DNA of 64,000 bases from an uncultured Rikenellaceae bacterium (GCA_964633195.1 CAZWFL010000003.1:1650-65649); one strand, 5' to 3'. Shown: positions 1 to 64,000, counted from the first letter of the stretch. The notes: generated by a model from the sequence alone, not told the origin. Numbers and translations: made by a program.

Positions 1-1
1 G

Positions 2-1030
2 CTGGACGGTGTCACACTTACAATAGAGCCCGGTGTAATAATTAAAGGCCGGGAAGGCACAGGATCAAATGCAACTGCTCTGTTGATTTCGCGTGGCTCT
101 AAACTGATTGCAGAAGGAACTGCGTCCTCCCCTATTATATTTACGAGTATTGCAGACCAGATCCTGCCGGGAGAGATTGCCAGTCCTAATCTGGAGCCGA
201 CTGTTCCCGGTCTGTGGGGCGGGGTTATAGTACTCGGGAAAGCACCTATCTCAGCCTCCACAGATGAGATGCAGATCGAAGGGATACCCGTGTCTGACCT
301 TAACGGCCGCTATGGAGGAACCGATCCTCTGGATGATTCCGGCATCATAAAATATATATCAATACGCCACGGAGGTTCGAACATCGGCGAAGGCAATGAG
401 ATCAACGGCTTAACACTTGGTGGTGTCGGTTCAGGCACAATTATCGAAAATGTTGAGGTGGTTGCCAACGATGATGATGGTATTGAATGGTTTGGAGGTA
501 CCGTTAACGTCAAGAATGCGCTTGTCTGGAATTCTCATGATGATGCCCTTGATACAGATCAGTCATGGGCCGGTACTCTTGATAATTTCATAGTTATCTG
601 CGGAGCTGGCACCGATCATGCTCTTGAGATTGATGGTCCCGAAGGTAGCATGCTGGCAGCCCATACTGTAAAAAATGGCTCGGTAAAGGGAAGTCCGGTT
701 GCTGAACTTGGTGATTTCAGGGACGGAGCAAGAGGAACCTTTGAGAACATTTACTTCTTCAATTTCCCCGATCCTGCAACCAGCAGTGGCCGTGGAGATC
801 TTTCTTTAAGCGGGGCAGCAACCCAGAGCAATTTCGCCGCCGGAATCCTGAGCTTTAACAATCTTCAGATAACTCCTGCTGCGGGGGTCGCTTTAACATC
901 CATTTTCCTGAACGGCACTGACGTCCATGCCACTGAAGTGACACCGGCTACCAGAACAGTTGGAGGCGACAAGTCCGCATTCCAGGGATGGACATGGGCC
1001 AGTGCAGCGAACCAGCTAAATGATTTTTAA
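2..1030 (+). CDS. 5'-truncated secreted or lipoprotein-like protein of unknown function with a Gly/Asp-rich beta-helix-like core; encoded directly upstream of a TonB-dependent receptor
   Basis: The frame is open from the window edge (LDGVTLTIEPGVIIKGREG... precedes the TTG listed at 83). Motifs GGTDPLDDSG, NVEVVANDDDGIEWFGGTVNV and HDDALDTDQSW are present. The stop at 1030 is followed by a hairpin plus T4. Confidence 0.5.
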   Translation: MDGVTLTIEPGVIIKGREGTGSNATALLISRGSKLIAEGTASSPIIFTSIADQILPGEIASPNLEPTVPGLWGGVIVLGKAPISASTDEMQIEGIPVSDLNGRYGGTDPLDDSGIIKYISIRHGGSNIGEGNEINGLTLGGVGSGTIIENVEVVANDDDGIEWFGGTVNVKNALVWNSHDDALDTDQSWAGTLDNFIVICGAGTDHALEIDGPEGSMLAAHTVKNGSVKGSPVAELGDFRDGARGTFENIYFFNFPDPATSSGRGDLSLSGAATQSNFAAGILSFNNLQITPAAGVALTSIFLNGTDVHATEVTPATRTVGGDKSAFQGWTWASAANQLNDF

Positions 1031-1049
1031 ATAAAACCAATAAATCAAG

Positions 1050-1078
1050 ACCCGCAGGTTACCGGTCTTGCGGGTTTT
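1050..1078 (+). terminator. Intrinsic terminator hairpin
   Basis: ACCCGCAGG / CTTGCGGGT stem (7 Watson-Crick pairs plus G.U and G:C extension), 8-nt loop, followed by TTTT at 1075-1078. It lies 20 nt after the stop codon. Confidence 0.7.
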
Positions 1079-1107
1079 GATATAACCTTAAACCATTATT
1101 ATCTGTT

Positions 1108-4005
1108 ATGAAATTATTAAAGTATTTTTTCGCGATCCTTCTTTCAGTATTTTCCCTGAGCCTCTATTCCCAGAGCGGATTTATAAGGGGTACTGTATAT
1201 GATGACACAAGGGGTGAACCCCTTATCGGAGCTGCCGTAGTTGTTGAAGGAACTACCAGGGGAGGCCTTGCCGACCTAGATGGCAAGTTCAGCATAAGCC
1301 TTGAGCCAGGCAGCTATAACCTTAAGATCTCTTTTGTCTCTTATGAGACTCTGATAATAAATGATGTAAATGTGACTGCCGGCAGGGTTACACTGCTCGA
1401 CAACCTGCGCCTCATTGAAGCTGCCCATGGCCTCTCCGAAGTAGTAGTATCAGCCAGCATGGCACGGAATACCGAGACAGCCCTCTTTACCGTGAAAATG
1501 AAATCACCAAACGTACTCGACGGTATTTCTGCTGCAGGTTTCAGAAAAATAGGCGACTCCGACGCTGCATCATCCATGAAGCGTGTTACGGGAGTAACGG
1601 TGGAGGGTGGTAAATACGTTTATGTGAGGGGCCTTGGTGACAGATATACCAAAACCATCGTAAACGGTGTTGATATCCCCGGGCTTGACCCCGACCGCAA
1701 TACCATGCAAATGGATATCTTTCCCACTACAGTGATAGATAACATAATGGTGCATAAGTCATTCAGCGCAGAGTTGCCGGCCGACTTCACAGGCGGTGTA
1801 ATTGACATTGCCATCAAGGATTTTCCGGAGCAGAAAAAAGCAACATTCTCCCTGAGTACAGCTTTCAATCCCGATTATCATTTAAGAAGTGACTTCCTCT
1901 CATATCCGGGGGGGAAATATGATTATCTTGGCTTTGATGACGGAACACGTTCTATTCCGGCTATTTCTGATATTCCATTCTTTGCCGGTGTTATAGGCGA
2001 TCCTGACAGTGAATCAGGCATCCGTTACAGGGAAATCCTTGAGAGTTTTAACCCGACAATGGCCGCAATAAGGCAAAATAGTTTTGTAGATTATAACCTG
2101 AGTACATCAATTGGGAACCAGCTTCCCCTGAAAAAGGTCACCCTTGGATACAACGTAGGATTCTCCTACAAGAGCAACACAGAGTTTTACCAGGATGCAG
2201 AATACGGCAGATATGGCATGTCAGCCAATCCTGACATCAATGAACTGGAAGTCAGAGAATTTCAGAAAGGAGATTTCGGTGTGAAAAGTGTATTAATGAG
2301 CGGGATGGCAGGAGTTGCACTGAAAACCCGGCAATCGAAATACCGGCTTAACCTGTTGCATTTGCAGAATGGTGAATCAAAGGCAGGAATATTTGATTAT
2401 GAAGGTTCAGAGAAAGGGAGTAATTTCACGGGACTTCAGCATAATCTTGAATATAATCAGCGCTCCCTTACCAATATTCTGTTAGACGGGAAACATGTAT
2501 TGAATAATTCAAAACTTGAGATTGTCTGGAAACTTTCACCAACCATATCAGTAATTAAAGATCCTGACACCAGGTTTATCAGGTATGTTACGGAAAATCA
2601 AACACTAAGGATAAATACTGAAGGTGGATTTCCTGAAAGGATCTGGAGAGATCTGTCGGAAATGAATATTGCCGGTGTCCTGCATATCAGCAAAGATTTT
2701 GATTTTAATGGAAATAAATCGAGGTTCAACATGGGGGGAGCATATACCTGGAAGCATCGTGAATTTATTATCAGGAAATATGCCTTTAATATAAGAAATA
2801 TTCCCCTTACCGGCGATCCGAATGAGATACTCTGGCCTGAGAACCTATGGCCGCTGAACGGAACCGAAACGATGTTCGGAACAACTTATGAAGCTCATTT
2901 TATGCCATTAAACCCTAACCAGTTTGATGCAAGGTCATCCAATCTGGCAGGTTATATGTCAACTGAACTGAGCGTGTCAAAGAACCTTAAAGCTATTCTG
3001 GGTGTCAGGCTTGAAAAATTCAGCCAGCGTTATACGGGTCAGGACCAGCTCGGTATCAATGTTCTGAATAATGATAAGGTACTTGACAATGTAAACCTGT
3101 TCCCCTCAGTAAACATAATCTACAATGTTGCTGCCCGCCAGAATATAAGATTGTCGTATGCAAAAACCATTGCAAGGCCCTCTTTCAAAGAATTATCCTA
3201 TGCAGAGATCGCCGACCCGGTAAGCAACAGAACCTTTATCGGCGGAATGTTCAGGGATGCCAACGAAACTATTGGTGTTGAATACTGGGATGGTAATCTT
3301 GTAAGTACCTTTATTCATAATCTTGATATCAGATGGGAAATGTTCCGGTCAAACGGACAATTGATCTCACTGAGTGGATTCAGCAAGAAGTTCATTCGCC
3401 CGATTGAAATAGTCCAGTACGCCACTCAACCCGGGTCGTTTCAGCCACGGAATGTTGGCGACGGACAGGTATTGGGAGCAGAGGTGGAACTCCGGCAGGA
3501 TTTCAGCATAATAAGCTCAACGCTTAAGAATTTCAGCCTCTCAACCAATTTTGCCATCACAAAGTCCAGTATCGAGTTAAGCACAACTGAATTACAGTCA
3601 AGGATTGAAAATGCACGGACCGGCCAGACAATCGGAAAGGCCAGGGTTATGGCAGGCCAAGCCCCTTACATTATAAATGCAGGACTGGCATACAATGGTG
3701 GTGAGGATGGATTCTGGAAAGGGTTTGAAGCAGGCCTGTTCTATAATGTTCAGGGTATTACCCTGCAATATGTGGGTATCGCTGACCTTCCTGATATTTA
3801 CACACTACCCTTTCACAGCCTCAATTTCAACGCCAATAAAAGCTTTGGAAAGGAAAACAGAACCCAGCTTGGGATAAAAATTGAAAACCTGCTTAACGAC
3901 AAGAAAGAATCTGTTTTCAGGTCATTTAATGTAACAGATCCTTTTTTCACAAAACTTGAACCCGGAATCACCTTCCACCTTCGTCTTAGCTATGCCCTTT
4001 TTTAA
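1108..4005 (+). CDS. TonB-dependent outer-membrane receptor with an N-terminal carboxypeptidase-regulatory-like domain
   Basis: Signal peptide MKLLKYFFAILLSVFSLSLYSQ. CarbopepD_reg-like segment GTVYDDTRGEPLIGAAVVVEGTTRGGLADLDGKFSISLEPGSYNLKISFVSYE. Plug motif YVRGLGDRYTKTIVNGVDIPGLDPDRNTMQMDIFP. Barrel ends in an aromatic residue (...RLSYALF). Confidence 0.9.
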   Translation: MKLLKYFFAILLSVFSLSLYSQSGFIRGTVYDDTRGEPLIGAAVVVEGTTRGGLADLDGKFSISLEPGSYNLKISFVSYETLIINDVNVTAGRVTLLDNLRLIEAAHGLSEVVVSASMARNTETALFTVKMKSPNVLDGISAAGFRKIGDSDAASSMKRVTGVTVEGGKYVYVRGLGDRYTKTIVNGVDIPGLDPDRNTMQMDIFPTTVIDNIMVHKSFSAELPADFTGGVIDIAIKDFPEQKKATFSLSTAFNPDYHLRSDFLSYPGGKYDYLGFDDGTRSIPAISDIPFFAGVIGDPDSESGIRYREILESFNPTMAAIRQNSFVDYNLSTSIGNQLPLKKVTLGYNVGFSYKSNTEFYQDAEYGRYGMSANPDINELEVREFQKGDFGVKSVLMSGMAGVALKTRQSKYRLNLLHLQNGESKAGIFDYEGSEKGSNFTGLQHNLEYNQRSLTNILLDGKHVLNNSKLEIVWKLSPTISVIKDPDTRFIRYVTENQTLRINTEGGFPERIWRDLSEMNIAGVLHISKDFDFNGNKSRFNMGGAYTWKHREFIIRKYAFNIRNIPLTGDPNEILWPENLWPLNGTETMFGTTYEAHFMPLNPNQFDARSSNLAGYMSTELSVSKNLKAILGVRLEKFSQRYTGQDQLGINVLNNDKVLDNVNLFPSVNIIYNVAARQNIRLSYAKTIARPSFKELSYAEIADPVSNRTFIGGMFRDANETIGVEYWDGNLVSTFIHNLDIRWEMFRSNGQLISLSGFSKKFIRPIEIVQYATQPGSFQPRNVGDGQVLGAEVELRQDFSIISSTLKNFSLSTNFAITKSSIELSTTELQSRIENARTGQTIGKARVMAGQAPYIINAGLAYNGGEDGFWKGFEAGLFYNVQGITLQYVGIADLPDIYTLPFHSLNFNANKSFGKENRTQLGIKIENLLNDKKESVFRSFNVTDPFFTKLEPGITFHLRLSYALF

Positions 4006-4092
4006 TAACTTAAAGCTGACCAGTGAAATATTTGGAAAACAATACTGAAGGAAAACTAATTACATAACAGATAATAATTAGTTTAAACCGGG

Positions 4093-4122
4093 GAAAGCGC
4101 ATGTTGAAAAACATGCGCTTTC
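4093..4122. terminator. Perfect 13-bp hairpin with a GAAA tetraloop; candidate (bidirectional) terminator
   Basis: GAAAGCGCATGTT-GAAA-AACATGCGCTTTC, followed by ATTT. It lies 88 nt downstream of the TBDR stop, inside a 303-nt AT-rich spacer. Confidence 0.55.
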
Positions 4123-4308
4123 ATTTGGATCCATTCACCTGAATCTATTCAACTTAAATGTTATTGTATAGAGATTAGCTTCAGGGAATTATAGGCTAAC
4201 CAATATTATGTAACATAATTGTAATACCATTATTTGTTATTTACTCGTAATTTTACACAATAAATATTCGTACCTGAATGAGGGTTAAACCATATTAATA
4301 CGAAGTAT

Positions 4309-4995
4309 ATGGATAAAAAAGGAATAAGGATCCTGATTGTTGACGATGAAGAGGATCTCTGCGAGATACTGCAATACAACCTCAGCAATGAAGGCTATCA
4401 CACTGAGGTAGCGCATTCCGCCGAAGAGGCAATGAAAAGATCTCTTGATAAATTCGACCTGATCCTGCTGGATGTGATGATGGGACCGATGTCCGGCTTC
4501 AGGTTTGCAGATTTTGTGCGTAAAGAACTGGAGATTAGTGTTCCAATAATCTTCCTTACAGCCAGGGATAAAGAAAATGATATCCTGACAGGGTTCAGCC
4601 TGGGTGCCGACGATTATATTGCCAAACCCTTCTCTGTAAACGAACTTACAGCAAGGATCAGGGCAGTCCTTAAAAGATCTCAGAAGGAAAAAAATAAAAC
4701 CCAGACTATAATCCGGTTCGGGGATATCGAACTCGATACCATGAGGAAAAGAGTGATCATAAATGACGAGAAGGTTGACCTTACAAAGAAAGAATATGAA
4801 ATACTCAGACTTTTACTTGACAATCAGACCAGGGTATTTTCACGGGAAGACCTACTTAAGAGAGTCTGGGGAAACGATGTAATAGTAACGGAACGTACCG
4901 TCGATGTTAACATAACAAGACTGAGGGCAAAACTCGGTAATTACGGCCGGTTACTCAGGAATAAGACAGGGTACGGGTATTTCTTTGAATTCTGA
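4309..4995 (+). CDS. OmpR/PhoB-family response regulator (RprY-like)
   Basis: Receiver domain with [11 protein letters not shown], acceptor context [10 protein letters not shown] and FLTARD. Winged-helix C-terminus [12 protein letters not shown]...[13 protein letters not shown]. Confidence 0.92.
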
Positions 4996-5005
4996 AACTG
5001 ATAAA

Positions 5006-6766
5006 ATGATATTCAGAAAATCATTCAGGAACAATCTATTTCTTTATTATTCTATTGTATTTCTGCTTTTTACTGCATTGATTCTTCTTTACCTTTTTAA
5101 GCGGGAGAAAGATTATCGCATTGAAGCACTCAACGTTGAACTTGACAATATTACCTTAATAACCGATAATTACATAAAGGCCAACGGTATTGACAAAACA
5201 GGTGATTATCGGAAAATTGACTCTCTGATCGGTTTGCTGCCACAATCCAACCTGCGGGTTACTATCGTAGCTCACTCCGGAAATGTTTTGTTCGACAGTT
5301 TTGTCCATGAATGGGACAGAATGGAAAACCACCTGAACAGGCCGGAAATAGTTGAATCTGTCGATGCACCCTTCGGTGCCGCCATCAGAAATTCAGAAAC
5401 AACAGGGCAGGAATATTATTACTACGCCAGGAACCTTGAGAGGTATTTTATCAGGTCAGCCCTGGTGTATGATGTCACGATTGCAAACTTCCTGCAGGCA
5501 AAAAAATTCTTTCTTCTGGTGATATTCCTGTCATTTATTTCGATATGGCTTATTATGTTATTGATTACTAACAAGCTGAGTGAATCGATCACAAAACTTA
5601 AGGATTTTGCATTAAGGGTAGGAAATAATGAACCATTTGATTTCAGAACGAAATTTCCGAAAAACGAGATAGGAATAATTGGCGAAGAAATAATGACCAT
5701 CTATAATAACCTCCTTCTGACCAAGAACGATCTTGCCATTGAAAAAGAAAAGTTCTTCAATCATCTTGATGCTCTTAATGAAGGAGTGGCATTCTTCTCC
5801 CACGACAATAAAAAGATCTTCAATAACGATCATTTTATCCATTTCCTTAACATGATCTCAGGTGATCTGAAGATCTTCACTTCAGATTTCAGTGAGATTC
5901 CCGAACTGTCGCAGGTAACTGATTTTATTGACAAGTATTCAGATTCGGAGATAACCGTGACGGATCTGCCCAAAATGGAATACCAGGTAAGTAAGGACGG
6001 CAGATTTTTCAGGGTACAATGCGTTATTTTCAAGGACAGGAGCTTTGAAGTAATTATCAGCGATATAACAAAAATAGGGAAGAACAAGATGATTAAGCAG
6101 CAAATGACTTCAAATATATCACACGAGCTAAAAACCCCTGTCTCATCGGTTAAAGGATATATCGAGACCCTTCTGAATGATCCTTCCATGGAGGCGGAAA
6201 AACAAAAGTATTTCCTTGAAAAGGCACTGGCTCAGACAGACAGGCTGACATGGCTGATCAATGACATTTCGGAGCTGAACAGGATAGAAGAAGCAGCAGC
6301 CTCATTCAGCATAGAAAAGGTAAAGGTCAAAAAGATAATAAGGGAGGTGAGGGATAACTTCAAATCGGCGATTGAAGCCAGGAAGATGAAGGTTGTAATA
6401 GAGGTTGGCAGCGAGGTTGCCGTAAAAGGGAACAAGTCGCTGATACTCTCTGTCTTCCAGAACCTGATTGAGAATGCCATCAACTATGCCGGTGATAATT
6501 CCACTATCAAAGTGCTGGTTTATAACGAAGAAAAAAAATTCTACCACTTTTCCTTCTCCGACGATGGCGTCGGTATCCCCGAGGAGCACATAAACAGGGT
6601 ATTTGAAAGGTTCTACAGGATCGACTCAGGTCGTTCAAGAAAGAGCGGAGGCACCGGCCTTGGCCTTGCAATTGTTAAAAATGCAATCCTGCTGCACAAG
6701 GGAGAAATACTTGTAAGAAACCGTGCCGGAGGCGGAACAGAGTTCCTCTTCTCACTTCCTAAATAG
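5006..6766 (+). CDS. Membrane sensor histidine kinase, partner of the preceding regulator
   Basis: Two TM segments ([21 protein letters not shown] and [20 protein letters not shown]). H-box [22 protein letters not shown]-box [11 protein letters not shown]-boxes DDGVGIP and [11 protein letters not shown]. The ATG at 5006 is preferred over the TTG at 4985. Confidence 0.9.
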
Positions 6767-6960
6767 CCAGCCGTAATCCTTTGTGAGCTTATTCTTAATG
6801 CTCTTACATCTTAATTTGGCTTGTAATAATTGAGCCATTATTCTTATATTTAACTTTCAAAATTACCAATACCTTATGAACGAAAATTGTCTCCACCATG
6901 AGAAAGTATCAACTAACAGGAAACAAGCTGATTTGATCCGTTTAACCTAAAAAATTTGTT

Positions 6961-9318
6961 ATGAATCCACAAAAGAATTACATCGTGAGGTCTATTTTAC
7001 TCCTTTGTGCAATTTTTCTGATTGCATCCGGCCTTTCAGGGCAGGTTAAAAGTCCGGTATTAACCGGAACCGAGAAAGTAGCACTCTTCGCCAGACAGAA
7101 TGAGATGCTGAAATCTTCACCCTATAAAGACCTGCAATGGCAATTTGTGGGACCGGTCAATATAAGCGGCAGGTGCACCGATGTTGAAGCTATCTCGCCC
7201 CGCGGAAAGAATTACACCATATGGATCGGCTCAGCTACCGGTGGTGTCTGGAAATCAACCAATGAGGGAACAACTTTCGATCCGGTTTTTGATCAGATGC
7301 CAACAGGTTCGATTGGTGATATTGCCATCGATCCCAATAACCCTGATGTGGTTTGGGTCGGTACCGGTGAAGCGAATATCTTCCGGAGCTCCAATGCCGG
7401 CTGTGGCGTCTTCAAGACCACCGACGGCGGGAAAACATGGAGAGTTATGGGCCTTGAGAATAGCTTCACAATAGGCCGCATCAGGGTCAACCCCAAAAAC
7501 TCCAATATCGTCTATGTTGCCGCAACAGGACACGAATGGACCCCGAACGAAGAGAGAGGCCTGTTCAAAACCACCGATGGCGGAAAAACATGGTCAAAGA
7601 TCCTTTATATAGATGAGAACACCGGTGTTTATGACCTTGTGCTTGATCCCAGGGATCCCAATACCATTTACTGTACGACATGGGAAAGGATAAGGCTTAA
7701 ATGGAACGATCCGAGGACCTATGAGACAACAAAAAATAATGCGATATGGAAATCAACCGACGGAGGACGCAACTGGAAGAAGATCAATACCGGACTGCCT
7801 GAACCGAACAGGCTTGGCAGGATCGGGATCGATGTCTGTGCTTCGAACCCGAAAGTGTTATATGCACTGGTCGACAACTATGAGATAGCCTACCCCGCCA
7901 AGCCCGGTGAGCTCGATTCCTATGGCAGGCAGAGACAGGACGTGATAAAGGGTGCTACCGTTTACCGGACAAACAATGCCGGGGAAACATGGATACAGGT
8001 AAGCGGACTTACTCCTGAACAGAAGACCTTTATGGAAAGGCATTCTGCAACATATGGATGGGTCTTTGGTCAGATAAGAGTTGACCCCAATGATGAAAAT
8101 ACGGTCTATTCAATGGGACTCCAGCTTAACCAGTCGACCGACGGTGGCAGGACATTTCAGTCGCTCAGAGGACCCCATGTTGATCATCATGGCCTATGGA
8201 TCGATCCTGCCAACTCAAACTACCTTCTCAATGTACAGGATGGAGGACTGACTATCTCCTATGATAAGGGGAAAACATGGAAATATCCGATACAGGAACT
8301 CCCACTTATACAATTTTTTAACCTGGGATTTGACAACAGCACTCCGTTCAGGGTGTTCGGATCGATACAGGATCATGGAAGCTATTCCGGAGTGGTGGAT
8401 CTCTCGAGGGGGCGGGACAGGGTCCCCTCCGTTGAGTTCAGAAGCACCCTTGGCGGTGAAGGATCCACCCACAACATAAGTCCTGCCGATAACAACACAA
8501 TCTATGCCAGCGGATTTTATGGCCAGCTTCAGAGGGCACAGTTAGACAATTATCCGCAAAGCTCCAAAAGGCTGCTCCCTCAAAGAATGCCGGGAGAGAC
8601 ACCCCTGAGAGGTGAATGGATAGCCCCGACACTTATTTCACCCCATAACCCCGACATTATTTATCATGGAATGCAGTACCTGATGATGTCGAGAGATAAG
8701 GGAGATACATGGGAATTCATCAGCCCCGATCTTTCCTATAACGATCCTGCAAAAATGGGTGATATAAGTTATCAGACAATATCGGTATTCGATGAATCAC
8801 CCCTTCGGTTCGGCCTGATCTATGCCGGCACCGACGATGGCAGGATCTGGAGAACAAAAGATGGCGGAAAGAACTGGTCAGAGATAAGGAGCGGGGCTGT
8901 GCCTGAAAAATTTGTTTCCCGGATTGTGGCATCGAGATACGCTATAGGCACTGTTTATCTTACACAGACAGGCAAGAGGGATGACGATTTTCAGGTTTAT
9001 ATCTGGAAATCAACTGATTTTGGCGATACCTGGCAGGATATTTCCGGCAATATTCCCGTGGGACCGGTGAATGTAATACGGGAAGATCCGGCCAACAGGG
9101 ACATTTTGTATGCCGGAACGGACGGATGCGTATTTGTTACAAAAGATGGAGGTAAAAAATGGGATGTTCTGGGTACCCTGCCATTTTCTTATGTCCACGA
9201 CCTTGGAATACATACCCGTGACAACATGATCATTATTGCCACACACGGACGTGGTTTATGGGTTATGGACGCCGATCCGGTGAACGAAAGGAATAAACTG
9301 AGAGGAGTGAGGAGATAG
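6961..9318 (+). CDS. Secreted Asp-box (BNR) repeat beta-propeller protein, sortilin/VPS10-like or xyloglucanase-like
   Basis: Signal peptide, then about 11 Asp-boxes (WKSTNEGTTF, FKTTDGGKTW twice, WKSTDGGRNW, YRTNNAGETW, QSTDGGRTF, SYDKGKTW, SRDKGDTW, RTKDGGKNW, KSTDFGDTW, TKDGGKKW). Confidence 0.8.
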   Translation: MNPQKNYIVRSILLLCAIFLIASGLSGQVKSPVLTGTEKVALFARQNEMLKSSPYKDLQWQFVGPVNISGRCTDVEAISPRGKNYTIWIGSATGGVWKSTNEGTTFDPVFDQMPTGSIGDIAIDPNNPDVVWVGTGEANIFRSSNAGCGVFKTTDGGKTWRVMGLENSFTIGRIRVNPKNSNIVYVAATGHEWTPNEERGLFKTTDGGKTWSKILYIDENTGVYDLVLDPRDPNTIYCTTWERIRLKWNDPRTYETTKNNAIWKSTDGGRNWKKINTGLPEPNRLGRIGIDVCASNPKVLYALVDNYEIAYPAKPGELDSYGRQRQDVIKGATVYRTNNAGETWIQVSGLTPEQKTFMERHSATYGWVFGQIRVDPNDENTVYSMGLQLNQSTDGGRTFQSLRGPHVDHHGLWIDPANSNYLLNVQDGGLTISYDKGKTWKYPIQELPLIQFFNLGFDNSTPFRVFGSIQDHGSYSGVVDLSRGRDRVPSVEFRSTLGGEGSTHNISPADNNTIYASGFYGQLQRAQLDNYPQSSKRLLPQRMPGETPLRGEWIAPTLISPHNPDIIYHGMQYLMMSRDKGDTWEFISPDLSYNDPAKMGDISYQTISVFDESPLRFGLIYAGTDDGRIWRTKDGGKNWSEIRSGAVPEKFVSRIVASRYAIGTVYLTQTGKRDDDFQVYIWKSTDFGDTWQDISGNIPVGPVNVIREDPANRDILYAGTDGCVFVTKDGGKKWDVLGTLPFSYVHDLGIHTRDNMIIIATHGRGLWVMDADPVNERNKLRGVRR

Positions 9319-9355
9319 GCGATAGAAGATAGGCGATAGAAGATAGGCGACAGGA
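9314..9355 (+). repeat. Heptanucleotide tandem array, 6 units (GATAGGC/GATAGAA alternating)
   Basis: GATAGGC GATAGAA GATAGGC GATAGAA GATAGGC GACAGGA. The first unit contains the TAG stop of the upstream gene. Confidence 0.9.
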
Positions 9356-9480
9356 TATAAACTTTATACTGATGAAACCTTCATGTTACAGAAGCACAAA
9401 AGAGAATGAGAATAATTTTCACCTATGAAGGTTCCATGCGAACCACTTAATTTTCAATAATATACTTATATTATTTTCGT

Positions 9481-10902
9481 ATGAAAAAATATTTATTTCA
9501 GGCGTTTATTTTAGTGGTGTTTCTCATTTCAGCAAAGGCCCCAGCCCAGATACTTGCTGAAAAACAAGCCATTACAGGCTCCTGGCTCGGCAGGATAGAT
9601 GTTTCTGCAATCAGTATCAGGATTATCTTCAATCTTTCTGTTATTGAAAAGGACTCACTAATTGCATCCATGGATAGCCCCGATCAGGGTGTAAAAAACA
9701 TAAAACTCGGACCGGTGACTCTGTCAGGCAGCGATATTAAGATCTCTGCTGGTGCTATGCTTGCCGAATATAACGGTACAATAATAAACGATACACTTAT
9801 AGAAGGGACATGGATGCAGGCGGGAAAAACATTCCCACTGAACCTTGGCAGGCTGAAAACTATTTTCACCCTCAACAGGCCCCAGGAACCTACCCCTCCT
9901 TTCCCCTACAAGGCGGAAGATGTAACTTTTCATAATGATGAATTCAACATAAACCTTGCCGGCACAATCACCATACCGGATGGGGCAGGACCATTTCCTG
10001 CTGTTATACTTGTTACCGGATCAGGATCCCAGAACAGGGATGAGGAGTTGCTTGGCCATAAACCTTTCCTGGTAATTGCCGATCATCTTACCCGCAATGG
10101 AATTGCGGTTTTACGTTACGATGACAGGGGGGTTGGTCAGTCTCAGGGGAACCCTATAACAGCCACTACCGCTGATCTGGCAACTGATGCCGAAGCTGCT
10201 TTCAAATATCTTAAAACCAGACCGGAGATTAAACCAGAAAGAATAGGATTGGCAGGGCACAGCGAAGGGGGACTGATAGCACCGATAGTAGCCTCGGTTA
10301 ATCCGGGTGTGGCTTTTATCATTTCACTTGCCGGACCCGGTGTAAAAGGTGAAGAAATTTTGCACAGGCAAAACAGAGATATATCCACACTTATGGGAAT
10401 AGATGAAAAAAAGATTGAAGAAAATATTGCCATAAACAGAAAGCTCTTTGCAATCCTCAAAAAAGAGTCCGATAATGACAAGGCTGAAGAAAAAATGATG
10501 GCTGCTTACAGAAAAATTCTTGCAAAAAAGAAAGTAACTCCTGAAGAAATTGAAAAGAATGTCAGGGAATTATCCGCTTCGTTTGGAAAATCTTCATACA
10601 CATGGTACAGATATTTTATTTCAACTAATCCTGTAAAGTACTGGAAAAAAGTAAGTTGCCCGGTACTGGCCCTTAACGGGGAGAAGGATCTTCAGGTTGC
10701 CTGGGACATCAATCTTCCTGCTATTGAAAAAGCGCTCAAGGCGGGTGGTAATAAGTCTGTATCGACAGTGAACCTGCCCCGACTTAACCATCTGTTCCAG
10801 AACAGCGATTCAGGCCTGCCCTCTGAATACGGAGAGATTGAAGAGACTTTCTCTGAAGATGTCCTCAGACTTATTGCTGACTGGATAAAAGGTCTGAACT
10901 GA
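9481..10902 (+). CDS. Secreted alpha/beta-fold serine hydrolase with an N-terminal accessory domain
   Basis: Signal peptide MKKYLFQAFILVVFLISAKAPAQ. Nucleophile elbow GLAGHSEGG. The lid-like helical insertion and ...LNHLFQ are consistent with a catalytic His region. Confidence 0.75.
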   Translation: MKKYLFQAFILVVFLISAKAPAQILAEKQAITGSWLGRIDVSAISIRIIFNLSVIEKDSLIASMDSPDQGVKNIKLGPVTLSGSDIKISAGAMLAEYNGTIINDTLIEGTWMQAGKTFPLNLGRLKTIFTLNRPQEPTPPFPYKAEDVTFHNDEFNINLAGTITIPDGAGPFPAVILVTGSGSQNRDEELLGHKPFLVIADHLTRNGIAVLRYDDRGVGQSQGNPITATTADLATDAEAAFKYLKTRPEIKPERIGLAGHSEGGLIAPIVASVNPGVAFIISLAGPGVKGEEILHRQNRDISTLMGIDEKKIEENIAINRKLFAILKKESDNDKAEEKMMAAYRKILAKKKVTPEEIEKNVRELSASFGKSSYTWYRYFISTNPVKYWKKVSCPVLALNGEKDLQVAWDINLPAIEKALKAGGNKSVSTVNLPRLNHLFQNSDSGLPSEYGEIEETFSEDVLRLIADWIKGLN

Positions 10903-11869
10903 TATTCGCAAGCTTTTTGAGTATTATTCTGCCACGGGCAATAATTCCTGCCTGGCTTTCACCCTGAAGCATGTTGATTGTTGAACTGAGCTCATATATC
11001 AGTCCGGGATAAATAAGGGCAAGTTTATAAAGTATTTCCATCGAATATGCCTTGACAGCCACTGCTGAAAACCCCGATTTAAGAGCATTGAAGCAATGAT
11101 CTGCCAACACTCCGTGATTCGCCGGATCTGCCTTCATAAGATCAGCAAGAGAGAGTATCCTGAGAAATGAACGCTCCGTGCTCTCACTTTCAAGTTTTCC
11201 TAAACTATTGACAATGAAATTCAGATGAGGATATATGAGCTCCGGATACCTGTCAAACACCTTTGAGAGGGTCCACGATGCCCTGAAGGCAAGCTTACCT
11301 TCAGAACCAACAGAATAGTGAAGCAGTCTGCGAAGGATAGCTTTGTTTTCGAAGGCGGATGCAGCAAAAAACTCAGCCTCCTTCCTGCTCATCATGTTTT
11401 CCAGAAGCTCCATGAGGTCGCTCTCCTCAGCCGGAGTAAGGTCTTTATCAACCAAATCAGAAGGATGTTTAACAGGAGTTTTTGATTCTTCTTTTAAATA
11501 TATCCTTGCAACAAGTATATCCGCATCCAGCAAATCGGCCATCAGGATCTCTTCTTCATCGAGCCATCTGTAATCATTATGTTCGGAAAGGAGTGGCAGT
11601 TCATCCAGCGTGTCACAGACAAACGGAATAAGATTAACCTGCTTATGACCATAATCGTGGACAACTGATCCGAGCCTGTGGCAAATTACGATATCCATCG
11701 ACAGTTCCTCCCTTATCTCCCGTATTATGCACTCCTCCCCGCTCTCTCCCTTTTTTATCTTTCCGCCCGGGAATTCCCACTTAAGGGGATGGTCGGTCAT
11801 CTCTCCCCTCTGTACCAACAGAACCCTGTCGTCCTCGTTCCTTATTATGGCACATGCCACATCTATCAT
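10871..11869 (-). CDS. Nudix (MutT-like) hydrolase fused to a C-terminal all-helical HEAT/ARM-like domain of about 200 aa
   Basis: Nudix box GGKIKKGESGEECIIREIREEL in the first ~125 aa. The remaining ~200 aa is helical-repeat-like (LAFRASWTLSKVFDRYPELIYPHLNFIVNSL..., AVAVKAYSMEILYKLALIYPGLIYEL). Confidence 0.75.
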   Translation of the reverse strand: MIDVACAIIRNEDDRVLLVQRGEMTDHPLKWEFPGGKIKKGESGEECIIREIREELSMDIVICHRLGSVVHDYGHKQVNLIPFVCDTLDELPLLSEHNDYRWLDEEEILMADLLDADILVARIYLKEESKTPVKHPSDLVDKDLTPAEESDLMELLENMMSRKEAEFFAASAFENKAILRRLLHYSVGSEGKLAFRASWTLSKVFDRYPELIYPHLNFIVNSLGKLESESTERSFLRILSLADLMKADPANHGVLADHCFNALKSGFSAVAVKAYSMEILYKLALIYPGLIYELSSTINMLQGESQAGIIARGRIILKKLANISSDLLSSQQ

Positions 11870-11878
11870 ATCTTCAGT

Positions 11879-12334
11879 TTATTGCAGCAGGTCTTCATAG
11901 AGAGGTATATAATTCAGTTCTTCATACTGATCCGGTTCTTCATTGAACTTTGCTGCCCTGTTTGACATGCCGTTTGTGACAACAAGATAAGGCACCCTGA
12001 ACTGCCGGTTATAACAGGATACCTGGTCAAATACTTCATCGTCAAGCTTTTTGTCATACGACTTGCATTCCACAATCATAACAGGCTCGCCTTTTCTGTT
12101 ATGCACCACGATATCCGCCCTCCTTCTCAGCTTATTATATACAAACGAGTGTTCGACAGCAATAAGACCCGGGGGATAGTTACCTTTATCCATAAGATAC
12201 CGGACGAAATTCTGACGCACCCACTCTTCCGGCGTGAGCCTTACATATTTTTTCCTGAGCGGGTCGAATATCATCTCCGATCCCTCCCTCATACTGATCC
12301 TGAATGAATATTGAGGCAGGTTTAACTCTTTCAA
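11879..12334 (-). CDS. Stand-alone HsdR_N-type PD-(D/E)xK domain protein (widespread Bacteroidota family)
   Basis: IFDPLRKKYVRLTPEEWVRQNFVRYL... and RADIVVHNRKGEPVMIVECK (D...ExK motif). 151 aa. Confidence 0.7.
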   Translation of the reverse strand: MKELNLPQYSFRISMREGSEMIFDPLRKKYVRLTPEEWVRQNFVRYLMDKGNYPPGLIAVEHSFVYNKLRRRADIVVHNRKGEPVMIVECKSYDKKLDDEVFDQVSCYNRQFRVPYLVVTNGMSNRAAKFNEEPDQYEELNYIPLYEDLLQ

Positions 12335-12344
12335 CTTTGTTTTG

Positions 12345-12352
12345 TACTTTTG
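12345..12352 (+). promoter_or_regulatory. Bacteroidota -7 promoter box (TAnnTTTG) for the AMP nucleosidase gene
   Basis: Exact TACTTTTG, 23 nt upstream of the ATG at 12375. Confidence 0.4.
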
Positions 12353-12374
12353 AATGCGTTAATTTAAGAAAATT

Positions 12375-13145
12375 ATGAAGACAAAAGATGAAATTGTCAC
12401 TAACTGGCTTCCGCGATATACGGGTAAAGGTATTGGCACTTTCGGCAAATATTTTCTGCTTACCAACTTTATTTATTATGTGGATCTCTTTGCCAGGTGG
12501 CACGAAGTAGAAGTTGAGGGCAGGGACAAGAACATGCCAAGTGCCACCTGCGATGGCATTACAATAATCAATTTCGGTATGGGGAGTCCCAATGCCGCCA
12601 CGGCGATGGATCTTTTAAGCGCCGTAACTCCGGATGCCGTTCTTTTCCTTGGAAAATGCGGCGGGCTTAAGAAAAAAAACAAACTTGGGGACCTTATTCT
12701 TCCCATAGCTGCCATCAGGAGCGACGGCACATCAAACGACTATCTTCCCCTGGAAGTACCAGCCCTGCCTGCTTTCCAGCTGCAGAGTGCTATCTCAGCC
12801 TCAATAATAAAGCATCAGAAAGAGTATTATACAGGAACGATTTATACCACCAACAGAAGAGTGTGGGAATATGACGATCGCTTCAAGAAATACCTCGTAA
12901 AGACAAGGGCGATGGCTATTGATATGGAGACTGCCACTATTTTCACCGTGGGCTTCGCAAACGAGATGCCGACCGGAGCCCTGTTACTTGTTTCCGATCA
13001 GCCCATGATATCAACAGGCATCAAAACGGAGCTGAGCGACCGGCTTGTAACCGACAGGTATGCCGAGGAGCATCTCAGGATCGGGATAGATGCACTGCGC
13101 GAAATTAAGGACAACAGAATATCTGTCAAACACCTCAGATTCTGA
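12375..13145 (+). CDS. amn: AMP nucleosidase (short Bacteroidota form, PNP_UDP_1 fold)
   Basis: N-terminus MKTKDEIVTNWLPRYTG. FGMGSPNAATAMDLL, FLGKCGGL and AIDMETATIF are typical of the nucleoside phosphorylase/AMP nucleosidase catalytic domain. Confidence 0.7.
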   Translation: MKTKDEIVTNWLPRYTGKGIGTFGKYFLLTNFIYYVDLFARWHEVEVEGRDKNMPSATCDGITIINFGMGSPNAATAMDLLSAVTPDAVLFLGKCGGLKKKNKLGDLILPIAAIRSDGTSNDYLPLEVPALPAFQLQSAISASIIKHQKEYYTGTIYTTNRRVWEYDDRFKKYLVKTRAMAIDMETATIFTVGFANEMPTGALLLVSDQPMISTGIKTELSDRLVTDRYAEEHLRIGIDALREIKDNRISVKHLRF

Positions 13146-13147
13146 AA

Positions 13148-14158
13148 ATGACTGTTTCTTACGAGGAAATTATCTCCGACCTTAAAAAGAGGATCTTCAA
13201 ACCGGTCTATTTTCTTGCCGGCGAGGAGCCCTACTATATTGATGTTATAACCGATTATATCGGGGAAAAAGTCCTTCAGGAATCAGAAAAGGCTTTTAAC
13301 CAGATTGTTCTCTACGGTGAGGACACAACAATATATGAGGTGATCGAGATTGCACGCAGGTTCCCGATGATGGCAAGCCACCAGGTTATTATCGTTAAGG
13401 AAGCCCAGACTCTGAAAAAAATTGAGGAGCTTGCCGCATATATTGAGATGCCTCTTCAGTCAACTATTCTTGTTATTAATTATAAATACAGAACACCCGA
13501 CAAAAGGACAAAGTTCTTCAAGGTTCTGGAAAAACAGGGGCTTTATTTCGAATCTCCGCGGCTCCGCGATTACCAGATCCCGGGATGGATAGAGAGATAC
13601 CTGATGTCGCGCGGAATTAAAACCGATCCAAATGCCAGCGCCATGCTGACAGAATACCTTGGCACTGATCTCCATAAAATAGTTAATGAGCTCGACAAAC
13701 TGATAATTACACTGCCTGCAGACAAGCCTGTTATTACCAGCTCACTTATCGAAAAGAATATCGGTATAAGCAAGGAATTCAACAATTTTGAACTTCAGAA
13801 GGCGATTGGTGAAAAAAACATACTGAAGGCCAATATGATAATACGATATTTTAGTGACAACCAGAAAGATAACCCCATAACACTTACCATTGCCTCACTC
13901 TTCGGATTCTTCAGTAAGCTGCTGACATATCATTACCTCACCGACAGATCAAGGAATAATGTAGCAGCAGCCCTTAAGATAAATCCGTACTTCGTAAAGG
14001 ATTACGAGTCCTCGGCCATTAAGTATGATGTCGGCAGAACTGTAAAGGTCATTAACCTTCTCCGCACTTATGACATGAGGTCAAAAGGATTCGGTGACCC
14101 CGGCACTGATCCGGGAGATCTTCTTAAGGAACTGGTATATAAGATACTGCATATATAG
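13148..14158 (+). CDS. holA: DNA polymerase III subunit delta
   Basis: 336 aa. Typical N-terminus (PVYFLAGEEPYYIDVI), QSTILVI, and a C-terminal helical domain. It starts 3 nt after amn. Confidence 0.8.
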   Translation: MTVSYEEIISDLKKRIFKPVYFLAGEEPYYIDVITDYIGEKVLQESEKAFNQIVLYGEDTTIYEVIEIARRFPMMASHQVIIVKEAQTLKKIEELAAYIEMPLQSTILVINYKYRTPDKRTKFFKVLEKQGLYFESPRLRDYQIPGWIERYLMSRGIKTDPNASAMLTEYLGTDLHKIVNELDKLIITLPADKPVITSSLIEKNIGISKEFNNFELQKAIGEKNILKANMIIRYFSDNQKDNPITLTIASLFGFFSKLLTYHYLTDRSRNNVAAALKINPYFVKDYESSAIKYDVGRTVKVINLLRTYDMRSKGFGDPGTDPGDLLKELVYKILHI

Positions 14159-14170
14159 GGATAGATACCC

Positions 14171-14761
14171 TTAATTCATTTCCGGAGACTCCGGGAAATC
14201 GGCCCACATACGGTATTTGTTCTTGAAGCTTCTGAGCACCCTTTTCCATGTATCAATACCGCGGTTGCTCATTATCACACCTGTATTCACTTTAAGTATG
14301 ACCCAGGAGTTTTCTTTGAGTTCCCGGTCAAGCTGACCCGCTGACCAGCCCGAATAGCCCAGAAAAAACCTTATCTGCGACTGTTTTACCGATCCCGACC
14401 TGATGAGATTCCTTATAGTGTCGATATCGCCGCCCCAGAATATATTATCATCAATTTTCACGCTCCTGGGAACCAGAGTCCCGAGGCTGTGCAGATAGTG
14501 CAGCGTGTCGGGAGCAACGGGACCTCCCATATTAAGATCGTCGTTCCATCCCTCAAAACCGGAGATAGCATCCGATACTTTAATGTCAAGCTTCTTGTTG
14601 AGAATGAAGCCCACCGATCCTTCCGGAGTATGCTCTGTCAGATATACGATGGTGCGGTTAAAAAATGTATCCGGCAGAAAAGGCTCTGAGATGAGAATCT
14701 TCCCCTTCTCAGGTATCTTATCCTGAGGCAATATTGTGAAGAGGTCGAGTTCGGGCTTCAT
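14171..14761 (-). CDS. YqgE/AlgH family protein (UPF0301)
   Basis: ILISEPFLPDTFFNRTIVYLTEHTPEGSVGFILNK...GGPV...FLGYSGWSAGQLDRELKENSW. Confidence 0.85.
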   Translation of the reverse strand: MKPELDLFTILPQDKIPEKGKILISEPFLPDTFFNRTIVYLTEHTPEGSVGFILNKKLDIKVSDAISGFEGWNDDLNMGGPVAPDTLHYLHSLGTLVPRSVKIDDNIFWGGDIDTIRNLIRSGSVKQSQIRFFLGYSGWSAGQLDRELKENSWVILKVNTGVIMSNRGIDTWKRVLRSFKNKYRMWADFPESPEMN

Positions 14762-14958
14762 CTTTTTCGTTTTCCGCTGTTATTTATATAATTTATTACC
14801 GGTAAAAATATGAAATCCTGTCTTATTTAAAAAAATGAGCGTCCAAAATAATGCAGAATTAACACTTATTTCCGGATTTAATCCTGAACTTCTATTTTTA
14901 ACAGATATGTTTGATATAAATTATTTTAATCACGTGATGATTTTCGGCGAAAAATAAT

Positions 14959-14966
14959 TAATTTTG
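14959..14966 (+). promoter_or_regulatory. Bacteroidota -7 promoter box for the HprK-like gene
   Basis: Exact TAATTTTG, 23 nt upstream of the ATG at 14989. Confidence 0.4.
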
Positions 14967-14988
14967 CGCCGTTTTGTAAAATAAAATT

Positions 14989-16758
14989 ATGCAAAAAAGC
15001 ACATTACGGTTAACAGGCAGAAAAGCGATTCTGAACGTGCGTGATAGAATGTGTGAAACACCTGATGAATTGCTTTCAAGCAAAAAATTCAGAATGGTTC
15101 TGGATCATTTCATTGCAGATCTTCTTAAACGCAGCTCCCCTCTCCTGGGAATATTCAACAACACTCAGATCAACGACAACTCCGTCGATGGATTGGTCAG
15201 AACCCTTACTCTGCTGGTAAAAAATGAGAACAGGATTGTGCCCCATATTTTCGAAGGATCAGTAAATTTCCTGCATAACCTTCAGCTCCTTACTAATTTT
15301 GTTGAATCACTTTACGATTACTGGCGTCATTTCGACAGGTTTATTATCAATGATTCGGAAGGGGACCGGCTGGATAAAAGACCATACAGGACCTTTAATG
15401 AGACTATTGAACACCTTACACATCTTATAAGGCTGGTCTACAGACAGATACAGGAGAACATTTCGGGGTATCACCCGAATGTCTACAGGCAGATACCTGC
15501 CGGAGCCGAGATGGCTGTAATTTCACTGCCAAAAAGAATAGCTTTCCGTCATCCGAAGTATGAGAAACTGAATTCCATCCCTCTCATAAGACAGATGCTC
15601 ATTTATCCGCCGCTTGTGATCCAACAGCCGATGAACAGGCGCACCGGTGAGTTCAGGCGGATATACCTGAATCCTCTCGATCTTGTCGAATTGAATCCCC
15701 ATGACTGGCTTTGTTTTCCTGCCAAAGTGGGTAAAAAACTGATAATGATTTACTTTCATGTCATTTTTTATGAACTGGGATTTGCTTTATGTAACCTTTT
15801 TCAGCTGGCCGATGATGCTGACCTGAAGAAAAGTCCGGATGCACTTTTAATTTACGGAGCCCAGGGGGAGGTGCTTGATTCCCTGGCTGATTATCCTACA
15901 GTGTTTTTTGATGATGAAGAGAACGGTATATTTATCGGCGCCATTCCCGGGAGGGAGGAGTTTGGATATTTCGGGTATCTTAAGAAAATGACTCTCACCC
16001 TGCATAATTCCCTGGTTATGAAAGAAGGAAATATGCCCTTTCATGGCGCAATGGTCAGGATACTGCTCCAGGGCGACAAAGAAGCAACTATTCTGATGAT
16101 TGGAGATACAGGCGCAGGCAAGTCTGAAACACTCGAAGCATTCCGGGTGCTTGCCGAGGACCGCATAAGGGAGATGACGATTATTGCGGATGATATGGGG
16201 TCTATTGAGATTGACGGATCAGGAGTACCGGCAGGTTACGGAACAGAAACCGGGGCGTTTCTCAGGCTCGATGATCTCCAGCCAGGCTATGCCTATGGTC
16301 ACCTCGACCGCTCCATAATAATGAATCCTAACCAGGTAAATGCCCGGATAGTTATCCCCGTAACCAGGTTTGAAACGATTATAAAAGGACATAAAATTGA
16401 TTATCTCCTTTATGCAAATAACTACGAGGAGATTGATAACGAACATCCGATAATTGAAAAGTTTTATACCGCTGAAAAAGCCCTTGAGGTTTTCCGCACA
16501 GGTGCGGTAATGAGTAAAGGCACAACCACCTCCTGCGGACTTGTGCATTCATACTTCGCCAATATATTCGGCCCTCCCGAATACAAGGAACTGCATGAGG
16601 AAATCACCACACGGTTTTTTGAATCATTCTACAGCAACAATATTTACGTCGGCCAGATGAGAACACGCCTTGGCATACCCGGCTATGAAACCTCCGGCCC
16701 CCGCGAAGCAGCTATCGAATTGCTGAAAATCATTACGGACGACTCTCAGGGCGTTTAG
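14989..16758 (+). CDS. Uncharacterised 589-aa protein with a C-terminal HPr-kinase/PEPCK-superfamily P-loop domain and an N-terminal region of about 350 aa of unknown fold
   Basis: FHGAMVRILLQGDKEATILMIGDTGAGKSETLEAFRVLAEDRIREMTIIADDMGSIEIDG closely follows the HprK catalytic-core pattern HG..V.....G.L..G.SG.GKSE.ALEL..RGH.L.ADD. The P-loop codons start at 16102. Confidence 0.6.
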   Translation: MQKSTLRLTGRKAILNVRDRMCETPDELLSSKKFRMVLDHFIADLLKRSSPLLGIFNNTQINDNSVDGLVRTLTLLVKNENRIVPHIFEGSVNFLHNLQLLTNFVESLYDYWRHFDRFIINDSEGDRLDKRPYRTFNETIEHLTHLIRLVYRQIQENISGYHPNVYRQIPAGAEMAVISLPKRIAFRHPKYEKLNSIPLIRQMLIYPPLVIQQPMNRRTGEFRRIYLNPLDLVELNPHDWLCFPAKVGKKLIMIYFHVIFYELGFALCNLFQLADDADLKKSPDALLIYGAQGEVLDSLADYPTVFFDDEENGIFIGAIPGREEFGYFGYLKKMTLTLHNSLVMKEGNMPFHGAMVRILLQGDKEATILMIGDTGAGKSETLEAFRVLAEDRIREMTIIADDMGSIEIDGSGVPAGYGTETGAFLRLDDLQPGYAYGHLDRSIIMNPNQVNARIVIPVTRFETIIKGHKIDYLLYANNYEEIDNEHPIIEKFYTAEKALEVFRTGAVMSKGTTTSCGLVHSYFANIFGPPEYKELHEEITTRFFESFYSNNIYVGQMRTRLGIPGYETSGPREAAIELLKIITDDSQGV

Positions 16759-16797
16759 TTGTTAGCATTCTTTTTTGCATAACTAATATTTTCGTCA

Positions 16798-16805
16798 TAA
16801 CTTTG
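16798..16805 (+). promoter_or_regulatory. Bacteroidota -7 promoter box for the TPR gene
   Basis: Exact TAACTTTG, upstream of both candidate starts (GTG 16832, ATG 16871). Confidence 0.4.
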
Positions 16806-16870
16806 GTCTAAGATCCAAAATAATATGACACGTGAAGATCCATAGTTATAATCAGCTTAACATTAACGCC

Positions 16871-18148
16871 ATGAGAAAGAGATTTTTAATTACCGTAATG
16901 CTGATAAGCGCATTGCCAAGGCTGCTTTCACAGGATACCCCTGCCGGCTCAGAAATTGATTTGATGCTGATCCGTGGTGAATACAGGAAAGTTATCGATA
17001 CATGTAAAAAGATCCTGCTGTACGATGCTCTTAACCCGGATATCCACTATAAAATTGGTTTAGCGCACCTGAATATTATTGAGGAGGACCTTGCGCTAAA
17101 CAGTTTCTATTCTGCCGTTACCCTGAGTCCCGGGAACAGGAATTACAGCCTCATGCTGGCTAAATCATATTATTCCAGGGGCAAATACAGGGAGGCAGAG
17201 CCTCTTCTTAATACATTGGTTTCTGCCGATACCATGAACTGGTCGTATGCTTATTATCTTACCGGTGTTTTAATGCAATCTGGCAGGTATGATGAGGCAA
17301 TAAATATCTATAAAAGATTTCTGGCGCAGGATTCAATCAATAGCACTTTAATGGATAAGCTGGCATTTGCCCATCTAAGAAAAGGGGATTTTGAGATAGC
17401 CACTGATCTGTATAATAAATCATTAGCTATAAACAGCATAAATACCGCGGCTATAAAAAACCTGGCTTTCCTGTACACGAATGCCATGAATTCTGATACG
17501 GCTATTTACCTTCTGAGCAAGGGTATAGAGATTGATCCGGACGATATGGATCTCTATGTCAGAAGAGCTCAGATCTATTATGCAAGAAGCTACAGGAAGA
17601 GGGCGCTGGATGATTATATGGTCATTCTGGCCTCAGGAGACTCTTCAAAACTATACTTAAAAAGGATTGGGATAGGTTATTGCTATAACCTTCAACCGCG
17701 CGAAGCTATACCTTACCTTTTAAAAGCATATCAATCAGATTCATCAGATTATGAAACCTGCAGTTATCTGGGTCAGAGTTACTTTAAGATCAGGGATATG
17801 CAGAAAAGTTCCTATTATTACAACAGGGCTATAAGAATACTCACACCGGTCAAACAGCAGTTAGGAATGACCTATGTCCTTCTGGGGGATTCTCAGTCCG
17901 GAGGAACAGATTACCAGGCGTCAATCGACAGCTATCTTAAAGCACATACTGAATGGCCTGATCCCAACAACATAATGAAGATCGCAAATATCTATGATGA
18001 AAAATTAAAAGACAACAGAAATGCGATAAGATATTATCAGATGTATCTTGATAACCTTAACAAATTAAAGATTCCGGTGGGCACTCAATACATCGAGGCT
18101 GTTCAGAAGCGTCTCGATTTCTTAAAGAAGAGTTCTCAGAATCTCTGA
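16871..18148 (+). CDS. Secreted tetratricopeptide (TPR) repeat protein
   Basis: Signal peptide MRKRFLITVMLISALPRLLSQ when translation starts at ATG 16871 (alternative GTG at 16832). Repeated 34-aa A/Y/L-pattern helices run throughout. Confidence 0.75.
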   Translation: MRKRFLITVMLISALPRLLSQDTPAGSEIDLMLIRGEYRKVIDTCKKILLYDALNPDIHYKIGLAHLNIIEEDLALNSFYSAVTLSPGNRNYSLMLAKSYYSRGKYREAEPLLNTLVSADTMNWSYAYYLTGVLMQSGRYDEAINIYKRFLAQDSINSTLMDKLAFAHLRKGDFEIATDLYNKSLAINSINTAAIKNLAFLYTNAMNSDTAIYLLSKGIEIDPDDMDLYVRRAQIYYARSYRKRALDDYMVILASGDSSKLYLKRIGIGYCYNLQPREAIPYLLKAYQSDSSDYETCSYLGQSYFKIRDMQKSSYYYNRAIRILTPVKQQLGMTYVLLGDSQSGGTDYQASIDSYLKAHTEWPDPNNIMKIANIYDEKLKDNRNAIRYYQMYLDNLNKLKIPVGTQYIEAVQKRLDFLKKSSQNL

Positions 18149-20547
18149 GCACTATCTTCCTTCACAATCTTATAAACGGCGTCGAAGATATCCTCAGCAT
18201 TGGGCTTTGAGAAATAGTCACCATCGGTAGTGTATGCCGGGCGATGCTCCTTGCCGGTAAGTGTCCGCGGCGGTGCATCAAGATAATAATATCCGCCCTG
18301 CTTCTCCAGCACCTCCTGCATCATATAGGCTGTTGTGCCTCCCGGAACATCCTCGTCAACAAATAATATCCTGCTTGTTTTCTTAACAGACTCAAGTATT
18401 ACACTTTTCATGTCAAACGGAACAAGTGTCTGTACATCAATAAGCTCTGCAGAAATACCATGACGGGCAAGCTGTTGCACCGCTTCATGGGCTATCCTGA
18501 CTGTGGAACCGTACGTGACTATTGTAATATCCTTCCCTTCCTGAAGTATTTCAGGCATCCCAAGGGGTATCCGGTATTCACCAATATTGTCCGGCATCTT
18601 CTCTTTCAGCCGGTAACCGTTAAGAGGTTCTATAACAATTGCCGGATCCATTCCTTCGAGAAGGGTGTTATAGAATCCGGCCGCCCTTGTCATATCCCTC
18701 GGCGCACATACATAAACCCCTCTCACCGAATTAACCAGCATGCTCATGGGTGAGCCGGAGTGCCAGATACCTTCGAGTCTGTGGCCCCGGGTGCTAATTA
18801 TGACGGGGGCAATCATTCTGCCGGCTGTCCTGTAATGGGTTGTTGCCAGGTCATCGCTGAGGACCTGAAGGGCATACATCAGGTAATCGAGATACTGAAT
18901 CTCCGCTATAGGCCTCATCCCTCTCAGAGCCAGACCAATCCCCTGCCCGAGTATAGTGGCCTCGCGAATACCCGTATCAGTTATCCGGAGTTCACCGTAT
19001 TTTTTCTGCAGTCCTTCCAGGGTTTGGTTTACCCCCCCTATATTACCCGTATCCTCTCCGAAGGTGACAAGAAGAGGATATTTTGCAAAGAGCCTGTCGT
19101 AGTTATCTCTTAAAACCTGACGACCCGGCACCTCAGGAGAGTCATCTGACCACACAGGAGCTATCGGTGTGACATTAAGGACAGAGGTTGGGGTTTCATT
19201 GTAAAGAAAAGTATTGTAGCTTTTTGCTGCGTCCTCCATGTTCCGTTTAAGCCATCCCTTAAGCTCATCATTCAGGCTTTCGGCAACCAGGCACGATTTA
19301 CATACGTTCCTTACTATCTTCCTTGCAGCCATAAAATTGTCTTTTCTTATGGGTGCAATCACCCCCTGCAGATCTGCAGTTATCCTGTCAACGGCGCTCT
19401 CTTTGGCCTCTTCCGAACATCTGCATTTACGGTCTCCTATGATCTTCACCAGAGCATCGCGTTCGATTCGTATCGGGTTCTGGAACATTTCCCAGCTTTT
19501 CTTCCTTGCCTCACGCACCTCCTGCTCCGCATCAGCTTCAATCCCGTTAAGCTCCTCATCCGTTGCAATATTTTCGCTTATTATCCACTCCCTCATTTTC
19601 CTGATCGGATCAAACTCTTCCTCCCACTTCAGCCTTTCAGGGCTCTTGTATCTTTCATGCGATCCGGAGGTCGAATGTCCAAGAGGCTGAGTAACATCTT
19701 CTATATGAAACACAACCGGTATGTGATCCCGTCTGCATATTGAGATTCCATCCTCATACATTTTTACCAGGCCGGGATAATCCCATCCTTTGCCTTTATA
19801 GATCACTATTCCCGGTTTATCCGGTTCATGCTCAAAACCCTTGAGGATTTCCGATATACTTCCCTTTGTTGTCTGATATTTTTTCGGAACAGAGATACCA
19901 TAACCATCATCATAAACAGACAGAGCCATTGGGACCTGCAGTACACCGGCAGCATTTATTGTCTCCCAGAAATGCCCTTCGGAGGTACTTGCATCACCTA
20001 TGGAACCGAATGCCACCTCGTTGCCTTTGAGAGAAAGGGTTTTGAAACTATGCAGATCTGTGTTCTGACGAAACAGCTTCGATGCATAGGCGAGTCCGAG
20101 AAGTCTTGGCATCTGTCCGGCTGTGGGAGATATATCGGATGATGAATTCTTTTGCTTTGTCAGATCCCTCCAGGTACCATCAGGATTTATATTTGGCACA
20201 GAGAAGTGGTTATTGAATACCCTGCCTCCACTGCCAGGGTTGATCTCCCTGTCGGTATTTCCGTAAAGCTGATGAAAAAACTCCACTGAATCATAGAGTC
20301 CCATAGCCATCATCCAGGTCTGGTCCCGGTAATATCCCGAACGCCAGTCACCATTTCTGAACTGCTTCGCCATTGCTATCTGAGCAATCTCCTTCCCGTC
20401 ACCGAATATCCCGAACTTGGCTTTACCTGAAAGGACCTCACGACGGCCCGTGATACTCAGATTCCGGCTCACCACCGCGAGCCTGTAATCAGAAAGAATG
20501 GCTTCATTGTCTTTTAATATCTCTTCTGATTTCTCCGATTGGTTCAT
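18136..20547 (-). CDS. Fused alpha/beta E1 component of a 2-oxoacid (branched-chain type) dehydrogenase, ThDP-dependent
   Basis: 803 aa. N-terminal E1-alpha-like half (GDGKEIAQIA..., GDASTSEG ThDP motif region). C-terminal transketolase-pyrimidine/E1-beta-like half (TFGEDTGNIGGVNQ, RITDTGIREATILG, STRGHRLEG). Confidence 0.8.
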   Translation of the reverse strand: MNQSEKSEEILKDNEAILSDYRLAVVSRNLSITGRREVLSGKAKFGIFGDGKEIAQIAMAKQFRNGDWRSGYYRDQTWMMAMGLYDSVEFFHQLYGNTDREINPGSGGRVFNNHFSVPNINPDGTWRDLTKQKNSSSDISPTAGQMPRLLGLAYASKLFRQNTDLHSFKTLSLKGNEVAFGSIGDASTSEGHFWETINAAGVLQVPMALSVYDDGYGISVPKKYQTTKGSISEILKGFEHEPDKPGIVIYKGKGWDYPGLVKMYEDGISICRRDHIPVVFHIEDVTQPLGHSTSGSHERYKSPERLKWEEEFDPIRKMREWIISENIATDEELNGIEADAEQEVREARKKSWEMFQNPIRIERDALVKIIGDRKCRCSEEAKESAVDRITADLQGVIAPIRKDNFMAARKIVRNVCKSCLVAESLNDELKGWLKRNMEDAAKSYNTFLYNETPTSVLNVTPIAPVWSDDSPEVPGRQVLRDNYDRLFAKYPLLVTFGEDTGNIGGVNQTLEGLQKKYGELRITDTGIREATILGQGIGLALRGMRPIAEIQYLDYLMYALQVLSDDLATTHYRTAGRMIAPVIISTRGHRLEGIWHSGSPMSMLVNSVRGVYVCAPRDMTRAAGFYNTLLEGMDPAIVIEPLNGYRLKEKMPDNIGEYRIPLGMPEILQEGKDITIVTYGSTVRIAHEAVQQLARHGISAELIDVQTLVPFDMKSVILESVKKTSRILFVDEDVPGGTTAYMMQEVLEKQGGYYYLDAPPRTLTGKEHRPAYTTDGDYFSKPNAEDIFDAVYKIVKEDSAQRF

Positions 20548-20658
20548 ATTGTTGAGGATTAAAATTCTTTCAGAAGTTAAACAAATAATAGCAAAGGTTG
20601 TTTAATTTTATGATCTGTTATGCAGGACAGGGTGTAATAAAATGATCAAATTGAGCCG

Positions 20659-20895
20659 ATGTTTGTAAAACTACTGATACTGAGTGCTGTTTTTTTGTTT
20701 ATAGCTTTTGCCGGACTGGGCATAAGAGTTCTGTTCAGAAGGGAAGGTAAATTTCCGGAGACTCATGCGGGACGCAACAGGGAAATGAGGAAGCTTGGAA
20801 TCTCCTGTGCAAAGAATACCGATGTCGGTTGTCATTCCACGGAAGGTTTTCCGGGCTGTCCTGCATGTGAAGGGAGCAGGCTTTGTCAGCCGTAG
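20659..20895 (+). CDS. Small single-TM, four-cysteine membrane protein; candidate NqrM-like Na+-NQR maturation factor
   Basis: 78 aa. TM helix LLILSAVFLFIAFAGLGIRVLF, then a basic linker and GISCAKNTDVGCHSTEGFPGCPAC. It lies convergent to the 3' end of nqrABCDEF-apbE. Confidence 0.5.
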   Translation: MFVKLLILSAVFLFIAFAGLGIRVLFRREGKFPETHAGRNREMRKLGISCAKNTDVGCHSTEGFPGCPACEGSRLCQP

Positions 20896-20912
20896 TCCCG
20901 CATAATCGGGAC
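20895..20912 (+). terminator. Short GC hairpin overlapping the stop codon of the mini-protein gene
   Basis: GTCCCG-CATAAT-CGGGAC. No T-tract follows it. Confidence 0.3.
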
Positions 20913-20919
20913 GAAGGCT

Positions 20920-21066
20920 GAGGGATGAGAGGTGAGTGATGAGTGATGAGTGATGAGGGATGAGAGGTGAGTGATGAGGGATGAGAGGTGAGTGATGAGG
21001 GATGAGAGATGAGGGATGAGAGGTGAGTGATGAGTGATGAGAGATGAGGGATGAGAGGTGAGGGGT
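20920..21066 (+). repeat. Heptanucleotide tandem array, 21 exact-phase units of GAGNGRT (147 bp), with no C on the + strand
   Basis: Units are A=GAGGGAT, B=GAGAGGT, C=GAGTGAT, D=GAGAGAT, E=GAGGGGT, in the order ABCCCABCABCADABCCDABE. There is no C between 20919 and 21071, and 76 of the 147 nt are G. Confidence 0.97.
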
Positions 21067-21083
21067 GGGTTCAGTGTTAAAGG

Positions 21084-22112
21084 TCAGGGAGTGTTTTCAG
21101 AGATTTGTTGCCGCAGTTTTTCAGTGAACCAGGTGCGAAAGTTTCCGCTTTCATCAGAGTAGACTAAATAAGCATCGAGTGAAAGGTCAGAATTTACAAA
21201 ATCAACTGCCTTTTCAAGTCCCATTACCATACATGCGGTAGCTATAGCATCAGCCGACATACAGTCATGTGCCAGTATAGTGGCACTCAGGAGCCTGTTT
21301 CTCGCCGGGTATCCGGTCACCGGGTCGATGGTATGCGAGTATTTAACGCCATCCTCAATGAAGAATTTTCTGTAATTGCCGGATGTGGCAAGTGATCTGT
21401 CCTTAATTATTATGACTGCCTGCAGATTCTGACCGGGCATCATGTTTAAATCCTCCGGCCTGTCAATACCAATTCTCCAGCCTGCCCCATTTTTGTCGCC
21501 TTTAACTCTCACCTCCCCTCCTATCTCGACAAGAAAGCTCTTTATGCCCTTACTGTCGAGTAACTTCCAAACAACATCAACGGCATAGCCCTGGGCAATA
21601 CCATTAAAGTCGAGTGTTACCTCCGGGAGGGCTTTAATCAGGCGGCCCGACTTCAGCTCCACTTTGTCCATTCCTACCAGCCTTATGAGAGAATCCCTTT
21701 TCTCTCCGCTGAACCCCCTGCGTGAATCAGGCCCGAATCCCCAGGCATTCACAAGGGGACCAACGGTAACGTCAAATGCTCCTCCTGTCAGCTTATAGAT
21801 CTCCTTTGATCTTGTAAATACTTCTAAAAAATAGTTATCCGGCATAACCTCTTCATTCCTGTTGATCCTCGACACGACCGACGAATCCCTGTAGATGGAG
21901 AGTGACATGTCAAATCCAAGAAGGGTTCTCTCGACCTCCTTTTTAAGCGTGTCAGGATTTATTTTTCCATCATCGCGGAATATAATACTATAAGTGGTTC
22001 CCTGTGTGAATCCGGCAAAGGAAGAGAAACTAAGCTCTCTGTTGCTGCATGAACTCCACAGCACCAGAAGGGCAGGCACCAGGCATGATAATCTGATTCT
22101 AAAGGGATTCAT
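21084..22112 (-). CDS. apbE: FAD:protein FMN transferase (flavin transferase for NqrB/NqrC), lipoprotein
   Basis: Lipobox-like LVLWSSCSN. ApbE motifs GGAFDVTVGPL, GIAQGYAVD and YSHTIDPVTGYP. Its start overlaps the nqrF stop by 1 nt. Confidence 0.9.
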   Translation of the reverse strand: MNPFRIRLSCLVPALLVLWSSCSNRELSFSSFAGFTQGTTYSIIFRDDGKINPDTLKKEVERTLLGFDMSLSIYRDSSVVSRINRNEEVMPDNYFLEVFTRSKEIYKLTGGAFDVTVGPLVNAWGFGPDSRRGFSGEKRDSLIRLVGMDKVELKSGRLIKALPEVTLDFNGIAQGYAVDVVWKLLDSKGIKSFLVEIGGEVRVKGDKNGAGWRIGIDRPEDLNMMPGQNLQAVIIIKDRSLATSGNYRKFFIEDGVKYSHTIDPVTGYPARNRLLSATILAHDCMSADAIATACMVMGLEKAVDFVNSDLSLDAYLVYSDESGNFRTWFTEKLRQQISENTP

Positions 22113-23365
22113 TAAATTCCAAAATCGTCAAATGATATGTTTTCTTCAGGCACACCCAGATTGTCGAGCATCCTGATGACGGCACCGTTCATTGCCGGGG
22201 GTCCGCAGAAGTAATACTCAATATCTTCAGGTTCATCATGTTTACCAAGGTAATTATCATAAAGCACCTGGTGTATGAAACCCGTGTATCCTTTCCAGTT
22301 ATCCTCCGGCAAAGGTTCAGACAATGCGAGGTTGAAGCTGAAGTTAGAAAATTTCTTCTCGATTGCACGGAATTCGTCCTCATAAAAGACCTCTCTCAGC
22401 GACCTGGCCCCGTACCAGTACGACACTTTCCGTTTTGTTTTCAGTGTATGGAACAGGTGGAAGATATGTGATCTGAGGGGAGCCATTCCTGCTCCTCCAC
22501 CGATATATACCATTTCGTTTTCGGTGTCCCTGATATGAAACTCGCCGTAAGGCCCTGATATCATTACCCTATCGCCAGGCTTCATAGAGAATATGTATGA
22601 GGAGCAGATACCCGGCGGTGCCTTTATGAACTGATTCCTTACACCGTCCCATGGCGGGGTGGCAATACGTATATTCAGCTTGATAAGGTTTTTCTCGGCG
22701 GGATAATTGGCCATTGAATAGGCACGGTAGGTCTCGGTGGTATTGTTCATTGAAAGGTCCCACATCTCAAATTTATCCCAGTCTTCCCTGAACTCATCCT
22801 CCACAATGAAGTCGCTGAATGTCAGTTTATATTTAGGAACATCTATCTGGATATAGCCACCCGGTTCGAAATTGAGTTCTTCTCCGTCCGGCAGCTTAAC
22901 CACAAATTCCTTGATAAAGGTTGCCACGTTCCTGTTTGATACCACTTCGCATTCCCATTTTCTTATGCCCAGCACCGATTCCGGCAATATGACCGACATG
23001 CTGTCTCTTATTTTGACCTGGCATGAGAGGCGCCAGTTGTTAAGCTGTTCCTTTCGTGTAAAGAAGCCTGTTTCGGTCGGAAGGATCGATCCGCCACCTT
23101 CAACTATCTGGCATTTGCATAAACCACATGTACCTCCTCCCCCACAGGCCGACGGCAGATATATGCCGTTATATGAAAGAGTTGAAAGAAGATTTGATCC
23201 CGGTGATACTGAAAACTCGCGGTCGTTGATCTTAAGGGTCACTTCACCCTTTGGGATAAGCTTGTCCCTTGCATAGAGAAGCAGCGTTACCAGAAGCAGT
23301 ATTATTAACAGGAAGACAATGATGCTGTAAAGAATTGTGGAGAGAGTTGAAATAGCTAATATCAT
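22112..23365 (-). CDS. nqrF: Na+-translocating NADH:quinone oxidoreductase subunit F
   Basis: N-terminal TM segment. 2Fe-2S motif [18 protein letters not shown]-binding RAYSMANYP and [12 protein letters not shown]. Confidence 0.95.
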
Positions 23366-23381
23366 GACCCGGTCTGTTCAG

Positions 23382-23999
23382 TTATAGTTTTATACCCATA
23401 AATCCCATAAAAGCAATTGCCATCAATCCTGTCAGAATAAATGTTATTCCAAGTCCTTTCAGCGGATCGGGCACATTGCTGTACCGGAGTTTTTCCCTGA
23501 TAGCCGCTATGCCCGTAATGGCAAGGAGCCATCCTATTCCCGATCCAAACCCGAATACTGTTGCCTCTATGAGGGTCTGGTATTCGCGCTCCTGCATAAA
23601 GAGGGAGCCCCCCAGTATTGCACAGTTAACGGCGATAAGCGGAAGGAAGATACCCAGGGAGTTATACAGCGCAGGGCTCATCTTCTCAATCACCATCTCA
23701 ACCAGCTGCACCATGGCGGCTATTACTGCAATAAAGACTATGAAGGCCAGGAAGCTGAGGTCAACCTCTTCAAATCCCCGGCCCAGCCATGATAAAGCTC
23801 CCTTCTTCAGGACATAGTTCTCGATGAGGTAGTTAACCGGGATGGTTATAATCAGAACAAATATCACTGCCAGTCCGAGGCCAAGCGATGTCTTAACGGT
23901 TTTTGAAACGGCCAGGTATGAACACATACCAAGGAAGAATGCAAAAACCATATTCTCAACAAAGATTGACTTAACGAATATGTTCAACAGGTTTTCCAT
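23382..23999 (-). CDS. nqrE: Na+-NQR subunit E
   Basis: 205-aa polytopic protein with an NqrE/RnfA-like N-terminus ([26 protein letters not shown]) and operon position. Confidence 0.92.
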
Positions 24000-24010
24000 G
24001 GTCTCTCACT

Positions 24011-24664
24011 CTAATTTTTCTCAACAAGACTCTTATCACGGCTCCGGTGCACCCATATAATCAATCCTACAACAATAAGTGCCATAGGTGGCAGAATCAT
24101 CATCCCGTTATCTTCATAGCCAGTTGAATAGAGCCCCAGCTTTTCCATAACCGGATAATCCATAAGGGTTCCCGATCCCAGCAGTTCACGAAAGAAGGCC
24201 ACGATAACCAGTATCAGCCCGTATCCTGCCCCGTTGCCAAGCCCGTCAAGGAATGAGGCCCATGGTTTGTTGGCCATGGAAAAACCTTCGAGCCGGCCCA
24301 TTATGATGCAGTTGGTTATTATCAGTCCGACAAAAACGGAGAGTTGTTTGCTCACATCAAAGGCATATGCTTTCAGAACCTGATCGACAAGTATCACAAG
24401 GGAAGCTATTACCACGAGCTGAACGATGATCCTGATCCTTTCCGGAATATACTTTCTCAGAGCGGCAATCACAATGCTTGAGACTGAGATCACAAAAATC
24501 ACCGACACAGCCATTACCAGTGCCGGCTTAAGCTTCACTGTTATAGCGAGTGCTGAACATATACCCAGCACCTGCACGGTAATGGGATTATTCCTGCCCA
24601 GCGGTTCGGTCAGCAGTTTTAAATTCTTCGCCGAGAACAAAGGTTCTCTTTCCTGATTACTCAT
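24011..24664 (-). CDS. nqrD: Na+-NQR subunit D
   Basis: NNPITVQVLGICSALAITV and ITNCIIMGR are NqrD/RnfE-like; operon position agrees. Confidence 0.92.
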   Translation of the reverse strand: MSNQEREPLFSAKNLKLLTEPLGRNNPITVQVLGICSALAITVKLKPALVMAVSVIFVISVSSIVIAALRKYIPERIRIIVQLVVIASLVILVDQVLKAYAFDVSKQLSVFVGLIITNCIIMGRLEGFSMANKPWASFLDGLGNGAGYGLILVIVAFFRELLGSGTLMDYPVMEKLGLYSTGYEDNGMMILPPMALIVVGLIIWVHRSRDKSLVEKN

Positions 24665-24667
24665 ATC

Positions 24668-25369
24668 TTAATTCCTGTTTTTTAATAGATAATCATTATA
24701 CTTACCCAGGCAGTCGGCCAGCATTTCCTCGAGTGCCTTGCTGGTAATTGTCCCTCCCGAGATTGCATCCACTCCGTGAGGGTTATCAGGGGTTGTCCCG
24801 CCTTTGATAACCTTCACCGAAACAAATTTCTCCCCGTCGTAGAGTCTCTTATCCCTGAACATGCTTTCAAAAGCTGTGGTATTGATCTCTGCCCCCAGTC
24901 CGGGAGTCTCCCCCTTATGATCGAAGGTTACACCATAAATGGTGTTCATGTCGGATTTTAGCGAAATATAACCCCATATCGGGCCCCAAAGGCCCTTCCC
25001 CTCAACCGGCAGGATGATCACTTCTTCGCTTTCGTCCGGAAAGGCAGTGAACAGAGGCAGATACTGCTCCTCAAGCGGTTTCTTCTGTTCTGTCCTGAGC
25101 ACCACAGTGAAAGCATCTATCCCCTGCACCTCTTCACCCTTATTATTCAGCACAAAAGAGTCCCTGACATATTTCTCGTAGAGTTCCCCTGCATTTTTCT
25201 TATCAGCAGACACCCCGATCGATTCCAGCATGCTTCTCTTCTTTTCGATCTCGAGGTTCCGGCTCTGGAGTGGCTGAAGCAGGGTAGCCGCCAGTGAGAG
25301 AAGAGTGGCCACAATGATCACCATCACCGAGGAGAAAATGAAGATATATGTATTGCTGAACTGTTTCAT
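24668..25369 (-). CDS. nqrC: Na+-NQR subunit C (FMN-binding)
   Basis: Single N-terminal TM segment and flavinylation-site context GVDAISGGTITSKA. Confidence 0.9.
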   Translation of the reverse strand: MKQFSNTYIFIFSSVMVIIVATLLSLAATLLQPLQSRNLEIEKKRSMLESIGVSADKKNAGELYEKYVRDSFVLNNKGEEVQGIDAFTVVLRTEQKKPLEEQYLPLFTAFPDESEEVIILPVEGKGLWGPIWGYISLKSDMNTIYGVTFDHKGETPGLGAEINTTAFESMFRDKRLYDGEKFVSVKVIKGGTTPDNPHGVDAISGGTITSKALEEMLADCLGKYNDYLLKNRN

Positions 25370-25413
25370 TTGTATAGTTGATGTTTATTTATCATGGCTG
25401 TTTCATTGACTTA

Positions 25414-26580
25414 TCAGTTGTTCATTGCCACCATGGCACGTTTAAGCCTTTTCCTGATATTTGCCTGGATAACATAATGGTCGATAAGGGGGGCGAAAAC
25501 ATTCATCAGGAGGATGGCCAGCATAACCCCTTCAGGGTAAGCGGGGTTGAGCACCCTGAAGATGACAGAAAATCCACCAATGAGCAATCCATATATCCAT
25601 TTCCCTGTCTCTGTCTGAGCCGCTGAGACTGGATCGGTGGCCATAAAAACCGCTCCGAAGGCAAAGCCACCCATTACAAAATGATAATAAACAGGCAGTT
25701 CCATATACGGATTTACCGCGATCAGGTTAAAAAGCAAACCTATTCCCAGGGCTCCCCCAAAAACGCCCAGCATTATTTTCCAGCTTCCGATTCCTGTCAA
25801 AATAAGCACGAGAGCCCCTAAGAGTATCGCGATCGTTGATGTCTCACCAACCGATCCGGGTATAGTACCGATGAACATCTCGATAAAAGAGGGAAGTCTC
25901 TCAGTCTCATAGGCAGCTGAAAGCGCCATCGGCGTAGCTCCTGAAAACCCGTCGACAACCTGCTGGCCTTTCGCCAGGCCTGCTATCCATACCTTGTCTC
26001 CGGTCATCCAGCCCGGATAGCTGAAGAACAGGAAGGCCCTTGCAGTAAGAGCCGGATTAAGGATATTCATACCTGATCCGCCAAAGATCTCTTTGCCGAT
26101 TATAACAGCAAATGCAGTGGCAAGGGCAAGCATCCACAGGGGAACATCAACAGGCATTACAAGTGGTATCAGCAATCCCGTCACAAGAAATCCTTCATTT
26201 ATCTCGTGACCCCTTATCTGGGCAGCCGTAAACTCAATGCCAAGGCCGACAACATAACTTACAATAATAAGAGGCAGAATCTTTAAAAAGCCAAACCAGA
26301 AATTCTGAAGTATACCTGTCTCAATCCCGATTGCTTTGAAATGCTGCAGCCCGGTGTTGTAAGCTCCAAAGAGGAGGGCCGGGAGCAGGGCAACCACAAC
26401 AACAATCATTGTGCGCTTCATGTCAATGGGGTCCCTGACATGAGATCCCATGCCGGTTACCTTGTCGGGAACGAACATAAATGATTCGAATCCCTCAAAT
26501 ACCGATTGCAGCTTTGACAGCTTTCCACCCTTTGTAAAATGAGGCTTAAGCTTGTCCAATGTTTTTCTCAGAGAATTCAT
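25414..26580 (-). CDS. nqrB: Na+-NQR subunit B
   Basis: Polytopic protein with GGSGMNILNPALTARAFLFF and FMATDPVSAAQTETGKWIYG. Confidence 0.93.
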   Translation of the reverse strand: MNSLRKTLDKLKPHFTKGGKLSKLQSVFEGFESFMFVPDKVTGMGSHVRDPIDMKRTMIVVVVALLPALLFGAYNTGLQHFKAIGIETGILQNFWFGFLKILPLIIVSYVVGLGIEFTAAQIRGHEINEGFLVTGLLIPLVMPVDVPLWMLALATAFAVIIGKEIFGGSGMNILNPALTARAFLFFSYPGWMTGDKVWIAGLAKGQQVVDGFSGATPMALSAAYETERLPSFIEMFIGTIPGSVGETSTIAILLGALVLILTGIGSWKIMLGVFGGALGIGLLFNLIAVNPYMELPVYYHFVMGGFAFGAVFMATDPVSAAQTETGKWIYGLLIGGFSVIFRVLNPAYPEGVMLAILLMNVFAPLIDHYVIQANIRKRLKRAMVAMNN

Positions 26581-26604
26581 TTATAATAGCTGTAACACAA
26601 ATTT

Positions 26605-27957
26605 TTAATTCATTTCCCTTATCATCAGATCTATCCCCTTTCTGATGATCGATTGTATCTCTATTTTCGACGGACAAATAAACTCGCAGAGTGCAAAATC
26701 CTCCTCTGCAACCTCGTAAATACCAAGATTTTCCATTCGTTCAATATCCTCCACAAGTATTGCTTTAAGCAGGTGCATGGGATAGATATCCATAGGCAGG
26801 ACCTTTTCATAGTGGCCGGTAATGACAAATGCCCTTTCGCCGCCGTGATAGTTGGTGTCAAATCTGTACTCTTTCCTTGGAAACAGAGCCGAAGCAAAAG
26901 TCTTTGTGAAGCTGAATTTCCTGAAACCAGGGGAAGCCCATCCGAAAAATTCGTGATAGTTCCCCTCAGGAATGACGGTGACCTGTGAATCATAATAGCC
27001 CAGATAACCGTCCGGTTCTATCCTTGAGCCGGTAAGAACGTTTCCGCTTATATATCTGAGGTCGCCGTTCTTCATATTCCCATTAAGCATAGGGGCAACA
27101 GAGCCCCCGGAAAGCATCCTGTAATACTGCGGATTAAGTACCTCCGATCCTGTAAGTGCCACAATCCTTTCCGGCCTGTAAACCCCCTCCTCAAAAAGTC
27201 TGCCTATGGCGTAAACGTCCTGAAAGTTGACACACCACACCTTCTCTCCCTTGTTTACAGGATCGATGTGATGAATATGTACCCCGACATTCCCTGCCGG
27301 ATGAGGTCCTGAGAAGTATGATACCTCAACACCCCGGAGGCCATTAAGAATCTCAGGGGGCTGTTCCTTTCCGTTAAGGACCAGATTCACCCTCCCTTCA
27401 GTAAGTGTTGCGATCGCTGCGATTCCGGTCCTGAAAAACGAACCATTCGAATTGTAAGAAATAAAATTATAATCAGGTGCCAGGGGTGACGTGTCAAAAC
27501 CCGAGATAAAGACCGATTTGGGTGTCTCATCAGGATTTGCCACTATATGATAGGGCCTCTGCCTTATGGCGGGCCATAACCCTGATTTTAAAAGATGCTC
27601 CCTTACTGTTTCACGATTAAGATTCTCTGTGCTGATCTTCTCAAACTCCGCAAAATCATTCCCTTTCTTTTCCACCACGATCTCCAACAGCTTCCTCCGG
27701 TCGCCTCTCACCACCTCTCTGACAACTCCGCTTACCGGGGATGTAAACTGAATCACCGTATTCATCTTATTGTAAAACAGAGAGGATCCGGCACTTACCC
27801 TGTCTCCCGGTTTTACACATATCTTCGGTATCAGTCCGGGGAAATCCACCGGTTTGACTCCATAAAAAGCAGGATCAATATCGCCGGCAAAAATTTTCTC
27901 CGGCTTACCTGATATCTTTAAATCCAGCCCTTTTTTCAGGGTAATTGATACGGCCAT
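26605..27957 (-). CDS. nqrA: Na+-NQR subunit A
   Basis: 450-aa soluble subunit with N-terminus ITLKKGLDLKISG. It is the first gene of the operon. Confidence 0.92.
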   Translation of the reverse strand: MAVSITLKKGLDLKISGKPEKIFAGDIDPAFYGVKPVDFPGLIPKICVKPGDRVSAGSSLFYNKMNTVIQFTSPVSGVVREVVRGDRRKLLEIVVEKKGNDFAEFEKISTENLNRETVREHLLKSGLWPAIRQRPYHIVANPDETPKSVFISGFDTSPLAPDYNFISYNSNGSFFRTGIAAIATLTEGRVNLVLNGKEQPPEILNGLRGVEVSYFSGPHPAGNVGVHIHHIDPVNKGEKVWCVNFQDVYAIGRLFEEGVYRPERIVALTGSEVLNPQYYRMLSGGSVAPMLNGNMKNGDLRYISGNVLTGSRIEPDGYLGYYDSQVTVIPEGNYHEFFGWASPGFRKFSFTKTFASALFPRKEYRFDTNYHGGERAFVITGHYEKVLPMDIYPMHLLKAILVEDIERMENLGIYEVAEEDFALCEFICPSKIEIQSIIRKGIDLMIREMN

Positions 27958-28021
27958 CTCTGATTAGATAATGAAAAATTCTGAAGGTAAAGTAATTCGC
28001 TAAATGTTTAACGAAGAAATA

Positions 28022-28029
28022 CAAATGTA
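28022..28029 (-). promoter_or_regulatory. Bacteroidota -7 promoter box for the nqr operon
   Basis: Exact TACATTTG on the minus strand, 65 nt upstream of the nqrA start. Confidence 0.45.
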
Positions 28030-28085
28030 AAAAACCATTACAACATTTTAAGAAAAGTACCTGCCATGATTGTACTTTTTTGCAT

Positions 28086-28093
28086 TATTTTTG
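28086..28093 (+). promoter_or_regulatory. Bacteroidota -7 promoter box for the T9SS plug-like gene
   Basis: Exact TATTTTTG, 27 nt upstream of ATG 28120. It lies inside the longer ORF call from 28066, which argues for the 28120 start. Confidence 0.4.
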
Positions 28094-28119
28094 TCAACAA
28101 TTTATTAAAATATGATTTA

Positions 28120-29400
28120 ATGCAGGTTTTCCTTCTGTTTTTACTCTCTGCCCTCTCCCGGATGTTACCCGTAAATGAGTATGATCAGTCATATTCCGAC
28201 AGGGTTTACAGCGAAAAGATCAAAAGTGTCAGGCTCTTCAGGGAGGGATGGAATCTGTCATACCCGGTAATGAAACTCAAAAGCAATGATAAACTTGTTC
28301 TTCGTTTTGACCTGCTGGGTGATCATCCTGAAACATATTACTATACATTCATTCACTGTGATAAGGACTGGAACCCTTCTGATATTTTTGTAAACGATTA
28401 TCTTGAGGGATTTCCCGAAAACCAGATTGAAGAATTCAGGCCATCGTTCAATACTACTGTAAATTACATTCATTATTCGTTGATATTTCCCAACGAGAGG
28501 GCAGAACTGAAGCTTTCAGGGAACTATGTCCTCATCGTTTATCCGGCTCATAATCAGGACCATCCTGTTCTTACAAGAAGATTCATTATCTCTGAGGATG
28601 CAGCGGGAATCAATGTAAACCTCAGAAGGCCACAAATGACTGCAGACAATAACAGGGGACAGCAGGCTGATTTCACTGTAAGCTTCCAGGGGATCTCAAT
28701 TAACGACCCTCTCAGGAATATTTACACTTCTGTCCTTCAGAACGGAAGATGGGACCGTTTAAAAACAAATCTCAAAGCCGATTTTGTTGGGAATAATGAA
28801 CTAAGATACAGCTCATTATCAGACAAAACAATTTTCCCCGGAGGGAACGAATTCAGGTATTTCGATATAAGGAGCATCAGGTATAAATCTGAATTCATCA
28901 GCAGGATCGATTACAGATTCTCCAACTATCACATTATGCTTCAGCCTTCGGAGAACAGGGAGGCCAGGCCCTACTTTTATCACCAGGACTTTAACGGCAA
29001 ATATTATGTTGCAGTGCAGGAGGGACAGAACCATGAGACGGATGCCGATTATGTATGGATTTATTTCTCTCTCCCTTTCAGATATCCGTTAACCGGAGGA
29101 AAGGTATACGTGTCGGGTGCTTTTAACGGCTGGAACAATGACGCGGTAAACCGGATGAGCTATAACTATGAAAATGAAGCATACGAATGCAGCATACTGC
29201 TCAAGCAAGGCTGGTATAATTTTGAATATGAATATCTGAAAGACAACTCAGATGAGGGCACCTCTGAGATGTTTGAAGGGAGTCACTACGAAACGGAGAA
29301 TGATTACCTGATCATTGTATATTACCGCAATCCCCGCGAACGGTACGACCGCGTGATCGGGTCGATAGTAGCAAATACTCTTAACCGCATATCCGGTTAG
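28120..29400 (+). CDS. Type IX secretion system plug protein family (DUF5103-like)
   Basis: Signal-like MQVFLLFLLSALS. The family-typical stretch IKSVRLFREGWNLSYPVMKLKSNDKLVLRFDLLGDHPETYYYTFIHCDKDWNPSDIFVNDYLEGF...NTTVNYIHYSLIFPNERAELKLSGNYVLIVY was recognised from memory, not searched. Confidence 0.55.
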   Translation: MQVFLLFLLSALSRMLPVNEYDQSYSDRVYSEKIKSVRLFREGWNLSYPVMKLKSNDKLVLRFDLLGDHPETYYYTFIHCDKDWNPSDIFVNDYLEGFPENQIEEFRPSFNTTVNYIHYSLIFPNERAELKLSGNYVLIVYPAHNQDHPVLTRRFIISEDAAGINVNLRRPQMTADNNRGQQADFTVSFQGISINDPLRNIYTSVLQNGRWDRLKTNLKADFVGNNELRYSSLSDKTIFPGGNEFRYFDIRSIRYKSEFISRIDYRFSNYHIMLQPSENREARPYFYHQDFNGKYYVAVQEGQNHETDADYVWIYFSLPFRYPLTGGKVYVSGAFNGWNNDAVNRMSYNYENEAYECSILLKQGWYNFEYEYLKDNSDEGTSEMFEGSHYETENDYLIIVYYRNPRERYDRVIGSIVANTLNRISG

Positions 29401-29909
29401 TGATCCGTGTGGTCATTCACCCCGTATTGCATCAGGATGGTGTGTCTAAGTGTTTTGCTGATCTCCGTCATATACTCGCCTACAGCCCTGACTGATCCGG
29501 GCAGGGTATAGATCAGCGACTTACCCGCTATGCCTGCCACTCCGTTGCTCAGAAGGGCGTTAGGATTGATCGAACCATATTTTACCCTGATAAACTCCAT
29601 TATTCCGGGGATCTCCTTTTCAAGAAGCGGTCTGACAATCGCTGCAGTAATGTCTTTCGGCCCTATACCCGTGCCACCGGTAGTAATAATGATGTTATAT
29701 TCTTCAGATCCCTCTGCCACGATTCTCTTCAAAGCAACCGGATCATCCGGAATTAAAAGCGTTCTGATGTTATATCTCCAGCCGGTGGTTTTAAAGAAGT
29801 CCGATACTCTTTCCTTTAACTCAGGTCCGCTCCTGTCTTCATATTCTCCTCCCGACGCTCTGTCGCTTAGTGTAATAATAAGTATTTCAAATATTTCAGG
29901 CAGTTTCAT
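29397..29909 (-). CDS. MogA/MoaB-family molybdopterin adenylyltransferase
   Basis: LSDRASGGEYEDRSGP and IIITTGGTGIGPKDIT. It overlaps moaC by 4 nt. Confidence 0.85.
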   Translation of the reverse strand: MKLPEIFEILIITLSDRASGGEYEDRSGPELKERVSDFFKTTGWRYNIRTLLIPDDPVALKRIVAEGSEEYNIIITTGGTGIGPKDITAAIVRPLLEKEIPGIMEFIRVKYGSINPNALLSNGVAGIAGKSLIYTLPGSVRAVGEYMTEISKTLRHTILMQYGVNDHTDH

Positions 29910-30352
29910 TTTTTTGTTTTCTGTAAAAGCTTAAGATCTCCTATAACCATATTCCTGTCAACTGCCTTGCACATATCATAAACAGTGAGCAGTGCAATGC
30001 TGACAGATGTAAGGGCTTCCATTTCGGCACCTGTTTTTCCGGTGCATTTAACTTCGCATTCAGCAGTAATGCCTGATTCGCCGGTTTTCAGTTCCACCTT
30101 TATATTATCAAGCAGTATATTATGACAGAGCGGTATCAGTTCCGGGGTCTTCTTGGCCGCAGCTATTCCTGCAATCTGTGCAACTGTCAGCACATCACCC
30201 TTCTTCATTCCCTCTTTCTCAATCAGTCGGAGGGTCTCCCCGGACAAACTTATATGGCCGGAAGCTCTGGCACATCTGTGTTCCTGCTTTTTGTTACCTA
30301 TATCGACCATTACCGCCCTTCCTTTTTTATCAATATGAGTAAGTCTTTTCAT
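29906..30352 (-). CDS. moaC: Cyclic pyranopterin monophosphate synthase accessory enzyme MoaC
   Basis: MVDIGNKK, LIPLCHNILL, KTGAEMEALTSVSIALLTVYDMCKA. Confidence 0.92.
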   Translation of the reverse strand: MKRLTHIDKKGRAVMVDIGNKKQEHRCARASGHISLSGETLRLIEKEGMKKGDVLTVAQIAGIAAAKKTPELIPLCHNILLDNIKVELKTGESGITAECEVKCTGKTGAEMEALTSVSIALLTVYDMCKAVDRNMVIGDLKLLQKTKK

Positions 30353-30358
30353 ACCGTA

Positions 30359-31171
30359 TCAGCCTCCTATATTATAAAATGAACCATTATTATTCTGGTG
30401 TCCGGCTTCCGGTTTATTTTCAACCGCAAGCTCAAGGGCTCTCAGGAAGCCCAGTTGTTTTATATCGAACTCAAGGGGGCTGAAGAGGCATGGCTTGAGC
30501 ATTCCCTGTGCTGTCAGCCTCAGTCTGTTACAAATCCTGCAGTTGCCCCCTGTTCCTCCTTCCACCACTGAGAAGAATCCCCTGCAGAGGTCCATCTGAC
30601 GAATATACCTTATTTCCAATCCGTTCAGTTTACAATAATCTGCCACTCCTCGTGCATCATCCTCCTCTTTTGACTCCTTTACAACGCAGTTGATCTTAAC
30701 AGGAAGCAATCCCGCCCTTTTTGCTGTTTCAATGCCCGCAAAAACGTCATCAATATTACCAATCCGGGTGATATACCTGTATTTGTCAGGGTCGGTTGTG
30801 TCGAGACTGACATTAACCCGCTGGAGTCCTGCAGTTTTGAGATCACGGGCAAAATGTTCCAGAAGCACTCCGTTTGTGGTCATCGAAAGGTCTTTTATTC
30901 CACTGATTTCAGATATCATATTTACGAGTGTAACAATGTTTTTTCTGACCAGCGGTTCACCTCCTGTTATGCGTATCTTTGATATTCCGTTATCCACGGC
31001 AACCCGTGTGAAATCCGTTATCTCATTGAATGAAAGGATATCTTCTTGACGGAGAAGCTTTATACCCTCCTCAGGCATGCAATACCTGCATCTCAGGTTA
31101 CAGCGGTCGGTAACTGAAATACGCAGATAGTCTATCTTCCTGTTAAATCCGTCGAACATGCACAATCGCAC
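30359..31171 (-). CDS. moaA: GTP 3',8-cyclase MoaA (short form, radical SAM)
   Basis: YLRISVTDRCNLRCRYCMP, second cluster CRICNRLRLTAQGMLKPCLF, and the C-terminal GG tail (...FYNIGG). The start may be Met5. The gene overlaps the moeA 3' end. Confidence 0.88.
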   Translation of the reverse strand: MRLCMFDGFNRKIDYLRISVTDRCNLRCRYCMPEEGIKLLRQEDILSFNEITDFTRVAVDNGISKIRITGGEPLVRKNIVTLVNMISEISGIKDLSMTTNGVLLEHFARDLKTAGLQRVNVSLDTTDPDKYRYITRIGNIDDVFAGIETAKRAGLLPVKINCVVKESKEEDDARGVADYCKLNGLEIRYIRQMDLCRGFFSVVEGGTGGNCRICNRLRLTAQGMLKPCLFSPLEFDIKQLGFLRALELAVENKPEAGHQNNNGSFYNIGG

Positions 31172-32333
31172 CTTTCTCCAGCCTGTAAACTCCTTCAGGT
31201 ATCCTCATGATTCCATCGGCGCCTGTCAGTGAGGAAATATGTGCCGATCCATGGTATTCAAGCGGAAGGATATAACCTTCGGGTTCAATAATGACGGGGT
31301 GCCAACCCATACGGTCAGCCGATCTCCGCGAGTAATCGCCCCCCATTCTCATAGTCATCTCCGCAGGTCTGCGGTTACTTCCGGTCATAACGTCGATAAG
31401 GGGACGAACCAGTACCTCAAACTGTATGAAAGAGGAAACAGGATTACCTGGCAGGCCGAAGATAAGTGCTTCAGGATGCAGGCCAAAAGTAGTTGGCTTG
31501 CCGGGCTGAACCGCAATACTGGAAAAAAGTATTGTTACCCCGGCTTTTTCCATCACCGAAGGGACAAAATCGTAATCACCCACGGATACGCCTCCGGTAA
31601 TGATCACAATATCATTCTCGGAAATTGCCCTGCTTAATAATTCGAAGGTTTCATTTTCATTATCTCTCGCTATTCCGTAAAATCTTGGAGATGCTCCGGC
31701 TCTTAGCGCCTGTGCGACGAGCTGATAGGAGTTGCTGTCTCTTATCTGGCCCGGAGCAGGTTTCTCAGATGGTTCAACCAGTTCATCACCCGAACTAATA
31801 ACCGCCAGTAAAGGCTTTTCTCTGACCTTCACCCTTGTACACCCAGCAGAAGCCATTACGGCAATATCCTGAGGCTCAATATTCCTTCCTGCGGGCAGAA
31901 CGGTGCTACCCGCTTTTATATCCTCGCCCTTCAGCGAGATATTATTCTTCAGCGAGAATCCCCTGAACCTGACCTTACCGGAAGAAAGAACCTCGGCATC
32001 CTCAACCATAAAAACCATGTCACACTCTTCCGGCACAACTCCTCCGGTCATTATCTTAAAACACTGGTTCCTTCCGGGGGGTGGCAATGGTTCCATACCG
32101 GCCGCGATTACTCCTGCCACCTCCAGATCAGAGGTCAGTTCATCTTTTCTGCAGGCATATCCGTCGACAGCCGACCTGTTAAAAGGAGGTATATCAATAT
32201 CGCTGACAATATCTTCCGATAAAACCCTGCCGCAGGCCGATGTAAAATCAATCTCCCCGGTGCCGGTAATGAAGGCTGAATCAGTCACTATTCGCAGTGC
32301 CTCTTCAAATTTTAACATCTCCCCCATGTTCAT
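31143..32333 (-). CDS. moeA: Molybdopterin molybdotransferase/tungstotransferase MoeA
   Basis: 396 aa. PPFNRSAVDGYA, IITGGVSVGDYDF, AVQPGKPTTFG. Confidence 0.9.
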   Translation of the reverse strand: MNMGEMLKFEEALRIVTDSAFITGTGEIDFTSACGRVLSEDIVSDIDIPPFNRSAVDGYACRKDELTSDLEVAGVIAAGMEPLPPPGRNQCFKIMTGGVVPEECDMVFMVEDAEVLSSGKVRFRGFSLKNNISLKGEDIKAGSTVLPAGRNIEPQDIAVMASAGCTRVKVREKPLLAVISSGDELVEPSEKPAPGQIRDSNSYQLVAQALRAGASPRFYGIARDNENETFELLSRAISENDIVIITGGVSVGDYDFVPSVMEKAGVTILFSSIAVQPGKPTTFGLHPEALIFGLPGNPVSSFIQFEVLVRPLIDVMTGSNRRPAEMTMRMGGDYSRRSADRMGWHPVIIEPEGYILPLEYHGSAHISSLTGADGIMRIPEGVYRLEKGAIVHVRRI

Positions 32334-32344
32334 TATCCTTTCAG

Positions 32345-32360
32345 TTAACCTGCAGGTTAA
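32345..32360. promoter_or_regulatory. Perfect 16-bp palindrome between wtpC and moeA
   Basis: TTAACCTGCAGGTTAA, 12 nt upstream of the moeA start codon and 52 nt downstream of the wtpC stop. Confidence 0.3.
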
Positions 32361-32411
32361 TCTGCTCGTTTACAAAAATACGCTAAACTGAACAAATACC
32401 CTTCGTTATGA

Positions 32412-33473
32412 TTAATTATCATTATCCGTAAGCATAACGGCAGCCCGGGCCGGAAATGTGATCCATACATCTGCCATTTCCCTTAATCCAAGATAGTCAA
32501 ATTCTTCCTGCCGTATATCCACACAGAATTTTTCCCCTGCGTCAACCATAACTTCCATTCCGTACACGGAGGGTATTATATCAGTTACCGTTCCCATAAA
32601 ACAGTTGTCGTGATTACCTTCGGGTTTTACCCGCGACAACCTGACATCTTCATTACGTATTATTATTATTCCTTCTCCGGGCCGGGTATTCTCTGACAGG
32701 CTGAAAACAAGCTTATTATCGCAGACGGCCTTCCATTTGCCCTCCTGGTTCAGAACCGTTACCCTGAAGAAGTTCCTGATACCTGCGTATCTTGCCACGA
32801 ATCTGTTTACAGGTCTTCTGAACACATCGGCGGGAGTACCCTCCTGTATAATTTTACCATTATGAATTACCCCTGCCTTTGATGCAAGGTGAATGGCTTC
32901 CCGGTAATCGTGTGTCACGTGGATCATTGTATGACCTTTCCTGTTGAGGTGCCTGAGCACTAACCTGATATCATCCCTGAGGCTTGCGTCGACTGATGCC
33001 ATTGGCTCATCGAGGAGAAGCAGTCTGGGTTCGGTCACCAGGGTTCTCGCCAGTGCCACCCGTTGCATCTCTCCACCTGACAGGTTTACTGTATCCCTCT
33101 CAAGGAGATGCCCGATATTCATTTCTGAGGCGGCTATTTTTACTCTTGACCGTATCATATCCCTGCTCATCCTCCTTGCCACAAGCGGATAGGCAATATT
33201 GCCATACACAGTCATATTGGGGAATATGGCATAATCCTGAAATACAAGCCCTATGTTCCTGTCCTGTATCCTCTTGACAGTGATATCCTCTTTATCAAGC
33301 CAGACCTTTCCCGAGTCGGGAATGGAAAGGCCCGCAATGAGTTCAAGCAGAAGGGTTTTTCCTGCACCCGAACGGCCAAGCAGAATATAGTACTCACCCT
33401 CTCCGATCTGCATGTTTATTTCAGATAGCCTGAAACTGCCAAACCTCTTGTTTATGTTTTCAAGCTTCAGCAT
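32412..33473 (-). CDS. wtpC: Tungstate/molybdate ABC transporter ATP-binding protein with a C-terminal TOBE-like domain
   Basis: Walker A GRSGAGKT, signature LSGGEMQRVALAR, Walker B LLLLDEP. Operon context with a WtpA-like binding protein. Confidence 0.8.
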   Translation of the reverse strand: MLKLENINKRFGSFRLSEINMQIGEGEYYILLGRSGAGKTLLLELIAGLSIPDSGKVWLDKEDITVKRIQDRNIGLVFQDYAIFPNMTVYGNIAYPLVARRMSRDMIRSRVKIAASEMNIGHLLERDTVNLSGGEMQRVALARTLVTEPRLLLLDEPMASVDASLRDDIRLVLRHLNRKGHTMIHVTHDYREAIHLASKAGVIHNGKIIQEGTPADVFRRPVNRFVARYAGIRNFFRVTVLNQEGKWKAVCDNKLVFSLSENTRPGEGIIIIRNEDVRLSRVKPEGNHDNCFMGTVTDIIPSVYGMEVMVDAGEKFCVDIRQEEFDYLGLREMADVWITFPARAAVMLTDNDN

Positions 33474-34266
33474 CCCCGGTTCTTTGAGTCATTTTTTTCC
33501 GGCCTGGCAGTACCCTCAGTAATACCAGTACGAGCAGGGCAACAAGTATAAAGAGCACAGAAGCGGGCCGCGAATATTGGAGGCCGTAAGAACTGAACCG
33601 CTCGAATATCAGCACAGGGGCAATCATAGGGTGATAAGCCACTATTACAACAGCACCGAATTCGCTCATTCCACGGGCGAACATCATAATAAAGCCTGTC
33701 ATTATGCTTTGCTTTGCAAGAGGGACCGATATTGTAAAAAAGACTCTTGCCCGGCCTGCTCCGAGATTGAGAGCAGCCTTTTCGAGTCTCTCCGGGACTG
33801 CAGTAAAACCATCGCGGGCAGAGTTGATAAAGAAGGGCAGACTGACAAAAGCCATGGCAATTGCAATGCCAGAAGGATTATTAACCAGGTTTAAACCTAT
33901 GGTGTCGGCAGCCCTTCCCAGTGCCCCCTCCCTTGAGATGAAGCCCAGCACTGCTATACCCGCTGCAGTATGAGGAAGAACAATTGGAAGGTCTATTATT
34001 CCCTGTACAATTTTTTTCATGGGGAAGTTCTTTCTTGCCATCAGCCATGCAAGCGGCACAGCTCCTATTGCTGAGAACAATGATGCTGCGAATGATACCC
34101 ACAGAGTAAGCCAGATACTTTGCTGAACTTCCCTGTCGGCAGCTGTTTCAAAGAATTCAGGGGCCGATGTGTGCAGGAAGAGTCCTGCCAGTGGCGCCAG
34201 TATAAACAAAAGGACCAGCGAAGAGAGCAGGAGGAGTATCCAGTTAAAAGGGCTGTATCTTATCAT
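33460..34266 (-). CDS. wtpB: Tungstate/molybdate ABC transporter permease
   Basis: Six-TM MetI-like permease with an EAA-loop-like EKAALNLGAGRARVFFTISVP. It overlaps wtpC by 14 nt. Confidence 0.8.
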   Translation of the reverse strand: MIRYSPFNWILLLLSSLVLLFILAPLAGLFLHTSAPEFFETAADREVQQSIWLTLWVSFAASLFSAIGAVPLAWLMARKNFPMKKIVQGIIDLPIVLPHTAAGIAVLGFISREGALGRAADTIGLNLVNNPSGIAIAMAFVSLPFFINSARDGFTAVPERLEKAALNLGAGRARVFFTISVPLAKQSIMTGFIMMFARGMSEFGAVVIVAYHPMIAPVLIFERFSSYGLQYSRPASVLFILVALLVLVLLRVLPGRKKMTQRTGDAEA

Positions 34267-34271
34267 TTCTA

Positions 34272-35231
34272 TTACAGGGGTATTTCCGCCGACAGGTACT
34301 TTCTGAGCTGTTCAGGAACCAGTCCGGGAGCCTCCGTAAAAGGCGGTATAAGGGGTTCCTGACCACTCTCCCTTAAGATACGTGAGCCGGAGGGACCCAG
34401 AATAAAATCAATAAAGGCGATTGCCTCCTCCCTTGCCGGTGCATCGTTAAGCAGAGTCAGACTGTAATTGATATAACTGCCCCTCACTATTATCTTATCG
34501 CCCGGGCTGCGCCCGGCTATTTCGATGGAAACAGTTGCATAAAGATCGTCTTTCAGGGGATCAGAGAGGTCTGTTTCTGATGGAAGTTCAATAAATCTGA
34601 ATCCATGCTGAATTGCAACTGACTTATACTGAAACATATAGTCAATGACATTGGATTCAGCAAGAGCGATCAGGTCAACCTCCTTTGGACGAATGTAATT
34701 CCTGTTCCTGGCAGCAAGCCTGCCGGCAAGCCCCGGTATACCGTAATATTGTTCAGCCAGCATCATTGTCAGGACCGACCTGTATCCACACGGATCAGAG
34801 TCAGGATCAGACCTGCCGTAAATCACATCATCACTCAGCAATATTTCAGGCCAGTTTTCAGCGTTTATCTCCCCTGAGTACTTTGATTTGTTGTTAAAGG
34901 CAATCACTATCGCATTTGTGGCAAACCTGATACCCCATCCAGTATATTGGGGAATCAGCAGTTCATCAATCACATAATGATCAGCTGAAGCCATAATGTC
35001 ACAGGGTTTATTAAGTTCCGTTATCTTCCGGGCACAAACAAGGCTGCCCGCAGATTCCTGTAAAATTTTAATGCCTGGATTGTTCCTTTCAAATTCCTTC
35101 GCCATTTCCCTGAAAGGTACAGAAAGACTGCCGGCGTGAAAGACAATTATCTCTTTTTCCCCCGCTCGCGGATTATTACAGGCCGGTAAAAGAAGCGATA
35201 ATGTAAAAAACAGGGTAAACAGCTTTCTCAT
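34272..35231 (-). CDS. wtpA: WtpA-type periplasmic tungstate/molybdate-binding lipoprotein
   Basis: Lipobox LLLPACNN. VFHAGSLSVPF, DPDSDPCGYRSV, QYKSVAIQHGFRFIELP and RESGQEPLIPP match my recollection of archaeal WtpA. It lies directly downstream of AOR. Confidence 0.7.
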   Translation of the reverse strand: MRKLFTLFFTLSLLLPACNNPRAGEKEIIVFHAGSLSVPFREMAKEFERNNPGIKILQESAGSLVCARKITELNKPCDIMASADHYVIDELLIPQYTGWGIRFATNAIVIAFNNKSKYSGEINAENWPEILLSDDVIYGRSDPDSDPCGYRSVLTMMLAEQYYGIPGLAGRLAARNRNYIRPKEVDLIALAESNVIDYMFQYKSVAIQHGFRFIELPSETDLSDPLKDDLYATVSIEIAGRSPGDKIIVRGSYINYSLTLLNDAPAREEAIAFIDFILGPSGSRILRESGQEPLIPPFTEAPGLVPEQLRKYLSAEIPL

Positions 35232-35250
35232 ATAGTCCCATTATCATTTT

Positions 35251-37404
35251 CTACTGATAATTCTTAACCACATCTATCACCTCGGGAAGATCCATACCAA
35301 TCTTTTTAAGGAATTCTATTTTTGGAACACCATTGCTATTCCACCCCCTGCGCATGTAAACAGCATCAACCAGTTGATTATACTGGTCTTCTCTGTATTT
35401 TCTCAGTATACTCATTTTTTCCCCGGTATTTTTCCCTTCAGGGTCAATTCCCAGTATCTCTTTCAGCTGTTTATCATATCTTTCCTCACGCGATTCGTAT
35501 TCCTCTATTGTAACCGGTCCGGCAGCCCTGTATGGCTGCATGTCGTAAAGACGTGTGCCAAAGCCCCTTCTGAGATTAAAGACACGCTGGAAATTATAGA
35601 CCCTTTCAGAATCTTCGACAAGCCGGCGCTTGTTAAAATCCCTGCCGGTCACCGCTTTGTAGATAGTAACGTAATTATCGACATGTTCGGGCACTTTTGC
35701 CGGTTCGTCAGTCTCAGCATTATTTTCCGGTTCCACATCATTCCATGGCAGTTTACACAGGCCCACCAGGCCGAACCAGGTTCTGAACATCGGGAAATAA
35801 TGGAGGGCTTCTGCTTTATTTTCAAATGTTGGTATCTGATTATTAACCATATCCATAAAGATAAGCCATGCCTCATCGTGCTGTGGACCCTTATTTGTAA
35901 GGGCATAACCTCCCTGCTGCGCGAGCGATTCCTTTGACATATACTGTGAATATTCAAGTCTTTTGTTCACCATGGCTATATCATTCAGAAACCCGGCATC
36001 TCCCCATCCGTTCTTAATAAAAAGTTCCTTCATGGCGTAGACGCCCAGTCCGGCTGTTTTTCCGAATCCTTCTCCCCTGGCAGTCTGGTGCAGAAGTTCA
36101 AGAGCGGCATCTGAATTTCCGAATTTAAGGTCAAGACCACCTGTTTTTTCCATATTGAGGATGCCATTCTGGTAACACTCCATAATGAAGGCTGTGGTTG
36201 TACCCCAGGTAATGGTACAGATGCCGTATGTATCGCAATAGAAGTTTACTTCAATAATATACCCCGGATCAAAAATAGCGCAGTTGGCACCAAGTCCGGC
36301 GGCATTTTCATATTCCGGACCATCAACGATCACTTTATGCCCTTGATAGGGGCCGGTCCGGATAATAAAATCATCAACCCCCTTGCTGCACGACATGTTA
36401 CATCCAATCCAGCAACCATCCGGAATATTCTGGGTGAAAAAGCTTTTCCATACCGAGGAATCAATCTTATAAGCATCTGGATGGTTACCGTATTTAAAGT
36501 TCATAACGGGCAGCAGGTCGTGGTCGTTCATTATTTCCATCAGGTGAGCTGTCCCGACCTGGCGCATCTGACACTGCTTGTCATCAAGTTCGCGGATCTC
36601 CCTGTTAAATCTCTTCCCACGCTCCCTGATCGCTTCCAGGTCCACAACATTGTTAAGGTTCCCTTTCACTCCCGGTATTTTACAGACCAGCGCTCTTATC
36701 TTCTTGTTACGGAACACCGTGCCTATACCTCCTCTTCCTGCCTGCTTCAGTCTTACCTTTTTTCTTTTCGGATCGTAGAAACTGAAATTGAGCATCCCGA
36801 AGAGAGTATGTTCAGCAGCTGAGCCAGATGAGACAACTCCGATGTTTTTCTTCTCACTCTCGTCATCGGCAAAAATGTCTGTCAGGTATTCAGCAAGCAG
36901 ATGGCTGTCGCGCACTCCGTCGGGCATTTCATACACCTCCACTTTATGATTGATCCCGTCAATGAACACCATCACATCCCTGTCGGACTTCCCCTGGATC
37001 TCAAGGGCATCAAAACCCGCGAACTTAAGGAAGGGTCCGAAAAACCCGCCTACATTACTGTCCATAACGGAATCCGTCTCAGGTGAAATACTTACAACGA
37101 GAGACTTCCCGGTTCCCGAATATTGTGTGATCCCGCCGATCGGGCCTGACGATATGATTATTTCATTTTCAGGATCATCCCACTTTGTTTCAGGCTTTGT
37201 CGCATCCCATAGAAGTCTCAGCCCATACCCTTTTCCGCCGATGAACTTCTCTTTCATCAGAGCCGGTACATCCTTTTCCTTTATATCCGCAGTGCCTACA
37301 TTAATATAAAGAATCTTATCGGTGTAACCTCTGCTCAGGGGGGTCCATACATATTCCCACCGCTTTATCAGTTCATACTGATCCCTTTTAAGAGTAGTAT
37401 CCAT
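35251..37404 (-). CDS. Aldehyde:ferredoxin oxidoreductase family tungsto/molybdopterin enzyme, long (717-aa) form
   Basis: AOR N-domain (GGKGYGLRLLWD), DGPEYENAAGLGANC, cysteine cluster GCWIGCNMSC, and a helical C-terminal domain. Confidence 0.85.
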   Translation of the reverse strand: MDTTLKRDQYELIKRWEYVWTPLSRGYTDKILYINVGTADIKEKDVPALMKEKFIGGKGYGLRLLWDATKPETKWDDPENEIIISSGPIGGITQYSGTGKSLVVSISPETDSVMDSNVGGFFGPFLKFAGFDALEIQGKSDRDVMVFIDGINHKVEVYEMPDGVRDSHLLAEYLTDIFADDESEKKNIGVVSSGSAAEHTLFGMLNFSFYDPKRKKVRLKQAGRGGIGTVFRNKKIRALVCKIPGVKGNLNNVVDLEAIRERGKRFNREIRELDDKQCQMRQVGTAHLMEIMNDHDLLPVMNFKYGNHPDAYKIDSSVWKSFFTQNIPDGCWIGCNMSCSKGVDDFIIRTGPYQGHKVIVDGPEYENAAGLGANCAIFDPGYIIEVNFYCDTYGICTITWGTTTAFIMECYQNGILNMEKTGGLDLKFGNSDAALELLHQTARGEGFGKTAGLGVYAMKELFIKNGWGDAGFLNDIAMVNKRLEYSQYMSKESLAQQGGYALTNKGPQHDEAWLIFMDMVNNQIPTFENKAEALHYFPMFRTWFGLVGLCKLPWNDVEPENNAETDEPAKVPEHVDNYVTIYKAVTGRDFNKRRLVEDSERVYNFQRVFNLRRGFGTRLYDMQPYRAAGPVTIEEYESREERYDKQLKEILGIDPEGKNTGEKMSILRKYREDQYNQLVDAVYMRRGWNSNGVPKIEFLKKIGMDLPEVIDVVKNYQ

Positions 37405-37444
37405 ATATTTTGAATTTTAGTTATCCCTGGCCTAACACGATTAT

Positions 37445-37452
37445 CAAAGTTA
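37445..37452 (-). promoter_or_regulatory. Bacteroidota -7 promoter box for the AOR-wtp-moe/moa unit
   Basis: Exact TAACTTTG on the minus strand, 41 nt upstream of the AOR ATG. Confidence 0.4.
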
Positions 37453-37558
37453 GGGTTTATTAATCATCTGCAGTATGACAATAATCAATAATCGTTAAGG
37501 GATCGTCCCGGGTTTTCAAAAAACAATAATTGTAAATATCTTTACAGCAGTAAATCAG

Positions 37559-38149
37559 ATGATGATCAGATTCGCAGATATTCAGGATCACCTTAGCCAG
37601 TTCAGGGTTGGAATTGCCGGTGCAGGCGGACTTGGTTCCAATTGTGCAGCCACATTGGCAAGAAGCGGGGTTGGCACACTTGTCATATCTGATTTTGATG
37701 TGATCGAGAAGGAGAATCTTAACCGTCAGTACTATTTTACCGGTCAGATTGGCATGAAAAAGAGTGTTGCCCTGAAAGAGAACCTGGCAAGAATAAATCC
37801 TGATGTTTTTGTAATAATATATCAGAAGAAGCTTAACAGGGAGAATATCCCGGTTATCTTCTCGGGATGTGACGTTATTGTAGAGGCCTTCGACAAAGCA
37901 GAGATGAAAGAGATGCTTATCGAAACAGTGCATGAGATGATGCCCGGCACCCCGGTCGTTGCAGCTTCAGGCCTCGCAGGCTGGGGAAAAAGCAACGATA
38001 TAAGGCACAGGAAGATTGACGATATGTTGCATGTATGCGGGGATGAAGCTACCGAAACTTCCGACGACCTGCCACCCATGGCACCCCGGGTGGGTATTAC
38101 CGCTGCCATGCAGGCAAACGTTGTAGTTGAGATCCTGATGAAAAAATAA
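37559..38149 (+). CDS. ThiF/MoeB-family sulfur-carrier adenylyltransferase (short form)
   Basis: GIAGAGGLGSNCAATLARSGVGTLVISDFDVIEKENLNRQ. 196 aa. Confidence 0.85.
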   Translation: MMIRFADIQDHLSQFRVGIAGAGGLGSNCAATLARSGVGTLVISDFDVIEKENLNRQYYFTGQIGMKKSVALKENLARINPDVFVIIYQKKLNRENIPVIFSGCDVIVEAFDKAEMKEMLIETVHEMMPGTPVVAASGLAGWGKSNDIRHRKIDDMLHVCGDEATETSDDLPPMAPRVGITAAMQANVVVEILMKK

Positions 38150-38167
38150 TAATTATCAACCCTTCAG

Positions 38168-38371
38168 ATGGATATAACCCTTAATAACAGACCGGAGACG
38201 TTCGAACGTGAATCAATCACTGTAAGTGAGCTGCTTGAATTGAAAAGGTTTACCTTCAGGCTGAGAGTTGTAAAAGTGAACGGTATCCTGATCCCGAAGG
38301 AAAAACAGGACTCAACCCTGATACACAATGGAGATAATGTTCAGATACTTTATCTGATGAGCGGAGGATAA
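38168..38371 (+). CDS. ThiS/MoaD-family ubiquitin-like sulfur carrier
   Basis: 67 aa, beta-grasp-like pattern, ends ...ILYLMSGG (C-terminal Gly-Gly). Confidence 0.8.
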   Translation: MDITLNNRPETFERESITVSELLELKRFTFRLRVVKVNGILIPKEKQDSTLIHNGDNVQILYLMSGG

Positions 38372-38382
38372 AAAAAAAGTTG

Positions 38383-38390
38383 TAGGTTTG
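38383..38390 (+). promoter_or_regulatory. Bacteroidota -7 promoter box very close to the ftsB-like start
   Basis: Exact TAGGTTTG, ending 8 nt before ATG 38398. Confidence 0.3.
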
Positions 38391-38397
38391 TATTATC

Positions 38398-38736
38398 ATG
38401 ACGCACTTCAGACTCATAGAGCGGATTCCCCCTGTCTTAAGAAATAAATATCTTCTGGCCTCTCTCCTGTTTGTACTCTGGATCCTTTTCTTCGATTCAA
38501 ACAATCTCATTGCAAGGTACAGGGAGCTTCGGAACCTTAATAAGCTGCGGGCCGACATGGAGTATTACCGGAACAGGATAGAAGAAGATAACAGGAAGCT
38601 GCATGAGCTGAGAATGGATAGCCGCAACCTCGAGAAGTATGCCAGGGAACAGTACCGCATGAAGAAAGCAGACGAGGATCTGTACATCATTGTCACCCCC
38701 TCTGAAGACAGAAAATTAAGCAGGAAAAGCTACTGA
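38398..38736 (+). CDS. Septum formation initiator (FtsB/DivIC family)
   Basis: N-terminal TM segment (LLASLLFVLWILFF), then a coiled coil (YRELRNLNKLRADMEYYRNRIEEDNRKLHEL) and ...EKYAREQYRMKK. Confidence 0.75.
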   Translation: MTHFRLIERIPPVLRNKYLLASLLFVLWILFFDSNNLIARYRELRNLNKLRADMEYYRNRIEEDNRKLHELRMDSRNLEKYAREQYRMKKADEDLYIIVTPSEDRKLSRKSY

Positions 38737-39995
38737 TCGTTTCTCTCCATCGACCTGTAAATCATAAGAAGCTCTGACGGATCATCAGATGTAACATTTA
38801 TTCCTATCCTGGCGAGCAGTATGCCGGCAGCTCCGGCAACGGGCACTTTTTTGCAGAAGCTGATGTGAACGGCATTAAGGTACCTGACTATTCTGAGCAT
38901 ATTGAACCAGCTGAAAAATCTTTTCCTGAATGAAATGAATCCTGCAGTGTTGTCTGAAATCTCAGCGACATTTGATCTCCACTCCTCATTGCTTACAAAT
39001 GATCTTACAGTCTCAGGCAATTCATTGTAGAGGAGACTGCTGTCCCTATTAATGCTTTGATAGACTATCTCAATCATTTCGAAAAGTCTCTTTAGTTCTT
39101 CAAACGCTTTGATATTGTATGTCTCAAGATAACAACTGTGCCTTTCAGCCATTCTGGCGATTGTTGCACCCGTACCGAATGGCACTCTTTCCGATGATCT
39201 GGGAGACGGGTAGATTGTAGTTGAATTGAGGCTGAAATAACCTCCGGAAGGTAACAGTTTCTGGATGAAGTAGAAATCCTCACCAGCCTGTCTGCGGTTC
39301 ATTCCACCCGATTTAATGTATGGAAGGGCTTTAACCGCAAAAGCGGAACCCACTGTATGAAAGGCGTATGGGAATCCGGTGTACTTCAATGCCTGATAAT
39401 AATAACGCATATGGAGTTCATAAAGAGTAACTGCACGGCTGAAGAGATCCGGAAATCCGGTTCCTGACAACGGATGTTCAAAATAGAGAGAGCATGCCAG
39501 CTTCTTTCTTTTCTTCAGGAACTCCTCACAAAGTTGCTCAAGGTAATTGGTTTCAACTGTACAATCAGCATCGAGGCTTGCAATAACACCATCACTTCTG
39601 CCTGTTCTGCCGAATCTTCTTACAGCCTCGTCCATACCTGCTTTGCGTGCCATTCCAACACCCCAGCCGGAGAAGCGGGAAGTATCGACCGTGAATTCAT
39701 AAAGCCTGAAAAAACAATCCGGATTATTCGACTTCCACAATCTTACTGCTGAGGAGGTTGCCTCATTGAAATGCCGGGGCCCCGATCGGGATACGGGGGG
39801 AGAATTGACAACAATCAGCACCTCAGTACTGCAATCAGGTTTTATGCATCGGGCAATAGAATCAAAAAGAGCTGATATACCGGGCTCATTATAAGCCGGA
39901 ACAACAATTATTATTCCTGTATCAGGTTGGGGTGCCTCTTGAATGAATTCAGGGAACAGGGCTTTTCTGTCAAGCCAGCCTGAGGCAAAATCCAT
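38730..39995 (-). CDS. Family-2-like glycosyltransferase
   Basis: IIIVVPAYNEP, LIVVNSP, a DxD-like SLDADC, and QAGEDFYFIQKL. Confidence 0.65.
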   Translation of the reverse strand: MDFASGWLDRKALFPEFIQEAPQPDTGIIIVVPAYNEPGISALFDSIARCIKPDCSTEVLIVVNSPPVSRSGPRHFNEATSSAVRLWKSNNPDCFFRLYEFTVDTSRFSGWGVGMARKAGMDEAVRRFGRTGRSDGVIASLDADCTVETNYLEQLCEEFLKKRKKLACSLYFEHPLSGTGFPDLFSRAVTLYELHMRYYYQALKYTGFPYAFHTVGSAFAVKALPYIKSGGMNRRQAGEDFYFIQKLLPSGGYFSLNSTTIYPSPRSSERVPFGTGATIARMAERHSCYLETYNIKAFEELKRLFEMIEIVYQSINRDSSLLYNELPETVRSFVSNEEWRSNVAEISDNTAGFISFRKRFFSWFNMLRIVRYLNAVHISFCKKVPVAGAAGILLARIGINVTSDDPSELLMIYRSMERNDQ

Positions 39996-39998
39996 GAT

Positions 39999-40601
39999 TT
40001 ACTTTTTCTTCTCGGTCTTGTACTGCTGATTCAGCCCGTTAATAACCTTCTGTGTAATATCGAGAGCTTGGTTACTGTAAAGCACTACTCCGCCGAAGCT
40101 TTTACCGAATATATACTGGTAATTGTATTGGTCCTTATTCTCCTCGAGGTATCTGGTTATATAGTCTATTATCTGCCTGTTCATGACCTGCTCTTCCTCA
40201 TAAAGGTCGTTCTGCAGCTGGTCCCGAAGATTGATAAGATCCTGCTGCTGCTGGAGAAGCGACTGCTCCATCTCAGCGGCGGTGGCCCTTGTTACAAGAC
40301 CCTTGCTGACTTTCTCCTGAAAATCCTTTGCATCTCTCTCATATCTGGTTCCTTTAGTTGTAAGCTCTGTCTCGGCTTTCTGCTGTTTCGAAAGCAGTTC
40401 TTCCCTTCTGTCGAAGAACATATCGAAATTGAAAATTATCGTATCAATATTGACGTATGCAATTGCCATATCCGGTATATCGACACCTGTTTCCCTCACA
40501 TCGGAGGCCGTTGTGGTCTTATCTGAAGTAAAATGAAGCACGAACAAGGCAGCTACTGCCAGAAAAAGTGCGGCAAACAGAACAATGGATAGATTCTTCA
40601 T
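39999..40601 (-). CDS. OmpH/Skp-family periplasmic chaperone-like protein
   Basis: N-terminal anchor or signal, then a Q/E-rich coiled coil (LLQQQQDLINLRDQLQNDLYEEEQ). 200 aa. Confidence 0.7.
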   Translation of the reverse strand: MKNLSIVLFAALFLAVAALFVLHFTSDKTTTASDVRETGVDIPDMAIAYVNIDTIIFNFDMFFDRREELLSKQQKAETELTTKGTRYERDAKDFQEKVSKGLVTRATAAEMEQSLLQQQQDLINLRDQLQNDLYEEEQVMNRQIIDYITRYLEENKDQYNYQYIFGKSFGGVVLYSNQALDITQKVINGLNQQYKTEKKK

Positions 40602-40636
40602 CGGAGCAATAATATTTATTAAACATTAATCAGGCG

Positions 40637-40644
40637 CAAATATA
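40637..40644 (-). promoter_or_regulatory. Bacteroidota -7 promoter box for the skp-like/GT2 unit
   Basis: Exact TATATTTG on the minus strand, 36 nt upstream of the start at 40601. Confidence 0.4.
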
Positions 40645-40746
40645 AACAAATTAATATTCCCTGTAAAATTTGCACAAACCTAATAATCACCGCTATTTAT
40701 TATATCCGTAAGAAAAACAGAATTGTAATGGTCTGTGATTATCAGA

Positions 40747-41733
40747 TCAGAATTCGGGGCAGGGGATTGCCCTGATCCTTCTCTTGTCGCCTATCGAGAA
40801 GGTATTGAATTCATACACGAGTGAGATCTCGTGCGCTCCTGCTGTTGAGCTTATCAGACTGGAGACAGTAAAGTCGTAGCTGTAACCTATATGTAACTGT
40901 TCGGTCTTTATCCCTATCAGGCCTATTATAGCATCGCCGGGCTGCGATGTTGCAAAAGGTATCCCCCTGTACCATAATCCAAATATAAGCGGATCCCTGT
41001 AATAATACAGGCCCGCGTCGGACTGATAGAATTTGGCCTGTTTCTGGAAATTAACTGCAATTGAAAGAACCTCCTCATACCTTACCTTAAGCCTTGTCTT
41101 TCGCAGAATCTGCATTCCCCCGAACAGATTGAATTTAACCGGCAGATTGGCGTCGTTGCCATAAAAGGATTGTTTTGGGACCAGCAGGTGATCGAGCGTA
41201 AATCCTGCCCATATACGGTCGTTGTAAACAAGGGCTGATGTGGCAAAATCAACATCTGCAACGTTCTCGAAAGGAGGGGGATAGACAGACGGCACAGTGC
41301 CACTGCCTGTCATCTGGCTTGCGAATACAAGTTTGTAGATATTTAGTCCAAGATAGTAGAATTTGAAATTGACTCCCGGCCGTATGTGCCAGTCTTCAGT
41401 TATATTAAAGTCATAAGAATAAAGTAATCCTATGTTGGTGGTGCTGAGGTCCCCCGAACCTGCAACGTCGTAAGTGGCCAGCACGCCAATGCCGGAATTG
41501 AAATTCGGCAGGGCTTTGTCGAATGATATGCTGTAAGTGTGAAAAACACCGGGTATGGCCGGCCACTGGTTCCTGTAATTAATTGAAAATCTATATTCTT
41601 CCGTAGCTCCGGCAAAAGAGGGTGCCAGATAAAGTGAATTTGCATAGAACTGGGAAAAGGTAGGATCCTGACCGGAGCTATCTACAAAAATGCACAGCGA
41701 CAGTAAAATTGAATATTTAATCCTCTTCAGCAA
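40747..41733 (-). CDS. PorP/SprF-family type IX secretion outer-membrane protein
   Basis: Signal peptide, then the family-typical QDPTFSQFYANSLYLAPSFAG. Beta-barrel pattern to the C-terminus. Only a TTG start is available. Confidence 0.85.
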   Translation of the reverse strand: MLKRIKYSILLSLCIFVDSSGQDPTFSQFYANSLYLAPSFAGATEEYRFSINYRNQWPAIPGVFHTYSISFDKALPNFNSGIGVLATYDVAGSGDLSTTNIGLLYSYDFNITEDWHIRPGVNFKFYYLGLNIYKLVFASQMTGSGTVPSVYPPPFENVADVDFATSALVYNDRIWAGFTLDHLLVPKQSFYGNDANLPVKFNLFGGMQILRKTRLKVRYEEVLSIAVNFQKQAKFYQSDAGLYYYRDPLIFGLWYRGIPFATSQPGDAIIGLIGIKTEQLHIGYSYDFTVSSLISSTAGAHEISLVYEFNTFSIGDKRRIRAIPCPEF

Positions 41734-41769
41734 AGCCTGGACAAGTTAGGTTTCTTTAACGAAAGTAGC

Positions 41770-41777
41770 CAAATGTA
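41770..41777 (-). promoter_or_regulatory. Bacteroidota -7 promoter box for the PorP/SprF gene
   Basis: Exact TACATTTG on the minus strand, 36 nt upstream of the TTG start. Confidence 0.4.
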
Positions 41778-41933
41778 ACTATATTAAATAAACTGTTTTA
41801 CGAAATTTTTCCCAAAAAGTGACACTTTATGAACAATTCGCTCAACAATTAACAAATGAATTATCCTCTCCTTGTAGTCTCGCAAGGGAAATTGGGGAAG
41901 AATATGAGCTTTAATGTAAGTTCTGTTCGTTCT

Positions 41934-43307
41934 TCACTCTCTCTTCAGAAGTGTCAGATCGCCCATTTTGGTGAAAGTCTCACCGTTTCTGTAACTGCCC
42001 CGCACCTTCCAGATATAAACACCGGGTTCGCAAAGTTGTCCGTTAAGGTATCCATCCCAGCCTATATTTATATCATTACTCTCAAAGATAAGCAACCCCA
42101 TGCGGCTGAAAATCCTAAGCTGGTATTCGTCGATACCTGAAAATACAGGATGGAAAATGGCTGCTGATTCATCGCTCGTATAGGAATAGTAGCCTCCTGC
42201 AGGCCCTCCGGTGTTCGGGATGAAGGCATTCGGGAATTGAATAAAATATCCTGAGCCGGAAAATGCATTAACGATAACCTGTGAAGCCCGGCAGCCATTC
42301 TCAGAGTAAATGGTTAGTGTAATGTTGTAATTACCCTGCTTCTCATATGTGTGACGGGGCTCGAAGAAATCAGATGTGTTTCCGTCGCCGAAATCCCATT
42401 TGTAGCTGACTGCACCCGAGGAGTAATTTACAAACCGGATCTCGCCCCCGGGTCTGTTATTATCGGGCCGGATAATTTCGAAATGTGCAGAAGGCACCGG
42501 CCAGGCACTGATTGTTACCGACGAAACCTCACTGCTGCCGTCTGGTCTCGGGGTGGTTAAGGTGACTTTATAGTCGCCTCCATTATCAAAAATCCACTCC
42601 GGATCTCTTTCATGTGAGTACCCCCCGTCTCCAAAACTCCAGTGGAAAGGCCCGGACAGGGTAGAATTGTTCCTGAAGTTTACTCTCAGAGGAATACAGC
42701 CTTCAGTAACCGATGGAGTAAACGATAATCCTCCTGAGGCAGTAGTCCCCTGGAGACTCTTTCCGGTACGGCCGGCTGCCGGTAACAGGATATTTTCAGG
42801 GATCGACTTTGCAACAGCTGTCCTGAAAATATCATCTTCTCCCTGGTCTGTTCTGACCCGCGATCTCTCCGCACCCCCGACACTATCCGGACTTCCCTGC
42901 AACATGATATCACAGGTCTCAGTCATCTCTTTCCCGGCCTCCTTCAATTTAACGGGGTAGAGATCTCCAGCCTGATCATTCATCAGACCGCCTGTAACAT
43001 CCATATCATAATTCCCGGCAGGAGGTGCCGTATTGTTCTTTTCATTATCACTTCTGTCAGGTCCGCCCGATAGCAGCAGCACCACGGCCAGAACGGCTGC
43101 CGCACCGGCTCCAAGATACCAGATATTGAACCTGGCAGGATTGAAGTGCAGAAATTCCTTGAAGGCAAGCCTTTTCATCAACCCTTCCCTGACTGAGGGA
43201 TCAGGTACAAGTTCAGCATGTTCAAGCTTCTGCCTGAACAGCTCCCTGATAATCCTCTCTTCGTTTTTCGCTTTCACCGTTTCCCGATTCAATTCCATAT
43301 AACTCAC
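41934..43307 (-). CDS. Membrane-anchored protein: anti-sigma-like N-terminus, one TM segment, two PKD domains, T9SS type-B C-terminal sorting domain
   Basis: N-terminus LFRQKLEHAELVPDPSVREGLMKRL. TM segment IWYLGAGAAAVLAVVLLL (aa ~62-79). PKD signatures WSFGDGG and WDFGDGNTS. CTD-B motif FPNAFIPNTGG...LRIFSRMGLLIFES...GWDGYLNG...PGVYIWKV. GTG at 43307 or ATG at 43298, immediately after the sigma stop. Confidence 0.8.
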   Translation of the reverse strand: MSYMELNRETVKAKNEERIIRELFRQKLEHAELVPDPSVREGLMKRLAFKEFLHFNPARFNIWYLGAGAAAVLAVVLLLSGGPDRSDNEKNNTAPPAGNYDMDVTGGLMNDQAGDLYPVKLKEAGKEMTETCDIMLQGSPDSVGGAERSRVRTDQGEDDIFRTAVAKSIPENILLPAAGRTGKSLQGTTASGGLSFTPSVTEGCIPLRVNFRNNSTLSGPFHWSFGDGGYSHERDPEWIFDNGGDYKVTLTTPRPDGSSEVSSVTISAWPVPSAHFEIIRPDNNRPGGEIRFVNYSSGAVSYKWDFGDGNTSDFFEPRHTYEKQGNYNITLTIYSENGCRASQVIVNAFSGSGYFIQFPNAFIPNTGGPAGGYYSYTSDESAAIFHPVFSGIDEYQLRIFSRMGLLIFESNDINIGWDGYLNGQLCEPGVYIWKVRGSYRNGETFTKMGDLTLLKRE

Positions 43308-43894
43308 TACGCCCCTGAATATCTGCCTTTCAGCTTTCTCAGGCTTTCCAGCTTTTGTCTTATCAATGCCCTGGCCCTGCTGTACTGCGACTTGGAAGTG
43401 TTTGTGTCTATCTTCAGCATCTTAGCTATTTCTTTATGCCTGTATCCTTCCACTGCATACAGGTTAAAGACCATCCTGTATCCGGCAGGCAATTCATTAA
43501 GGATACCAAAAAGCTCATCCGCAGTACAAAAATCCTCTTCAAAATCTGCGATGCCTGTCTCTGTTGACACATATTCCTCAATATCAACATAATACCTGTA
43601 TCTCAGGTTTTTATGATAATGAGTGATTGCCGTATTTACTGCAACCTTCCGCAACCAGCCTTTAAAAGAACCTTTTCCTGAAAAATCGCCTATACTGAAA
43701 AAGATCTTCAGGAAACTCTCCTGTAAAATATCCTCGGCTTCAGCCCTGTTGGAAGCATACCTCGTGCAAACACCCAGCAGAAAACGTGAATATCTGTCGT
43801 AAAGCAACTGCTGTGCCTTTCTGTTATGCCTGGCGCATCCCTCTATTATCTGATGGTCCTTCATCATAATACGCCGGGGACATTTAAAAGACAT
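43307..43894 (-). CDS. ECF-type RNA polymerase sigma-70 family factor
   Basis: Region 2 (LLYDRYSRFLLGVCTRYASNRAEAEDILQESFLKIF) and region 4 (LPAGYRMVFNLYAVEGYRHKEIAKMLKIDTNTSKSQYSRARALIRQKL). The real start is possibly Met10/11 (about 43864-43867). Confidence 0.88.
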   Translation of the reverse strand: MSFKCPRRIMMKDHQIIEGCARHNRKAQQLLYDRYSRFLLGVCTRYASNRAEAEDILQESFLKIFFSIGDFSGKGSFKGWLRKVAVNTAITHYHKNLRYRYYVDIEEYVSTETGIADFEEDFCTADELFGILNELPAGYRMVFNLYAVEGYRHKEIAKMLKIDTNTSKSQYSRARALIRQKLESLRKLKGRYSGA

Positions 43895-44086
43895 CCCGTA
43901 AAAATAAATGGTTGCATTGTGATAAAACTTTTTGTCAAATCAGGAAAATCATGTATTAAATCATCCCAAACCGGTGACAAACATCATTTAAAAACATTTT
44001 GTGAATGATTTTATTCGCATTTGATATCATTTTTCGGTAAAATATCAGAAATTGCGCAACAGTAAATTTAAAATCCTACAGGTAAA

Positions 44087-44998
44087 ATGTTTAACAGATT
44101 CATTGCATCAATATTGCCCTGGTTCCCGAAAAAATTTGTATGGATCTTCTCAAGGCCCTACATCTCAGGTGAGACTATTGAGGATGCCATCCATGTATCA
44201 AGAGAGTTCCATTCAAAGAATATAAGGGTTACACTTGATGTACTGGGTGAGTTTATAAAAACGCTTGAGGAGGCCGATAAAAACATGGAGGAGTACCTGC
44301 ATCTTATTGACTGTGCAAGTGAAGCAGGGATCGATCTTAACCTGTCGCTTAAGCCCACAAGTTTCGGGTTATTGCTCGATAAAGATATTTGTTACCGCCA
44401 TATCAGGGAAATAGTTGCAAAAGCAGCCTCACTAAATGGCTTCATCAGGATCGATATGGAAGATTCGCCATGCACTGATCCTGAAATTGAGCTTTTTAAA
44501 AAGCTGAGAACTGAATTTCCCGGTAACGTGGGTCTGGTGCTTCAGGCCTACCTGCGCAGAACGATGGACGACCTCCGGGATCTTGCAGGTCTTAACGACG
44601 AACAGCATCCTCTGAGCTTAAGATTATGCAAGGGAATATATGTTGAGCCGGAAGAAATTGCGTTTAAAAAATATGAGGAGATCAACACTCATTTCCTTGA
44701 GGACCTGGAATTTATCTTTAAGAATAAAATTCATGTCGGCATAGCCACACATGACAAACCTCTGATAGAGGGTGCTTACAGACTTATCAGGAAATACAGT
44801 GTCCCGAAGAGGATGTATGAATTTCAGATGCTATATGGCGTGACTCCCAGGCTACGCGAAAGCATAGTCAGGGAAGGCCATACGATGAGGGTTTATGTAC
44901 CATTCGGAAAAGAGTGGTTCGGCTATTCAACCCGCCGCCTTAAAGAGAACCCAAAAATGGCGAGCCATATTATCAGGGCGATATTCTATAAAGGATAG
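44087..44998 (+). CDS. Proline dehydrogenase family protein (monofunctional PRODH)
   Basis: 303 aa. TLDVLGEF, IRIDMEDS, VLQAYLRRT, RLCKGIY, and YVPFG..W..Y..RRL.ENP at the C-terminus. Confidence 0.8.
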   Translation: MFNRFIASILPWFPKKFVWIFSRPYISGETIEDAIHVSREFHSKNIRVTLDVLGEFIKTLEEADKNMEEYLHLIDCASEAGIDLNLSLKPTSFGLLLDKDICYRHIREIVAKAASLNGFIRIDMEDSPCTDPEIELFKKLRTEFPGNVGLVLQAYLRRTMDDLRDLAGLNDEQHPLSLRLCKGIYVEPEEIAFKKYEEINTHFLEDLEFIFKNKIHVGIATHDKPLIEGAYRLIRKYSVPKRMYEFQMLYGVTPRLRESIVREGHTMRVYVPFGKEWFGYSTRRLKENPKMASHIIRAIFYKG

Positions 44999-45004
44999 TC
45001 AGAA

Positions 45005-45046
45005 GTTCGGAGCTCGGAGCTCGGAGTTCGGAGTTCGGAGTTCGGA
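45005..45046 (+). repeat. Heptanucleotide tandem array, 6 units (GTTCGGA/GCTCGGA)
   Basis: GTTCGGA GCTCGGA GCTCGGA GTTCGGA GTTCGGA GTTCGGA, starting 7 nt after the proline dehydrogenase stop. Confidence 0.95.
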
Positions 45047-45128
45047 TTTTGGCGGAGCCGAAGGAGCGAAGCCGACGAAGTTCCGTAAAACGGAAGCAGC
45101 GAGGCAATCCCGCAAATCGGGAGCGGAT

Positions 45129-45845
45129 TTACTCTTTCTTTGATTTTTCGAAATATTTGCTGAATATCTGATCCAGTTCTTTTTTTGAGAGACCCGGCTT
45201 AAGAGGAGGGGGAGATTCTGGGAGCCCGTGTATCAGGAGATATGCAGCAGGAACCAGCAGAAAAGGGCTCAGCCCGATCATCCTGTCTGACGGTATTCCT
45301 CCTTTTTCATACGCTTCAATTCTCTGTTTTTGCCGTATTACTTCGTAATTGGCAGCAGGATCGCCAAGACTGCTCTGCCCGGCTATACCCTGGTACCTTG
45401 TTAAGGCCATGTTGAACCGGGCATTCTCCATTTCGGTACTCTGTAGAGGCTGTGAACCAAGGATTTCCGTACGCAGGTTGATTATGCGGGGAATGATTAT
45501 AACCTCGCCAATCTCCATCGTATCTGTCTGCATAAATATTCCGGCATTGAATTCTCTTCCGGAAAGGGTATCACCGACAAGAAATATCAGGGGTTTATAT
45601 CCGAGTACAGAAAACCTGACGGTATCGTTCCTCATAACCTGCACCGCGAAGGAACCGTCCTTACCGCTCACTGAATTGAAAGAATTGTTTATGAAGATCT
45701 GTGAATTCGGAATTGGGGCAAGCGTTGAGGCATCCATTACAACACCATAAAAAGCCAGGCTTAATCCTTTCTCTTTCTGTTGCTGGCAATTTATTATCTG
45801 ACTTACTGTAACAAGGAGCAGGGATATGAGCAATGCCCTTTTCAT
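45129..45845 (-). CDS. Secreted carboxypeptidase-regulatory-like domain protein, function unknown
   Basis: Signal peptide MKRALLISLLLVTVSQIINCQ. CarbopepD_reg-like GVVMDASTLAPIPNSQIFINNSFNSVSGKDGSFAVQVMRNDTVRFSVLGYKP. Confidence 0.55.
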   Translation of the reverse strand: MKRALLISLLLVTVSQIINCQQQKEKGLSLAFYGVVMDASTLAPIPNSQIFINNSFNSVSGKDGSFAVQVMRNDTVRFSVLGYKPLIFLVGDTLSGREFNAGIFMQTDTMEIGEVIIIPRIINLRTEILGSQPLQSTEMENARFNMALTRYQGIAGQSSLGDPAANYEVIRQKQRIEAYEKGGIPSDRMIGLSPFLLVPAAYLLIHGLPESPPPLKPGLSKKELDQIFSKYFEKSKKE

Positions 45846-45858
45846 AATACTCTCTCTT

Positions 45859-46434
45859 TTATAGTCTTAATATAAGCTCATCAAGCCTCCTCTTGGGGAC
45901 ATGATGAATCCCATCCTCATCTCTCCAGTATTTTACATCCTCATCCTTAATATCATCTATTACAACTTTTTCCACAGGTTTCCCAAGTGCCAGCACAAGT
46001 AATATCTCATATCTGTCCGGGACTGACAGCTCTTCACGCAGAAGGTCTCTTCTTACCGATGCTATCATGCAGCCTCCCAGTCCTGATGCGGTGGCCCCCA
46101 GCATAATGCTCTGTGCAGCTATGCCGGGATCAACCCCGAAACCTTCCGTTACAGTTCTGTCGCCCAGGATAATTATATAACCCGATGGTCTTTCTCCCGG
46201 ACCGGGCCCGTTCCACTCCTTAAGGTAGCCTGCCCATGCTGTTTTTGGAAAGATCCTTGCACAATCCTCAGGAGTGTTGTATAAAAGAAACCTCAGAGGT
46301 TGCCTGTTTGCAGCTGATGCAGATAACCGGGCCAGATTGACCAGGTGTTCAAGTGTCTCAATGGTGATCCTGTGAGATTCGTCAAATCTCCTGAAGGAGC
46401 GTGTTGCAGTTACCAGTTTCTCAAAATCCTGCAT
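45859..46434 (-). CDS. Nitroreductase family protein
   Basis: TRSFRRFDE, SASAANRQPLRF, and a C-terminal FMN-binding-fold pattern. 191 aa. Confidence 0.8.
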   Translation of the reverse strand: MQDFEKLVTATRSFRRFDESHRITIETLEHLVNLARLSASAANRQPLRFLLYNTPEDCARIFPKTAWAGYLKEWNGPGPGERPSGYIIILGDRTVTEGFGVDPGIAAQSIMLGATASGLGGCMIASVRRDLLREELSVPDRYEILLVLALGKPVEKVVIDDIKDEDVKYWRDEDGIHHVPKRRLDELILRL

Positions 46435-46498
46435 GGCAAAGATTATTAACTATTTTGTAAAATTAAGAAAAAGTTCTGTCCTGAAAGCAATTGTACCT

Positions 46499-48049
46499 TT
46501 AATCCGAGTAGAGGCCTTCCCTAGAAAGAATGCGGTTAAGGTTTGCAAGTCCGTAAACCACAACTGCTGTCACAACCGACGTATGTTCCTGGTACTCGGG
46601 AATACTTTTATCATAAGTATCACGCTCGGTATGCCAAATCTCCATATAACTGAAGTTGTACCCTTTAGCGTCAGGTATTTCGAACGACAGGGTGGGCACA
46701 CCGTTGATGGCAAACCATGCATGGTCCGATCCGCCTGCTGTAGTCGGTTTCGGACGCGGTGGCTGGGTACGTTTGTTAAGGGTGAAGGGAAATTGGGGAT
46801 TTATATCATTAAGCGGTTCGCAGACCTTTTTGAAATCATCATACATGGCTTCAGGTACTGTCAGGCCTGAGGCGACGGTTGGTCCTCCGTCCCTGTTGAA
46901 ATAATTTGAAATTTTTGGCAGTTTCTCCTTATTTGTTTCAACCCAGTGTTTGGAACCGAAAAGTCCATATTCCTCTGCAGCCCAGAGGCATGCGAGTATT
47001 GTGCGTCTTGGCTTACCGCCTGCGGCCATAATAAGCCGTGCGGCTTCCATTACGGGAGATACCCCGGAACCGTCATCAACGCCACCGGTCGCCACATCAA
47101 AGGCATCGAGGTGTGCCCCCATCATTACATATTCATCGGGAAACTGTGTGCCACGTATGATACCAATAACATTTTGGTAGGGAACAGGTCCGGGTTTAAA
47201 ATGGTTCCGTATATCAAATTCAAGCAGGAAATATTTCCGCTCCCTGGTCATCTGTTCGATAATCGCATACTGATGTTTGTCGAGTTTAATATCGCATACT
47301 GTGGGCAGGTTATCGAAACTCATTTTATTTATGTTCTTACGGTCGTAAAGTGCCCTTATGGGTACTTCTGAAGCCTGAATGATCCCAAGAATACCCGCCT
47401 CCCTCATCTCCCGATAGAAAAGGGCAGGTTCCTCCTTAAGTGGAAGTAATTCTTTCTGGGGCTGACCCGGATTGCTTCTGTTCTCAAGCATGATCTCCCT
47501 GTTAATGGCTGCTATTGAATCGTTATATATCATTACCCCTGCCCTTACTGAATCACCTGCCGCAGAATGATCTACCGGCCACCCGTTGTTCATACCTCCT
47601 ATCAGCACCCATGAACCTTTCAGTGCTCCCTTCATTCTGTTGAACTCGTCCTGGCTCTTTGGCTCCATAAGAACATGACCCCGCTGAACTCCCTTTGTCC
47701 CGGAAGTGTATGAAGGAGTAGCAAAATTGAGGATCATCCCGTTATCGGACAGCATCCGTCCGAACCAGGGTCCCCTGTTAAAACCAACCGGTACTGTACC
47801 GGCTTCATCAAGAATCACTTCCATACCCCACTTCCGGAATTCCGATGCACACCATAATGCTGCATTGTTATAAGCATCGGAGCCTGAGAGACGCCCCCCG
47901 AAACGATTGGAGATCACATCGAGATGTTGCATGGTCCGGTTATCGGTCCGGCCAAGTTCAATGATACGCCTGACAACTTTATCCTGTTGGGCACCCAGCG
48001 TGAGTGAAAAGAGAACAAGTGTTAAAAGTGAGATTAAATACCTTTTCAT
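46499..48049 (-). CDS. Secreted M28-family metallo-aminopeptidase with a PA-like insertion
   Basis: Signal peptide. Zn-ligand contexts MMGAHLDAFDVATGGVDDGSG, LWAAEEYGLFGS and GGSDHAWF. Confidence 0.8.
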   Translation of the reverse strand: MKRYLISLLTLVLFSLTLGAQQDKVVRRIIELGRTDNRTMQHLDVISNRFGGRLSGSDAYNNAALWCASEFRKWGMEVILDEAGTVPVGFNRGPWFGRMLSDNGMILNFATPSYTSGTKGVQRGHVLMEPKSQDEFNRMKGALKGSWVLIGGMNNGWPVDHSAAGDSVRAGVMIYNDSIAAINREIMLENRSNPGQPQKELLPLKEEPALFYREMREAGILGIIQASEVPIRALYDRKNINKMSFDNLPTVCDIKLDKHQYAIIEQMTRERKYFLLEFDIRNHFKPGPVPYQNVIGIIRGTQFPDEYVMMGAHLDAFDVATGGVDDGSGVSPVMEAARLIMAAGGKPRRTILACLWAAEEYGLFGSKHWVETNKEKLPKISNYFNRDGGPTVASGLTVPEAMYDDFKKVCEPLNDINPQFPFTLNKRTQPPRPKPTTAGGSDHAWFAINGVPTLSFEIPDAKGYNFSYMEIWHTERDTYDKSIPEYQEHTSVVTAVVVYGLANLNRILSREGLYSD

Positions 48050-48061
48050 ATTTTGTCTGTT

Positions 48062-48910
48062 TTAAATGGTTGCAAGAAATATTTTTTCCGTCACTGCAGG
48101 CAGTGCCCCTTTTTCATTTGCCCTTCTGAAGAGCTCAGATACCGCCCTTCTTCCCTGGTCACCCAGGTTAAGTGTAAACTCGTTAACAAACAGTTTGATA
48201 TGACTGTTGATAACGGAAGATTCCGTTTCCCTGGCATGTGAAGTAACAAATTCGGATGATCCGGAATAATTATCAAGGGCATAAGTGATGCTCCTTCTGA
48301 TTATATTGTTGACTTTCAATGCTATATTATAAGGAATCCTTCTGTTTATCACTATTGATCCGAGGGGAACCGGAAGACCTGTAAGATCCTCCCACATCAT
48401 ACCAAGGTCACATATCTTATAAAGCCCGTAAGATCTGTAAGTGAACCTTGTTTCATGTATTATAAGGCCCCCGTCTGCCTCACCCCGCAGGATTACTCCG
48501 GGTATATCCGAAAACAGATATTCAGGTTTGTCGGTAATGTCGGGCCGGAAAATACTGAGCAGAAGGTTTGCCGTAGTATGCTTTCCCGGTATGGCAATAC
48601 GCAGATCCTTTTTTCCGGCCGGTAGCTTCTTTTCCCTGCTGACTATCAGGGGGCCATTACCGAAACCGAGGGCACTGCCTGAATCAAGAATCAGATAGTT
48701 GCCTGCGACAAGGGCATATACATGTGTGCTGATTTTAAGGATATCGGCGCCGGATGATATTGCTCTCCTGTTGAGATCCTCCACATCGCCAAGAAAAAAA
48801 TCAAATTCCAGCCCTTCGGTATTAATCCTGCCATGAACCATCGCATCAAAAATAAAAGTATCGTTGGGACATGGCGAGAATCCCAGTGTAAGTTTCATAT
48901 TCCTATTCAA
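48062..48910 (-). CDS. mqnD: 1,4-dihydroxy-6-naphthoate synthase (futalosine pathway)
   Basis: MKLTLGFSPCPNDTFIFDAMVHGRI is the characteristic MqnD N-terminus. 282 aa. Confidence 0.8.
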   Translation of the reverse strand: MNRNMKLTLGFSPCPNDTFIFDAMVHGRINTEGLEFDFFLGDVEDLNRRAISSGADILKISTHVYALVAGNYLILDSGSALGFGNGPLIVSREKKLPAGKKDLRIAIPGKHTTANLLLSIFRPDITDKPEYLFSDIPGVILRGEADGGLIIHETRFTYRSYGLYKICDLGMMWEDLTGLPVPLGSIVINRRIPYNIALKVNNIIRRSITYALDNYSGSSEFVTSHARETESSVINSHIKLFVNEFTLNLGDQGRRAVSELFRRANEKGALPAVTEKIFLATI

Positions 48911-49583
48911 GTTTTAAGAGGAGCTCCTTCAGCCCGGATGATAATTTATCAAGCGCGAGAGGGATATCCCATTTTTTAGGGTTTCGCGGCTCGACCTTAT
49001 TCGAAATTGCCCTGAGCGAAAGGAAAGGAATCTTCTCCATGGCGCAAATATAAAAAAAAGATGCGCCTTCCATGGTCTCAATATCAGGATTATATTTTTC
49101 CGAAAGACGTTTGATTGTAGCTTCAGTTCCCGTACCTGTATTTACCGTTATTGCTCTTACAGGTTTAAAATAATTTACGGCAGTGTCAGTAAACCTGTTG
49201 GCGGAAATGATCCAACCGGCGCTGAACGGGAACCGGTCGGGATCGCTGAGACCTGCTTCCGAGAGGGTAAGATAGCCATCAGGTGTCTCGACACCCAGGT
49301 CAGCAAAACAGTCGCAAACAGGCATAACCACATCTCCCGGTACTATATTATCACTGTAACTGCCTGCTATACCTGCATTCAGTGCCAGATCGGGTGGCGA
49401 ATGCATGCTTATCCATTGCTTCATTGCCCATGCGGTTGAGACAGATCCGACTCCGGCAACAAGCAACTGCACAATACAACCACCTATCCCGAATCCCTCC
49501 TTCAGATGAACAATCCCCTCAATATTTCTGACAGAATCCGCTTCATCTGAAGTGGCTGTGACAATCAATACTTTCAGGTCCAT
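48903..49583 (-). CDS. mqnB: Futalosine hydrolase (nucleosidase fold)
   Basis: From Met76 of the listed ORF: MDLKVLIVTATSDEA, VAGVGSVSTA, LNAGIAGS, ITVNTGTG, ETMEGASF, LRAISNKV. It overlaps mqnD by 8 nt. Confidence 0.78.
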   Translation of the reverse strand: MDLKVLIVTATSDEADSVRNIEGIVHLKEGFGIGGCIVQLLVAGVGSVSTAWAMKQWISMHSPPDLALNAGIAGSYSDNIVPGDVVMPVCDCFADLGVETPDGYLTLSEAGLSDPDRFPFSAGWIISANRFTDTAVNYFKPVRAITVNTGTGTEATIKRLSEKYNPDIETMEGASFFYICAMEKIPFLSLRAISNKVEPRNPKKWDIPLALDKLSSGLKELLLKLE

Positions 49584-49685
49584 TTTAACTCTCCTCCATG
49601 GTTGAAAGAAGAGCCTAAATATATTGTTTTTATGAATTAAAAAGTACAATTTTGCAGGCTGACAATAAATTAATACTCCGCCGGC

Positions 49686-50096
49686 ATGATATACCTGACA
49701 CGAAGAGAAAGATTCAGCGCGGCCCACAGGATGTACAGAGAAGAGTGGACGGATGACAGGAACATGGAAGTTTTCGGAAAATGTTCTAATCCGAACTGGC
49801 ATGGCCACAATTATATATTATTTGTTACGGTGAAAGGGGAGGTTTCGGAGGAAAAGGGTTTTGTAATGAACCTTGATACTCTTAAAGGAATAATAAAGGA
49901 GAGGGTCATAGAAAAGATAGATCACAAAAATATCAATCTTGAGGTTGATTTTATGCGGGGCAGGATTGCCACTACAGAAAATATTGCAATAGCGGTGTGG
50001 AATGAACTCAGGCCTCATATTGAGAAAGCAGGGGCTCAGCTGCATTGTGTAAGAATAGAGGAGACAGAGAATAATTCAATTGAATATTATGGTTAA
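49686..50096 (+). CDS. 6-pyruvoyl-/6-carboxy-tetrahydropterin synthase (PTPS/QueD family)
   Basis: RFSAAHRM and [11 protein letters not shown] (Cx5HGH spacing), then ...NLEVDF. 136 aa. Confidence 0.85.
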
Positions 50097-50736
50097 AAGA
50101 ATCGAATCATTTACTAACGGAAACGGGAGTGTCACCAACGGATATAACAGAATTGAAACATGGAATGAGGAAGAGATTGAGGAACTCGCCTCAATATACT
50201 ACAAGGTACTGAAGCTTATTGGCGAGGATCCTGACCGGGAAGGACTCACAAAAACCCCTGTAAGGGTTGCAAAAGCGATATCCTTTCTTACCATGGGTTA
50301 CAACCAGAATCCCTGTCAGATAATCAATTCAGCAAAGTTCAGGGAAGAGTACAGGCAAATGGTTCTGGTGAAGGATATTGATATTTATTCGATGTGTGAA
50401 CATCACATGCTCCCCTTCTTCGGTAAAGCTCATGTTGCGTATATTCCCAACGGGTATATCACCGGACTCAGCAAAATTGCACGAGTAGTCGAAGCATTCA
50501 GCCGCAGGCTTCAGGTCCAGGAGAGGCTGACCACACAGATCAGGAACTGCATTCAGGAGTGCCTGAATCCGCTTGGTGTTGCAGTGGTGATAGAAGCACA
50601 GCACATGTGCATGCAGATAAGAGGTGTTCAGAAGCAGAACTCGGTCACCACAACATCTGCATTTACAGGTATTTTTCTCGATAATTTTCAGACACGCGAG
50701 GAATTCATGCATCTGATAGGCACAAAACTACATTAA
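50089..50736 (+). CDS. folE: GTP cyclohydrolase I
   Basis: [69 protein letters not shown]. The ATG at 50089 is preferred to the TTG at 50080. Confidence 0.93.
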
Positions 50737-50747
50737 CAGACCCTGAC

Positions 50748-51632
50748 ATGAAAGCATATGTGTTTCCGGGCCAGGGAGCCCAGTTTCCCGGTATGGCGAA
50801 GGATCTTTATGATAATAATTCTCTTGCAAGAGATATGTTTGAGCAGGCCAACGGGTTGCTCGGATTCGGGATAACTGAAATAATGTTCTCAGGTACAGAT
50901 GAAGAGCTGAAACAGACGAAAGTGACCCAGCCGGCCATCTTTCTTCATTCGGTAATACTGGCAGCTGTGCTTGGAGAGAATTTCAGGCCTGATATGGTTG
51001 CAGGACATTCGCTGGGAGAATTCTCAGCACTTGTTGCCTCAGGGGCTCTTTCCTTCAGAGACGGACTTATGCTTGTAGCGAGACGGGCTGAAGCCATGCA
51101 GAAGGCATGTGAGGCAGGACCTTCCACAATGGCGGCCATAATAGGTATCGATGACAAAATTGTGGAGGAGGTCTGTTCAGTTATAGATGAGATTGTTGTG
51201 CCTGCCAACTATAACAGTCCGGGGCAGATAGTGATATCGGGGTCATTTGAGGGAATAGACAAAGCTGTTGAGCTCCTTAAGGCAAAAGGTGCCAAAAGGG
51301 CTCTCAGGCTTCAGGTAAGCGGAGCTTTCCACTCACCTCTGATGGAGCCTGCCCGCGCAGAACTCGAAGAGGCAATCAGATCGGCACCCTTTGGAAGCCC
51401 CGTCTGTCCGGTCTATCAGAATGTCAGTGCACTGCCATCAACCGACCCGCAGACCATTAAGTCGAGTCTTGTTGCCCAGCTGACCTCGCCGGTTAAATGG
51501 ACAGACACAATAAGGAATATGATAGCTGATGGTGCTGATAAATTCATTGAGACAGGCCCCGGCTCCGTTCTGCAGGGACTTGTGAAAAAGATCAGCTGCG
51601 ACGTAACGACGGGGAGTGCCCTGGTTTCATAA
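50748..51632 (+). CDS. fabD: Malonyl-CoA:ACP transacylase
   Basis: FPGQGAQ, GHSLGEFSAL, VSGAFHSPLM. Confidence 0.93.
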   Translation: MKAYVFPGQGAQFPGMAKDLYDNNSLARDMFEQANGLLGFGITEIMFSGTDEELKQTKVTQPAIFLHSVILAAVLGENFRPDMVAGHSLGEFSALVASGALSFRDGLMLVARRAEAMQKACEAGPSTMAAIIGIDDKIVEEVCSVIDEIVVPANYNSPGQIVISGSFEGIDKAVELLKAKGAKRALRLQVSGAFHSPLMEPARAELEEAIRSAPFGSPVCPVYQNVSALPSTDPQTIKSSLVAQLTSPVKWTDTIRNMIADGADKFIETGPGSVLQGLVKKISCDVTTGSALVS

Positions 51633-54588
51633 CAACTCCCTTGTGTTTTCTTCCGTCTATCAGTATCTCGAGGGGCTCTTCAAAATGCAGATGCCTGAGA
51701 TATCTGTCCTCGGAAACAACCTTAAGACCATTCAAAAAATCAACATCATAGTACCCTTCACCGATAAAGGGATTTATTGTAAAGTATCCTACCCTGAATG
51801 AGGTGAGATTCTGAAAAAAATGGGTCCCCTGACTGGGGTCTATCCTGTAGTTCTTCAGCCCGGATTCTATTATAAGTCTCGATGCTGAAATCTGCGGCCA
51901 TTTGACCGGTATCCCGAGCCACGGATCCGAGGAGCCCCATCTGCCCGGACCTATAAGAATATATCCTTTGCCATTCTTAACAAACTGACTGTTAATCTTT
52001 TCAATTTCAGAGGCAATTTCCTTGTTGCGTGCAGGATTGAAAGACTCAGGTTTAATGTAAATCAGATCCTTTATCTCCTTCAGGACCCCGTTCCCCAGGG
52101 CCGATTCAGAATAGATTATCGTCTGTTCAGGCTTTACATTGTCGAGGTTGATATAGTACGATTCATCTGTCTGAACAATAGGCCTTACCTGGAGGAAATA
52201 AAAGATTTTCGGTGTTCCTGCCGGGGTCTCGAGGTTAACGGCAAATTCAATCTCGACAGGGTTGTTCATCTCTTTCTGACACAGCTCCAGGATCGCTGAC
52301 AGTATGTCGGATAGGGGAAAGAGCTTGTGCTGAAGTACATTGGAAAACGTGATCACTCTCTGGCCAGAGTGGCTTATCCCGTCTCTAAGGATATTGTTAT
52401 TGTAGTCGTAAGTTGAAGCAATAAATTTCATGGCACCATCGTTGTTGGCATCATTGATATCGATCTTTCTGATATTCACGCCATCGTCGGTGGAGGGAAC
52501 AAAACTTTCCACATTCATATCGAGAGCCCTGAACTCCTTCTGTGTATCTCTCAGTGCAGCCTCGGGAGAAGAGAGCTGAAGTATCTTTCTTGCATGTTTC
52601 GGAGAGAACCTGAGAGAGAGCCCTCCCTCAACTATCAGTTTTCCAAGACCGAAAGCTATGTTTGCTATGCCGTCTTCTGCCTTCTCCGAACCAATGGGAT
52701 AATAGTTGAGTGATCTGGCCACTCCGGAGAAGGTAGGATAATAGATATCACCATGTCTGCTGCCACAAACCTCCTGTAATATAATACCCATCTTTTCTTC
52801 GTCAATTACATTGGCTGTCGCAGTCATATATGCCTTGCTGCCGCGGTAGTAAACCGAGGCATACACCTCCTTTATGGCATCGGAGATGAGGGTAACCATC
52901 ATCTTATTGTCGGATACCCTCGGGATCATATATGTCGAATAGATACCGGCAAAAGGCTGGTAGCGGGAGTCTTCAAGCTTACTGGAAGATCTGACCGCAA
53001 TTGGATGGTTTCTCGAAACCGAGAGGAAGGTATAGAAATCCTGGTAAACCCTGCCCGGAAGTTCAGCACTTATAAACCTGTTCAGGATCTCCTCGTCGGG
53101 CAGGTCAGAAAGCGCTACGGCATAAAGGTTATTATGATCCATGAACTCATCGAAGATATCCGTGCCCAGAACGACCGTTCTGGGCACCGTTATCAAAACA
53201 TCAGGGTACTTATTAAACAGCTTGTTGTCTTTTATCAGCCTGTTTATAAATGCAAGTCCCCGGGCCTTCCCGCCTATTGACCCCTCGCCGATTCGCGAAA
53301 AGACCTGATACTCATCATAACTCGTCTTGTCGAACTTGGCTATCACTCCCCTGCCCTTGCCAAGCCTGAAGCTGGATATCGCAACGTAAAGAAAACGCCT
53401 CAGCTCATCCATCGTCTCGAAATCCTCTTTCCTGAGGTATTTGAAAAGCTGGGCGACAGGAAAAAGAGCCCTTGCATTGAGCCATTTGGAGAAGTGGTTT
53501 CGCGTGGCGTGGTATTCAAGTGTTTTATCAGGAATGGTCAGCAGCTTCTGCTGAAGGCTCTGCAGATCAGTGGCAATGGCTATTGGCTCCATCGTGTCGG
53601 GGTTCTTAAAGACGAAGGGCCCGAAAGCCAGATTCTGGATGATGAAATTCCTCAGCTCAAGAGAGAGCGACTTCGAGTATTTATTTATGAAACCCGCTCC
53701 AAGCTCCTCTGCCATCTTTTTGTGTGCCGTACTGGACGACTGCAGGAGAAAAGGCACATTATCATCATCTTCAAGCACAACCTTGCATAACTCTATACCG
53801 GCATTCTCATCAACAAGATTATTCCTTTTATAGCTTATGTCTGAAATTACCCCAAGAACATTATACTTGTATTTATCATATAGGGCAAGTGCATCATTGA
53901 AATTAGTGGCCAGCAGGATTTTGGGCCTCCCCCTCATCTTAAGCATCCGCTGATGCTCATTGAGAGCCTCCCTCTGAAAATCAAGAGACTGCTGAAGTAC
54001 TATCCTGTAAAGATTCGGAAGGTATGATGAGATATATCTTATTGAATTTTCCACAAGAATGATTGCCTGAACGCCTATTCTTTCTATATCGTGTTCGGCA
54101 TTCATCCTGTCCTCAAGCAGCTTGATGATGGCCAGGATAAGCGATGCATCTCCGAGCCAGCAGAACACATAGTCAATGGCGCTCAGGTCCTCCCCTTCAA
54201 GCCGTAACGACACTTCCCGCGAAAAATATGTGAGCACTACGATGGGAATCTTCCTGTAACTGGCCTTGATCCTTTTGGCAAGAGCGAATACATCTGTTCC
54301 CCTGAGGCTCAGCATTGAGATCACAAGATCGATATTACCCTCCTCAAGAATCCCGAATGCATCTTCGGCATTGTCAGTCTGTATGAAGGAGGGAGGATAT
54401 TTCAGATTAAGAGATACATATTCGTTGAAAATCTGCTCATCAATCCGCCCATCCTCTTCAAGCATGTAACTATCATAATTACTGCATATTACGAGCACCC
54501 GGTGTATCCTCTTCTGCATGAGAAGATCGAATGAAGTGTCGGTAAAATCATATTTCTGCAGATCCAGTATTCCGTTAATAATTGTCAT
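51592..54588 (-). CDS. Pseudo-receiver + receiver + PPDK_N (PEP/pyruvate-binding ATP-grasp) + conserved C-terminal module; paralog B (998 aa)
   Basis: REC1 is degenerate (IDLVISM92). REC2 has an Asp (VLGVISD250). ATP-grasp motifs GGKARGL, AVRSSSKLEDS..PFAGIYSTY, MGIILQEV, GLGKLIVEG, EIEFAV...FLQVRP. C-terminal LIGPGRWGSSDPWLGIPVKWPQIS...SQGTHFFQN. Confidence 0.8.
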   Translation of the reverse strand: MTIINGILDLQKYDFTDTSFDLLMQKRIHRVLVICSNYDSYMLEEDGRIDEQIFNEYVSLNLKYPPSFIQTDNAEDAFGILEEGNIDLVISMLSLRGTDVFALAKRIKASYRKIPIVVLTYFSREVSLRLEGEDLSAIDYVFCWLGDASLILAIIKLLEDRMNAEHDIERIGVQAIILVENSIRYISSYLPNLYRIVLQQSLDFQREALNEHQRMLKMRGRPKILLATNFNDALALYDKYKYNVLGVISDISYKRNNLVDENAGIELCKVVLEDDDNVPFLLQSSSTAHKKMAEELGAGFINKYSKSLSLELRNFIIQNLAFGPFVFKNPDTMEPIAIATDLQSLQQKLLTIPDKTLEYHATRNHFSKWLNARALFPVAQLFKYLRKEDFETMDELRRFLYVAISSFRLGKGRGVIAKFDKTSYDEYQVFSRIGEGSIGGKARGLAFINRLIKDNKLFNKYPDVLITVPRTVVLGTDIFDEFMDHNNLYAVALSDLPDEEILNRFISAELPGRVYQDFYTFLSVSRNHPIAVRSSSKLEDSRYQPFAGIYSTYMIPRVSDNKMMVTLISDAIKEVYASVYYRGSKAYMTATANVIDEEKMGIILQEVCGSRHGDIYYPTFSGVARSLNYYPIGSEKAEDGIANIAFGLGKLIVEGGLSLRFSPKHARKILQLSSPEAALRDTQKEFRALDMNVESFVPSTDDGVNIRKIDINDANNDGAMKFIASTYDYNNNILRDGISHSGQRVITFSNVLQHKLFPLSDILSAILELCQKEMNNPVEIEFAVNLETPAGTPKIFYFLQVRPIVQTDESYYINLDNVKPEQTIIYSESALGNGVLKEIKDLIYIKPESFNPARNKEIASEIEKINSQFVKNGKGYILIGPGRWGSSDPWLGIPVKWPQISASRLIIESGLKNYRIDPSQGTHFFQNLTSFRVGYFTINPFIGEGYYDVDFLNGLKVVSEDRYLRHLHFEEPLEILIDGRKHKGVVMKPGHSPSLRRS

Positions 54589-57500
54589 CCGTCAGCTTTT
54601 TGTTGATTCGTTGATATTACTGCTATACCTTTCCTTCCGTCCATCTTTATAAGCAGAGGATTTTCAAATTGCACACGGTGGAAGTATTTTCTCTTTTCCA
54701 GTACCGGTGTATTTCTCATCTTCTCCCACTCTATTCTGCATGAGGGGGAATCCTGGTTTACGGAAAAGTATCCGACATTCATCGAAGTAACATTATGGAA
54801 GAAGTGGGATCCGAGAGATGCGTCTATATGAAAATCGGGAAGGCTCACTTCCACAATCACTTTTGCATTTGAGATCTGCGGCCACACAACCGGTATTCCG
54901 ATGTACTTATCTTTCGTCCCCCATCGGCCCGGGCCTATAAGAACATATTTGCGGTTCTCCCTGACCATTTCCTCGTTTATCTTTTCTATCTCTGCCGCCA
55001 TGACTTCTGTCTGAAGCCTGTTGAATTTATCAGGGTGCAGGTAAATAATATCTCTTATGTCATCAATGATCCCGTTACCCATACTCCTGTCTGAGAGGAG
55101 CAACAGGTCACTTTCGGTAATTGTTACGGGGTCGATAGAATAGCCTGCACCCATTCCCACAAGAGGTTTGATCTGGAGCAGATAGAATGAGGCATTCCCT
55201 TTCTCATCCCTGTTCAGATCGACGGCAAACTCAATCTCCACGGTGGTACCGCAGGCTTCCGTAACCACCTCAAGAACAGTCTTGATAGTTGACGCCAATG
55301 GTATGTAATTATATTTGAGGATATCCGCGAAGTTAACTATCCTGGGTCCCGGGTAATCGAGGCCCGGTACAATAGTATCGTTATCTGTATGGAATACTGA
55401 TGCGCAATGTCTGAGGGTACCATGCTCTTCGGCAACGCTTATATCGAGGGTGACAAGGCCTGCATTCTCCCCTTCCAGAAGGTTCAGGTTTCCCTTTGCC
55501 ATATCTACTGCATAGAACTTCACCTGAGAGTTTTTATACAGATCATCTTTAGTAATCATTTCCAGGTCGGGATAAGCCGGGGAAAACCTGTATGCCTTTT
55601 CGCCCTCCATAACGTACTGGCCCAGTCCGAGTGCCATTACCGCAAATCCGTCGTGAGGTTTCATGTGTGCAACCGGGTAGAAGTTAAACGATTGAGCAGT
55701 ACCGCTTATATGCGGGTAAAAAGCATTGTCAAATCTGTTACCTGCCACTTCCTGGATTACCACGGCCATCTTCTCCTGTTCAATTGTGTATGATATGGCG
55801 TCAAAATAGGCTCGTGCACTCTTTGAGTATATCGAGGCAAAAACGAGCTTAATGGCATCCGTAACCTGTTTGAGCCTTATTTCGGTCTCAGGATGATTAT
55901 TAGGGAGAAGATATGTATCAAATATCCCGGAGAATGGTTGAGTGAGTGAATCTTCAAAGAGGCTCGATGATCTTACAGCCAGCGGTTTGTTTATCAGCCT
56001 GAGAAAAATCCTCAGATGCTTCTCCAGAGTATAGCTCAGGCTGCCCTTTATAAAAAGCTTCCGGAGCTGGTCATGATCTTTCTCCTCTCCGATCTTTTCC
56101 CAGAGATGATTGCGCTCCATAAAAAGGTCAAACTCATCGGTGCCTATGATAGCCGTTACAGGAGTCTTTATATTGATACCCGGCAAAAGACGGCCCAGTT
56201 CAAAGCTGTAAATAAGGGTGTTGATAAAAGAGAGCCCCCTCCCCTTTCCTCCCAGCGATCCGGATGATAGGCTCACGACATTCGTCTCATCAATAACCGC
56301 CGACTCTTCAAAATTTATGACCCTCCCCTTGTTCATCTCCCTGCGTCTCCGGCGTATAATATCAATAAGATACTCCCTGAGCTCCTTAAGGTCTTTGAAA
56401 TCGCTAACCTTCACGGGATTAATCATTTTAGCGATCTTTGCCTCTCCGCGAGCCATAAGCCAGAGTGAGAAATGGTTTTTCATTGCATGATATGCAAGCG
56501 AATCTTCAGGAACCGACTCAAGGTAATTCTCAAACTCCTTCATCGATTTAGCCACCGCAATCTCCCTGCCCTGATTATCTCTGTACACAAAATGTCCAAA
56601 ACCCAGATAATAGTTGATGAACGTTTTGATATCACGTAGCAGACTCTCAGAATTCTTGTTAATAAAATTTGATTTCAGGTCAAAGGCATATTGTGCATTC
56701 TCCGGATCTGACGACTGGAGCACCGTCGGAAGGTTAGGCAGGACTTCCCTGACATGCCTCAGGAGGTTATATCCGGCCAAATCGTCAAGAAGACCATTCC
56801 GGGGAAATCGCATGTCGGATATTACGCAAAGAAGGTTCTCCCTGTACCTGTTCATTGCATTAAGTGCGTCCTCGTATGTTGAAGCAAGAATTATTTTGGG
56901 CCTGGCCCTCAGCTTTAATACCTTGTAGAGTTCGTCCGTTGAAACATCTTCAATAAGATTTTTTGTCTGCTCAAGTACAAGGGTATACAGCATGGGAAGG
57001 TACCTCGAATAGAAATCGGCTGAATCCTCAACAATCAGTATTACCCCTGTCAGTCCTTTCCTCGTATCATTATCAACATTAACTCTGTCCTCAAGAAGGT
57101 TCACCATCGCAAAGAAGACTTTAGACTCACCTGTCCACACGAAATAATTATCGAACGGGACACCTGCTGATTTCTGTTTTTGTACGTATCCGAGGTCACC
57201 GGGATTGTAAAGGAGCAGGTATGTTGGTATATATGGATATTTATGTTTTATTTTTCTGCATAGTCTCATAGGACCGGCTTTATCGACTCCGATCATGATG
57301 ATAATCATATCGTAATGCCTCGATTTCAGCCTGTTAAATGCCTCATCCTCGCCTGAGACACCTGTTACGCGAGGCAATGTGGAGAGGCTCAGATGATAAT
57401 ATTCACCCAGAATATGGTCGGAAAATCTTCCTTCCCCTTCTATTGAATATGCGTCGTAGAGGTTAGCTACAAGCAGAATCTCCTTTACTTTAAAGGGCTG

Positions 57501-58043
57501 AAGGTCGTGAAAAACATCCCTGTCGGCATTATGCCGGTCGAGAAATCTCTGCAGGAGCTTTTTACTCGATATATTTTTAAGATCCTCCTCTTGAGCGACC
57601 GGCTTAACCTTATGAATCAGTTCCCTTGCCTTGTAGCTGTTTATATAACCTGTTATAAGGCTGGCGATATTCTGAATAAGATCTCTTTCCTCCTTCAGAA
57701 AAGGGCCCTCGTCTTCAACGCTAAACTCGCGGGTATATAAGATTTCGATTATGCCTTTCTCGTCGTCTATTGTATTGAACTCCTGCATCATCCGCCACTC
57801 TGTCTCCTGAAAATCTACCGATTCAAACCTGTTGCCTCCATAACTAATCCGTGCGCAGGTATAATCGGGATACTGCCATGCAGCCGGCAGCAGCAGTACT
57901 ATCTGCTGCAGAGTCTCCTCAACAGGCTTCCCTTCCTTAAGAATATAGGTGGTCTGGTTGATACAGCCCAGTTCCTTAAGCCTCTCCTGCTGTTCGTGGA
58001 GCAGACGCTTATATTCAATATTATTATATGCCGGATCCTCCAT
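54585..58043 (-). CDS. Sensor domain + pseudo-receiver + receiver + PPDK_N ATP-grasp + conserved C-terminal module; paralog A (1152 aa)
   Basis: N-terminal ~135-aa sensor-like module (LKELGCINQ...LPAAWQYPD...EGPFLKEERDLIQNIA). REC1 is degenerate (YDMIIIM250). REC2 Asp at LLCVISD410MRFP. GGKGRGL, AVRSSSLFEDS..PFSGIFDTY, MAVVIQEV, EIEFAV...LLQIKP. C-terminal LIGPGRWGTKDKYIGIPVVWPQIS...SLGSHFFHN. ATGA overlap with paralog B. Confidence 0.8.
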   Translation of the reverse strand: MEDPAYNNIEYKRLLHEQQERLKELGCINQTTYILKEGKPVEETLQQIVLLLPAAWQYPDYTCARISYGGNRFESVDFQETEWRMMQEFNTIDDEKGIIEILYTREFSVEDEGPFLKEERDLIQNIASLITGYINSYKARELIHKVKPVAQEEDLKNISSKKLLQRFLDRHNADRDVFHDLQPFKVKEILLVANLYDAYSIEGEGRFSDHILGEYYHLSLSTLPRVTGVSGEDEAFNRLKSRHYDMIIIMIGVDKAGPMRLCRKIKHKYPYIPTYLLLYNPGDLGYVQKQKSAGVPFDNYFVWTGESKVFFAMVNLLEDRVNVDNDTRKGLTGVILIVEDSADFYSRYLPMLYTLVLEQTKNLIEDVSTDELYKVLKLRARPKIILASTYEDALNAMNRYRENLLCVISDMRFPRNGLLDDLAGYNLLRHVREVLPNLPTVLQSSDPENAQYAFDLKSNFINKNSESLLRDIKTFINYYLGFGHFVYRDNQGREIAVAKSMKEFENYLESVPEDSLAYHAMKNHFSLWLMARGEAKIAKMINPVKVSDFKDLKELREYLIDIIRRRRREMNKGRVINFEESAVIDETNVVSLSSGSLGGKGRGLSFINTLIYSFELGRLLPGINIKTPVTAIIGTDEFDLFMERNHLWEKIGEEKDHDQLRKLFIKGSLSYTLEKHLRIFLRLINKPLAVRSSSLFEDSLTQPFSGIFDTYLLPNNHPETEIRLKQVTDAIKLVFASIYSKSARAYFDAISYTIEQEKMAVVIQEVAGNRFDNAFYPHISGTAQSFNFYPVAHMKPHDGFAVMALGLGQYVMEGEKAYRFSPAYPDLEMITKDDLYKNSQVKFYAVDMAKGNLNLLEGENAGLVTLDISVAEEHGTLRHCASVFHTDNDTIVPGLDYPGPRIVNFADILKYNYIPLASTIKTVLEVVTEACGTTVEIEFAVDLNRDEKGNASFYLLQIKPLVGMGAGYSIDPVTITESDLLLLSDRSMGNGIIDDIRDIIYLHPDKFNRLQTEVMAAEIEKINEEMVRENRKYVLIGPGRWGTKDKYIGIPVVWPQISNAKVIVEVSLPDFHIDASLGSHFFHNVTSMNVGYFSVNQDSPSCRIEWEKMRNTPVLEKRKYFHRVQFENPLLIKMDGRKGIAVISTNQQKADG

Positions 58044-58119
58044 CGTGACAGATCGAATAAGAATAATCCTTAAAATTACTAAAATAGTATAAGAATTTGA
58101 TTATTTTGAAAGGCCGGCC

Positions 58120-59139
58120 CTATTCAACCACCCATGTCGATCCGCTTTTAAGCAGATCGTCCATGCATTTCACGGGTGATTTTTCGCGGATTATGCTGAT
58201 TTGTTCCTCAACGGCACTCTCATAGGTGTCTCCGCTGACAGCCCTGATAATCCCCAGTGCAACCGGATATTCGGGATACCTCATATTTGCTAACATATAC
58301 TGTATTCCCGGATTGGATTCGGCAGCGTCATGCACAAGCAGGTCCTTTTCAGTTATACCGTTTCCGAGTGTAACGACCCTAAGCTTAAGACCCTCAAGAA
58401 CGAGGCCCTTGTCGCTGTTTTTCCCAAACAGCATGGGTTCACCATGTTTCAGAATTATCGTTCTGTCTTCTCTCACTTCCTTATCGGTAACCACATCGTG
58501 TATCCCGTCATTGAAAATAACACAGTTCTGCAGCACCTCAATAACTGATGTCCCTTTGTGTCTGGCTGCATCTATGCAGATCTGTGTTGAAAGGGATACA
58601 TTTGAATCGACTGTCCGCGCGAAATATTTACCTTTTGCGCCTATAACAAGTTCGCCGACCGAGAAAGGCTCCTCAACAGTACCGAAAGGTGATGTTTTTG
58701 TTACAAGACCCCTTTCAGATGTGGGAGAATACTGGCCTTTTGTCAGGCCATAAATTTCATTATTAAAAAGGAGGATGTTGATGTCGATATTACGCCTGAC
58801 CACATGAATGAAGTGGTTGCCGCCTATAGCGAGTGCATCTCCGTCGCCCGTTATCTGCCATACCGATAGTTGTGTGTTGGCTGTCTTAATGCCTGAGGCA
58901 ATTGCCGATGCACGACCGTGAATTCCATGGAATCCGTATGTGTTCATATAATAAGGGAATCTCGAAGAACAGCCGATCCCTGAAACAAATGCATAATTCT
59001 CGCGCGGTATACCGAGCTCCGATAAAGCCCTCTGTACGGCATTCAGTACTGCATGATCACCGCAGCCCGGGCACCATCTTACCTCCTGGTCGCTCTTAAA
59101 ATCCTTCGGAGTATACTCAAACGTACGAAGTTCATCCAT
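58120..59139 (-). CDS. korB: 2-oxoglutarate/2-oxoacid:ferredoxin oxidoreductase subunit beta (ThDP-binding)
   Basis: RWCPGCGDH, GIGCSSR, GDGDALAIGGNHF. 339 aa. It overlaps korA by 8 nt. Confidence 0.88.
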   Translation of the reverse strand: MDELRTFEYTPKDFKSDQEVRWCPGCGDHAVLNAVQRALSELGIPRENYAFVSGIGCSSRFPYYMNTYGFHGIHGRASAIASGIKTANTQLSVWQITGDGDALAIGGNHFIHVVRRNIDINILLFNNEIYGLTKGQYSPTSERGLVTKTSPFGTVEEPFSVGELVIGAKGKYFARTVDSNVSLSTQICIDAARHKGTSVIEVLQNCVIFNDGIHDVVTDKEVREDRTIILKHGEPMLFGKNSDKGLVLEGLKLRVVTLGNGITEKDLLVHDAAESNPGIQYMLANMRYPEYPVALGIIRAVSGDTYESAVEEQISIIREKSPVKCMDDLLKSGSTWVVE

Positions 59140-60985
59140 TTAATTTGTCCTCCAGTATTTTAATGCATTGTTCCTTTATCTCCTGCGAAGTAAAGGGCAG
59201 GCCCTGTACCTTATTGATCTGCAGATAAGTGAACTCCTGGTACTTCATTCTCAGGTAGGCTGCCATCTGTCCCATGTTGAGCTCACAGACAACTATTTTC
59301 CTGAACTTGCTGAATACTTCCCTTACATTTTTGGGAAGAGGATGGATGTAGTTAAAGTTAACCAGTCCCACCTTGTGTCCTTCCGCCTGAAGCTCCCGCA
59401 CAGCAGTCATTATATATCCGTAAGAGCCACCCCAGCCGACTACAAGCAGATCGCCCGATTTGTCACCTGCAGCATTAAGGTCGGGGACCTTCTCTGCCAC
59501 CCTGTTAACCTTCTCCGCCCTCAGTTTTACCATCAGTTCGTGGTTATCGGGGATATAAGAGACTGTGCCCTTTATGGTTTTCTCAAGTCCGCCTATCCTG
59601 TGTTCAAAACCGGCAGTTCCTGGTGTTGCCCAGAATCTCGATAACCTCTCTTCATCGCGTTTATAAGGCATGAAGGGAATATCATCAGGTGACGGTCTGG
59701 GAGGTTTTATCTCCGGCAGGTCCTTCATCTCAGGTATTTTCCACGGTTCAGTGCCATTAGCCAGATAGCCGTCGGTCAGCAATATTACCGGGGTCATATG
59801 TTCTATAGCTATCCTTGCTGCCTGAAAGGCATAATCAAAACAGTCAGCAGGAGTGCTTGCTGCAAGGACAACAACCGGGCATTCTCCGTTACGGCCGTAG
59901 AGTGCCTGCAAAAGGTCGGCCTGTTCGGTTTTTGTAGGCAGGCCAGTGGAAGGGCCTCCTCTCTGAACATCCACAATAACAACCGGAAGTTCAGCCATCA
60001 CGGCAAGTCCAATTGCCTCGGTCTTAAGCGCCAGTCCGGGTCCCGATGTAGTTGTTACAGCCAGGTAACCTGCGAAGCTGGCACCAAGGGCGGTGCATAT
60101 ACCGGCAATCTCGTCCTCGGCCTGGAAACTCTTGACACCAAGATCCTTTCTCAGGGCCAGTTCTTCAAGTATACCTGTTGCCGGCGTGATCGGGTATGAT
60201 CCAACAAATAGCTTCAGTCCGGCTTTCTCGGCAGCTGCCATAAGTCCCCATGCCGTGGCGGCATTACCGCATATGTTACGGTATATACCGGGGGCTATCC
60301 TTGCAGGACTTACCTTATAAACAGGTGTAAGGGCTTCGATAGTCTCAGCATAGTAATAGCCCGCCCTGAGTGCAATCTTGTTCGCCTGAGCTATCTGCGG
60401 CTTCTTGCTGAACTTCTTTTCAAAATATTTCTCGGTATAATCAAGCTTCCGGTCAAAAAGCCAGTAAACCATCCCAAGGGCAAACATATTCTTTGTCCGC
60501 AGAACTGATTTGGGATCGAGACCGAAATCCTTAAGCGCCTCTTTCACCATAGAAGAGACAGGTGCTGCTATTATTGTATATCCGTCAAGATTCTCTTCCC
60601 TGACCGGGTCCTTTTCATAACCTGCCTTCCTGATGTTCTTCTCCGTGAAGTTATCCTGATCATAAATAATGGTTCCCCCCTTCCTGGTCCATTTCACATT
60701 TGCTTTTATTGCAGCCGGGTTCATTGCTACAAGAACATCTGCCAGATCCCCCGGGGTAAAAACTTCCGATTTACCCAGATGTACCTGGAATCCTGAAACA
60801 CCTCCGACGGTTCCCTGGGGAGCTCTTATTTCCGCCGGATAATCCGGAAATGTAGACAGGTCGTTACCATACAGGGCAGCCGTATCGGAGAAAAGGGTAC
60901 CGGTCAACTGCATACCATCACCCGAATCACCCGAGAACCGGATCACCACCTCTTCCTTCTCAATAATTTTTGATTTCTTACCCAT
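59132..60985 (-). CDS. korA: 2-oxoglutarate/2-oxoacid:ferredoxin oxidoreductase subunit alpha
   Basis: From Met16: MGKKSKIIEKEEVVIRFSGDSGDGMQLTG. GSYPITPAT and TTTSGPGLALK. A promoter box at 61045-61052 supports this start. Confidence 0.88.
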   Translation of the reverse strand: MGKKSKIIEKEEVVIRFSGDSGDGMQLTGTLFSDTAALYGNDLSTFPDYPAEIRAPQGTVGGVSGFQVHLGKSEVFTPGDLADVLVAMNPAAIKANVKWTRKGGTIIYDQDNFTEKNIRKAGYEKDPVREENLDGYTIIAAPVSSMVKEALKDFGLDPKSVLRTKNMFALGMVYWLFDRKLDYTEKYFEKKFSKKPQIAQANKIALRAGYYYAETIEALTPVYKVSPARIAPGIYRNICGNAATAWGLMAAAEKAGLKLFVGSYPITPATGILEELALRKDLGVKSFQAEDEIAGICTALGASFAGYLAVTTTSGPGLALKTEAIGLAVMAELPVVIVDVQRGGPSTGLPTKTEQADLLQALYGRNGECPVVVLAASTPADCFDYAFQAARIAIEHMTPVILLTDGYLANGTEPWKIPEMKDLPEIKPPRPSPDDIPFMPYKRDEERLSRFWATPGTAGFEHRIGGLEKTIKGTVSYIPDNHELMVKLRAEKVNRVAEKVPDLNAAGDKSGDLLVVGWGGSYGYIMTAVRELQAEGHKVGLVNFNYIHPLPKNVREVFSKFRKIVVCELNMGQMAAYLRMKYQEFTYLQINKVQGLPFTSQEIKEQCIKILEDKLNG

Positions 60986-61044
60986 TATCCCGGTTGCATT
61001 TTCTCCGATGCATGAAAGGCACCAGATCAATTACTTATGTCGTA

Positions 61045-61052
61045 CAAAATTA
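61045..61052 (-). promoter_or_regulatory. Bacteroidota -7 promoter box for korA
   Basis: Exact TAATTTTG on the minus strand, 60 nt upstream of ATG 60985. Confidence 0.45.
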
Positions 61053-61137
61053 ATTATTAAGAATTGTAAAATCATATAAAAAACATGACATACTGTATGA
61101 TTTTGGTCATGTTTTCAGAGATATGGCCTTTATGATT

Positions 61138-61947
61138 TCATGACCATATATCGGCTTTTCTCAGGTTTATCTCGCCTTCAAAAAACATCCTTGCGATCTT
61201 TTCAAACCATGGAGTATAATCGGAAACAAAGAACCTGTCCTCTGCTGAACCGGAATCATTAAGTAAATGTTTTTTATCCAGGTTATCACGAAGCAGGAGT
61301 GCAACGATTCTGGACGAATCTATTATTTCAACGTTAAAGTCAAAGAATTTGCTGATCTGGTTCCTTATGACAGGATAATGCGTGCATGCAAGTATCAGGG
61401 CATCTATCCCGGCCAGCGATCCGTTCGACAGATATGTTCGAATGATGGCATTACTTACATCGTCATAAATAAATCCTTCCTCAATCATCGGAACCAGGAG
61501 GGGGGTTGCAAGTGAAACCACTTCCGTTGTCGGAGCTTTCTCCTTAAGTTTTAGTTCATAAGTGCCTGAATCAATGGTTCTTTTTGTACCCACAACTCCG
61601 ACTTTACGAAATTTCCTGGCACTTACATGTTCTACAACCGGATCTATTACATCAACAATTAGTGCCTTGCTGCTGAATTCTTCCCTGAGTGTTCCGATTG
61701 CTGATGCAGAGGCAGAATTGCAGGCCACGAGAACAACTTTCACGTCAAAATCAAGAAGGAACCGTGTAATCCGCCCGGAGTAGAACCTTATTGATTCTTC
61801 CGATTTGTCACCATAGGGCAGATGTGCCGTATCACCGAAATATATAATGCTTTCGCCGGGAAGTATCTGCTTGATCGCATGTGCGACCGTAAGCCCCCCT
61901 ACTCCGGAGTCAAATATTCCAATGGGTTTATTATTCACTGACTGCAT
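61138..61947 (-). CDS. murI: Glutamate racemase
   Basis: IGIFDSGVGGLTV, YFGDTAHLPYG, LVACNSASA, LACTHYP. Confidence 0.93.
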   Translation of the reverse strand: MQSVNNKPIGIFDSGVGGLTVAHAIKQILPGESIIYFGDTAHLPYGDKSEESIRFYSGRITRFLLDFDVKVVLVACNSASASAIGTLREEFSSKALIVDVIDPVVEHVSARKFRKVGVVGTKRTIDSGTYELKLKEKAPTTEVVSLATPLLVPMIEEGFIYDDVSNAIIRTYLSNGSLAGIDALILACTHYPVIRNQISKFFDFNVEIIDSSRIVALLLRDNLDKKHLLNDSGSAEDRFFVSDYTPWFEKIARMFFEGEINLRKADIWS

Positions 61948-62019
61948 ATTAAAAAAAAAGGCATTATCAAAAGACTTTATTTTTGCCCACCCCTACCTCC
62001 TGTAAGGTATGCCCTCCGA

Positions 62020-62272
62020 CCCCCCTGAAGGTCTTTTGCCCCCCAACCCCCCTGAAGGTCTTTTGCCCCCCAACCCCCCTGAAGGGGGGCTGATAAGTAT
62101 TACATAATCAGCAAGTCCCCTTTAGGGCCTGCCTGCCGTAACGTCAGTGCAGGCAGGGATTTAGGGGCAGTCCCCTTTAGCGGATTTAAGGGCAGTCCCC
62201 TTCAGGGCCTGCCTGCCGTAGCGTCAGCGCAGGCAGGGATTCAGGGGCAGTCACCTTCAGGGGGATTTGGGT
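62020..62272. repeat. Mosaic of direct and palindromic intergenic repeats (BIME/REP-like block)
   Basis: A 27-nt unit CCCCCCTGAAGGTCTTTTGCCCCCCAA occurs twice (62020-62073), followed by the closed hairpin CCCCCCTGAAGGGGGG (62074-62089). Then come four ~24-nt units AGTCCCCTTTAGG..GATTTAGGGGC. Two of these carry an inserted hairpin CCTGCCTGC-N12-GCAGGCAGG (62128-62157 and 62208-62237). Confidence 0.9.
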
Positions 62273-62327
62273 ATTAACCTGATGGAGGCCGGCTATTAAC
62301 AGAGCCAACCGGTTTCTTCCGGATCTG

Positions 62328-62849
62328 TCAATCCAATCCCAGTTTGGTCTTCACAAGAGGTAAAACATTGATGCTTTTTGATTCGTCAAAATATGCTATG
62401 ACCCCTATTGAAGTGTCAAACACGTATATAAATCCGTTTTCTTTTCCCACATCATTTATTGCTTTATCGGCCTTCTGGGTAACGGGAGCAAAGAGTTCAC
62501 CCTGTTTTTCCTGCAGCGTGGTTGATGCGTTATTTTGAAAAGTCTGCATCCTGTTCTGATAATCTGCCAGTTCCTGCTCCTTGGTCTGACGGACAAGGTC
62601 AGTATAGTTTTTCATCTCCTTCAGATAAACATCATATTTATTGTTGAACTCAACCTGTAACAGCTCGAGCTCATTGACAAACTGAGTCCTTATTTTTTCG
62701 AGCTCTCCTGTAGCCGCCTCGAATTCAGGCATCGTCCTTATAAGCTCATCCCTGTTGATATGCCCGAATTTAAGGGCCTGGGCTGACGTGCTCTGTCCGG
62801 CAAGCACTATCACACTCAACAGGGCAACTAATCCAATTATTCTTTTCAT
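62328..62849 (-). CDS. OmpH/Skp-family periplasmic chaperone
   Basis: Signal peptide, coiled-coil Q/E-rich body. Canonical position between bamA and murI. Confidence 0.85.
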   Translation of the reverse strand: MKRIIGLVALLSVIVLAGQSTSAQALKFGHINRDELIRTMPEFEAATGELEKIRTQFVNELELLQVEFNNKYDVYLKEMKNYTDLVRQTKEQELADYQNRMQTFQNNASTTLQEKQGELFAPVTQKADKAINDVGKENGFIYVFDTSIGVIAYFDESKSINVLPLVKTKLGLD

Positions 62850-62875
62850 CTTCTGTTTATAGTTTAATTTTTTTG

Positions 62876-62883
62876 CAAAAATA
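62876..62883 (-). promoter_or_regulatory. Bacteroidota -7 promoter box for the second skp gene
   Basis: Exact TATTTTTG on the minus strand, 27 nt upstream of the start at 62849. Confidence 0.4.
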
Positions 62884-62888
62884 TATAA

Positions 62889-63404
62889 TTAATTCTTATA
62901 ACCCAACATCTCCAGTACCTGATCGCTGATATCGTATTTCGGGTTGGCAAAGAGGATATTGCCTCCGGCTGCAGAGTCAAAAATAACTGCGTATGCTCCC
63001 TCAACTGCAATGGTCTTGATCGCTTTGAGTATTTCGTCCTGTATGGGTTTTACAAGCTCCTCCCTTTTTTTAAAGAGCTCTCCCTCCATTCCGAAATATT
63101 TGTTCTGAAGTTCTTTCATTTCCCTTTCCCTGGCAATAATTGCCTCCTCCCTCTTTATCTTCATATCCTGGGAAAGCAGCACTGCCTCATTCTGATAAGA
63201 TTTGTACATCTCTTCAACGACAGCATATCCGTCGGATATCTCTTTCTCCCATTGCTGGGAGAGTTTGTCAAGCTGATCCTGGGCTCTTGTAAAAGCCGGA
63301 ATATTTTTTCTTATATATTCGGAATCCACAAAACCATATTTCTGAGCAACAGCAAACGATGATGCCAGAGCTATTGCGCCTATTAGTAGTATTATCCTTT
63401 TCAT
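62889..63404 (-). CDS. OmpH/Skp-family periplasmic chaperone
   Basis: Signal peptide MKRIILLIGAIALASSFAVAQ, coiled-coil body, immediately downstream of bamA. Confidence 0.85.
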   Translation of the reverse strand: MKRIILLIGAIALASSFAVAQKYGFVDSEYIRKNIPAFTRAQDQLDKLSQQWEKEISDGYAVVEEMYKSYQNEAVLLSQDMKIKREEAIIAREREMKELQNKYFGMEGELFKKREELVKPIQDEILKAIKTIAVEGAYAVIFDSAAGGNILFANPKYDISDQVLEMLGYKN

Positions 63405-63428
63405 GATTCTGATTTATTAAATATACTG

Positions 63429-64000
63429 TTAAAACTGCTGACCTATTACAAAATGGAATTGTGATTTATTGGCGCCCGGATAGTTAGCTGGTTCGGGAAC
63501 CTGATCAAAGCCATAAGCCCAGTCGATACCCAGTAATCCGAACATTGGCAGGTTAGCTCTGACTCCCACTCCTGCCGACCGATTCATCCTGAAGGGATTA
63601 TAATCCCTGAGCTGATACCATGCTCTTCCTGCTTCAAGAAAGACAAGACCGTAGATTGTAGCCTGGGGATTTAGAGATACCGGGTATCTTACCTCGAAAG
63701 TCATCTTCGAATAAACGTTTCCCGAGGAGACACCTCTTACAGGATCGCTGGGTGTCAGAGAACCGTTTGTATAACCACGAAGCGCTATCACCTCACGTCC
63801 GTAGAAGCTGTAGCCTGTCATACCATCCCCTCCGATATAGAAATTCTCAAATGGAGATGGTCCGATATCCTTGTTGTATTGACCCAGGTATCCGAAGGCA
63901 AATCTTGTGTTGAGTACCAGCTTGTCGTTCCCTGAAATGGGCAGATAGTAATCAGCTTTAAACACCCATTTATGGAATTCTATCCAGTTATATTTAATCT
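63429..64000 (-). CDS. bamA: Outer-membrane protein assembly factor BamA, C-terminal barrel portion (5' end outside the window)
   Basis: The frame stays open to the window edge. Barrel strands are present, with a terminal ...SQFHFVIGQQF aromatic end. Context is bamA-skp-skp-murI. Confidence 0.85.
   Translation of the reverse strand, partial: IKYNWIEFHKWVFKADYYLPISGNDKLVLNTRFAFGYLGQYNKDIGPSPFENFYIGGDGMTGYSFYGREVIALRGYTNGSLTPSDPVRGVSSGNVYSKMTFEVRYPVSLNPQATIYGLVFLEAGRAWYQLRDYNPFRMNRSAGVGVRANLPMFGLLGIDWAYGFDQVPEPANYPGANKSQFHFVIGQQF

Follow-up and report, generated by a model that had tools for sequence, protein, structure and literature searches.

What does a PPDK_N-type ATP-grasp domain do when it is preceded by two receiver domains and followed by a domain that has no recognizable relative? 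This question is raised by two large neighboring genes, A and B, encoded on the minus strand of a 64,000-nt stretch of DNA (hereafter, the window). The source of both genes is an uncultured Bacteroidales bacterium. An earlier note had described the genes as a translationally coupled pair, paralogous along their whole common length, and this description was confirmed. The ORF list, translation, and Pfam placed gene A (1152 aa) at 54585..58043 and gene B (998 aa) at 51592..54588, both on the minus strand, and the translations matched the motifs that the note had quoted. The stop codon of A and the start codon of B overlap in the sequence as ATGA (54585..54588, minus strand), and the two proteins align over 981 residues with 35% identity and 58% similarity (E = 0). 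The domain order of A is an N-terminal extra domain, a pseudo-receiver, a receiver, a hairpin/helical linker, a PPDK_N ATP-grasp, and a novel C-terminal domain; B has the same architecture minus the N-terminal extra domain, and this anatomy is also the one given in the note. The full-length AlphaFold2 model of B (pLDDT 88, pTM 0.81) contained two (beta-alpha)5 domains. We tentatively regard the paralogs A and B as response regulators whose output is enzymatic, at a confidence somewhat below even that belongs to the dikinase explanation as a whole.

Each protein contains a complete PPDK_N-type ATP-grasp, as the note had proposed, and both Pfam scores and residues support this assignment. Pfam PPDK_N (PF01326) matched A at residues 596-961 (E = 1.2e-34, 120.5 bits) and B at residues 437-809 (E = 3.2e-37, 129 bits); the Pfam gathering threshold is 27 bits. 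From Pfam and residue mapping, the domain covers aa 590-966 of A (55146..56276, minus strand; K600, R691, E936, E938, Q957, K959), and from Pfam and Foldseek it covers aa 430-809 of B (52162..53301, minus strand; GGK441, R533, E779, E781, Q800, R802). Two sets of sequences were compared, namely 51 diverse relatives and 129 A/B-type sequences derived from loci, the latter including A and B of the window and comprising 50 A-type sequences. GGK441, R533-SSS, E539-D540, Q605, E779, E781, and Q800 were all invariant in the 51 diverse relatives, and the same positions were fixed within the A-type and the B-type, except S536, which is Gly in three A-type sequences. By motif, E779/E781/Q800/R802 of B match D321/E323/Q335/R337 of PPDK (PPDK numbering checked), and the residues that mark nucleotide binding and catalysis in PPDK_N (K441, R533, E779, E781, Q800, and R802) were invariant or nearly so. 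The R337 equivalent is Lys959 in A, and this position is Lys in 50/50 A-type sequences and Arg in the B-type. Because the A-type has Lys where PPDK has R337, the catalytic equivalence of the two proteins may be in doubt, and A and B may be catalytically non-equivalent.

When the B model was compared with known structures using Foldseek, it matched rifampin phosphotransferase (RPH; E = 3.5e-13), HpeI (5.6e-10), and PPDK (3.8e-7). RPH of Listeria monocytogenes (PDB 5hv1) was the best structural match to the ATP-grasp and also its best PDB sequence-profile match (6e-10). Like A and B, RPH is a multi-domain single chain; in RPH, the substrate is handled by a domain that follows the ATP-grasp. However, RPH has no receivers, and its rifampin-binding domain and C-terminal His swivel are both absent from A and B. 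PEP synthase and PPDK share the ATP-grasp family (PF01326) with A and B, and B keeps the motif equivalents of D321/E323/Q335/R337. In contrast to these enzymes, A and B are without PF00391 and PF02896 and add two receivers and a hairpin/helical domain N-terminally.

The two receivers of each protein differ in their phospho-acceptor sites. The first (REC1) covers aa 30-171 of B (54076..54501, minus strand), where Response_reg matched above the cut-off (1.1e-8) and the model shows a (beta-alpha)5 domain. In A, its boundaries were transferred from B through the A/B alignment (aa 188-330; 57054..57482, minus strand), and the Response_reg match is weaker. An alignment with FleR placed Met92 of B at the position of the phospho-acceptor Asp, and the phospho-acceptor Asp after beta3 is missing from REC1 of both A (Met250) and B (Met92). 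In the 51 diverse relatives, the acceptor column contained Met in 29, Phe in 7, Thr in 6, Leu in 3, and other residues, with Asp in 0, and it was Met in 50/50 A-type sequences. REC1 is a receiver-fold domain without the Asp, in line with the degenerate first receiver with Met at the acceptor position that had been described.

The second receiver (REC2), in contrast, has an intact phospho-acceptor site. It covers aa 175-319 of B (53632..54066, minus strand; E180, N181, D250, S284, K303) and, by mapping from the B model, aa 334-479 of A (56607..57044, minus strand; E339, D340, D410, S444, K463). The single-sequence Pfam match to REC2 was weak (E = 0.026). In the AlphaFold2 model, residues 175-319 of B form a (beta-alpha)5 fold with five strands and helices alternating, with an elongated alpha1 and an additional helix at 183-219, and Foldseek with the B model supported REC2 through the tandem-receiver proteins PleD and 3luf and other receivers. 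E180, D250, S284, and K303 were conserved in 46-50 of the 51 diverse relatives, and the corresponding Glu/Asp/Ser/Lys positions were invariant in 129/129 loci-derived sequences. Asp250 (codon at 53839..53841, minus strand), the predicted phospho-acceptor, was found in 47/51 diverse relatives and in all 129 loci-derived sequences; its equivalent in A is Asp410 (codon at 56814-56816, minus strand). REC2 of A and B has the receiver fold and the acidic/Asp/Ser/Lys catalytic set, and the model and the conservation of this set agree with the earlier description of a second receiver with an intact Asp and an insertion after beta1. PleD-type regulators likewise have tandem phosphorylatable and Asp-less receivers before an enzymatic output, and PleD aligned with B over roughly 420-445 columns (Foldseek E about 4e-7). 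PleD takes up the phosphoryl group on its first receiver and uses the second as an adaptor. The receiver order is reversed in A and B, and the output is PPDK_N-type rather than GGDEF.

The region after the ATP-grasp sets these proteins apart from the classical dikinases. The C-terminal domain of B is a novel alpha/beta domain of about 180 aa (aa 810-987; 51628..52161, minus strand) predicted by AlphaFold2 with a pLDDT of 93.9 and a pTM of 0.91, and by alignment the domain covers aa 967-1143 of A (54615..55145, minus strand; GPGRWG, R1040, E1065, S1076, and H1080 in GSHFF). The corresponding residues of B are G880-x-G-R883-W-G885, E908, S919, and G921-T-H923-F-F. The GxGRWG and G(S/T)HFF motifs are almost universal in the family, at a fixed spacing of 41 aa. 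This domain came after PPDK_N in 9/9 proteins checked. Neither PEP-utilizers (PF00391) nor PEP-utilizers_C (PF02896) was detected in A or B by Pfam or NCBIfam, and both chains end about 190 aa past the ATP-grasp, without a TIM barrel. No Pfam family was found for the C-terminal domain when 40 family members were scanned at E ≤ 10. A Foldseek search of the domain against the PDB gave nothing significant (best E = 0.012, TM 0.25), with neither a dikinase nor Enzyme I among the 50 matches listed, and the fold search against BFVD gave no significant match. The hhalign probability of the C-terminal profile against six swivel-domain sequences (PDB-chain alignments) was 0.3%, and no swivel similarity was seen against Enzyme I alone. 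The HMM profile of the domain, searched against PDB sequences, gave only a chance longin match (E = 0.01). A 28-residue stretch ('sDpwLGIPVkWsqis..') aligned with the beginning of the RPH swivel at -2.9 bits, and this was treated as noise. The Pfam, HMM-PDB, hhalign, and Foldseek PDB and BFVD results rule out an ordinary swivel domain; the profile and structure searches suggested in the earlier note thus found no mobile-domain His fold, and its claim that a PEP-utilizer swivel and TIM barrel are missing holds.

Within this domain, one His stands out. H923 of B (codon at 51820..51822, minus strand) was invariant in 51/51 diverse relatives, where it is the sole family-wide invariant His, and it was present in 128/129 loci-derived sequences, the remaining one being gapped at the site; its equivalent in A is His1080 (codon at 54804-54806, minus strand). 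The earlier note had called G(S/T)HFF the only conserved element with a His. This is not so between A and B, which also have the linker motif YHA..NHFS.WL in common, but H923/H1080 is indeed the sole family-invariant His. In the AlphaFold2 model, H923 lies at the N-terminus of a predicted helix (H113-121 of the domain), and the catalytic His of swivel domains is likewise at a helix N-terminus. Further invariant polar residues of the domain are N866, R883, D888, E908, S919, N927, and Y935, and such a set would fit a full active site. Positions 802 (Arg/Lys) and 922 (Thr/Ser) are strictly paired, being K,S in the A-type and R,T in the B-type. Because R at 802 combines freely with S or T at 922 in the wider family, this covariation is a clade signature, and it was rejected as a sign of site contact.

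The side-by-side arrangement of the two genes is conserved in related genomes. The adjacent A-B arrangement is kept in 49 related loci, the gap between the A stop and the B start is -17 to +93 nt in 49/52 loci, and 8 related loci have the same ATGA overlap as the window. Genomic matches number at least 592, and related metagenome-assembled genomes (MAGs) are labeled Lentimicrobiaceae, Prolixibacteraceae, and Marinilabiliaceae. Among more distant relatives, B occurs alone or about 6 kb from A. Conservation of the tandem and of the kor neighborhood, which the earlier note had proposed as a check, holds in the closer clade and fails beyond it, where the B-type is alone in many relatives. In other lineages, two PPDK_N units are fused in one chain; an apparent natural A-B fusion in locus L001 was rejected, a stop codon being present. 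PPDK_N plus C-terminal units without a recognizable receiver form the first units of P0133, P0147, and P0169, and perhaps a further such unit in P0244, and P0180 is a variant without REC2 entirely. Receiver-less proteins of ~700 aa were rejected as evidence, as they are mostly truncated gene calls starting inside REC2. B-type identity is 83-94% among the closest relatives and 58-85% across species representatives of uncultured Bacteroidales MAGs, which indicates strong purifying selection on the whole B-type chain. Members are also found beyond the phylum: Terriglobales provide an example, and Heimdallarchaeota are listed for the family in the literature. When the C-terminal profile was used to survey taxa, all matches were short fragments without annotation.

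Directly upstream of A, 76 nt away, lies the gene for a 2-oxoacid:acceptor oxidoreductase beta subunit (58120-59139, minus strand), preceded by that for the alpha subunit (59132-61030, minus strand; Pfam and NCBIfam TIGR03710, 652 bits). This korAB pair is upstream in 37 related loci. No terminator-like site was found on the minus strand in the korB-A interval, in a sigma-70 promoter/terminator scan that is uninformative for this phylum. In 7 other loci, B is followed immediately by gdhA, and in 3 loci genes for NuoE/NuoF/GltD-Fdh separate A from B. These recurrent neighbors (2-oxoacid:ferredoxin oxidoreductase, NADP-glutamate dehydrogenase, and a NuoE/NuoF/GltD-Fdh-like complex) weakly suggest a target in 2-oxoacid, glutamate, or redox metabolism. 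The kor synteny may reflect conserved gene order over a housekeeping block (skp, murI, fabD, folE) rather than function. No histidine kinase was found adjoining the pair in the window or recurring in related loci. The window encodes a single kinase (4985-6766), which lies 45 kb away and has an OmpR-type regulator of its own as partner; the annotation of the neighbors and of the window bears out the absence of a kinase partner beside the pair. A six-frame regular-expression search for a GG.TSH-type swivel His motif gave 0 matches in the window and 0 in 80 related loci, and the genes beside the pair received other annotations.

The best reading of these results, which we put a little short of an even chance, is that A and B are response regulators whose dikinase-like output loads the invariant His. 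An unlinked histidine kinase would phosphorylate D410 of A and D250 of B, and the tandem receivers would then shift their oligomeric or conformational state in a PleD-like manner, probably in an A-B heteromer where both genes exist. This change in the receivers would turn the ATP-grasp on, and its dikinase half-reaction would put a phosphoryl group on His1080 or His923 of the C-terminal domain. That domain would stand in for two parts of a classical dikinase, the swivel domain and the substrate-binding domain, and the phosphoryl group would then move on to an acceptor. Invariance and modeled position, together with the analogy with dikinases, make His923 a candidate phospho-carrier; the C-terminal domain could equally be of a substrate-binding or other catalytic kind. 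The earlier note had speculated about a receiver-gated kinase whose substrate is a metabolite or protein, and we infer that this is still the best reading. A wider version would see here a new kind of phosphohistidine-carrier and catalytic domain in a third PPDK_N dikinase architecture (with no swivel and no TIM barrel), under two-component control as an A-B heteromer. In anaerobic Bacteroidales and other phyla, its target would be a metabolite or protein of the 2-oxoglutarate/glutamate/ferredoxin node; we find this version rather doubtful.

Alternatively, the C-terminal domain might be a substrate-binding or catalytic domain and not a phospho-carrier, with the ATP-grasp directly phosphorylating or ligating a bound substrate, or loading a phosphohistidine protein in trans. 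This explanation is unlikely in our view. To our knowledge, every characterized PPDK_N enzyme relays phosphate through a swivel His domain, and the invariance of H923 and the occurrence of the C-terminal domain after PPDK_N in all nine proteins checked also argue against a non-carrier role. However, the domain resembles no phosphohistidine domain and is rich in invariant polar residues besides the His. Precedents are the two-component dikinases HpeHI and phenylphosphate synthase: HpeI (PDB 9goj), the fifth-best structural match to the B model, is an ATP-grasp subunit without its own His domain that works with a separate His-domain subunit (PMC12167813). In these systems, the His swivel and substrate-binding parts are on the co-encoded partner, whereas no GG.TSH-type partner was found in the window or the 80 related loci, and A and B carry a fused, different, conserved domain.

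The absence of a histidine kinase beside the pair or recurring in related loci, together with the two neighboring copies, which overlap by ATGA in the window and in 8 loci, would also suit a self-contained phosphorelay. Here, the phosphoryl group would pass from the ATP-grasp to the C-terminal His and then, by chemically ordinary His-to-Asp transfer, to the REC2 Asp in cis or on the partner; the pair would take the place of a histidine kinase, with a protein-protein interaction as its real output. However, orphan response regulators are common, and the sole output part of these chains is an enzyme part. Moreover, because PPDK_N plus C-terminal units occur without a receiver, the receivers look regulatory and not like a substrate, and these units together with P0180, which is without REC2, imply that the catalytic core has a function independent of the receivers. 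The receiver-less units of P0133, P0147, and P0169 likewise weaken the proposal in the earlier note that the ATP-grasp replaces a histidine kinase, and the phosphorelay seems quite improbable. It is hardly credible that A and B lack catalytic activity and serve as scaffolds or pseudoenzymes, or that they are simply PEP synthase or PPDK under a wrong annotation, although the first receiver is degenerate and the database names include 'phosphoenolpyruvate synthase'. They cannot be PEP synthase or PPDK because the swivel domain and the PEP/pyruvate TIM barrel are both absent, and invariance of all ATP-grasp catalytic residues and strong purifying selection on the whole chain speak against pseudoenzymes.

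The combination of receiver and PPDK domains has been recorded previously. The census of Galperin et al. 2018 (PMC5847659) lists REC+PPDK, described as 'Bacteroides-like', and Maule et al. 2015 (PMC4395418) note an enrichment of receivers lacking the Asp among those with PPDK effector domains. The architecture is therefore already on record; the census entries themselves have the same domain combination as A and B and mention no function, C-terminal domain, second receiver, or paired genes. Literature searches on the pairing of PPDK_N with response regulators, on DUF5752, and on the 'pyruvate-binding domain' turned up no functional study of this family. The family keeps the ATP-grasp machinery but swaps the swivel domain for one without a recognizable relative, and this exchange therefore points to a new phosphate carrier or new chemistry. 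If the dikinase reading is true, a well-defined enzymatic output class would be added to response regulators, and A and B would provide a clear case of an Asp-less receiver serving as an adaptor beside a functional receiver. The scale is considerable, with the C-terminal domain in at least 1764 protein clusters (50% identity) and high B-type conservation, and the candidate residues D250/D410 and H923/H1080 open the hypothesis to direct test by labeling and mutagenesis.

Two further regions complete the chains. Between REC2 and the ATP-grasp is a beta-hairpin and helical linker, covering aa 485-571 of A (56331..56591, minus strand; YHAMKNHFSLWL motif) and, from the secondary structure of the model, aa 325-412 of B (53353..53616, minus strand; YHATRNHFSKWL motif). 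Pfam DUF5752 (PF19027) matched residues 498-572 of A (E = 2.4e-6; score 27.5 bits, gathering threshold 23) at profile positions 20-108 of 208 only, and the match in the B linker was below the cut-off (E = 0.027); the linker is weakly DUF5752-like. The A-specific N-terminal domain (aa 1 to about 165; 57549..58043, minus strand) is a possible sensor. It had zero Pfam matches at E ≤ 10 and zero PDB sequence matches, and homologue searches with it returned mostly short fragments. The domain is conserved in A-type genes, being kept at 27-74% identity among those of related loci, and in one case (P0394) its homologue is fused to a PAS domain.

Genes A and B, which encode paralogous giant proteins combining receivers with a PPDK_N ATP-grasp, are minus-strand ORFs at window positions 54585–58043 (A, 1,152 aa) and 51592–54588 (B, 998 aa), and the ATGA at 54585–54588 contains both the stop codon of A and the start codon of B. 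The two proteins shared 35% identity and 58% similarity over 981 aligned residues; residue 168 of A aligned to residue 10 of B, and A is therefore longer by approximately 165 N-terminal residues. The overlapping, paralogous pair proposed in the earlier note was thus borne out by the ORFs, the sequence, and the A–B alignment, and is real and well above chance; every motif quoted there was present in the translations of A and B, and the description as a whole was correct in almost every detail. Some long-read assemblies have the A-specific N-terminal domain as an ORF of its own, ~150 aa long (related locus L009, 6542–9998; P0301, P0304, and P0305, short proteins encoded on long contigs), which may be due to a frameshift error or to genuine splitting. 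The 3′ end of B overlaps the 3′ end of a convergent fabD-like gene (50748–51632, plus strand) by 41 nt (51592–51632).

Pfam searches identified a PPDK_N ATP-grasp domain in A (residues 596–961, E = 1.2e−34) and B (437–809, E = 3.2e−37), a Response_reg domain in B (69–142, E = 1.1e−8) with a weaker match in A (223–277), and a DUF5752 match in A (498–572; 27.5 bits, cut-off 23). NCBIfam models of PEP synthase, PigC/RedH, and rifampin phosphotransferase gave only partial, far sub-threshold matches, all within the ATP-grasp region, and neither protein has a swivel domain (the PEP-utiliser phosphohistidine domain of classical dikinases) or a TIM barrel. The full-length AlphaFold2 model of B, based on an alignment of 51 diverse relatives, was confident (pLDDT 88, pTM 0.81) and comprised two (βα)5 domains (30–171 and 175–319, the latter with an elongated α1 and an extra helix at 183–219), a β-hairpin with a helical bundle (325–412), the ATP-grasp (~430–803), and a C-terminal domain (823–987). 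When this model was compared with the PDB using Foldseek, it matched rifampin phosphotransferase (E = 3.5e−13), the stand-alone ATP-grasp subunit HpeI (E = 5.6e−10), pyruvate phosphate dikinase (PPDK; E = 3.8e−7), and the tandem-receiver regulators PleD (E about 4e−7) and 3luf (E about 6e−6). The longest near-identical stretch of A and B is the linker motif (E/A)YHA(T/M)(R/K)NHFS.WL (B 353–372, window 53473–53532; A 513–532), chosen as the most conserved pattern when related loci were located; linker H360 was kept in 40/51 relatives.

The region of ~180 aa after PPDK_N is, as a new finding here, a conserved, widespread, and unannotated domain that replaces the swivel domain and holds the only invariant His. 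A search with residues 810–998 of B against 1.84 billion cluster representatives returned 1,764 clusters at E ≤1e−3 and 970 at E ≤1e−10, and PPDK_N directly preceded this module in 9/9 proteins checked for architecture. The motifs GxGRWG and G[ST]HFF were near-universal, with a fixed spacing of 41 residues, and N866, G880, G882, R883, W884, G885, G892, E908, S919, G921, H923, F924, and Y935 (B numbering) were invariant in a 40-sequence alignment. H923, equivalent to His1080 of A, was the only His conserved in 51/51 full-length relatives, the next best being H966 (42/51). AlphaFold2 modelled the module as an α/β domain (pLDDT 93.9, pTM 0.91) in which a strand leads into the glycine-rich loop and the His lies at a helix N-terminus. 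In Foldseek searches, this fold had no significant counterpart in the PDB (best E 0.012, TM 0.25) or in BFVD, and neither a dikinase nor Enzyme I was among the 50 PDB matches listed. Furthermore, a family HMM gave nothing meaningful against PDB sequences, Pfam gave only single chance matches at E ≤10 for 40 module members (PEP-utilizers, 0/40), and profile–profile comparison with six swivel domains from PDB chains (Enzyme I, three PEP synthases, RPH, and PPDK) yielded a probability of 0.3%. The Pfam, Foldseek, and profile comparisons rejected the ordinary mobile PEP-utiliser domain, with its catalytic His, that the earlier note had named as a refutation, and the claim that no phosphohistidine domain is recognisable withstood all of the module comparisons able to refute it. 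Three metagenomic proteins (P0133, P0147, and P0169; 1,520–1,650 aa) carry two PPDK_N plus C-terminal units per chain, the second being a divergent subtype (GPGRWGSRGD ... SFGTHFFQD).

In the ATP-grasp, GGK441, R533-S-S-S, E539-D540, Q605, E779, E781, and Q800 were invariant in 51/51 relatives, and the same residues were fixed within both paralogue types (A-type and B-type), except S536, which is Gly in three A-type proteins. The B stretch E779-I-E781-F...F-L-Q800-V-R802 matched by motif the stretch D321-M-E323-F...F-L-Q335-T-R337 confirmed in the C. symbiosum PPDK sequence. Because these motif residues are intact, A and B look catalytically competent, judging from sequence. All B-type proteins had Arg at position 802 (window 52183–52185) and Thr before the invariant His (T922 in B; 79/79), whereas A-type proteins had Lys at the position equivalent to PPDK R337 (50/50; A K959, window 55167–55169) and Ser before the His in 49/49 sequences ungapped there (A S1079). 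In the wider family, position 802 was mostly Arg, freely paired with Ser or Thr, so that this pairing was rejected as a sign of site contact; Lys/Ser marks the A clade.

When B was aligned to FleR, Met92 fell where the first receiver (REC1) should have its phospho-acceptor. This column was Asp in 0/51 diverse family members (M in 29, F in 7, T in 6, L in 3, and others), which makes REC1 an Asp-less receiver. The catalytic residues of the second receiver (REC2) were retained in most of the 51 relatives (E180 in 50, D250 in 47, S284 in 45, and K303 in 46) and did not vary in 129/129 A-type and B-type sequences (127 from related loci plus A and B themselves), in agreement with the earlier description of a pseudo-receiver followed by an intact one. 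PleD has a similar tandem-receiver arrangement, but its adaptor and phosphorylatable domains are in the opposite order. The only kinase found in the window was a HisKA/HATPase_c histidine kinase (4985–6766, plus strand), 45 kb from the pair, which overlaps its own partner, a classical OmpR-type response regulator (4309–4995, plus strand).

A genome scan detected at least 592 relatives in species-representative genomes, and the best 80 of these loci (B identity 58–85%) were all from uncultured Bacteroidales or Bacteroidia of fens, lakes, sediments, and digesters; the family is also present beyond Bacteroidota, with a Terriglobales protein in one cluster. Among the best 80, an A-type gene lay directly upstream of a B-type gene in 49 of the 52 loci in which both were detected (gap −17 to +93 nt), and the identical ATGA overlap occurred in eight related loci. 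In L069, L076, and L079 (about 3700–10000), A and B shared a strand but were separated by ~6 kb containing NuoE-like, NuoF-like, and 1,230-aa GltD/formate-dehydrogenase-like genes, also on that strand, and an additional rubrerythrin gene in L076; this cluster looks like one operon. Meanwhile, B directly followed korB without A in three genomes (L021, L022, and L035), A was truncated in L049, and the more distant loci (B identity 58–61%) mostly had B alone. Conservation of the tandem pair, raised in the earlier note, holds only among the closer relatives; the duplication is clade-specific. Genes for a 2-oxoacid:acceptor oxidoreductase (TIGR03710, 652 bits) lay upstream in 37 of the best 80 loci, and the wider syntenic block is skp, murI, korAB, A, B, then convergent fabD and folE. 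An NADP-glutamate dehydrogenase gene directly followed B on the same strand in seven other loci, including L040, L045, L050, L060, L062, and L072, where the enzyme is 445 aa long and NADP-specific and there is no kor neighbourhood. The common theme of these neighbours (2-oxoacids, glutamate, ferredoxin, and NAD(P)H) is suggestive, not strong. In the sub-clade of L034, L036, L038, and L039, the gene immediately upstream of A encodes a tandem universal stress protein (Usp) and is divergently oriented on the opposite strand.

We found no functional study of the REC+PPDK family in the literature. The architecture is already catalogued by Galperin et al. (PMC5847659), and Maule et al. 2015 (PMC4395418) list PPDK as one of the effector domains with the strongest association with Asp-less receivers. 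The A/B pair is best filed as response regulators with an enzymatic output that are also members of the PPDK_N dikinase superfamily. We tentatively favor a mechanism in which a kinase whose gene is not linked to the pair would phosphorylate REC2, and the tandem receivers would then activate the enzyme, probably an A–B heteromer wherever both genes are present; the ATP-grasp would load His923/His1080, from which the phosphoryl group would pass to an acceptor.

It is rather unlikely, but worth weighing, that the C-terminal domain binds or converts a substrate instead of carrying phosphate, or that the carrier is supplied in trans. HpeHI shows that a PPDK_N subunit can act together with a separate partner that carries the His (PMC12167813); in contrast, neither the window nor any of the best 80 loci encodes a protein with the swivel motif. 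A self-contained His-to-Asp relay taking the place of a histidine kinase is improbable because receiver-less PPDK_N plus C-terminal units exist: no receiver was detectable in the first unit of P0133, P0147, or P0169. Least of all do we expect A and B to be pseudoenzymes or misannotated PEP synthases. The phosphohistidine route through His923/His1080 stays our preferred, if provisional, reading.

Elsewhere in the window, a 589-aa ORF (14989–16758, plus strand) matched no Pfam family at E ≤1e−5. Genes of anaerobe-type energy metabolism and the T9SS encode a fused E1 dehydrogenase/transketolase-like protein (803 aa; 18136–20547), NqrA (26605–27957), a T9SS plug protein (28066–29400), and an aldehyde:ferredoxin oxidoreductase (35251–37404).
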